From assembly GCA_030668875.1 (NCBI GenBank), contig DAOVER010000002.1, positions 1 through 32,000 of the forward strand: a DNA stretch of 32,000 bases, in the 5' to 3' direction. The position numbers and the translations under genes are program-made. This stretch comes from Candidatus Heimdallarchaeota archaeon (GTDB lineage: Archaea > Asgardarchaeota > Heimdallarchaeia > Heimdallarchaeales > Heimdallarchaeaceae). Under the pieces are notes generated by a model. The model did not search any database and had not been told where the DNA came from. It saw nothing but the letters and a program-made list of their open reading frames with translations. Below are positions 1 through 32,000 of the stretch, piece after piece (position 1 is the stretch's first letter; each line of letters begins with the position of its first letter).

Positions 1-17
1 TTATCATTGTTGTTTAC

Positions 18-242
18 TTGATAACTAAGAAAAGAGATGTACTATACATGATTATTGTCTGTACGCTTGAATTCCCTCTATTTGTGTTTCTAGCATATTG
101 TGACCAGATGATAACTCTTGCTACCCTAGTTGTGCTAGGAGGATTGGTGTATATAAGAGAACCTCTAAAAACACATGCAAAACGAGCCATGGACCTTAAG
201 CTAGCTAAAAAACAGTTAAAGCATGAAAAACAACACCACTAA
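18..242 (+). CDS. Small hypothetical membrane protein (may be 5'-truncated by the window edge; alternative ATG at 48)
   Basis: Two hydrophobic segments followed by a basic tail; the frame is open to the window start; T-rich tract follows. Confidence 0.55.
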   Translation: MITKKRDVLYMIIVCTLEFPLFVFLAYCDQMITLATLVVLGGLVYIREPLKTHAKRAMDLKLAKKQLKHEKQHH

Positions 243-354
243 AACTAACAAAATTCCCTCTTTTTTCTTTTTAAAATAACATAAAATCTCCTTGTTGGAA
301 GGTGAACTACTTAGAACAAAGGACGAGAAGGTCTAGAATTTTCTGTAATTTCAG

Positions 355-705
355 TTATCGCAGATTTAAAGAAATCATAGAAATTACTAATGCAGTTATT
401 GATAGAACTATCGCACTCCATGAAGCTAAAACCTCTAATATTGCTGTTTCACGTTCTTTCATTGTTCTTATCTCTATTGCTAAAGATTCAAGTTCTTTTG
501 TTAGCATAATGTTTGCTAAGTTAAGTTTAATCATTTCTCGTTCTTCTAACCATTTGTAGAAACTTGTTACTTCATCAAAGCCTTTTTCCAATTCCTTCTT
601 TTTCTTGTTCAATTTGAAAATATTGATGACTGTTGTGTCCTTTAGGATTTTTAAGAAGTAATCATCTTTTTGTTTTCTAAATTCATTAATAATATCAACA
701 ATCAT
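355..705 (-). CDS. Hypothetical protein, charged helical region with C-terminal TM helix
   Basis: 116-aa ORF with Lys/Glu-rich helices and hydrophobic C-terminus (VLASWSAIVLSITALVISMISL). Confidence 0.65.
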   Translation of the reverse strand: MIVDIINEFRKQKDDYFLKILKDTTVINIFKLNKKKKELEKGFDEVTSFYKWLEEREMIKLNLANIMLTKELESLAIEIRTMKERETAILEVLASWSAIVLSITALVISMISLNLR

Positions 706-873
706 CCATCCTGCAGAGCTTTTATCTTTCCCAGTAGTATCTTTGCTTGTAAAGAGAACATCTAACTAATTTAGTCTTTTTTCATTTAAAATATCAGCAA
801 ACATACATCTAGTATTCTTAAACGCTTATAATTGTGTTTTGCTTTTTTATACTTAAAACTAGTTTAACAGCTG

Positions 874-1113
874 ATGAGTGAATATTCTGATTATCAGGTA
901 ACAGCTGTAGAATATGAATCAGAGAAAGCTTTCTTTGCCAAGATTAAGAATTTGACAGAGATTTGTATTTGGATTCCTAAATCAGTTGTTGGTCCTGAAA
1001 GAAAAATTAAGCAATGGTTCATAGATCAGAAAAAGAAAGAATTGCTCGAACATGAGAGAATGAAGAAACAGAAAACAATGACAGATTTCATTAGTCGAAA
1101 AACTGCTATTTAG
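874..1113 (+). CDS. Small hypothetical protein of a type seen in viruses/mobile elements
   Basis: 79 aa with an ESEKAFF...IWIPKS pattern I associate with small viral proteins (recollection, not searched); TATA-like ttttatacttaa upstream. Confidence 0.65.
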   Translation: MSEYSDYQVTAVEYESEKAFFAKIKNLTEICIWIPKSVVGPERKIKQWFIDQKKKELLEHERMKKQKTMTDFISRKTAI

Positions 1114-1176
1114 TCTCAACTTGGTTGAAACTAAGATGTATTACAGTAGTTTTTAAAATAATTGGCTCAAGAATAA

Positions 1177-1869
1177 ATGGTTAAATTGAACAAATGCAAA
1201 GAAAGATTTTCACCCATTTGGGATTTTGTGAAAGGGAAGTGGAAATTAATATTAACCGTGCTTTTTTTGACAGGTATAGTTATACTTACAATTTTACTAA
1301 ACTACTTTGGGTATTTAGATACATATCAATTTCTAACAGATCTTTTCTCTGGATTGATTATTGTCATAACAGGTTGGATTTTAGCATGGATAATTGTTCA
1401 TAGATATCAAAGAAGAAACATTGATACTCAAAACAAGAATAAGCTGATTGAAGAGATTGCAGCATTTAAAATATCATTGCGTGAAACCACTCGAGCATGG
1501 TTCAGATGTGCAGATGACATAGACAACAAAAATTTGTGGTATTCTGCATCTGGTAATAGATTAGATATAGAAACTAAACGAGAGATTCTCTATTTTAAGT
1601 TACTAAATATATATTCTAACTATTTAAAAAAAGAATTTAGGAATGTAACAAAAGAGAATAAATCACCAACTTTCAAGCTTAAAGATTTACGTGAAAGTTT
1701 CGATTATTATGTTAATGAAATTTCAAATGGTTTGAATGCACGTGTTTATGATGATAAATCTTCTAAAAGTATTTCCAAGTACGAAAGGGAAGTGCTTCTG
1801 TATTTATCAGCTATTCTACTAGATATTATAGGAAAACCAATTTCCAAAGAGATTAAGAAAAATAACTAA
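1177..1869 (+). CDS. Hypothetical membrane protein (2 N-terminal TM helices plus soluble domain)
   Basis: 230-aa ORF with two hydrophobic stretches in the first 75 aa. Confidence 0.75.
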   Translation: MVKLNKCKERFSPIWDFVKGKWKLILTVLFLTGIVILTILLNYFGYLDTYQFLTDLFSGLIIVITGWILAWIIVHRYQRRNIDTQNKNKLIEEIAAFKISLRETTRAWFRCADDIDNKNLWYSASGNRLDIETKREILYFKLLNIYSNYLKKEFRNVTKENKSPTFKLKDLRESFDYYVNEISNGLNARVYDDKSSKSISKYEREVLLYLSAILLDIIGKPISKEIKKNN

Positions 1870-2068
1870 TTTGAATTGTGAGGGTAGAGGCGGTTTTTTC
1901 ACAGAATGTTGTTAAGTGTGACAATATAATACTATCCTCTTTGTTTCCACGTGGAAACACTTTTTCTTTAGTTGGGAACTTTGATTCAATAAAAGCTAGA
2001 AATAGAAGCATAGCTAAAGGGATAGCACTTATTATTATGGTAGTTAGAAGCGTCTCGTTAATGCTCAT
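1853..2068 (-). CDS. Small membrane protein (71 aa)
   Basis: ATG at 2068 preceded by SD-like AAGAAGGGGGG; N-terminal TM helix LLTTIIISAIPLAMLLFLAFI. Confidence 0.5.
   Translation of the reverse strand: MSINETLLTTIIISAIPLAMLLFLAFIESKFPTKEKVFPRGNKEDSIILSHLTTFCEKTASTLTIQISYFS
1942..1959. promoter_or_regulatory. 18-bp perfect palindrome TGTTTCCACGTGGAAACA
   Basis: Read directly; shares the 12-bp core TTCCACGTGGAA with 3492-3509. Confidence 0.6.
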
Positions 2069-2490
2069 CGTCTCAACCCCCCTTCTTTTTATCTATTATT
2101 GGTTGATCAGTGTCGGGGATTTTGGGCGAGAGGGAAGAGAACCCAAGACGAGAGTTTTTTCTTGTGGGGCGATGATTGGCAGGGAAGAGGGGTTAAGACA
2201 CTGTGCGAGGGTTTTGAGTGCGTTATCTAGTGTGTAAGTGCGATATATCGGGAAATATATAGATGGCATATATAGGGGGGCTATATATCATCAGAGAGTG
2301 TTTTATCTTAAAACATCGGCATTCCATCGTAATAAAGCATGTTACATGATAGCAAACAGTTGTTTCAGACTAGTTAGACTGTATCACCCCCCTATTTTAT
2401 CGTCTCAAGCCTCCTCTTTTTTACCTATATTCTGTTGTTGGTTTGATAGGGGGAGTTTTGCAGGGGAAAGGGACATGAGACGAGAGGAAA
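2041..2490. other. Candidate replication origin / structured non-coding region
   Basis: Two 88-nt elements (2067-2154, 2399-2486) with shared ends flank a TATATA cluster and several short inverted repeats and G/C runs; no convincing ORF. Confidence 0.5.
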
Positions 2491-2539
2491 AGAAAGGGGT
2501 GGTACGGAGATAAGGATCTAAAGAAAAGATTGTCGGAAA

Positions 2540-2740
2540 TTATTTCCGTTTTCCGTATAGGACACCTAATAGGTGGGGTATACGTTTCGGATTCCGTTTT
2601 ATAATCTCTTGTTTCAGCCTTTTCAATGGTGAATATCGTTGTTTTAAGCTTTTCTGGAAACTGTATAATTTAGGTGAAAAAGGAGTGAAAATAGTAGAAA
2701 AGTTGTCTTTATTTACCCAAATTCGAACTATATTACTCAT
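2540..2740 (-). CDS. Small basic protein, possibly ribbon-helix-helix DNA-binding
   Basis: 66 aa from ATG 2740; N-terminus NIVRIWVNKDNFSTI fits a beta-strand-then-helix RHH pattern; weak. Confidence 0.4.
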   Translation of the reverse strand: MSNIVRIWVNKDNFSTIFTPFSPKLYSFQKSLKQRYSPLKRLKQEIIKRNPKRIPHLLGVLYGKRK

Positions 2741-2897
2741 TTTCGAGTAACTATTTTCTAGCAAAACGGAAATTCTGGATTTTGATATTTAGATCCATTA
2801 CATAATAATGGTATTGTTTTGACCTACGTGGACAATCTGTCTATGCAGGTATGATCTAAACTACCTGATGTAATGGTGTCCATTTTGGATACTGTTA

Positions 2898-3239
2898 GTT
2901 GCAATTGATGAATCAGGGAGAGAGTAAATGCAACAAAGTAGAAGAAGCTCTAGATATGATTAAAGAAGCTATAGTTGCAATTGATGAATCAGGGAGAGAG
3001 TAAATGCAACAACGATTACTCTTATGATGTATATTTAGATGAAAATTATCTGTTGCAATTGATGAATCAGGGAGAGAGTAAATGCAACGGATCTTCTTTC
3101 TTGTGCTCTGGAGAACAACTTACTGTGTTGCAATTGATGAATCAGGGAGAGAGTAAATGCAACACTGTAACCATTTCTGAAAAGTGTACTTATTCTATTA
3201 TCGTTGCAATTGATGAATCAGGGAGAGAGTAAATGCAAC
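2898..3239. CRISPR. Mini CRISPR array: 5 identical 37-bp repeats GTTGCAATTGATGAATCAGGGAGAGAGTAAATGCAAC, 4 spacers (39, 41, 38, 39 bp)
   Basis: Repeats at 2898-2934, 2974-3010, 3052-3088, 3127-3163 and 3203-3239; terminal inverted GTTGCA/TGCAAC; unique spacers. Orientation unresolved. Confidence 0.97.
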
Positions 3240-3491
3240 ACAATGAAACAGAAAAGGCTACAGAAAAGTTATTGAATAAGAAAATATTCCGAGGATTCTT
3301 TATTAGAAGGCTTTTAAACCGACTATTAAAAAATATAAGGGATAAATTATGACTTGGGGCTTTGGTTCTCCGAGAGAATACGTTATTTCCCACGATAACC
3401 GTTTCCTTAATGCAATTAAGAAAGAGCACAATAAAACATGAATCTCTTTAGAGCTGCTTACTATAAAGGCTTGAAGTCTCAATTTCATATT

Positions 3492-3509
3492 TTATTCCAC
3501 GTGGAATAA
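3492..3509. promoter_or_regulatory. 18-bp perfect palindrome TTATTCCACGTGGAATAA
   Basis: Read directly; same core as 1942-1959. Confidence 0.6.
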
Positions 3510-3553
3510 TTTCTGTTTTCTTGATCAAGTTATTCTAACCATTCTTTTATTTC

Positions 3554-3691
3554 TCATTGGTCCGAACAAATCAGCTTAAATTTACATTTCTGACATTTTT
3601 TAGAATAAAAATTCCATCTAGAACAATTGCTGGCTTTAGCTTTTTCAATTGTTGGTAGATCCTTGTAAGTTAAATTAGCAGCAGGTTGCAT
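3554..3691 (-). CDS. 45-aa four-cysteine microprotein (absent from the ORF track)
   Basis: My translation: MQPAANLTYKDLPTIEKAKASNCSRWNFYSKKCQKCKFKLICSDQ. ATG directly follows the upstream stop (TAAATG), with AAGGAAGG upstream; motif C-x9-C-x2-C-x5-C. Confidence 0.6.
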   Translation of the reverse strand: MQPAANLTYKDLPTIEKAKASNCSRWNFYSKKCQKCKFKLICSDQ

Positions 3692-5011
3692 TTAGTTTCC
3701 TTCCTTTATTCTGTAAATCTTCTTTCTAGCTCCTTTGCCTTCTCGTTCTTCTTTGAGAGCTGTTATTTTTCCTAAATCTACTAGCTTCCTGATATGATAA
3801 TAGATCCGATTATAATCTAATTGTAAAGTTGTCATAAAGTCCTGGAGAGTATAGCTTTTTTCAGCAAGTAGTTTAAGTATTTCTGTCTGTAAGGAGTCAC
3901 TCCTAGCTTGGTTAGTTCTACTTACTTTGAGAAGTTGTATTTCCTCAGCTAGAAATTCACTCTCTTTTTTCATATTTGTATCATGATTCAGGATAAGATC
4001 AGCTTGATGGTCCATTCTCTGCAGTAGCATTAAATCATTAGTTGCTGTTTGTAGCTGGTATTGGGCTAGCTGATTGACATTATTATCAACTCTTCTTAAT
4101 AAATTATGATTTTCATAATAATCACTATCTAGCTGTTGGACCACATTTCTATTGTAATCTAACACAGAATTAAGTTTAGAAAAACTTTGATTGCTCGAGA
4201 TTGTAAATTGCTTAAGTACAGTATTCATTTTATTGAAAACAGTCCCAATACCTAAGTCTCTCTCATTCCTTTCAAGCTGTTTAATCATTCTATCAACAGG
4301 TATATCTACACGGCTTAATTGGACTTCTTTTCGTAGTCCTTCTTTCTTATTGTAAGCTGTTAAAAGAATATTTTCAAAAGCTTGCACACTAATATAATTA
4401 GCTCCTGCTATTCTCTGAAAATCATAATCTTGGTTCAAATCTAAATTTACTAACTGCATTTTATTATGATCGCTCTTTATACTTTTCAAGTGTAAGACCG
4501 TATCAATTGCAACAATCAAAGAGCGGAATTGATAACAATCTAAAGCTTTCTTCCATCCACTACATTTGAGATCTATCCTGATACTTTGAGTAGCTTTGTA
4601 AAAAGAAAAACGGATAGGTTGATTAAGTTCTAAAAAGGGGACATCTAATTTTTCATCTTTTCTTACAGGGACAGCTCGAATCATAATCATTACTCGATGA
4701 ATGAATAAAGGTTCATCAGGATTGAAAAAGGAATCTAACTCATAAGGGATCTGTTCAAGAGGCTTAGGTTTGAAATGATAGTAGAGATATGGTTTTGTTT
4801 CTGTTCTAGCTATAGAGTATTTTGAGCTGGTTGTTAATCTTGTTAATATTCTTCTAATACTCGAAGCTTTACAATCAGGATAAAGCTGTTTAATGGCTTT
4901 CACTATTTCCCCACAAGTAAGCTTATGATGAGAAGATTCAATTACTGCAATGATAGCTGTAGTTAAGGAAGAATGAATATTCTGTTGAGCTGTATCTTTT
5001 ACTTCTAACAA
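3692..5011 (-). CDS. Putative replication initiator: wHTH + Rep_trans-like catalytic domain + coiled coil + wHTH (~439 aa; ORF track start 5053)
   Basis: SD AGGAGGT 8 nt before TTG at 5011. N- and C-terminal winged-helix patterns. Central motifs LVNLDLNQD and TAYNKKEGLRKE resemble pT181-family RxDxAxD / IRIYNKK / RxE. Confidence 0.6.
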   Translation of the reverse strand: MLEVKDTAQQNIHSSLTTAIIAVIESSHHKLTCGEIVKAIKQLYPDCKASSIRRILTRLTTSSKYSIARTETKPYLYYHFKPKPLEQIPYELDSFFNPDEPLFIHRVMIMIRAVPVRKDEKLDVPFLELNQPIRFSFYKATQSIRIDLKCSGWKKALDCYQFRSLIVAIDTVLHLKSIKSDHNKMQLVNLDLNQDYDFQRIAGANYISVQAFENILLTAYNKKEGLRKEVQLSRVDIPVDRMIKQLERNERDLGIGTVFNKMNTVLKQFTISSNQSFSKLNSVLDYNRNVVQQLDSDYYENHNLLRRVDNNVNQLAQYQLQTATNDLMLLQRMDHQADLILNHDTNMKKESEFLAEEIQLLKVSRTNQARSDSLQTEILKLLAEKSYTLQDFMTTLQLDYNRIYYHIRKLVDLGKITALKEEREGKGARKKIYRIKEGN

Positions 5012-5511
5012 TTTGAATGACCTCCTGAAGTTGAAATGATAAATGAGCGACAAGCGACATAGGGAGATAGGTTAATTGTCGCTCTTTTTTCAAAAATTTT
5101 GAAAGTGATAATCTGTTGAATAAGAACCTTTGAAACAATAAATAAGCTAATAATTGTTACTAATATTTTTAAAGAATGTTTTTCAAAAATATAGGTAGTT
5201 GAGACAATTACTTTTTCAAAAATAATCTGTTTAACCTTCCTTTTTAGAAGGTAGTGTTTACATACGAAATACGGGTGAATAACAACAGTAGAGCTTATTA
5301 AACCCTTAATTTCCTCTGGACAATGATTCAAAGGATCTACTAGATGGTTAACTAAGTTATTCAAAGTGACAAGAAGGTATAAAGTCGTTTTAGAACCTCT
5401 GAAGCTCTCTGCCTTACATTTTCCTATTATACCCTTATCAGAAGGTAACTTATTAGAAGGAGTTCTAATTAAGAAGGGAGTACCTTTGCTTCGAGTGGAG
5501 ATTGTCTCCAA
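5005..5511 (-). CDS. Possible hypothetical protein (168 aa)
   Basis: Its stop overlaps the TTG start of the putative Rep, but the sequence has no recognisable features and spans repeated 12-mers; may be non-coding. Confidence 0.25.
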   Translation of the reverse strand: METISTRSKGTPFLIRTPSNKLPSDKGIIGKCKAESFRGSKTTLYLLVTLNNLVNHLVDPLNHCPEEIKGLISSTVVIHPYFVCKHYLLKRKVKQIIFEKVIVSTTYIFEKHSLKILVTIISLFIVSKVLIQQIITFKIFEKRATINLSPYVACRSFIISTSGGHSNC

Positions 5512-5803
5512 TCGTCAAAAGCAATATTCTATAAATTACGTGCTAATTTTGGGTGATGGGTGGGTCTAGTCTTAGTTGTTAAAGAAGAAATTTCCAGAAA
5601 CCTTCTGATCCAACAATTTGAAAAAAAGAACTTTAAAAATAATTCAGTTGGTTTCGAAATTTATATTTATATAAGGTTGGGAGAAAATTAACTAGTTCTA
5701 CTAAGCTATTTATCGATGCTATTATAGTTTTGTCTTTTGAGAAATAATGTGAACAAAATAGCTAAGTTCATTTTATTAAGTTTCTAATTCTCTCTCTGTT
5801 AGT

Positions 5804-6971
5804 TTATTGAGTAGTCTCCTCTAGCGCTGTTATAGAATCCCTAGTTCCTGGTATTAAATCAATTGATAGAAGAATGTCAACTTCGATTCCTTGTTTATTA
5901 ATGAACTTTGTCTCATATACTTTTGGTACTGATTCAGGATCGATTCTTCTTTGTTTATGCAATTCAAGTAATCTTTGTAATTCTACATTAGGAATGTGAT
6001 TTGTCCAACTCATTTTTCCTTCTACCTCCTCTTTGGTGAAGCCAGTTATTCGTTCAAACTGCGAATTTACTCTTTTCATTATTGTATCTTCGCCAAAGAT
6101 ACATATTGCAGATGAACTAATTTCGAAAATAGATTGATAGAGATTGTGTGATCTTATCAATTCATTCTCTGCATTTTTTTGTTCTGAGATATCCCGGAAT
6201 ATTCCTAAGAGGTAGCTCCCATCATTAGTTTCAATAATATTAGAACTTATACTTACTGGGATCCGTTCATTATTAGTTGTTAAAATCTCAGATTCATAGA
6301 CGAATATTTTTCCAGAAGCATGGACGTTAAAAGCTTCCATTGTCTTTTTTATGCGGTCATGTGGATGAAGGTCATCTGCATTCATTTTCGTGATGTCGTA
6401 ATAAGTTTTACCTATCAATTTTTCTGCTTGTTGATTGCAATCTATCAATTTTCTTGTAATTGGATCTGCTACAAAAACAGCATCGGGAATTGTTTCGAAT
6501 AGATTTCTATATTTTATCTCGCTAGCAAGTAATGCTTCTTTTGTTTCCAAACTATCTATTATTTCAATGATTTTATGGTAGAGTTCTATAAATTGACTTT
6601 TAGCCTCTCCTCCTTTAAGAACATATCCTGCAGCACCTAGAGTAAATGCTTCAACAACTACTTCTTCCCTTCCTCTTCCTGTAAAAGATAACAAAAGGAG
6701 TGTCGATATTATGTCTTTTTAACTCCTTCAATATTTCCAAACCATTTGTGTCTATCATAAGATAATCACAAATAATAAGATCAAATTTGTTTTCCTTTAT
6801 TTTTGATACAGCTTCTGCAGGATTAACCTGTGAATCAATCACAAAAGAGTCATTACTTAGCCTTCGCAAGTAATTTTTGCTAATGTTAAGAAAATCTTCA
6901 TCATCATCAATATGAATAATTCTAACTATATTACTACTTTCTTTTTGGATTTTTAATCCATTTTCAACCAT
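5804..6971 (-). pseudogene. REC-PAS-PAS signalling protein split by a +1 frameshift
   Basis: Receiver N-part (IIHIDDDEDFL...DLIICDYLM) in 6651-6971 continues as FTGRGREE in another frame. One extra T at 6683-6686 (ATCTTTTACA vs expected ATC TTT ACA). Confidence 0.8.
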
Positions 6972-7396
6972 TTAAAACACTTCATCTTAATTTTTTTCAA
7001 GTAAGCGTGCTTATCTACGTTCCGATATGCTAAAAGCTTGATAAGTTTTGCTTTAATTCAATGTTTAGTTTTGATTGGGATATTGAATCTATTACGGACT
7101 TCTTTTGAAAGTAATTAATTTTCAAATTATTCTATTCATTGAATTTTTTAATGTATTGTGAGGAAATAGTGTTAATAAATCTCTCGAGATATGTTTTCTC
7201 AGTTCTTTGATGTGATTTTATGAGATTTGTCAACTTCAAGAAAATGCTGATTAGATTATCTATTCTAACTCTTGTTTTGACTGACGTCTCGATTATTAAA
7301 ATGGCAATTTAAGAGAAGAAAGAAAACAAAAGAGCATCAAGAGAATAAGACAAACCACAATCAAGTGAAAAAAATAGAAATACTAGCTAATGACTT

Positions 7397-10324
7397 CTAC
7401 TTGTTAGGGATTGTTATTCTGAAATTCGTTAGTTTTTCTTTTGTATCTATTGAAATTTTCCATCCATGTCCTTCAACAATTTTCTTAACAATAGAAAGCC
7501 CTAATCCAGTACTACCTTTTTTAGTTGAATAACCTCTATCAAATACTTTACTGATGATTTTCTCGTCTATTAGCTTTCCATCATTACTAATTGAAAACAC
7601 TACTTTACCCTTGTTTTCTATTTTAGTGACACTTAATTTGTCTGGTTTCCCATGCAATATTGCATTTTCAAATAGATTTTTGAAAACTTGAGACAGTTTA
7701 CCATTGTCTCCTTTAATAGTTCCCAAGCTGTCTTTATTGAATTTAATTCTTTTTGGAATGATAACATCAGCTACTGTCTCAACTAGTCTATCCAAATCAA
7801 CTTCATCTTTTTTCTCTACTGTAGTTCCTGCTTCTGCTAGTTCAATAGAATGTTCTAATAGATTTCCTACATAATTTGTTCTTCGAAGAATTTTCTCAAA
7901 ATAAAGGTCTTCATACTTTTCCTTTAGTTGATCAACATACCCTTCAATTGCAGTTAAGCTATTTCGAATATCGTGACCCATGAAGTGGGCAAAATCACTT
8001 AATTCATCTTTTTGTTTGCTAATTTCATCTTCAACTTTTTTTCTTTTGGTTATATCAATTAAAGAAGCGAGAAAGTTTTTAGTTCCTGGGACACTTTTAA
8101 CAGTGAGAATAATATCTCTAATTCTTCCATCACTACTAATGAATCTGCTTTCATATTGAACAGGAACCTTTGAGGGGTCTTCTTTTCGTATTTCATTAAA
8201 ATCTATCATCATATCAAGTTCCGGCTTCGGTATAAATTCCAACCATTTTCTCTTTCCTTCGACATCTTCTTTCTTGAAACCTGAAATGCTTTCCATTCTT
8301 GAATTAAAGAGAAGTATTGTCCCCTCTTCATCAAAAAGTAGGTTTGCAGTTCCTGTTGTTTCAAATAGGATTCTATAGAGATTGTATGATTTTTGAAGTT
8401 CCTCTTCTCTTCTCTTTCTTTCTGAGATGTCTCTGACTAAAGAAAGCATGACTTTTTTTCCTCTGAAATCGAAAATGTGGGCACTTGCCTCAACTGGAAT
8501 GATCTTTCCTTCTTTTGTTTTATGTGAAGCCTCAAAAGTCATTTGTTTCTTCTTAACGACATCTCTAACGATTTCTGCTACTCTTTTTACACTTAATGAA
8601 GCAGGTAGTTCTGTAGGAGACATCTTTAGAAATTCTTCCTTTGTGTATCCCAGCATTTTTGTTGCATTATCATTTACTTCCAAAAAGTTTTCAGGCATTC
8701 CATTATTATCAATAGTGTAGAGATAAATAGCAGCATTTGCATTCTGGAAAATATATCTGAATTTTTCTTCGCTTTCCTTCAGTTTCTTTTCAGCTTCACT
8801 TTGTTTTGTAATATCTCTGGCAACTGTTAAGATGGTTTTTCTCCCCCCTATAGTTAAGTTATGAGAGTTAAATTCAACGATTCGAGAATTACCATCCTTG
8901 TTTACTATAGTACTTTCAAAAGTTATTTTTCCTGTTTTTCTGAAAATTTTACCAATATTTTTATTTTTCGAGAACAATCCTTCCTTATCTAAATCATAAG
9001 GAGTCATTTCTAGTAATTCTTTCCTAGAATACCCTGTCCATTCGCATACTATATCATTTACTTCAATGAATTTACCTAGTTTATTATTTTTATCTAAATA
9101 ATGGATAAACATACCATCTTGTGTGCTGTTAAATATTTGTCTAAATTTTTCTTCATTTTCTCTAAGTTCTTTTTCTGCCTCTATTCGCTTAGTAATATCT
9201 CTACTTTTAGACATTATAATTTGCTTATTACCTAGATTTACTAGATGCACGCTAAGTTCCTGGTGGTAAGGAGTACCATCTTTTCTTTTTGCTAGTGTCT
9301 CACAAGTAATGTATTTCTCTTCTATGATATTTTTCAAAATATTTTCCGCAAATTCTGGATCATCATACGTTTCAAAATCTAAAACGTTTTTACCTACCAT
9401 CTCCGATCTTTCATATCCGTACCTTTCTAAACTACTTTTGTTCACATCAATAATCGTTCCATCAGTTTCTACAATTGAAATACCATCAAATGAATTTTCA
9501 AAAATCAACCTGAATTTTTCTTCACTTTCTTTTAGTTCTTTTTCCGCTTCTTTTTGTTCAGAAATATCAATTCCTATCCCTCCAATCCAAGAAGCCTTTC
9601 CCTTCAAATTGATAGGAAATTTGATTGTGTTAAAAGGGTGTCCAAATCTTTGTTTATCTGCTCGAGTTTCTGTTGTAACAGTTATTCCCTCTTCTCTTAT
9701 TTTTTTGTCTTCTTCTTCTATAGTTCTAGCTAATTCTGAAGGTAATAACTCACCTACTGTTTGACCCAGTGAATCTCTAATTCCAGTTTTCTCTTTCATA
9801 TATTTATTAACAAACCACATTTTTCCCTTGTCATCTTTTATGTAAGCTATAGCTGGCAAATTGTCCATAAAGTGAGAAAATCTTTCTTCACTGTCTCGAA
9901 GAGCTTCTTCAGCTCGTTTACGTTTTACAACATTTTTGATGTCATTAATCAATTCTGTAAACTGACTTTTAGCATCTCCACCCTTTCTTAAGTATGAATC
10001 TGCTCCTAGATTAAGAGCTCTAATAACAACTTCTTCTCTGCTTCGACCAGTAAAAATAATAAAAGGAATATCAATATTTTTTTCCTTAATGCTCTTTAAT
10101 AAATCCAAACCATCCATTGAAGGCATTAGAAAATCACATACAATGGCATCATACTTCTTCCTCTGTAAAGTTTCGATAGCTTGAGTAGGATCAGATAGTG
10201 GGTCTATTTGAATCTCTCCGTTGGTGATGTTTTCAACAAAATCTTTGCTTAAAGTAAGAAAATCAACTTCATCATCAATATGCAAGACTTGAACTGTTCT
10301 ATTATTTTTATGGCTTTTAATCAT
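7397..10324 (-). CDS. Hybrid sensor histidine kinase: REC + 5 PAS + HisKA + HATPase_c
   Basis: VLHIDDE...VCDFLMP receiver; five SEE(K/R)F / NLY PAS starts; H-box AHFMGHDIRNSL; N box FKNLFENA; G2 box GSTGLGLSIV. ATG 10324 preferred over 10381. Confidence 0.93.
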   Translation of the reverse strand: MIKSHKNNRTVQVLHIDDEVDFLTLSKDFVENITNGEIQIDPLSDPTQAIETLQRKKYDAIVCDFLMPSMDGLDLLKSIKEKNIDIPFIIFTGRSREEVVIRALNLGADSYLRKGGDAKSQFTELINDIKNVVKRKRAEEALRDSEERFSHFMDNLPAIAYIKDDKGKMWFVNKYMKEKTGIRDSLGQTVGELLPSELARTIEEEDKKIREEGITVTTETRADKQRFGHPFNTIKFPINLKGKASWIGGIGIDISEQKEAEKELKESEEKFRLIFENSFDGISIVETDGTIIDVNKSSLERYGYERSEMVGKNVLDFETYDDPEFAENILKNIIEEKYITCETLAKRKDGTPYHQELSVHLVNLGNKQIIMSKSRDITKRIEAEKELRENEEKFRQIFNSTQDGMFIHYLDKNNKLGKFIEVNDIVCEWTGYSRKELLEMTPYDLDKEGLFSKNKNIGKIFRKTGKITFESTIVNKDGNSRIVEFNSHNLTIGGRKTILTVARDITKQSEAEKKLKESEEKFRYIFQNANAAIYLYTIDNNGMPENFLEVNDNATKMLGYTKEEFLKMSPTELPASLSVKRVAEIVRDVVKKKQMTFEASHKTKEGKIIPVEASAHIFDFRGKKVMLSLVRDISERKRREEELQKSYNLYRILFETTGTANLLFDEEGTILLFNSRMESISGFKKEDVEGKRKWLEFIPKPELDMMIDFNEIRKEDPSKVPVQYESRFISSDGRIRDIILTVKSVPGTKNFLASLIDITKRKKVEDEISKQKDELSDFAHFMGHDIRNSLTAIEGYVDQLKEKYEDLYFEKILRRTNYVGNLLEHSIELAEAGTTVEKKDEVDLDRLVETVADVIIPKRIKFNKDSLGTIKGDNGKLSQVFKNLFENAILHGKPDKLSVTKIENKGKVVFSISNDGKLIDEKIISKVFDRGYSTKKGSTGLGLSIVKKIVEGHGWKISIDTKEKLTNFRITIPNK

Positions 10325-10444
10325 TTTTCCTGCGTCTGGATTATCCAAAGAAAAAACCTCATATATACTTATGAAAAACATGTATAAAATTCTTCGTTCT
10401 GTTCCATGAGCTAAACATTAAATAATAAGTTTTAAAATCGAATT

Positions 10445-10762
10445 TTGTATAAGAGAGGATATATTTTGCATCTAAAAGACAAAGTTGGCAAGAAAATTAC
10501 ATTAAGGGGGAAAATTTCAGATGTCCCTTGGCAGCACATGATAGAGGATGTAGAAAACTACAATCACATCTATTATTTTGATTTAGAAGGTGGGAATCAA
10601 ATAGTAATCTATTCGAAAGCAGAGATACAATGCGCTAGTTCTCTTTCAGTTACTAGAAAAGTAATAGAAGTAAGAGGGAAATCAAAACGGCCAGGTAAGA
10701 TAGATGATATTACTTATGTAGAATTCCACATTATCGTCGACGACTGGACTTGTTTAGACTAA
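10445..10762 (+). CDS. Hypothetical protein, OB-fold-like
   Basis: GKKITLRGKIS...IEVRGK...IIVDDW beta pattern; 105 aa. Confidence 0.7.
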   Translation: MYKRGYILHLKDKVGKKITLRGKISDVPWQHMIEDVENYNHIYYFDLEGGNQIVIYSKAEIQCASSLSVTRKVIEVRGKSKRPGKIDDITYVEFHIIVDDWTCLD

Positions 10763-10833
10763 ACTACTTGAGATTGGAAATATTGATTAATTCGAAATTA
10801 CAATGATATCTAGGGATAATTCAAAATTATAAA

Positions 10834-11700
10834 ATGCGAAGATGTTGTGATAAAATGCTTGATGAGGATGATATGAAGTGTCTTTTGGAAAGTCTGATGA
10901 ATAAAGATCCTCATGTTCGTGTTTTTACTATAAATTCAATAGTCGATAACAGTAAAAGAGAAACTGCTGTTAATGCTGTCATCGACGCTCTTTTAGATGA
11001 CACTGGTGAAGTTCGGGCTAGGGCTGCTTGGGCCTTAGGTAAAATCCAAAGCAAAAAAGCAATAGAATCTCTAGTCCAATCACTAAATGACGATAATTAT
11101 AATGTTAGAAAAAATGGTCTAAGATCATTAGGAGAACTTGTTGCAATAGATTCAATCCAAGATATTGTAATAAAATTAGAAGATAGCCATTGGGAGGTAA
11201 GAAATGAAGCAGCTGTTGTTCTTGATTATTTAGGATGGGTATCAAGCAACGATAAGGAAACAGCTTACCACCTCATAGCAAAAGGAAGGTGGGAAAACGT
11301 GCTTCAAATTGAAAACTTACATGTTGAATTGTTGTTTTCCTTTTTAGGTGATGAAAATAGTGAAGTACAAGGGCATATAGCATGGATTCTAGGCGAAAAA
11401 AGGAAATCTCAAGCAGTTCAACCTCTCTATGATCTTTTTATGACAGCAAAACTTCATGATGTGAAAGAAAAGGCTTCAGCAGCTATAAGTAAAATAGGTG
11501 GAAAAGACGCTGTAGAATTATTACAAGTTGCTTTACATGACCAAAATTGGTTCATTAGAAAATGCGCTGCAACCTCTCTAGGTTTGATAGAAGACAAATC
11601 AGCTATAGAATCCCTTAAATTACTTATAAATGATCCTAACAGATTTGTAAGTCAAAGTGCTCTAGAAGCATTAAAACGAATCGATGATAAAAATAGTTGA
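10834..11700 (+). CDS. HEAT-repeat (PBS lyase-like) protein
   Basis: Repeated L.D....VR..AA.ALG motifs. Confidence 0.9.
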   Translation: MRRCCDKMLDEDDMKCLLESLMNKDPHVRVFTINSIVDNSKRETAVNAVIDALLDDTGEVRARAAWALGKIQSKKAIESLVQSLNDDNYNVRKNGLRSLGELVAIDSIQDIVIKLEDSHWEVRNEAAVVLDYLGWVSSNDKETAYHLIAKGRWENVLQIENLHVELLFSFLGDENSEVQGHIAWILGEKRKSQAVQPLYDLFMTAKLHDVKEKASAAISKIGGKDAVELLQVALHDQNWFIRKCAATSLGLIEDKSAIESLKLLINDPNRFVSQSALEALKRIDDKNS

Positions 11701-11790
11701 ATTTATCCACACCTTTAGAGAGATATATTTAAAATAATTACATACTTTTTAAGAATAGATAGAAGAAAATAGCATAATCAGTAGAACCTC

Positions 11791-13089
11791 TTGGAGGAAA
11801 ACATTATGGAAGATATACGCAAAAAACTAACAATTTCTCAAGAAAACTTGGACTCTGTTCAGAAGTTCTTCATGGATGAAAACAATCCCTTCATCACTGA
11901 TCTAATTCAAGTTATTGAGAAACATGGTGGAGTAGAAGAAATTAACAAGAAGTATACAGAATCCAGAAAACCAGAAAATATTTACAAAAAACTGGAAAAA
12001 ATCAAACCTGAATACATAGACGATTTGGATTGGCTGATTAAACAGCGAGATACTGATGCGTTTATCAGTGAAAGTGAATATAGAAGAAAGATTCTGGGAA
12101 ATGCTGTCGATCAAATGAGTTTTGATGATTCATATGCAGTTACACTAGAACTATCTGCATGTCAATATTTTCCGTTTCTAATTAAAGGCGCAGAAGAAAT
12201 GATCAAAAAGAAAGATTTGATGCCAGGTAGGATAATTCGTGTTCGAGCAATGAAAGAACAAGAAAAAGATGGTGATTTGTTAGCAATGACAGCAGCAGTC
12301 GATATTATTGGTGCATCAAGAGTAGAGACTCTCGATACTAAAGGAACTTCTCCTGGACCTGATGGAATGCCAGTGAATATTCATCTTGGAGGACCAGCAA
12401 CAATAACTGGTTACTTTGGAGGTGTAGGGCAACCCAATGATTTTGCTCTAAAGTGGGTGGATGAATTCCTCTATTATTACACAAATTATGGAGTGAAAAG
12501 TGTTCTAAACATCAACCCTGGAACAGTAATTTTGGGTTATTTGATGTATAAGCTTGGAATAAATAACGAATTCAAAATTTCTGTTTATATGGGTAATGAT
12601 AATCCTTACTCTGTGCTTTGGACATTGATGACTGCCAAACTGTTCTCCAGAGCTGATGGAACTAGCCCTCTTATTGGATTTAATCTATCTAATGCAGTTG
12701 ATAATTGGACAATCGAAATGAGCTCACATGTTCGTAAGAATTTTGGTTTTGAGGATGTTGTTCGTCTAGAACATCATATTATTGAAACATGGAAATCAAT
12801 AGTTCGTCAACCATATGATAGAACACAAGAGCTTCTAGAGCTTGCTAAGAAAGTTAAAAACATTAGTGCGAAACATGAGGGCGGTCCTGTAGATATAGAT
12901 CCAACTCGTGAACACCCTTCAGATATTCTTGATTATTTCCTTTCAAAGGAACAGATTACTGAACAAGGAATCTGGGATGGTCTTATGCAGAATTACTACG
13001 ACAGGCAAACCTCAATCAATAATACAGCCAAAGCTCTTACTGAAAATGGTATTGCTTTTATTGCAGCTAGAAAACTTCATCATAAGTAA
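11791..13089 (+). CDS. Conserved protein of unknown function (432 aa, enzyme-like)
   Basis: Long globular ORF with glycine-rich motifs (HLGGPATITGYFGG, SAKHEGG); first gene of a metabolic cluster. Confidence 0.85.
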   Translation: MEENIMEDIRKKLTISQENLDSVQKFFMDENNPFITDLIQVIEKHGGVEEINKKYTESRKPENIYKKLEKIKPEYIDDLDWLIKQRDTDAFISESEYRRKILGNAVDQMSFDDSYAVTLELSACQYFPFLIKGAEEMIKKKDLMPGRIIRVRAMKEQEKDGDLLAMTAAVDIIGASRVETLDTKGTSPGPDGMPVNIHLGGPATITGYFGGVGQPNDFALKWVDEFLYYYTNYGVKSVLNINPGTVILGYLMYKLGINNEFKISVYMGNDNPYSVLWTLMTAKLFSRADGTSPLIGFNLSNAVDNWTIEMSSHVRKNFGFEDVVRLEHHIIETWKSIVRQPYDRTQELLELAKKVKNISAKHEGGPVDIDPTREHPSDILDYFLSKEQITEQGIWDGLMQNYYDRQTSINNTAKALTENGIAFIAARKLHHK

Positions 13090-13104
13090 AATCAGGTGAA
13101 ATGA

Positions 13105-14265
13105 ATGAAAGAAATTGCTACAGGAATGCATAAGATACTTGGTGAAGGAGCATTTGAGTACCTTGCAAAAGCTCAAGCTGAAGAACGGAAAGGAAAAAAT
13201 GTTCTTCACTTTGAAATAGGTCAACCTGATTTTCCTACACCCGAGCACATAAAACAAACAGCTTATGAGGAGATTAAAGGAAATTATACCGGCTATGTTT
13301 CTGCAACGGGTATTTTTGAATTAAAACAAGCAATCCAAGATGAAATCGAACAAACTAGAGGATATCGTCCAAGTATTGAACAAATTCTAGTACTTCCAGG
13401 GGCAAAACCTGGAATTTTCTTCACCATGTTAGGTCTTGTAAGTCCAGGTGATGAAGTGATGTATCCCGATCCTGGTTTCCCTACCTATGGTTCTGTAACA
13501 AAATATCTTCAGGCAGTTGATGTTCCAATAGCCCTAAAAGAAAAGAATCAATTCAAGCTAGATCCCGCAGATGTTGAAAATAGAATAACACCCAAAACTA
13601 AGCTAATTATATTGAATAGTCCTCAAAACCCAACAGGTTCTGTAATGACCAAAAATAAGCTCTATCAAATAGCTGAATTAGCTGAGAAACACGACATCTA
13701 TATTCTTGCAGATGAAATATATTCAAAAATGCTATATGAAGCAGATTTTCACTCAGCAACAGTTCTAGATGAAGCGAAGAAAAGAACATTTTTACTAGAT
13801 GGATTCTCAAAATCCTATTCTATGACAGGCTGGAGACTAGGCTACTTAGTTGGACCAGAAACATTAATCGAAAAGATGGGGCTAATTATGATAAACGCTT
13901 TATCTTGCACTACTTCATTCGTTCAAAAAGCTGGGATAACTGCTTTGAAGGGTGATCAAAAACCATTGAAGAAAATGATGGAAGCTTTTAAAGAGAGAAG
14001 AGATGCAATAGTTAAAGGATTGAATGAGATTACTGGTTTTTCGTGTTTAACTCCTCAAGGAGCATTTTATGCTTTCCCAAACATAATAGATACAGGAATG
14101 AATTCAAAAGAAATAGCTGATCATATACTCTACAAAGCTGGTGTTTGTTGTCTTCCTGGCTCAGCTTTTGGACCATATGGGGAAGGTTATCTAAGATTTA
14201 GCTATGCTACTTCAGTTGAAAACATCCTACAAGCTATGAAACAGATCAAGGAATCCTTTGATTAG
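13105..14265 (+). CDS. PLP-dependent aminotransferase class I/II (aspartate aminotransferase-like)
   Basis: GQPDF, NSPQNPTG, DEIY, GFSKSYSMTGWRLGY (PLP Lys), GAFY motifs. Confidence 0.93.
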   Translation: MKEIATGMHKILGEGAFEYLAKAQAEERKGKNVLHFEIGQPDFPTPEHIKQTAYEEIKGNYTGYVSATGIFELKQAIQDEIEQTRGYRPSIEQILVLPGAKPGIFFTMLGLVSPGDEVMYPDPGFPTYGSVTKYLQAVDVPIALKEKNQFKLDPADVENRITPKTKLIILNSPQNPTGSVMTKNKLYQIAELAEKHDIYILADEIYSKMLYEADFHSATVLDEAKKRTFLLDGFSKSYSMTGWRLGYLVGPETLIEKMGLIMINALSCTTSFVQKAGITALKGDQKPLKKMMEAFKERRDAIVKGLNEITGFSCLTPQGAFYAFPNIIDTGMNSKEIADHILYKAGVCCLPGSAFGPYGEGYLRFSYATSVENILQAMKQIKESFD

Positions 14266-14401
14266 CTTAACACAAAACATCGAATTTATTCTCGATTTTT
14301 TTCTTTTTTACATCTAATTTTTTGTGTAAACAATCTCTTCTTGACAGCAAACTTATAAGTTGTGTTTCTAGAAGTTGGACGACAATAAAAATAGAGGTTA
14401 A

Positions 14402-15442
14402 ATGATGGAATTTAGAATTGCATTTATTGGGTTTGGCGTTGTTGGACAAGGATTTGCAGAGATACTTGTTGAACAAGAACAAGTACTGAAAGAGCGATAT
14501 GATTTCGACTTCAAGGTAGTAGCTATTTCAGATACTATGAAAGGTTCAGTCTTTGATGCTCAAGGATTAGACCTAAGCAAATTGCTTTCCTTAGTTAAGG
14601 AAACAGGGAAGATTGAAGATTATCCTGAAGGCATAAAAGGATGGGATTCTTTAAAGACGATTACTGATTCTACTGCGAATTTGATATTGGAAGTAGCATG
14701 GACTGATTTGAAAACAGGTGAGCCTGCAATTACCCATGTCAGAACCGCATTAAAAAATAAGAAACACGTTGTCCTTACCAACAAAGGTCCTATAGCTTTG
14801 ATTGTCCGAGAATTATTGGCATTAGCTAAAGAAAACGATGTTGAAATGAGATATGAAGGGACAGTGCTAAGTGGTACTCCCGCACTTAATTTAGGTCTGT
14901 ACAATCTTGCTGGATCTGGAATAACTAAAGCTAAAGGTATAGTCAATGGTACAACTAATTATATCTTAACTGAGATGGAGAAAGGATTGGATTATGAATC
15001 TGCCTTAAAACAAGCACAAGAATTAGGATATGCAGAAGCTGATCCTACAGCTGATGTTGAAGGTTATGACGCTCTAGGAAAAATTGTTATACTTGCTAAT
15101 ACTGTTATGGGAGCTAATCTAAGCAAAGATGAACCATCCTGTGAAGGTATAACAAAAATTACAGCTGAAGACATAACAAAAGCAAAGGCTGAAGGTTTCA
15201 GATGGAAATTAATTGCTGGCGCTGAAATCAAAGAGGATGGTTCGGTTGAAGCATATGTGCGTCCAGAAAAAATCCCTCTTAATCACCCCTTAGCTAATAT
15301 CATGGGTCCAACCAACGCCTTAACTTATACTACAAAATATCTAGGTGACGTTACAATAGTTGGACCTGGTGCTGGACGAGTTCCAACTGGTTATGCACTA
15401 TTGACAGATATTTTGGATATCAACAGAATAGTAAAGGAATAA
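14402..15442 (+). CDS. hom: Homoserine dehydrogenase
   Basis: GFGVVGQG Rossmann motif, VVLTNKGP, YEGTVLSGTP, GIVNGTTNYIL, AQELGYAEADPTADVEG.D...K. Confidence 0.93.
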   Translation: MMEFRIAFIGFGVVGQGFAEILVEQEQVLKERYDFDFKVVAISDTMKGSVFDAQGLDLSKLLSLVKETGKIEDYPEGIKGWDSLKTITDSTANLILEVAWTDLKTGEPAITHVRTALKNKKHVVLTNKGPIALIVRELLALAKENDVEMRYEGTVLSGTPALNLGLYNLAGSGITKAKGIVNGTTNYILTEMEKGLDYESALKQAQELGYAEADPTADVEGYDALGKIVILANTVMGANLSKDEPSCEGITKITAEDITKAKAEGFRWKLIAGAEIKEDGSVEAYVRPEKIPLNHPLANIMGPTNALTYTTKYLGDVTIVGPGAGRVPTGYALLTDILDINRIVKE

Positions 15443-15462
15443 ATTCTTCGGAGAGGAATATT

Positions 15463-17250
15463 ATGGGATATATGCATAAATATCTGGATGTAGATTTATC
15501 TAACCAGAAAATATATGAAAAGAAACTTGACCCTGTACTAGCAGAGAAATACATTGGGGGTAAAGGTCTAGGGGCTAAGATATTATATGATAACTTAAAA
15601 ACTGGTATCGATCCATTAGGACCAGAAAACATCATTCTTTTCATGACTGGGCCACTAACTGGCACATCAGTTGTTACATCAGGAAGATGGTGTATAGTAA
15701 CTAAATCTCCTCATACAGGGATATATCTAGATAGCCAGATTGGCGGAAAATTCGGTCATCGATTGAAAAGAGCTGGCTATGATTATATCTTAGTAAGGGG
15801 TAAATCTGATTCTCCTTGCTATTTACATGTATCTTCAGATGGTTATGAAATAATCTCGGCTTCTGAATTGTGGGGTAAAGGAACCTTTGAAACAGAAGAA
15901 ATTCTCAAACAAAAACATCCAAAAGCTGAAGTTGCTTCAATTGGACCTGCTGGAGAAAATCTAGTAACTTTTGCTAACATCATGACAGACAAATCTCATA
16001 TGGCTGGAAGAGGTGGAGCAGGAGCAGTGATGGGATCTAAAAATCTCAAAGCTGTAGTTGCTGGAGGTACATTGAAAATTGATTCAGCAAATGACAGTTT
16101 CAAAGAACTAACAAAAACCTTCAAAAGCAAAGTGCAAAACGATCCTGGTGTCCAAAATCGTCACAGAATTGGAACAATGATGTGGGTTAACATGGCAAAT
16201 CAAGCAGGTTTTCTGCCAACAAGAAATTACCAATCTGGTGTTTTTGAATCAGCTGAGAAAATCTCCGGAGAAAAAATGATAGAGGAAAACACTTACGCAC
16301 ACAGAGCATGTTATAATTGCTTAATAGCTTGCGGCAAAGCAAACAAGTTTGATAAAGGTAAATATGCTGGTTTAGATGTTGAAGGGCCAGAGTATGAAAC
16401 AACTGCATTATTAGGGTCAAACTGTGGAATTACAGATTTAGCAGCTGTGGCAAAATCAAGTCAACTCTGTGATGATTTGGGAATTGATACAATTACTTCT
16501 GGAGCAACAATCAGTTTTGCAATGGAGTGTATTGAAAAGAAAATTCTGAAACAAGATAGTGTAGAGAACCTTGTATTTGGCAACGATGAAGCAGTCCTAC
16601 AGATGTTACAATTAATTGCTCACAAAGAAGGAATAGGGGTACTTTTCTCTAAAGGATCAAAAGCTGCAGCTGAAAAACTTGGCAATGACTCAAGTGATTT
16701 TGCTATACAAGTTAAAGGACTAGAACTAGCTGGTGTCGAACCAAGGGGTTCTTTTGGTATGGCATTAGCATATTCTACAGCTGATAGAGGTGCATGCCAC
16801 CAAAGGTGTTGGACACCTTCCGCAGAACTGAGAGGAGACCTCAAACGTTTCTCAATGGAAGGAGTTCCTAAATTTGTCAAAGAATCTCAAGATGAAAGAG
16901 CAGCATGTTTCTCTCTTGTTGTCTGTGATTTCCTACCTTTTGATGTCCCCGAGATGGTGGAAATGCTAAATGCTGCTACTGGTTTTTTATATACTCCTGA
17001 AAGTTATATAACAACTGGAGAAAGAATCTGGAATACTACTCGAATGTTCAGTGTTCGTGAAGGTATAACAGCATTAGATGATGTCCTTCCAAAAAGATTC
17101 TCAAAGGAAGCAATGCCAGAAGGTCCTGCAAAAGGTCAAGTTGTATCTGAAGAAGTTCTTGAACAAGCAAAAGCTGAATATTATAATTTAAGAGGATGGG
17201 ATTCCAATGGGATCCCTAGAAATGAAACTTTACAAAGGTTAAGGATTTAA
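15463..17250 (+). CDS. aor: Aldehyde:ferredoxin oxidoreductase (tungstopterin family)
   Basis: GGKGLG, SIGPAGE, GRGGAGAVMGSKNLKA, CDDLGIDTI, RGACH, YYNLRGWD motifs. Confidence 0.93.
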   Translation: MGYMHKYLDVDLSNQKIYEKKLDPVLAEKYIGGKGLGAKILYDNLKTGIDPLGPENIILFMTGPLTGTSVVTSGRWCIVTKSPHTGIYLDSQIGGKFGHRLKRAGYDYILVRGKSDSPCYLHVSSDGYEIISASELWGKGTFETEEILKQKHPKAEVASIGPAGENLVTFANIMTDKSHMAGRGGAGAVMGSKNLKAVVAGGTLKIDSANDSFKELTKTFKSKVQNDPGVQNRHRIGTMMWVNMANQAGFLPTRNYQSGVFESAEKISGEKMIEENTYAHRACYNCLIACGKANKFDKGKYAGLDVEGPEYETTALLGSNCGITDLAAVAKSSQLCDDLGIDTITSGATISFAMECIEKKILKQDSVENLVFGNDEAVLQMLQLIAHKEGIGVLFSKGSKAAAEKLGNDSSDFAIQVKGLELAGVEPRGSFGMALAYSTADRGACHQRCWTPSAELRGDLKRFSMEGVPKFVKESQDERAACFSLVVCDFLPFDVPEMVEMLNAATGFLYTPESYITTGERIWNTTRMFSVREGITALDDVLPKRFSKEAMPEGPAKGQVVSEEVLEQAKAEYYNLRGWDSNGIPRNETLQRLRI

Positions 17251-18711
17251 TTCCTTTTTTTTCCTCTTTTCTTCTCTCTTTTTCTTACGCTCTTCTCTTC
17301 TTATTCTCCTTTTTTCAACATCTTCCTCTTTTTCCTTTATACCAAATAAGAATCGAGTAAATATCGTTCTTCTAATTAGATCATAAACTATTATAGTTAT
17401 GATAATAGTAGCAAAAACTAGAATAAGATATTCAAGAAACCAAGGTATGTTCAAAGGAACAATTACATAGGCTAAACCTGCTAGGATTGGAAAATGAAGT
17501 ATGTAAAATGGTAATTGAGCCCTACTTAAATATTTGAATAATTCCTTCTTAAAATCTGATCTTGGTTTTTCTTCTTTTGATGTTTTCTCATTAGTATCTG
17601 TGATTAATTTTTCTCCTTTGGATTCGTCTATTTTCTTATCTTTGGCTTTCTTTGCTAGATGCTCCCCTAATCCAATCATTCCAACAATCAGAAACCATGT
17701 AGCTAAAGCTCTAGTTCCCCTATAATAGTATCTTACCTCAACCATATCTAGGAAAATCCTAAGATATGCAAGAATCATTGTAGCAATGCTTAATACACTA
17801 CCGACACCTAATCCAATTTTCCAATTCTTCCTGAGAATTTCCTTATATCTCTTATTTCCCGCTATAAGAAAACCATACAGAAAGAAGATAACAAACGTAT
17901 AACTTATCCATGATCCGTAGCTATAAAGTATATCAAGTTTTCCAGCTAATGACATCTCAAATATCATAATTGGTATAGCTAACAGAAATATTGCAGCAGG
18001 TTTCTCAAAGAACTTCGCTATCTTATCTAACGGTTGTTCGCTCCTTGGTCGTCGAATAAGCATTAAAAGTGGGAGCAAGAAAAGAGCTATTAGGAATAAT
18101 AAATACAGAAACCATAGATGTCCCATTTGAAAATAGCTACGATCTTCAAGTTGTACGTGATTTCCATATAAATCTACTCTAATGAAGAAGGGCAGAATAA
18201 ATGGAAATCCACCCCATTGTATAGTGTCTATAATAGACCTAAAGAAATCAGGAACAAAGACTGTAAAGAAGAAATTCCAATCAGTAATACTAGCGTAATC
18301 TTCTACTGGCATTATTGTACCCTTATGCCATACACAGTACATCATCCAACTTAAAGCAGGCATGAATAGAACCAAAGAAACAACAAAAGGGATTAGCAAT
18401 CTTTTTGTTCTTTCCCATAGGAATTGTTTTGCATTTCGTTTTCCTAAATTATACCATGTGGATCTTCCTGCACTGATAAATAACAGGGGCATAGCGAATA
18501 GCATGAATATCCCCATAATGATGGGTAAAGTAGTTGTTGTATAATCGTTTATAGGTTCAACTGGTAACTCTTTAGCATAGAACATTGATGCATGGAAGAA
18601 ACTAAGTCCAAAGACTATGAACACACCGAAGACATCAACTCTTCTTTGACTCTTTAAATTTGTTTTATTAATTGGTACTTCCTTATCCAAATTCTCTTCG
18701 CTTTTTGACAT
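17239..18711 (-). CDS. Acyltransferase-3 family (OpgC/MdoC-like) membrane protein, copy 1
   Basis: RRVD..FFH, MPLLFISAG, HLWFLY, YLSRAQLPFYILHFP; ~10 TM helices. Confidence 0.85.
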   Translation of the reverse strand: MSKSEENLDKEVPINKTNLKSQRRVDVFGVFIVFGLSFFHASMFYAKELPVEPINDYTTTTLPIIMGIFMLFAMPLLFISAGRSTWYNLGKRNAKQFLWERTKRLLIPFVVSLVLFMPALSWMMYCVWHKGTIMPVEDYASITDWNFFFTVFVPDFFRSIIDTIQWGGFPFILPFFIRVDLYGNHVQLEDRSYFQMGHLWFLYLLFLIALFLLPLLMLIRRPRSEQPLDKIAKFFEKPAAIFLLAIPIMIFEMSLAGKLDILYSYGSWISYTFVIFFLYGFLIAGNKRYKEILRKNWKIGLGVGSVLSIATMILAYLRIFLDMVEVRYYYRGTRALATWFLIVGMIGLGEHLAKKAKDKKIDESKGEKLITDTNEKTSKEEKPRSDFKKELFKYLSRAQLPFYILHFPILAGLAYVIVPLNIPWFLEYLILVFATIIITIIVYDLIRRTIFTRFLFGIKEKEEDVEKRRIRREERKKKREEKRKKKELNP

Positions 18712-18719
18712 AATATAAC

Positions 18720-20207
18720 CTACTTCTGTATTCTCCTTTCTTCTCTCTTTTTCTTACGTTCTTCTCTTCTTATTTTCCTTTTTCCTATGTCTTCAGGTTT
18801 TTCTTTGACACCTAATAAGAAACGGGTGAAAATGGTCCTTCTAACCAGAAGGTCGTAAACTATTAGTGTAAGTATGATTGTTACAAAACCAAGTATCAGA
18901 TATTCCAGAAACCAAGGTATATTCAAAGGAACTATCAAGAGAGCTAGAAAAGCAAGGACTGGAAAATGAAGTATATAGAATGGTAATTGAGCCCTACTTA
19001 AATACTCAGATGATTTCTTCTTAAAATCTGATTTTGGTTTTGTATCTTTTTCTTGTTGAAATTCTCCATTTTCAGTCACTGAAGAAGTTTCAAGATTTTT
19101 TAAATTGGTCTTTCTTTCTCGTTTCATCTTTGCTTTATGTTCCCCTATACCAAATATTCCGATTAGTAAAAACCAACAGGTAAAAGCTTTAGATGAACGA
19201 TAAAAAATTCTAAATATCACTATACCTTCAATAACTCTAAAATAGAAAAAGACGAGTGTAACCAAAGAAAAAATTATGCCAACGATGAGCCCAGATTTGC
19301 GGTTTCTACGTAAGATCTCTTTGTATTTTTTATTACCCGCCATAATGAACCCGTACAAAAACACAAAAACATAAGTAAAACCTGTCCATGAAGCATAGTT
19401 ATGTAAAATCTCAGGCTTTCCGCTCAATAAGATTTCGAGAATTGCTAGAGGGATGCCTAATAAGAAAATAGTTCCAGGTTTTTCGAAAAAAGTTGCTAAT
19501 CTATCTAACGATTTTTCACTTTTCTTTTTATGTATCAGATGCAATAGTGGAAAGAAGAAAAGTACTACAGTAAAGAGAACATATAAGAACCACATATGCC
19601 CTAAGTGAAAATAGTCGGGATTTGCTTCCAGTGTCCAGTTTATAGGAATCATTGTTCCAATAAAAAATGGCCAAAGAAAAGGAAATCCTGCAATTCGTAT
19701 AGTGGTTATACCTGATTTAAAAAATGCCGGTATAAATTTTGTAAATAATGTGTCCCAATCAGTGAGCATACTGTAAACAGTAGAAATTGGTACATCTGGC
19801 CACCATGCATTGGTTACACAATAAGCTATCCAAGCAAGTGCCGGCATTATGAAAATCACGGATAAAATAAGAGGTATAAATAATCTTTTTGTTCTTTCCC
19901 ATAGGAATTGTTTTTGATTTCTTTTTCCCAAATTATACCATGCTGACCTTCCTGCAATTAAGAAAAGTAGTGGCATTGCAAATGTTGCAAATATTGAAAG
20001 GAATACAATCAATATAATAGATCGTTCATTGTCATTAAATATATAAAATGAGATTTGTCCAGTATAAGGTAAAGCTGCATGGAAGAGACCAACTCCCATA
20101 ACGACAATGATTGCTAAACTATCCACGTTTCTTCCTTTCATAGATTTAGTTTTTCCAGGGGCTAAATCTGTACTTTCTTCACTTGATACAACATCAGTTT
20201 CTGTCAT
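18720..20207 (-). CDS. Acyltransferase-3 family membrane protein, copy 2
   Basis: Same motifs (RNVD..LFH, HMWFLY, YLSRAQLPFYILHFP). Confidence 0.85.
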   Translation of the reverse strand: MTETDVVSSEESTDLAPGKTKSMKGRNVDSLAIIVVMGVGLFHAALPYTGQISFYIFNDNERSIILIVFLSIFATFAMPLLFLIAGRSAWYNLGKRNQKQFLWERTKRLFIPLILSVIFIMPALAWIAYCVTNAWWPDVPISTVYSMLTDWDTLFTKFIPAFFKSGITTIRIAGFPFLWPFFIGTMIPINWTLEANPDYFHLGHMWFLYVLFTVVLFFFPLLHLIHKKKSEKSLDRLATFFEKPGTIFLLGIPLAILEILLSGKPEILHNYASWTGFTYVFVFLYGFIMAGNKKYKEILRRNRKSGLIVGIIFSLVTLVFFYFRVIEGIVIFRIFYRSSKAFTCWFLLIGIFGIGEHKAKMKRERKTNLKNLETSSVTENGEFQQEKDTKPKSDFKKKSSEYLSRAQLPFYILHFPVLAFLALLIVPLNIPWFLEYLILGFVTIILTLIVYDLLVRRTIFTRFLLGVKEKPEDIGKRKIRREERKKKREERRIQK

Positions 20208-20299
20208 AAGATTTTCCTCAATTTTTATAACAAGATTGTTTAAAAATACGATTCTATAAAAGCTTTTTTAGCTAGTTTGTAAAATTATTGAGCTCATTT

Positions 20300-21733
20300 T
20301 TAAATTAATTTCATCTGATCATTAACATTTTCTATTTGATCTAGCCTCTCTGTAATTTTTTTATCCTCTTTAACACCAAATAAAAATCGAGTTACAGACA
20401 ACCTTCTAATAGCTAAGTCATAAATCCCAAGAGAGATAATGAGAGTAATCAAACAAAGTATAAGATATTCCAAAAGTACAGGTATATTAAGAGGAACAAT
20501 GAAGAAAGCCACCACTGCTAGAACAGGGAAATGTATGATATAGTAGGGTAATTGAGCTTTCTGTAAGTATTTGAAGACTTTTTCTTTGAACACAGCTCTC
20601 TTTTTGTCTATTTCAGTCAGTTGCTTCTTTTCCGCAGTTTTTTGTTTGATTTTTTTCTTTGCTTTACTTGATGTTTTATCAAAAAATCCAATTACCGCAA
20701 TTAACAAGAACCAACTTGACAATCCTTTCATTAATTGAACAAATTTTATTGCTGCACTTGGATTTATGAAAACCATATCGAATACAGTGAACCCAAAATC
20801 AACAAAACCTAAATAACTACGCAATAGGACAACTAAAAAAATTTCAAATAATACAATACTGATGATTAATGCAGCTAGCCAATGTTTTCTTAGAACCTCT
20901 CTATACACTTTATTTGTTGCGAAGAGATAACCAAATAAGAAGAATAATGCAAAAGAATATCCACTCCATGTACCATATCTAACACCTAATGGAGCATTTG
21001 ATAATACCTCAATTAATGTAATAGGGATCACAGGTAAGAATATCACACCAGGTTTCTGAATAAATTTCGTAAATTTCTTTAATGCTTTGCTATCCTTCTT
21101 TTTTCGAATCACCATTAAAATGGGGAGTAGAAATACAGCTATAACGAAAAGAGAATATAGAAACCAAAGGTGTGCTATATGAAAAAAATTGAATCTGGCT
21201 GGATTAAGTATATAAGAAAAGATGAATGGAAAATTGGAAAAAATCAAACGTGTATTGAAAAATTGAGGATAGAGGCCTGTGAAATATGTTCTCCAATCTA
21301 GAAACGTCTCATATGGATTTGCAGATAAATTACTTAGAGCTATCCATGCAAGAAGTGGTGCAAACAAAATTGTACCTACGATAAATGGTATAAGTAATCT
21401 CCTGGTTCTTTCCCACAAAAATTCTTTTACTTTCCTTTTACCTAAATTATACCAAGTTGCTCTTCCAGCATTATAGAAAAGCATGGGCATAGCCCATAAG
21501 ACGAATACTCCCATAAAAATTAAAAATAGCGGGTTAATCTCTATTTCAGCTACATAGAACATTCCAGCATAAGGCATTGCTCCATGGAAAAATGTTAGAC
21601 CCATTACCATTAATACTCCAATAAGGTCAACATTCCTCTCCCTCCTAGTAGTGGGAGTAGTGGGTGAAGCTTTAGCTAATTCAACAGATAATGCTTGGCT
21701 AGATGAGGTCTCTGTTGTAATCACTTCCTTCAA
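20300..21733 (-). CDS. Acyltransferase-3 family membrane protein, copy 3
   Basis: Same motifs (RNVD..FFH, HLWFLY, YLQKAQLPYYIIHFP). Confidence 0.85.
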   Translation of the reverse strand: MKEVITTETSSSQALSVELAKASPTTPTTRRERNVDLIGVLMVMGLTFFHGAMPYAGMFYVAEIEINPLFLIFMGVFVLWAMPMLFYNAGRATWYNLGKRKVKEFLWERTRRLLIPFIVGTILFAPLLAWIALSNLSANPYETFLDWRTYFTGLYPQFFNTRLIFSNFPFIFSYILNPARFNFFHIAHLWFLYSLFVIAVFLLPILMVIRKKKDSKALKKFTKFIQKPGVIFLPVIPITLIEVLSNAPLGVRYGTWSGYSFALFFLFGYLFATNKVYREVLRKHWLAALIISIVLFEIFLVVLLRSYLGFVDFGFTVFDMVFINPSAAIKFVQLMKGLSSWFLLIAVIGFFDKTSSKAKKKIKQKTAEKKQLTEIDKKRAVFKEKVFKYLQKAQLPYYIIHFPVLAVVAFFIVPLNIPVLLEYLILCLITLIISLGIYDLAIRRLSVTRFLFGVKEDKKITERLDQIENVNDQMKLI

Positions 21734-21887
21734 TTTCTCACCTTTTTGTATTAATTTTATTGAATCTGCCTTTATAGTAATTGAATTTTATAAAAACATT
21801 TGGTTTACTATTTCTCCTTCTTGATTATCAGTAGAACTTAAATAATTCAGTTTTGAATGTCAAAGGAAATCTGCCGAGCCACTGTTT

Positions 21888-23390
21888 ATGACTACTCAAC
21901 CTGAACCAACAAATGAAAATCGAGTTCGTATTTTCGCACTTGTTATCATATCTGTTTCTTCTTTCATTTCAGCTTTTAGTGGTTCGGCTTTTACTCTTGC
22001 TGCTCCTTCAATGGCAGCAGAATTGAGCATTAATGATGCTTTTCTAAGCTGGATAATGACTGTATACTTACTTGCAACTGCAATGCTCCAAATACCCTTT
22101 GGTAAAATAGCAGATAATTATGGAAGAAAGAAAATCTATTTCATAGGAATGTTGATTTTCTCATCTTCTGCACTAATTCTGGGTTTTATGGATACCGCAA
22201 ATGGAATAATGATAATGAGATTTGTTCAAGGTACAGGTGGAGCACTTATATTCGCCACAGGAACAGCAATCCTCACCTCAGTTTTCCCTCCTGAAAGAAA
22301 GGGTTTTGCTTTTGGAATAAATATTGGTTCTGTTTACTTGGGCCTAACTGCTGGACCATCATTAGGGGGGTTCATAACAACCTTTCTTGGATGGAGATGG
22401 ATTTTTTTAATCGTTGTACCAATTGGTGCAGTGCTTGCTATTCTAGTGATGACTCTTCTAAAAGGTGAATGGAAAAATGATAAGAAGGAGAGATTTGACT
22501 GGATTGGAACAATACTTTACATAGCAGCTTTATTCATGCTTCTCTATGGTTTCCGATCGATTCCAAATATTTATAGTTATATTCTGATTGGTTGTTCTCT
22601 TATTACGTTAGGGTTATTTATTTGGTGGGAATGGAAAATTGATTGTCCTATTCTCCAATTAAGACTTTTTAGGAAGAATAGATTTTTCACGTTTGCCAAT
22701 CTGGCTGCTTTCTCATATTACTTAGCAACAGCAGCTACAACTTTTCTTTTGAGTTTATTCTTACAAAATGTACTTGTTTTTACTGCTCTCATTGCTGGTT
22801 TTATTCTACTTGCTCGACCCGCTGTTCAAGCTATCCTTTCTCCAATAGGCGGTGCTCTTTCAGACAAAATTGATCATAGAATTATCACAACGATTGGAAT
22901 AAGTGTTGGCACAGTTGGTTTGATTATGCTTATCTTTCTCAAAGGTTTATCTCCCTCACTTGCTGAAAATTACTTAATAGAATCCCAAATAATGTTAATA
23001 GTTTTCAATGCTAGTAAAGTTAATCTAGTTTTAATAATTCTAAGTTTAATCTGTGGTGGAATAGGATTTGGTCTCTTCTCTTCACCAAATGCTAATTCTA
23101 TTATGAGTTCAGTTCCAAGAGAAACTTATGGAGTAGCTTCAGCTCTAGTTGGTACAATGAGAACAATAGGTCAAACAATGAGTCTTGGTTTTGTCACACT
23201 CTTATTTACAATTATTCTTGGTGATATAAGACTAGGAGCACCAAATTATAGCGAACAATTTTTGAAGAGTACAAAAATTGCATTTATAGTTTTCTCAGGT
23301 ATAGCTTTCATAAGTTTAATAATATCCTTCATGAGAGGGAAGAATAATTTTTATCCTCAGGAAAAGATCGAGGAAATTGAATTACTATAA
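21888..23390 (+). CDS. MFS transporter, DHA2 (EmrB/QacA-like, 14 TM)
   Basis: GKIADNYGRKK motif A, RFVQGTGG, GPSLGGFIT..LGWRWIF, FDWIG. Confidence 0.9.
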   Translation: MTTQPEPTNENRVRIFALVIISVSSFISAFSGSAFTLAAPSMAAELSINDAFLSWIMTVYLLATAMLQIPFGKIADNYGRKKIYFIGMLIFSSSALILGFMDTANGIMIMRFVQGTGGALIFATGTAILTSVFPPERKGFAFGINIGSVYLGLTAGPSLGGFITTFLGWRWIFLIVVPIGAVLAILVMTLLKGEWKNDKKERFDWIGTILYIAALFMLLYGFRSIPNIYSYILIGCSLITLGLFIWWEWKIDCPILQLRLFRKNRFFTFANLAAFSYYLATAATTFLLSLFLQNVLVFTALIAGFILLARPAVQAILSPIGGALSDKIDHRIITTIGISVGTVGLIMLIFLKGLSPSLAENYLIESQIMLIVFNASKVNLVLIILSLICGGIGFGLFSSPNANSIMSSVPRETYGVASALVGTMRTIGQTMSLGFVTLLFTIILGDIRLGAPNYSEQFLKSTKIAFIVFSGIAFISLIISFMRGKNNFYPQEKIEEIELL

Positions 23391-23415
23391 TGAAATATTT
23401 TTGCATACTAGATTT

Positions 23416-24900
23416 TCAGACTGGTGGTTGTATTTTCCTTCTTCTAGTTAACTGGCTCCTTACTTCACTCCAAGAAGAAGGAAATTTCTTCATTTCTTTT
23501 AATGTCAAGAATGGAAAACTTGTAACGATTCTACCTGCTGTAACTATTGCCAAAGAGATAACGACCGCTATACGTAGAGTGTCTACGAGAAGAGGTGTAG
23601 TGCTTGTGAGAAGGCTAATTGTAGTTTGAGTAACAAGTAATCCTAAACCTTGTACAGAGGTGATAACTGTAGCGATACTATTCTCATTTAATATGAACAG
23701 AAACCCTTCAGTAAGATATCCTCCGGCTAGAGCTCCTATGAATAATGTCACACCAGTCATCATGTTATATATGCCAAAATACATTCCTCCCTCGTCTCGT
23801 GGTACCATATCCAGCAGATAAGCTTGTAAACTTGCTGTCCCTAAGAATATTAGAGGAGCTATTGTGAAATGTATTATGTACAAATGCCAAACTTCAGTTG
23901 CGAAAATATAAGCGAGGGGGAACAATGCTAAGGCAATTCTATTGAAAAAGATTAATTTGGTTCGACCTATTCGGTCACTCAGCTTTGCTCCTATGTTTAT
24001 TACTAAGAGTATAGCAACACTAAACGAAATAGATAAGATTGCTACTTCAAATGCTGTAGCTTTTAAGACATTGACTTGGAATATACTGAATAAAGGCCAA
24101 GCAAATGAGAAAAACAACGATTGTATCATAGAAATTAGGGTGAATTTTGCGAAAGGTTTATTTCTATAGGCTTTTTTGAAGCTTTCCTTGAGAGAAATAG
24201 TTTTTTGATTCTTTGAAGCATTATTTCTCCTTAGGGGTTCCTCCACATTTTTGAATGGAATAACACCTATTAAAGAAAGTACGAAACCAATAGCTACGGG
24301 TATGAGGATGTATTTTTGGTAATCATTGTCATAGAATATAGAAGTAAGGACTATACCAGTAAACAGTGTAGCAACCATACTTCCAATTGCATCGAACCAA
24401 AATATTCTCCCTGTTAATTTTCCTCTCACTTCTTTTGGAAACAGCTCATTCTGTAAAGCTGTAAAAGTTGGTATTCCTAAACTCATTAATAGATTGACAA
24501 CTGCAACAATAATTACTATGAGCCAAGCTGTATCAGGCGTTATAAAATACAGAAACGCATAAGGGATTCCCCAAGAGAGTGTAGAAACAACAATAAATGG
24601 GATCCTCTTCTGAACGATGTCAGATAATCGACCAAAAACTGGTCCTAGAAAAGTGGAAAGTAAATTTGAAATGCTCTGAATCCATCCAAGTAGACCTGAG
24701 CTAGCACCCATCGTCAAAGCAATCATAGAGACAAAAGGTTGAACTAAACCTCTAGATGTACTATTTGCAACAGTACGTGAATAGAGAGCTATTTGATCAA
24801 TCTTCTTTATCTCTTTAACGTCTTCAGTAGATTCAGAGGGATTTTGAACATTATCCTCTGATTCTATCCGAGTTGCTTTAGCATCAGAGGTCATAAACAA
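23416..24900 (-). CDS. MFS transporter
   Basis: GRLSDIVQKR and AKLSDRIGR motif-A loops; ~12 TM. Confidence 0.85.
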   Translation of the reverse strand: MFMTSDAKATRIESEDNVQNPSESTEDVKEIKKIDQIALYSRTVANSTSRGLVQPFVSMIALTMGASSGLLGWIQSISNLLSTFLGPVFGRLSDIVQKRIPFIVVSTLSWGIPYAFLYFITPDTAWLIVIIVAVVNLLMSLGIPTFTALQNELFPKEVRGKLTGRIFWFDAIGSMVATLFTGIVLTSIFYDNDYQKYILIPVAIGFVLSLIGVIPFKNVEEPLRRNNASKNQKTISLKESFKKAYRNKPFAKFTLISMIQSLFFSFAWPLFSIFQVNVLKATAFEVAILSISFSVAILLVINIGAKLSDRIGRTKLIFFNRIALALFPLAYIFATEVWHLYIIHFTIAPLIFLGTASLQAYLLDMVPRDEGGMYFGIYNMMTGVTLFIGALAGGYLTEGFLFILNENSIATVITSVQGLGLLVTQTTISLLTSTTPLLVDTLRIAVVISLAIVTAGRIVTSFPFLTLKEMKKFPSSWSEVRSQLTRRRKIQPPV

Positions 24901-24943
24901 CAGTCAAAAAACTACATAATTCAAAAAGCTTCTGTTGACTTTC

Positions 24944-25786
24944 CTATGATAGTAAAGAAATGATTTCTTGATTTTTCTCGCTTCTTTTTAGTTTTTGAAG
25001 TGAGTATTTAGAATCAGAATTGTCCATCTCTAGAAGTTTTTTAACAATCTCTAATCTAATTTCTTTATCATTTTCTTTATGAACATAAGTTGATAGGAAA
25101 TAAGACACGTCTGAGTTACCTTGAATCTGCATTATGTAGTACAGGATAAGCTTTCTCATCTCTTTATTTGGTCTTCTCTTCAAGGAATGTAGAAAAACAT
25201 CGATGACTCTAGAATTATTTATCATATCACTCAGTGATTTAATTAACCATAATTTTATCCTTTTAGATTTTTCATAATGTCTTAGTTGCTGAATAAGGAC
25301 TTCTTGGACATCCTCTTCATCAACAAGAGCCCTTAATGACCAAACTGCCCAGAGTCTTACTGTTTGTGAACTATCTCGTAATTTCCGAATTACAAGATCT
25401 TTTACCTCTGTATCTCTCATAAATTCAGAAAGAAAAGACACGGCTTTTGCTCTACATAGAGGGTATCTATCATTAACTGCAATATCCTTCAAAACAGAAA
25501 CTGTTTCTTCATACGTAAGATAATCGGTTAATTTATCAATTAAATTAGCTCTTTCTTTGTTACTTGTTGTAGATTCAATCCCATGTACAATTATCTGCAA
25601 TTCTTCAAAACTTTTGGTTCCATCCACAATTTCCTCTTCCTCCCCTTCTTCTAGGGTATCAATTGCTGGAATCTCTTCTGTTTCTTCTACTTCCTCTTCC
25701 TCTCCTTCTGATTCAAATGCGTCAGAGATTTCAGGTGCATCAACAATTTTGATGTCAAAATCATTTTTAGCGTTTTTCTTACTCAT
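24944..25786 (-). CDS. HEAT-repeat protein with acidic N-terminal region
   Basis: EEEEEVEETEE tract followed by LRDSSQTVRLWAVWSL-type repeats. Confidence 0.75.
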   Translation of the reverse strand: MSKKNAKNDFDIKIVDAPEISDAFESEGEEEEVEETEEIPAIDTLEEGEEEEIVDGTKSFEELQIIVHGIESTTSNKERANLIDKLTDYLTYEETVSVLKDIAVNDRYPLCRAKAVSFLSEFMRDTEVKDLVIRKLRDSSQTVRLWAVWSLRALVDEEDVQEVLIQQLRHYEKSKRIKLWLIKSLSDMINNSRVIDVFLHSLKRRPNKEMRKLILYYIMQIQGNSDVSYFLSTYVHKENDKEIRLEIVKKLLEMDNSDSKYSLQKLKRSEKNQEIISLLS

Positions 25787-25862
25787 ACGATGTTCCTACT
25801 ATCAGCATTGAAATATAGGTTAACTTTGCTATGGTGATTAAAAAAGATATCATTTTAACTTT

Positions 25863-26042
25863 TTAATCTACTCTCTTCAATTTATGTGCTATAATTGCAT
25901 ATAAAAAAGCCCCCGCAAATAATACTAGAAAGATTATCCAGGGTTCATTACCAGTACTAGAGCTATCTTGAACGGCATAAGAGGATACACCTTCTAATAG
26001 GATGAATATAATCGTGATTAGAAATAGATAGGCTTTTCTCAT
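25863..26042 (-). CDS. 59-aa membrane microprotein (absent from the ORF track)
   Basis: My translation: MRKAYLFLITIIFILLEGVSSYAVQDSSSTGNEPWIIFLVLFAGAFLYAIIAHKLKRVD. Signal-like N-terminus, TM helix and basic tail; fills the intergenic gap. Confidence 0.65.
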   Translation of the reverse strand: MRKAYLFLITIIFILLEGVSSYAVQDSSSTGNEPWIIFLVLFAGAFLYAIIAHKLKRVD

Positions 26043-26121
26043 TTGCAGAAAAGAGTGATTTTAACCATTTAATAATTTTATCTTTATTCCTTTACGAAGA
26101 GCTTAAAAATATTATAATCGA

Positions 26122-26772
26122 TTGCACTTAATGAGTAATTATCAGATTGAACTAGAGAATACCGGTCCTTTGAAAACAAACTGTTATTTGCTATATGATA
26201 AGAAATCAAAAGAAGCTGCTCTCTTTGACGTTGCTGGAGAAATACCAAAGCATCTTAAAACTATTAAAGAAGAAGCTCTTAAGTTAAAATATCTATTCTG
26301 CACTCACTTGCATTTTGACCATATTATGGGAGTAAAGGAGGCAAGAGAATTGTTCCCTGATGCACAACTTGCTTGTAACAAAAAGGAACTTGACGTGCTT
26401 GCAAATATGGGGAAATTTGCAAGAATATTCCAATTTGATCCTTCTTCAGTAGGAAATTTTGATATCTTTATTGAGGATAATCAAAACTTTGAACTTGGAA
26501 AACTAAAAATTAAAGCCATCCTATCTCCAGGTCATACACCAGGCAGTATCTGTTTTCACTTTGAAGACAGCTTAATCTCGGGAGATGTTCTATTTAATAG
26601 AGGAGTAGGAAGAACTGATTTTTATGGAGGTTCGTTTTCAGAATTAGAAAAATCAGTTAGAAAGTTGTTTACTTTACCTGAAGAAACAGTTGTTTATCCT
26701 GGACACGGTGAAATGACCAATATAGGGTCTGAAAAAAGTGAAAATCCTTTTATAAGTTCAATAAAATCATAG
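26122..26772 (+). CDS. MBL-fold metallo-hydrolase (glyoxalase II-like)
   Basis: THLHFDH, PGHTPG, SGDVLF, YPGHG. Confidence 0.92.
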   Translation: MHLMSNYQIELENTGPLKTNCYLLYDKKSKEAALFDVAGEIPKHLKTIKEEALKLKYLFCTHLHFDHIMGVKEARELFPDAQLACNKKELDVLANMGKFARIFQFDPSSVGNFDIFIEDNQNFELGKLKIKAILSPGHTPGSICFHFEDSLISGDVLFNRGVGRTDFYGGSFSELEKSVRKLFTLPEETVVYPGHGEMTNIGSEKSENPFISSIKS

Positions 26773-26776
26773 ATAA

Positions 26777-27430
26777 TTATAAGAAACGTTTCTCTATGTC
26801 TTTTTTGATTTTTGAAAAAGCATCGAAAACTTGAAGCCTGCTATCTCCTTCCAATTTCTTAGCCAAGTCTTCATTATTCCTTGCATAGATAATATCTGCT
26901 AATTCGGCAGCTGGTAAGATATCTGATAAGCCATCTCCAATGTATATTATTTTGTAACCTTCCTCCTTCAATTTTAATACATGAGAGTATTTGCAATTTG
27001 CACAACCATGATTACATTCAGGAGTATTAAAAGTGAGTTTCAATTTGTTGTCTACTAAATCTACATCATTTGCCAAAATATCAAAGCTTTCTGTATTTAT
27101 TTTATTAGATTCTAGAATTCTGTTAATATACTTTTGAAAACCATCAGAAAGGATGATAAACTTAAGATTTTTTTCTATCACCCAGTTATAAAAATCATAG
27201 AATGAAGGATCAATCTTCATCGTATCAACGATTGTGAAAATTTCTTTCCATGTAGTATGTTCTATCATCCCCCATTGTTTAGTTAACGCCTCTCGTGTGC
27301 CAATTTGACAGTTTATAACAAATTTATCAACAGCTTGCCAGTCCTCTTTTGTAAGATTAGAAAGTAGGGCTTTACCTGTATCCATTAACGTGATTGTTCC
27401 ATCAAAGTCACAACATATAGCAATTGGCAT
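26777..27430 (-). CDS. HAD-superfamily phosphatase, MtnX-like
   Basis: DFDGTIT, LSDG, C..GCANCK, YIGDGLSD. Confidence 0.88.
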   Translation of the reverse strand: MPIAICCDFDGTITLMDTGKALLSNLTKEDWQAVDKFVINCQIGTREALTKQWGMIEHTTWKEIFTIVDTMKIDPSFYDFYNWVIEKNLKFIILSDGFQKYINRILESNKINTESFDILANDVDLVDNKLKLTFNTPECNHGCANCKYSHVLKLKEEGYKIIYIGDGLSDILPAAELADIIYARNNEDLAKKLEGDSRLQVFDAFSKIKKDIEKRFL

Positions 27431-27588
27431 TAGCTTGAAGAATCCTACACAAAAGAAAAAGTTTACTGTTGATAATTAAGTACAAACATATTAAAATGCC
27501 AATAGAATAAGATAATCGCGCAGAAAAATATGTTTGGCTAGCTATATATATGTCAAAGATAATGAGAAGTTTGAAAGGGGTGTAACAA

Positions 27589-28956
27589 ATCGATTCACTT
27601 GATAACCTACTCAAGATTGCAGAACAGCAAGGTACCTCTTATTCAGATATACGTTTTGGAAGAATTGAGGAAAAAAAAATACATACTATTAATGGCGAGA
27701 TTGTCGATGAAATAAATTGTATTAGCTCAGGATATGGTATCCGAATGTTATCTGAAGGAATCGTTACTTTTACTTCTACGCCTGATTTAAAATTCGCTGA
27801 AGAGCATATTAAAAAAGCTGTTAAAACTGCAAACCTTGTATCTAAGTGGAAGAAAGGAATTACCTCCTTAACAAAAGTACCTGTCTCAGAATCCACTGTA
27901 ACTAGAAAAGCAAAAATTAACTGGAAAGATCTTGATAAGACTGAATTCAAGGAACAGATAAGAAACCTTCAAAATCATATTGAAGAGAAATTAAAAGTAA
28001 AAGCTTTAATTGAGACTGATATAGTCTTTCTAAATTGGTCCGAGCGTTTTACAAGTAGTGAGGGGTCAAAGGTTTATCAAGAATACCCCTATGCAATTTT
28101 GACTTTAACGGGTCGAGTAATGCATAATAACACACAAGTAAAATACTATAAAAATTATGGCGGACTAGGGGGAGTCGAAGTATTACCTTTTGACAAACTA
28201 GATGAAACTGATAGTTTTGTTGAGGTAATCAATAATCTTCCTTCAGCTAGATCTATTTATCAGGGAACGACTAAGGCAGTATTAAGTGAGGATATGGCTT
28301 GGACATGTTTACACGAAGTGTTAGGGCACTCATTGGAAGCAGATAATGTTCTTTCAGGTCGTTCTTTTTCAGCAGGTATGCTAGGTATGAAAATCGCTCC
28401 ATCTGTTGTTAGTGTAATTGATGATCCCTATATAGAAACAGTAGGTTATTATGAATATGATTCTGAAGGGATAAAAGGAAGAGGAACTTTACTGGTAGAT
28501 GAAGGTATATTAGCTGATTTTCTACATAGCCGTGCAACAGCTGCGGCAATGGATGGTGAACCTTCCTCAAATTATCGTGCTTTTAGCTTTGAGTTTTTGC
28601 CCCAAGTTCGAATGAGCAACTTCTTCTTTGAACCAAAAGACCATTCTGAAGAGGAATTATTGGAAAATGTCAAAAAAGGTATCTATATTGGTGAAGGATT
28701 AGCGGGATCGGCAGAACCTCAAACTGGTGAATATAATTTCGATGCTCAATATGGTAGAGAAATAGAAAATGGTGAGCTAACAGATTACATCTTGCAGTTT
28801 CAGATAAGTGGTCGTATGACTGAAACCTTGTCAAAAATCGAATGTGTTGGAGATAGACTCCTTGCTCAACCAGGGAGTTGTATCAAAAATAATCAAAGAA
28901 TTTATGTTGGCTCCGTTTGCCCAAAAATATCTATTTCAGAGATGAGAGTGAGTTAG
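27589..28956 (+). CDS. tldD: TldD metalloprotease (455 aa if started at ATC 27589; ORF track start 27745 is internal)
   Basis: HEVLGHSLEAD zinc motif, YDSEG, PQVRMSN. The frame is open from 27586 and encodes the N-terminal SYSDIRF and SGYGIR motifs. Confidence 0.88.
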   Translation: MDSLDNLLKIAEQQGTSYSDIRFGRIEEKKIHTINGEIVDEINCISSGYGIRMLSEGIVTFTSTPDLKFAEEHIKKAVKTANLVSKWKKGITSLTKVPVSESTVTRKAKINWKDLDKTEFKEQIRNLQNHIEEKLKVKALIETDIVFLNWSERFTSSEGSKVYQEYPYAILTLTGRVMHNNTQVKYYKNYGGLGGVEVLPFDKLDETDSFVEVINNLPSARSIYQGTTKAVLSEDMAWTCLHEVLGHSLEADNVLSGRSFSAGMLGMKIAPSVVSVIDDPYIETVGYYEYDSEGIKGRGTLLVDEGILADFLHSRATAAAMDGEPSSNYRAFSFEFLPQVRMSNFFFEPKDHSEEELLENVKKGIYIGEGLAGSAEPQTGEYNFDAQYGREIENGELTDYILQFQISGRMTETLSKIECVGDRLLAQPGSCIKNNQRIYVGSVCPKISISEMRVS

Positions 28957-30309
28957 ATGTACACAGATGATGAGTTAAAAGATACAGCAGTTAGGGTACT
29001 TCAAAAACTTGAGCAGAAGTACAATTTTGAATGTGCTGAAGTTTATATTCAATCTCTTGCACATATGATGGGTGGAACAGAATATCGAACCCCCAAGGTT
29101 TTTCAATCCAATCATCGAGCAGGTTGTGCTCTGAGATATTTTAAGGACAATGAGTTGTTTTTCGCTTGTTTCCCATTACCAACAGTACTCACAGAAATCG
29201 ATAATTTACTCAACATTACAAGTTACCCCATCTCATCAAAAAAGTTTGAATTTCCTGAAATCAGTCTTGGCTCTTCAAGAATTCAGAATATTTACGATAG
29301 AAGAATAGCTTCTCTGAATGAGGAAGAAATGTTCAATTTATCTTATTCTCTCAATCAAGCTGATGAAAACTTCAAAGAGATCATTCTGGATGGTTCTCTA
29401 ATGCTATCACTAGAAAGAAAAGCTATAGCGAATTCTTCACAAGCTGTAGCATTTGAGAAAAGCACTTGGTTTGATATTGATGTTAGGGCTCTCTATCGGG
29501 GCTTTAATATGATTTCAAGTTCCGAGAAGCATCTTACAAGTAGACAGATACCAGCGTCTATTAATAGTATTATTGATGATTTAATCTCTGAAACGATACA
29601 AAAAACTGTCCATGCAGATAAGATTGAAAATATTGAAGTCCCAATAGTGTTCTCCCCAATGGCATTCTCGCAGATATTTTCCTTCTCTTTTGTTCCTCTT
29701 TTAAGTGCAAGTTCAAGTAAGAAATTGTCATTAGAGTTATCTTCAAATTTCAATTTAATAGATGATGGTACTGTTCCAGGTCTACCAAATTCAACTGCTT
29801 TTGATGATGAAGGAGTTAATCAAGTTAAAACAACTGTAATAAAGGATGGCGTTTTTGAACAATCTCTCAATAGTTCACAGTTTCTAGGTTCAAAAGAAGA
29901 AAGATCTGGGAATTCATTCCGAGTAAAAATGTTTGAGTACTTTCCAAGAAATTATCAAGCCTACCCATCCATATTTCCTTCTAATCTTTTAATAGTTGAA
30001 GGTGAGACTTCTTCAGATAATATGATTGAAGAAATATCTGATGGGATATTTGTTAATTCTACACAAGGATATATGACTGCAGACTATCATTCTGGAGCTT
30101 TTAAGGTTTCAGCAAATGATGCCTACAAGATTTCCAATGGAGAAATTGTTGGTACTTTAGACACATTTGATATTATAGGTAATATGTATAAACTTTTATC
30201 AAAAAACCCACTATTTTCCAAAGACAGAAGGGTTGTTCGTCCAAGTAATACTCCTTATAGTATTGTATCACCCTTTGTTGTAACTGATGAATTAACAATC
30301 TTCCTTTAG
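28957..30309 (+). CDS. pmbA: PmbA/TldE, non-catalytic partner of TldD
   Basis: Directly follows tldD; DDGTVPG...FDDEGV, SGAF motifs; no HExxGH. Confidence 0.85.
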   Translation: MYTDDELKDTAVRVLQKLEQKYNFECAEVYIQSLAHMMGGTEYRTPKVFQSNHRAGCALRYFKDNELFFACFPLPTVLTEIDNLLNITSYPISSKKFEFPEISLGSSRIQNIYDRRIASLNEEEMFNLSYSLNQADENFKEIILDGSLMLSLERKAIANSSQAVAFEKSTWFDIDVRALYRGFNMISSSEKHLTSRQIPASINSIIDDLISETIQKTVHADKIENIEVPIVFSPMAFSQIFSFSFVPLLSASSSKKLSLELSSNFNLIDDGTVPGLPNSTAFDDEGVNQVKTTVIKDGVFEQSLNSSQFLGSKEERSGNSFRVKMFEYFPRNYQAYPSIFPSNLLIVEGETSSDNMIEEISDGIFVNSTQGYMTADYHSGAFKVSANDAYKISNGEIVGTLDTFDIIGNMYKLLSKNPLFSKDRRVVRPSNTPYSIVSPFVVTDELTIFL

Positions 30310-30388
30310 TCGTTTATTCATATATCTCTCAATTTTCTAGGAGAAAACAAGTTCGAAAAAGTTTAAAAATACAAATGCTTTCCCAACT

Positions 30389-31936
30389 TTGAATACAAAG
30401 CCCAATTTAATGGTGATTTCATTGGTAAAAAAACGAACATTCTCAGCTATCGCAATATTAGTATTAATGTTAAGTATGAGTATTATATCCCTTTCTCAAA
30501 GTAAGATTGAACAAAATTCAACTCTACCCAGTTTCGATGCAGTATTGAGGCCTGTATTTGCTGGAGGAGATGATAACACAACAGTATTAGTTGCAAGAAA
30601 TGATGCAGTACATAATGGATCTATAATAAAAGCTGAAGCACCTCTTTACTCTAATATGACTACAGATGTAACTATCTGGTACAAATATAATGGTGGAGAT
30701 AATGAGTCAGCGCCTTTATTATTTGGTGATGAGGGTACAAATATTCCTGATGGTTTAAGCTGGGAAGATTCAACTTTAATGACCTATGACAACGAATCCA
30801 CAGTTGAACTTGGTTTTAATGTTTATGCTTATTATAACTACACATTTAACCTGAACTCCTCTTTTATATCATTCTACGCAAGGTTTGGTGAATATGAAGA
30901 TGATTTCAAAATACCCAATATTATCACAACAGGTGTATGGTTAGAATCCTATTTTGTTCAAGAAGAATACACCCAACATGAGGACATTGAGTTAGACATT
31001 ATCCTACATGATTATAATATCACCCAATATGGATTAATGTATAGAGAAGTAGAACCAACACATAGCCTCCCATTTGAGAATGTGACATACTCACTTTCTG
31101 ATGAAGGTGTTCAAGAAAATGTGACAGCAGCAATTGCTCATTCTTTTGAAGCTGGAACTGAATTAGAAATTAGAGCATTTATAGTTCAATATGATAATAT
31201 AACTTCAGAAAACAGAGTTCTACAAGAAAACAAAGTACGTTTAATTACTCTTGTTGATGGTAATCCAGAATTAAGTATAGATACAGAACTATTCACCAAT
31301 TCTAGAGAAATAAGCATTGATTGGTATGCTGAAGCAATTAACTCTAATATTACAGCTGTTGAAGTTGATTGGGATGACGGTACAGTTGTAGAATCTATTG
31401 CAAATGTATCAGTTTATACTATTCCTCACGAATATGCTAGTAGCGGAGAATACAATATTTTTGTAACTGCTTATGCAGGACTCGGAGCTACAACAGAAAA
31501 CATCACTGTACTAATTGAAACTACAGCGCCAACCGGGACTATTTTTATACTTGATGAAGAAGGAAATTCAATTGCACCAAATGCAACAGAAACTATTGAT
31601 ATTTTTGTTGAGAAAAAGGAACTTAAGTTCAATATTTCTGGCACTGACAACATAGGTGGAAGTGGTGTAGAAAAACTCATCATTGAAACCGATGAAGGTA
31701 ATGTAATTGAAAGTCCAGTGGACACAGTATTAACTATTCCATTCCTCAAATATGGTTTCCATGTTGTAACCTTCAAAATAGTTGATTTTGCAGGTAATGA
31801 ATATTCATTCATCATCTATGTAACCTTAATTGAAAAAGAATTATCAACTTATCCCGGTGTTCCATTTCCATTCGGGTTGGTCACCGTAATAGGTCTTATC
31901 GCTGTTACATTAATCTCTCTAAAGAAAAGAAGATAA
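30389..31936 (+). CDS. Secreted, C-terminally anchored surface protein with PKD/Ig-like domains
   Basis: N-terminal hydrophobic signal; VDWDDGT...HEYASSGEYNI PKD pattern; many N-x-S/T sequons; C-terminal YPGVPFPFG + TM + KKRR. Confidence 0.8.
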   Translation: MNTKPNLMVISLVKKRTFSAIAILVLMLSMSIISLSQSKIEQNSTLPSFDAVLRPVFAGGDDNTTVLVARNDAVHNGSIIKAEAPLYSNMTTDVTIWYKYNGGDNESAPLLFGDEGTNIPDGLSWEDSTLMTYDNESTVELGFNVYAYYNYTFNLNSSFISFYARFGEYEDDFKIPNIITTGVWLESYFVQEEYTQHEDIELDIILHDYNITQYGLMYREVEPTHSLPFENVTYSLSDEGVQENVTAAIAHSFEAGTELEIRAFIVQYDNITSENRVLQENKVRLITLVDGNPELSIDTELFTNSREISIDWYAEAINSNITAVEVDWDDGTVVESIANVSVYTIPHEYASSGEYNIFVTAYAGLGATTENITVLIETTAPTGTIFILDEEGNSIAPNATETIDIFVEKKELKFNISGTDNIGGSGVEKLIIETDEGNVIESPVDTVLTIPFLKYGFHVVTFKIVDFAGNEYSFIIYVTLIEKELSTYPGVPFPFGLVTVIGLIAVTLISLKKRR

Positions 31937-32000
31937 TCTCTTCTCTTTTTCTTTTGTAAACCCTTTTTAGTATCCTTTGATTATATCTATTAGTATGTCT

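Follow-up and report, generated by a model that had tools for sequence, protein, structure and literature searches.

A cas-less mini-CRISPR array on an integrated mobile element of Heimdallarchaeaceae

A mini-CRISPR array is carried by an integrated mobile element of approximately 15.6 kb, devoid of cas genes, in Candidatus Heimdallarchaeota archaeon. One end of this element occupies positions 1–5500 of the window, the whole 32,000-nt stretch of DNA analysed here, which comes from a metagenome-assembled genome (MAG) of 3.23 Mb that is 92% complete (G000). Directly observed are the array itself, its location on a mobile element, its gain or loss as a cassette and the related arrays and repeats on sister elements. 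As to function, we consider it probable, if only modestly so, that the array acts through host Cas proteins in trans, in competition between elements or as a decoy. An array with its own leader would then be transcribed, most likely from the + strand, and its transcript would be processed; it would function only through Cas proteins supplied by the host, and would either target competing elements (superinfection exclusion) or titrate host Cas as a repeat decoy.

An intact array of five identical repeats and four unique spacers had been noted in a preliminary description of this DNA, and the array is real. It lies in a cassette together with leader motifs and a trailer:

2898..3239, + strand: mini-CRISPR array, five 37-nt A-type repeats and four spacers
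2735..3525, + strand: array cassette of 790 bp (leader motifs, array and trailer), missing from the closest sister element, L020, in a pairwise alignment with the window
2817..2851, unstranded: imperfect leader palindrome (pal1), ACCTACGTGGACA-ATC-TGTCTATGCAGGT, recurring in G021 and L023
2872..2897, + strand: leader-proximal palindrome AATGGTGTCCATTTTGGATACTGTTA, immediately 5' of repeat 1

The A-type repeat, GTTGCAATTGATGAATCAGGGAGAGAGTAAATGCAAC, begins at 2898, 2974, 3052, 3127 and 3203, and the copies are 100% identical. The four spacers are 39, 41, 38 and 39 nt long and all unique. The locus thus has the generic make-up of a CRISPR array, with at least three near-identical direct repeats of 23–47 nt and unique spacers of similar length, and it is the sole such array in the MAG. 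Judging from the sequence, transcription is likely to proceed along the + strand, because the B-type repeats of sister elements (see below) end in GAAAC on that strand, and because the variant repeats of a related array in genome G021 sit at the leader-distal end.

The array had been proposed to lie on a mobile element without cas genes, and three observations bear this out. Firstly, window positions 1–5500 are 98–99% identical to positions 9511–14936 of the metagenome contig L016, whereas the host flank is 87.5% identical. Secondly, the edge of the element is sharp, at 5499/5501; contigs of other runs diverge exactly there, with three different continuations. Thirdly, a congener has an empty site (G013:C132), with 758 bp in place of the approximately 15.6 kb. 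The parts of the element that bear on its extent, and the adjoining flank, are:

1..5500, unstranded: window part of the integrated mobile element; the whole element is in metagenome contig L016/L025, and the window's contig begins within it
3..242, + strand: 3' part of a membrane-protein gene (156 aa when full), truncated where the contig begins; L025 has the complete gene at 3803-4273
1177..1869, + strand: 230-aa predicted membrane protein from the ORF list, with no Pfam family match, present in L016/L017/L025
5005..5511, − strand: 168-aa ORF at the element end, with relatives of 211 aa in L016 and 161 aa in G021
5501..7390, − strand: strain-variable flank outside the element, encoding a PAS protein and a receiver domain

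The flank differs between strains: in X5 and in a second strain of X1, position 5499 is joined directly to 7383/7395, and L016 has a PHP gene where the window has the PAS/receiver flank. At the end of contig C92 lies a paralogue of the 156-aa membrane protein; its identity, estimated by eye from the translated sequence, is roughly 70%.

In L016/L025, where the element is complete, its genes encode a serine recombinase of the Resolvase type, an AAA/wH protein of 733 aa, an RHH protein and a protease of the ClpP/SDH type (phrog_11747, 1.5e-85). Pfam and PHROGs searches found no Cas family among the element proteins. That nothing is seen upstream reflects an assembly limit, since the window starts at a contig end; the metagenome contig extends approximately 10 kb further upstream in the element and contains the serine recombinase and no cas gene. 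Neither the window nor the integration site has an Rfam match, and no tRNA was found at the latter. The hosts of the element are Heimdallarchaeaceae from cold-seep and marine sediments. Runs from three studies contain at least 0.93 of the words sampled from the region, and there is no RNA run among those listed.

The host is indeed an Asgard archaeon, as had been suspected, since homologues of its proteins carry Heimdallarchaeaceae or Asgard group names. Pfam and NCBIfam searches confirm that there is no cas gene in the 32-kb window. Across the MAG, none of Cas1, Cas2, Cas6, Cas6_C, Cas7, Cas_Cas7, RAMP and DevR was detected; this does not prove that cas genes are absent, since the MAG is 92% complete. 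A full I-B operon (Cas6, Cas8b, Cas7, Cas5, Cas3, Cas4, Cas1) is found in the same genus, in G008:C8, and an operon of this type is not present in G000. More than one type I system is present within the host family.

The element belongs to a family whose members have a variable zone, holding mini-arrays and solitary repeats, downstream of a conserved gene pair:

3692..5011, − strand: 439-aa protein, marker gene of the element family, with an N-terminal winged helix (wH), a beta-rich middle, a long coiled coil and a C-terminal ArsR/PadR-like winged helix-turn-helix (wHTH)
3554..3691, − strand: 45-aa four-cysteine microprotein with the motif RNCSKWNFYSxKCxxCxYxxIC, conserved partner of the wHTH gene, found by tblastn in six sister loci (L018, L019, L020, L023, L024, L112)

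Two repeat families occupy the zone, namely A (37 nt, the family of the window) and B (approximately 29 nt). In G021:C193, a wHTH homologue (67% identity) is followed by two B repeats, a solo A repeat, two B' repeats and a six-repeat A array. The repeat of this second A array is 84% similar to that of the window, and its spacers are all different. B-type repeats also occur in L023 (three copies), L018 (a solo repeat) and L019 (two degenerate B-like copies). Related elements thus carry repeats at the equivalent place, downstream of the gene pair, and arrays with different spacers; this applies to the window, G021, L023, L018 and L019.

The similarity between the B repeats and host I-B repeats is significant (p ≤ 0.0005 to 0.01). 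One example is the I-B repeat of G008, GTTTAAGTTAAACTTAGTAGTGTGAAAAT, which shows significant similarity to B-type repeats in sister elements; the 37-nt A repeat of the window is not similar to it. Both repeat types share leader motifs. Pal1 adjoins the solo A repeat of G021 (L112 11275-11305) and lies upstream of the L023 B array. The palindrome AATGGTGTCCATTTTGGATACTGTTA, which occurs once in G000, is also found 5' of B-type repeats in G021 and L018.

A different view of the locus, that of a rolling-circle replicon with an origin-like block and a Rep-like gene, is not supported. The 439-aa protein has only winged-helix matches in Pfam/NCBIfam, all of them weak (DUF7669, HTH_5, Sta1), and Foldseek comparison of its model (mean pLDDT 61, too low for the middle domain to be assigned) with PDB and ESM Atlas returned wHTH regulators only; an HUH-type Rep endonuclease was not found by either route. 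Instead of a rolling-circle replicon, the array sits on the integrated element with its serine recombinase and AAA/wH protein. The putative origin corresponds to two conserved blocks:

2064..2162, unstranded: GC-rich inverted-repeat block, copy A, with outer arms CGTCTCA / TGAGACG, formerly the origin-like block
2396..2490, unstranded: second, more diverged copy of the GC-rich inverted-repeat block

Copy A is 79% identical to G021 L112 12284-12464 and 84% identical to a sequence of L024. The block shows weak covariation and a weak consensus stem, and its fold is no more stable than those of shuffled sequences; it consists of conserved GC-rich inverted repeats without a demonstrated origin property. 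The size and integration of the element, its serine recombinase and the lack of any stability signal in the GC-rich block speak against a small replicon with a double-strand origin hairpin beside rep.

In conflicts between mobile elements, viruses and plasmids are known to use cas-less mini-arrays as weapons, as documented mainly in Sulfolobales and bacteria. Related archaeal viruses bear cas-less, leader-bearing mini-arrays and stand-alone repeats at equivalent positions with different spacers (PMC6858448). The arrays of SPV1 and SPV2 (Medvedeva et al. 2019, PMC6858448) resemble that of the window in all these respects: they are cas-less and borne by mobile genetic elements (MGEs), have a leader, and lie at an equivalent position with different spacers, and stand-alone repeats accompany the arrays in both cases. 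However, the SPV1/SPV2 arrays have 1–2 spacers and that of the window has four, and SPV1 and SPV2 are viruses, whereas the window element is integrated, encodes a serine recombinase and corresponds to no known virus. In further contrast, the A repeat and leader palindrome of the window match no host array, no reciprocal inter-element targeting was found, and the present host shows no cas. Another comparison is offered by the orphan chromosomal array C4 of Ca. Heimdallarchaeum (Wu et al. 2022, PMC8813620), which also lies in a Heimdall-group genome with no adjacent cas. It differs from the window array, which lies within a defined element that is 98–99% identical between diverged hosts and has a repeat family seen only on its element family.

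Dependence on host Cas meets a difficulty in the search for a cognate system. The host MAG has no detectable cas and G021, the host of the second A array, has no Cas1. The comparison of the A repeat with other arrays of its own host gave no match, as the MAG has none, and its likeness to host 37-nt type I repeats (p = 0.10 and 0.42) is not above that of shuffles. A cas-linked relative was not found in 82 class genomes, 185k species genomes, JGI metagenome contigs or IMG/VR, and the A repeat is missing from 81 related genomes except G021. Exact and end-anchored repeat searches of IMG/VR, the species genomes and the JGI contigs yielded no array among the records returned, from which near-identical ones may be left out; the species genomes gave chance singles only. 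B-repeat core matches in IMG/VR were rejected as unrelated terminator hairpins. The repeat and leader of the window array do not match the host's own CRISPR-Cas, and the leader palindrome was not found in host I-B leaders, unlike the situation in Sulfolobales virus arrays.

The spacers raise a second difficulty. For the four spacers of the window, no protospacer was found in the genome itself, the fetched loci, IMG/VR or the class genomes, with Asgard sequences sparse in the mobile-element databases; nor was one found for the spacers of G021 and L023. Codon-degenerate spacer patterns gave no match in IMG/VR. BLAST matches of spacer 1 in the 82 class genomes were set aside as chance likeness to helices of the common 'EALDMIKE' type that unrelated genes encode. 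From sample to sample the spacers hardly vary: the only changes seen are that spacer 3 has been lost and that 21 bp have been duplicated, so that there is no sign of ongoing acquisition.

These same observations could be accounted for by a fossil or hitch-hiking orphan, that is, an array recombined from a host CRISPR locus that is now passive and inert in cas-less hosts. The lack of detected cas genes in the host MAG, the lack of spacer targets, the sharing of the same spacers by all samples save for the one deletion and one duplication, and the dispensability of the cassette, which is missing from L020, would all agree with it. We nevertheless regard this explanation as unlikely. The five repeats of the window are identical, and the G021 array has four identical repeats and two variants; the two A arrays have no common spacer and yet remain 84% identical in their repeats, whose 5' and 3' segments are conserved; and the leader palindrome is conserved before arrays of both the A and B types, in four elements. 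The identical repeats, the kept repeat segments and the conserved palindrome therefore suggest selection rather than decay.

Another reading is a decoy role for the repeats. Phages and plasmids are known to carry repeat-mimic RNA anti-CRISPRs (Racrs) in the form of solitary repeat units (Camara-Wilpert et al. 2023, PMC10651486), and by this precedent repeat-mimic RNAs of the element would bind host Cas6/Cas7 and blunt type I immunity, with the spacers irrelevant. Both cases involve cas-less repeat-like sequences on MGEs, and sister elements of the window have solitary repeats; those of G021 and L018 have the same upstream palindrome as the array. In addition, some repeats are similar, not identical, to host repeats, and the two repeat families on the G021 element would fit a host family in which type I systems of more than one kind occur. 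However, a regular five-repeat array with canonical unique spacers exceeds the needs of a decoy, the A repeat mimics no known host repeat, and no Cas that could be inhibited was detected in the present host. A decoy of this kind alone is thus rather improbable.

The confinement of the A repeat to its element family, with no cas-linked cognate, might instead point to an undescribed RNA-guided module, whose effector would be either a non-Cas protein of the element (the 439-aa and 45-aa pair) or a host TnpB/Cas12f-like nuclease of approximately 640 aa acting in trans. G000 has 32 TnpB-type matches, including three of approximately 640 aa, and the A repeat presumably resembles the Cas14a1/Cas12f repeat in length and ends. 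We consider such a module very doubtful. The 439-aa protein shows wHTH folds only. A module of array and gene pair was suggested in the preliminary description, but an obligate one is not supported: L020 and L024 keep the wHTH gene and its partner and have no repeats, and the same pair adjoins two unrelated repeat families. As for the nuclease, each of the 24 genus genomes has several copies of the approximately 640-aa family, against A arrays in two, and no anti-repeat or tracrRNA candidate with complementarity to the repeat above chance was found in the genome. A type V-F system (Cas12f/Cas14) was rejected on these grounds, there being no effector in the element.

Finally, the 6-bp terminal inverted ends of the A repeat, its proximity to a DNA-binding protein gene, the several palindromes around it and the lack of Cas or crRNA evidence could suggest non-CRISPR iterons or a centromere-like site bound by the winged-helix protein for replication or partition of the element, but this is scarcely probable, as the unique spacers of variable length (38–41 nt) are CRISPR-like and differ completely from one element to the next, the B repeats that occupy this position in sister elements share homology with genuine I-B repeats of hosts, the wHTH gene is retained in the repeat-less elements, and binding to both of the unrelated repeat families would call for two specificities.

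A description of cas-less MGE mini-arrays in Asgard archaea was not found in the literature searched (PMC8813620, PMC11529989, PMC11705971). The phenomenon is known from other archaeal viruses and plasmids, and the window array adds a case in Heimdallarchaeaceae. Through this locus an element family is defined that has a zone for arrays, repeats of two families and an upstream palindrome specific to the elements. A puzzle comes with it: the repeat family is well preserved, no Cas partner is known for it, and its hosts are apparently without cas. If the cognate Cas or the targets were found, conflict between elements would become trackable in uncultured Heimdallarchaeaceae.

The locus is well supported as a mini-CRISPR array that has a leader of its own and no cas genes, a gain-or-loss cassette in the variable zone of a family of integrated elements. 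The window is the initial 32 kb of a 110.7-kb contig (C40) of a 3.23-Mb Heimdallarchaeaceae MAG (G000; 99 contigs, 92% complete), and the nearest homologues of its proteins bear the names Heimdallarchaeaceae or Asgard group. The features under discussion are as follows.

2064-2162 and 2396-2490: GC-rich inverted-repeat block, two units of about 95 nt each
2898-3239: mini-CRISPR array, five identical copies of GTTGCAATTGATGAATCAGGGAGAGAGTAAATGCAAC; spacers all unique, 39, 41, 38 and 39 nt
3692-5011, minus strand: gene for a 439-aa protein with weak winged-helix matches (DUF7669 at the N-terminus, HTH_5/Sta1 at the C-terminus)

A genome search placed GTTGCAATTGATGAATCAGGGAGAGAGTAAATGCAAC at 2898-3239 only, and a crude scan of the MAG saw no further CRISPR-like arrays. 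No cas genes were found in the 32-kb window, and Cas1, Cas2, Cas6_C, RAMP, DevR and Cas_Cas7 had no match in the MAG, whose incompleteness means that this does not prove the absence of cas genes from the host. The window's array is shared by three samples, each with minor differences: spacer 3 is missing from L016 and L017 (metagenomic loci), and spacer 1 of L017 (JGI 3300042089) reaches 60 nt through an internal 21-bp tandem duplication, which could be a true variant or an assembly artefact. Across these arrays there was no sign of polarised spacer acquisition.

The locus of the 439-aa gene also occurs on a 70-kb JGI metagenome contig (L016/L025), with 98-99% identity over window positions 1-5501 compared with 87.5% over the host backbone (7276-15717). 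The junction is sharp at 5499/5501 in contigs of four sequencing runs from four studies; past it, a source-like run matches the window, and runs X6 and X7 carry other sequence. In run X5 and a second strain of run X1, position 5499 is joined to 7383/7395, so these lack the PAS and receiver genes. This strain-variable stretch (5501-7390), between the element end and a hybrid histidine kinase, encodes a PAS-domain protein (296 aa) and a receiver-domain protein (106 aa) in the window; a PHP-domain gene replaces both in L016 and in the related genomes G013 and G021.

The window starts inside the element, and L016/L025 show about 10 kb more, with many ORFans, an RHH protein, a 249-aa Resolvase-type serine recombinase, a ClpP/SDH-type protease (phrog_11747, 1.5e-85) and a 733-aa AAA/winged-helix protein (Pfam PF27228, a domain apparently named, from the locus-tag style, after a Methanothermobacter plasmid protein). 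No Cas family was matched among the L016/L025 element proteins. At the far end, a 115-nt segment precedes two DUF2229 genes. G013, a congener, has the DUF2229 genes, the 115-nt segment, the PHP gene and the histidine kinase on a single contig, with just 758 bp in place of the ~15.6 kb of L016/L025, and thus represents an empty site. Neither a tRNA nor an Rfam family was found at the integration site. The preliminary description of a five-repeat, four-spacer array without cas genes in the window is confirmed, and its placement on a mobile element is supported by the flank identities, the sharp junction, the serine recombinase and the empty site.

The copy in G000 is only partly reconstructable. 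Contig C40 begins within a 156-aa membrane-protein gene, and a paralogue (~70% amino acid identity, estimated by eye) adjoins the boundary segment at the end of contig C92; C92 8441-9054 and window 1-242 each hold the 3' half of such paralogous genes. The arrangement in G021 at this site is related, and in both genomes elements may lie in tandem or be rearranged between DUF2229 and the histidine kinase. At least 0.93 of the sampled words of the element region are present in cold-seep and marine-sediment runs (three studies). The sister element locus L019 encodes two proteins of 611 aa, one with a SIR2_2 domain and one of AAA_23 type (14809-16644 and 19059-20894); both may be defence genes carried by this family of elements.

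In L020, the nearest distinct element, whose wHTH protein is 85% identical, a cassette of 790 bp comprising leader motifs, array and trailer (window ~2735-3525) is missing. In G021, of the same genus, integration on contig C193 is beside RagA-like GTPase genes, and the wHTH gene (67% identical) and the 45-aa microprotein are followed by a 2.7-kb non-coding zone. Its repeats, and those of other sister loci, are listed below, where A is the window's 37-nt type and B the ~29-nt type of sister elements.

G021 zone, first: two B-type repeats
G021 zone, second: solitary A repeat abutting a palindrome also found in the window leader (2817-2851)
G021 zone, third: two B' repeats
G021 zone, fourth: GC-rich block
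G021 zone, fifth: six-repeat A array, repeat GTTACAATTAATGAATCAGTAAGCTAGTAAATGCAAC (window orientation), spacers of 39-41 nt
L112 (the G021 locus) 1797-1889 of L103; G021:C193 about 25145-25237: tandem array of ATGTCAGATAT(C/A) units
L023: three B repeats
L018: one solitary B repeat
L019: two degenerate B-like repeats
L112 12284-12464 and L024 3122-3191: GC-rich block, CGTCTCA...TGAGACG

The G021 A repeat is 84% identical to that of the window, with no spacer in common; the short tandem array lies just past the G021 A array. The palindrome AATGGTGTCCATTTTGGATACTGTTA, unique in G000, directly precedes repeat 1 in the window (2872-2897), also precedes B repeats in G021 and L018, and was not found in host I-B leaders. 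Cas6-processed repeats usually end 3' in GAAAC. On the window plus strand the B repeat ends ...CTAACTAAGTAGAAGTGAAAC, and the G021 A array has two variant repeats at the end away from the leader side; the GAAAC end and these leader-distal variants point to transcription on the window plus strand.

The 439-aa protein had been described as Rep-like. Pfam/NCBIfam-type matches and Foldseek give a wHTH only, and nothing favours an HUH Rep. A mediocre AlphaFold model (11 homologues, mean pLDDT 61) predicts an N-terminal wH, a beta-rich middle domain, a ~110-residue helix and a C-terminal wHTH; its Foldseek matches in the PDB are Phr/PadR/ArsR-type regulators only, and the ESM Atlas agrees. Only about a dozen homologues exist, every one Asgard-sourced. 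Given the conserved palindromes, it is plausible, as a guess, that this protein regulates the array zone. The 45-aa ORF is a genuine gene, and six sister loci have the Cys4 motif RNCSKWNFYSxKCxxCxYxxIC after their wHTH gene. A perfect palindrome, TTCCACGTGGAA, flanks the array cassette on both sides (1945-1956 and 3495-3506) and is found at L024 1100, 2764 and 3212; its copies lie in non-coding sequence of this family of elements and are candidate binding sites for a regulator.

The supposed origin-like block is the pair of GC-rich inverted-repeat units, whose consensus stem is weak and whose fold gains no stability over shuffled sequences. It is kept in two sister elements (79% and 84% identity) and may encode a small RNA or bind a protein. 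The block is set in an AT-rich element, and a T-run follows it in the window and G021. The preliminary observation is thus confirmed in part and its reading supported in part: the array, cas-less state and mobile element stand, whereas the Rep-like gene and the origin label find no support.

Cas1 is present in 11 of 30 family genomes and 5 of 23 genus genomes. One of the same genus, G008, has a full type I-B operon (Cas6, Cas8b/TM1802, Cas7, Cas5, Cas3, Cas4, Cas1) with the repeat GTTTAAGTTAAACTTAGTAGTGTGAAAAT, and the G005 repeat is similar; B repeats resemble both significantly (shuffle p <= 0.0005 to 0.01). The type I loci of G001 and G003 have 37-nt repeats starting GTTGCA with a 74-76-nt period, to which the similarity of the A repeat is within chance (shuffle p = 0.10 and 0.42). 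The A family occurs in two of 82 class genomes, and none was found beyond these in species genomes, JGI metagenome contigs or IMG/VR. Spacers of the window, G021 and L023 had no match in the host genome, the fetched loci, the 82 class genomes or, with codon-degenerate patterns, IMG/VR. Spacer 1 has numerous weak hits, but these are chance matches at a common helical motif of genes that are unrelated.

The mini-arrays of the viruses SPV1 and SPV2 (PMC6858448) and the RNA anti-CRISPRs that mimic repeats (PMC10651486) suggest, by analogy, that transcription would proceed from the element-specific leader and that the array would draw on Cas proteins supplied in trans by the host, to act on competitors or to serve as a decoy. 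Our confidence in this function is moderate, because the A repeat is without a cognate Cas, the present host seems to be without cas genes, targets were not found and the spacer set is static. With the same four observations a fossil array stays conceivable, as does, at low probability, an unrecognised effector. The A repeat may resemble the Cas14a1/Cas12f repeat, with equal length and equal ends. A distinct ~640-aa TnpB/Cas12f-like family is multi-copy in 24 of 24 genus genomes and so does not track arrays, and no anti-repeat to the A repeat was found in G000. TnpB/Cas12f1-like_TNB domains are matched 32 times across this MAG (for example at C95:33972-35909, C48:36907-38799 and C37:2144-3961), often at the end of a contig, and the ~640-aa family matches PDB sequences in the RuvC/Zn part only (8hr5 'Transposase', 9nzq Cas12f).

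The literature searched holds no description of such arrays in Asgard archaea. Cas-less arrays on mobile elements are a known kind, and this locus is a further case, its odd feature being a repeat family that is restricted to the element and has no Cas partner.

Follow-up and report, generated by a model that had tools for sequence, protein, structure and literature searches.

A cassette-borne winged-helix protein of Heimdallarchaeia with a predicted TBP-like core and features of a DNA-nicking initiator

We analysed a 32-kb stretch of DNA (the window), which forms the start of contig C40 of G000, a Heimdallarchaeial MAG of 3.23 Mb in 99 contigs with 92% completeness. One of its genes encodes P0002, a 439-residue protein with a winged-helix (wHTH) domain at either end, a set of invariant motif residues in a central domain whose confidently modelled half is TBP-like, and a place in a small cassette with the context of a mobile element, where it occupies the position that an HUH Rep holds in a related element. 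We consider it most likely, with a probability of roughly 0.45, that P0002 is an initiator-type protein of a mobile element, which binds and nicks DNA and has a TBP-fold core. The initial annotation had proposed a divergent archaeal rolling-circle initiator with two DNA-binding ends. This interpretation is partly supported, and more so by genomic context than by the profile, structure and conservation checks: the winged-helix ends, the conservation of D209, Y234 and E243, the TBP-like half domain and the mobile context speak for it, whereas a profile match is absent and D205 is variable.

Results

Domain layout of P0002

The gene and the parts of its product are as follows.

3692..5011, (-): gene for the 439-aa protein P0002; TTG start at 5011, homologs starting at the equivalent of 5011
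4769..4972, (-): N-terminal winged helix, residues 28-95 (P0001); DUF7669 match and three modelled helices, the wing modelled poorly
4268..4762, (-): central beta-rich domain, residues 98-262; 117-207 confident, b-b-b-b-a-b and TBP-like, model of 208-262 unreliable
4325..4441, (-): motif stretch D205-x3-D209 ... Y234-N-K-K ... R241-x-E243; candidate active site with residues invariant in 14 sequences
3860..4246, (-): single long helix of ~130 residues, residues 270-398; AlphaFold2 helix at P0002 256-384, pLDDT 63-83
3695..3859, (-): C-terminal winged helix of ArsR/Csa3 type, residues 399-453; profile and fold matches

The frame is open over 453 codons (3692-5053(-); P0001) from an upstream TTG, and the database entries and all homologs start at the TTG at 5011, which yields the 439 aa of P0002. 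Residue numbers such as D205 and Y234 refer to the 453-aa frame P0001, not to the 439-aa P0002. The gene is present as a single copy in G000. A Pfam scan returned two weak wHTH matches only, to DUF7669 at 37-90 (E 1e-4, just under the cut-off) and to HTH_5 at 388-428 (E 4.6e-4); Pfam, NCBIfam and PHROGs scans of the protein gave wHTH hints and nothing else, and PDB sequence searches with the single protein or with a central-domain profile produced no useful match. AlphaFold2, supplied with an alignment of 12 sequences, modelled the protein with an overall pLDDT of 59.8: three helices form an N-terminal unit, the centre is rich in beta structure, a single uninterrupted helix spans P0002 256-384, and a wHTH makes up the C-terminus. 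P0002 has the wHTH fold of ArsR/MarR-like winged-helix proteins, and wHTH matches dominated a fold search with the full-length model. The ~130-residue helix, as modelled, is probably a dimerising coiled coil.

Pfam and AlphaFold2 thus confirm the winged helices that had been claimed at ~28-95 and ~387-450 (28-95 and 399-453 in the present layout), and D205, D209, Y234, N235, K236, R241 and E243 are all present in the 453-aa frame. A polar helical segment had been placed at ~255-385; the helix itself was recovered, but AlphaFold2 puts it at 270-398, about 15 residues later. Judged by the AlphaFold2 and Pfam layout, the earlier description of the protein parts was therefore correct apart from this shift.

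A small family with an invariant motif

Protein searches covering 5.8 and 1.8 billion sequences, together with a profile search, recovered about 15 relatives, all of them from Heimdall/Asgard MAGs or marine metagenomes, and revealed no bridge from these to known families. Within 399 Asgard genomes the central domain was restricted to the window's own genus (6/24 genomes, compared to 0/375 other Asgard genomes) and was always single copy in the six positive genomes. Searching phage and plasmid collections with the central domain by tblastn gave nothing better than E 0.7, and IMG/VR scans with the family alignment and with the homolog P0014 found no relative. NCBI labels the homologs wHTH transcriptional regulators.

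Across 14 aligned central domains, reaching down to 34-36% identity (P0014), D209, Y234, N235, K236, G239, R241, E243 and Q245 were invariant, and H119 and R159-I-D161 were nearly so. D205 varied, being His in P0014 and Asn in a fragment from locus L009. Among the four acidic and Tyr residues that had been singled out for a conservation check, D209, Y234 and E243 were accordingly conserved in the 14 sequences and D205 was not.

Comparison with pT181 RepC and other Rep_trans proteins

Rep_trans initiators have a crescent beta-sheet built from two five-strand TBP-like modules, with the catalytic Tyr on a strand facing the sheet cavity and three acidic metal ligands on strands 1, 6 and 11 (D46, D142, E214). 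They nick their origins in a Mg/Mn-dependent manner, forming a covalent 5'-phosphotyrosine link. Four motifs of P0002 can be paired, in the same order, with motifs of pT181 RepC: NLDLNQD with RLDLAFD, ANYIS with TKYFG, TAYNKK with RIYNKK, and LRKEVQL with WRVEIEL. The spacing between the counterparts of RLDLAFD, IRIYNKK and WRVEIEL is tighter in P0002 than in RepC, the Arg of the first motif is replaced by Asn and the Arg preceding the Tyr by Thr, such that T232 stands where Rep_trans proteins have an Arg two residues before the Tyr (R189 in RepD). By eye, IHRVMI and IRIDL of P0002 also pair with FD46AMTI and MRIEF of RepC, respectively. The pT181 comparison made in the initial annotation (motifs, tighter spacing, first Arg replaced by Asn) agrees with the actual RepC sequence.

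Y234-N-K-K237 is present and invariant in the P0002 family, with a structural position of Y234 that is unreliable in the model, and YNKK fits YxxK, the consensus of Rep_trans motif III (PMC13107129). By sequence, H119, D205/D209 and E243 are candidate metal ligands, of which H119, D209 and E243 are conserved and D205 is not. The central domain comprises ~165 residues with perhaps 8-9 strands, compared to 11 in Rep_trans.

Profile similarity to Rep_trans was absent. The Pfam Rep_trans profile (PF02486) matched nothing in P0002 at E<=10 and nothing in G000 at E<=1, a PDB profile search gave no match, and hhalign against the pT181 family aligned the YNKK stretch only (P 0.24), with a Rep_trans profile that was shallow because the RepC search had given near-identical pT181 proteins only. 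None of the profile methods (Pfam, genome search, PDB profile and, for Rep_trans, hhalign) detected Rep_trans, Phage_CRI or DUF7845 in P0002. A profile Smith-Waterman test scored 54.3 against a column-shuffle null of 39.7 +/- 6.9 (p 0.037). When the family profile was aligned to the single RepC sequence, the score of 71.9 exceeded those of 248/249 natural decoys of like length from G000, whereas two other Rep_trans proteins scored 53.8 and 50.2, near the decoy mean of 48.9, and the local HUH Rep scored 43.9, below it. As RepC was significant and the two other Rep_trans proteins were not, the likeness is restricted to the pT181 subfamily and largely to one short YNKK block. At the sequence level, a relationship to Rep_trans is thus suggested for the pT181 subfamily only.

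Predicted fold of the central domain

We also folded the central domain alone, using the alignment of 14 sequences. Domain residues 20-110 (P0001 117-207) were modelled with a pLDDT of 83-97 in the strand order b-b-b-b-a-b. Domain residues 113-182, which hold D209 to E243, had a pLDDT <50 and were drawn as helices rather than as the strands of Rep_trans; in this low-confidence part Tyr234 is set on a helix. In a Foldseek search of the PDB almost all of the top 35 rows were TBP (E 0.046-0.4, prob up to 0.97), the shape neighbours in the ESM Atlas included TBP clusters together with one cluster in which 14% of the members carry Phage_CRI (TM 0.47), and the BFVD neighbours were viral TBP-like proteins and one inovirus Rep with weak scores; all of these structure-search scores fall in the range that the tools call common. 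The best language-model neighbours of residues 90-260 included Phage_CRI and Rep_trans clusters (score 0.77), which we take as a lead only. TBP is the best structural analogue of the confident half domain, with weak scores, 3-14% identity and one module modelled; unlike P0002, it has no Tyr/acidic motif, no wHTH and no coiled coil.

The confidently modelled half of the central domain is thus TBP-like by prediction, and Rep_trans belongs to the TBP-like fold class (PMC4797284). The structural likeness to Rep_trans is indirect, at the level of this fold class: RepDE and RepSTK1 (4CWC, 4CIJ) were never listed by the structure searches with the domain model, and the motif half stayed at pLDDT <50.

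The gene lies in a probable mobile cassette and shares its slot with an HUH Rep

The following features surround the gene.

5037..5213, (-): conserved upstream DNA block (AATTGTCTCAAC, CCTATATTTTTGAAAAA, GTCGCTTGTCGCTC), conserved across cassettes
3554..3691, (-): 45-aa four-cysteine microprotein gene, directly downstream of the P0002 gene
5491..5501, no strand: structural breakpoint inside the dyad GGAGA-TTG-TCTCC

What is conserved across the loci of the genus is a 170-nt stretch of DNA upstream of the gene, the gene itself and a microprotein of 45-111 aa; some loci have an ORF of 151-268 aa in addition. The upstream block at 5037..5213, which contains GTCTC dyads, a TATA-like box and two copies of GTCGCT, is probably a promoter/operator. 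A 168-aa ORF at 5005-5511(-) that overlaps the gene start was considered as a partner gene and dropped as probably not a gene, because its upstream half is chromosomal flank shared with the cassette-free site of the closest relative, G301 (homology from 5245, inside the ORF); the part of it that is conserved resembles conserved DNA rather than coding sequence. The microprotein has the four-cysteine core NCSKWNFYSxKCxxCKYxxICA and is kept downstream of the gene in loci L005, L006, L007 and L038 and downstream of an HUH Rep on contig C95 of G000; it follows both kinds of Rep-slot gene, in six loci.

This HUH Rep (G000 C95:3958-5226(-)) is a clear HUH Rep_1 initiator, with an atlas score of 0.97, the motifs ILTYP, HWHVHV and SKYISR, and weak Pfam Rep_1 and Zn_Tnp_IS91 matches. 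After it come genes for a 99-aa Cys-rich zinc protein, for a 59-aa protein homologous to the 4-Cys microprotein and for an RNase_T exonuclease sharing 53% identity with the RNase_T of the element encoding P0014. Given these common 4-Cys and RNase_T neighbours, the HUH Rep and the P0002-type protein, which are unrelated, alternate in one slot of related elements. P0002 occupies the slot where related mobile elements carry their replication initiator, and as such it is plausibly a very divergent DNA-nicking initiator. The C95 region (C95:2300-5300; locus L037), outside the window, is a second mobile module in G000, and its first 2.2 kb hold non-coding blocks common to the L006 cassette.

Distant homologs lie on mobile elements too. 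P0014, a 34% homolog, is encoded one gene from an upstream tyrosine integrase on 30-41-kb virus/plasmid-like contigs, which also carry small co-directional ORFs, a ParB fusion and the RNase_T exonuclease, and P0016 is found on a virus-like contig. Furthermore, the cassette sits at different chromosomal sites in close relatives: its neighbours are PAS kinases in the window, while L006 has RagA-type GTPases next to it and L007 and L009 have JAB/F420-ligase genes. In G301, the window's right flank occurs with no cassette beside it, the homology beginning at 5245, and contig C54 of G000 has the left flank of L006 at its end. Apart from the P0002-type gene, the cassettes encode no candidate for a replication or mobility enzyme. 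No tRNA genes were present at the cassette borders, no target-site duplications were identified, and neither an integrase nor an origin or a circular form was apparent for the copy in the window. To the right of the cassette, 5804-10381(-) holds a PAS signalling cluster composed of a 296-aa PAS protein, a receiver-domain protein and a 994-aa hybrid histidine kinase; on the other side, the element extends past the left end of the window.

Contigs from three other sediment/cold-seep studies match the window from 1 to 5491 at 99% or more and then continue into at least two other sequences, which places a structural breakpoint at 5491-5501. The sequences beyond it had no full-length match in G000 or the fetched loci, and 2/13 loose-end 30-mers matched partially. 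The GTCTC pentamer of the breakpoint dyad recurs in the upstream block and in the twin elements described below. One run, X1, holds the window form and a further continuation past 5491-5501.

The P0013 locus (L038:494-2041) shows exchange within the gene itself: an unrelated module takes the place of the protein's first ~390 residues, in a cassette that is otherwise near-identical to that of L006 (98% in the upstream block, 88% from the coiled coil onward). A variable sensor or regulator would account for such a swap just as well as an exchanged nuclease would.

Candidate binding sites and a possible non-catalytic role

Two rare dyads in the cassette are candidate target sites.

3495..3506, no strand: palindrome TTCCACGTGGAA, candidate site for a dimeric wHTH protein; rare dyad
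1945..1956, no strand: second copy of the palindrome TTCCACGTGGAA; rare dyad

CCACGTGG occurs twice in the window against 0.02 expected, and the two cassette copies of TCCACGTGGA (1945 and 3495) are the only ones in the 3.2-Mb genome; the frequency of such dyads genome-wide is 0.02 per kb. Two similar dyads lie on either side of the gene in L005, and two CCCAC(A/T)GTGGG dyads lie downstream of it in L006.

Paired dyads around the gene in three cassettes would also suit a non-catalytic, site-specific DNA-binding protein of the cassette, such as a repressor, a partition-like protein or a maintenance factor, which we regard as possible though rather unlikely. A coiled-coil dimer would then bridge two dyads by means of four wHTHs, the TBP-like domain would bind DNA or a ligand, and the Tyr, Asp and Glu residues would be structural or take part in binding. 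It is consistent with such a role that the two wHTH domains are the only parts with database support, that the NCBI name of the homologs is that of transcriptional regulators, that P0002 has no significant likeness to any nuclease family, and that DNA binding without cleavage is known from TBP itself and from several further domains of the TBP fold. However, the invariant Tyr, Lys, Arg, Glu and Asp fall on alternating positions of predicted strands, a pattern seen more often in active sites than on surfaces that bind DNA. The equivalence in position with the HUH Rep, the integrase next to P0014, and the occurrence of cassettes at different sites yet with no other candidate replication or mobility enzyme likewise argue for the nicking initiator over a purely DNA-binding protein.

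The CRISPR array is cargo of a subset of cassettes

Two further features lie to the left of the gene.

2898..3239, (+): Cas-less mini-CRISPR array of 5 x 37-nt repeat with 38-41-nt spacers; repeat found only beside the cassette
2067..2486, (+): twin 88-nt elements separated by AT-rich sequence; conservation (74-79%) limited to the array-bearing L006 cassette

The repeat family GTTRCAATTRATGAATCAG-N7-GTAAATGCAAC was found in 2/24 genus genomes (G000 and G301), in both beside the cassette and together with conserved flanking DNA (74-91% identity). The array at 2898-3239 is the sole one with this repeat in G000, and L006 has mini-arrays at 14029-14450 and 12650-12760. The spacers differ between the two array-bearing genomes and had no target in G000 or the fetched loci. 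The initial annotation had described the gene as lying beside the array, which is true for 2/6 cassette-bearing genomes, the window's included, and not for the other four; the loci of P0014, P0016 and P0013 are without an array as well. Thus, the array, being confined to two genomes and absent from the other cassettes and from the distant homologs, is cargo of a subset of cassettes and not part of the family's core.

This distribution bears on the idea that P0002 serves the array, as a Csa3-like wHTH protein that binds the leader or repeats of the Cas-less mini-array and controls or processes it, or cuts DNA on its behalf. The co-occurrence of array, flanking DNA and gene, with the repeat nowhere else in the 24 genus genomes, points in this direction, as do the failure to find Cas1 in the 92%-complete G000 assembly and the best PADLOC match of the C-terminal wHTH, which is to the wHTH of Csa3 (E 2.6e-7, profile positions 117-203 of 305). 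However, PADLOC contains defence proteins only, so a generic wHTH must match Csa3 or CasR there, a Pfam scan found no CARF domain in P0002, and the array lies outside the conserved core of the cassettes, which is made up of the gene, its upstream block and the 4-Cys ORF. We therefore consider a dedicated array factor improbable; the novel array-associated DNA-cleaving role that had been offered as an alternative to the initiator is, with array and gene together in 2/6 genomes, unlikely as a core function. P0002 resembles Csa3/ArsR-type regulators in its C-terminal wHTH and, in two genomes, in the position of its gene beside a CRISPR array, but it contains neither a CARF nor a metal-sensing domain, and arrays are absent from the neighbourhood of most family members.

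Possible strand transfer by another kind of tyrosine enzyme

At one locus, L006, 60-nt inverted repeats with 80% complementarity (9763-9822 and 13498-13557) enclose the gene, the 151-aa ORF, the 4-Cys ORF and the two-repeat mini-array. Repeats bracketing a cassette are one of several observations compatible with P0002 being a tyrosine strand-transfer enzyme of another kind, i.e. a very divergent HUH-like nuclease or a recombinase/transposase that moves the cassette between sites rather than replicating it; others are the different sites of the cassette in close relatives with no integrase, the breakpoint at 5491-5501 within a GTCTC-containing dyad whose pentamer recurs, and the helix on which the low-confidence model sets Tyr234, as in HUH enzymes. 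We see little chance for this explanation. P0002 lacks the HUH motif, having a single conserved His (H119, in IHRV) and no His-hydrophobic-His before the Tyr motif; its family profile scored below the decoy mean against the local HUH Rep; its strand order b-b-b-b-a-b differs from the HUH/RRM-like order and its Foldseek neighbours are TBP; and the inverted repeats occur at this locus only, with no target-site duplications identified.

Discussion

If P0002 is a nicking initiator, the coiled coil would form a dimer in which two wHTH pairs bind dyads of the cassette, e.g. TTCCACGTGGAA and the GTCTC/GAGAC dyads. The central TBP-like beta-sheet domain would then nick one DNA strand with Tyr234 as the nucleophile and with a metal held by conserved polar residues, for which H119, D161, D209 and E243 are candidates. 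Nicking would start rolling-circle replication or transfer of the element, as it does with the Rep_trans (RepC/RepD) and Rep-Arvir initiators. The context favours an initiator or mobility role, with an integrase next to P0014, an HUH Rep in the equivalent slot and varied chromosomal sites, whereas the Thr in place of the Arg before the Tyr, the variable D205, the pLDDT <50 of the motif half and the absent profile matches count against an initiator. We infer homology to Rep_trans, catalysis and the target sites as plausible, and neither the profiles nor the models prove a nicking initiator.

How does P0002 compare with known initiators? With RepC/RepD of pT181 plasmids (PF02486; 4CWC, 4CIJ) it shares LDLxxD, an aromatic strand, YNKK and RxE in the same order, a catalytic domain (putative in P0002) of the TBP-like class followed by a separate DNA-binding domain, a dimeric state (predicted for P0002) and an origin on mobile elements. 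It differs from them in having no Rep_trans profile match, a domain of ~165 residues with tighter spacing and no alpha4 insert, as well as an extra N-terminal wHTH and a 130-residue coiled coil, and in being Asgard archaeal, not bacterial. Rep-Arvir proteins (DUF7845, PF25227) are archaeal initiators that include RepSNJ2 of the pleolipovirus SNJ2 (PMC13107129). Like P0002, they are archaeal mobile-element proteins with a link to integrases and a TBP-like fold that sequence methods do not see as Rep_trans; this fold was found via weak TBP and inovirus-Rep fold matches, as in P0002, and the TBP-like domain is joined to wHTH domains, of which some Rep-Arvir members have two. They differ in the order of domains, which is catalytic-wHTH-variable in Rep-Arvir and wHTH-catalytic-coiled coil-wHTH in P0002, with a catalytic domain that is putative, and in the motif, KHYYM as opposed to the YNKK of P0002. 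No DUF7845 match was obtained in P0002 or G000. Finally, HUH Rep_1 proteins (PF01446), including that of C95:3958-5226, are placed like P0002 with respect to the 4-Cys gene, in Heimdall elements that are related, and have the same proposed function, but P0002 is unrelated to them in sequence and apparent fold and carries no HUH motif.

A bolder version of the nicking-initiator proposal, which we put forward as tentative and on balance doubtful, is that bacterial Rep_trans and archaeal Rep-Arvir are joined by this family as a third branch of tyrosine nucleases with a TBP fold, one that is specific to Asgard archaea and has a permuted domain order. Its role would be to replicate or mobilise small cassettes of Heimdallarchaeia, some with Cas-less mini-arrays that would borrow the Cas proteins of the host or of another element. 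Searches for the two established families returned two sub-threshold matches only for Rep_trans in 399 Asgard genomes and one sub-threshold match only for DUF7845 in 300.

Next to nothing is known of the modules by which Asgard mobile elements replicate and move. A TBP-fold initiator would extend to the closest archaeal relatives of eukaryotes a superfamily that was recognised in archaea only in 2026, its origin and initiator would offer a handle for Heimdallarchaeia vectors, and a Cas-less mini-CRISPR array would be tied to a defined small element. If P0002 is only a regulator, it is an ordinary accessory gene product with an unusual architecture.

Two minor observations concern the wider set of elements. 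Aloposons, the giant-gene transposons of Heimdallarchaeum, were considered and found to be unrelated to the cassette. The L038 locus carries 21-nt tandem repeats, in about 15 copies, at L038:4303-4660.
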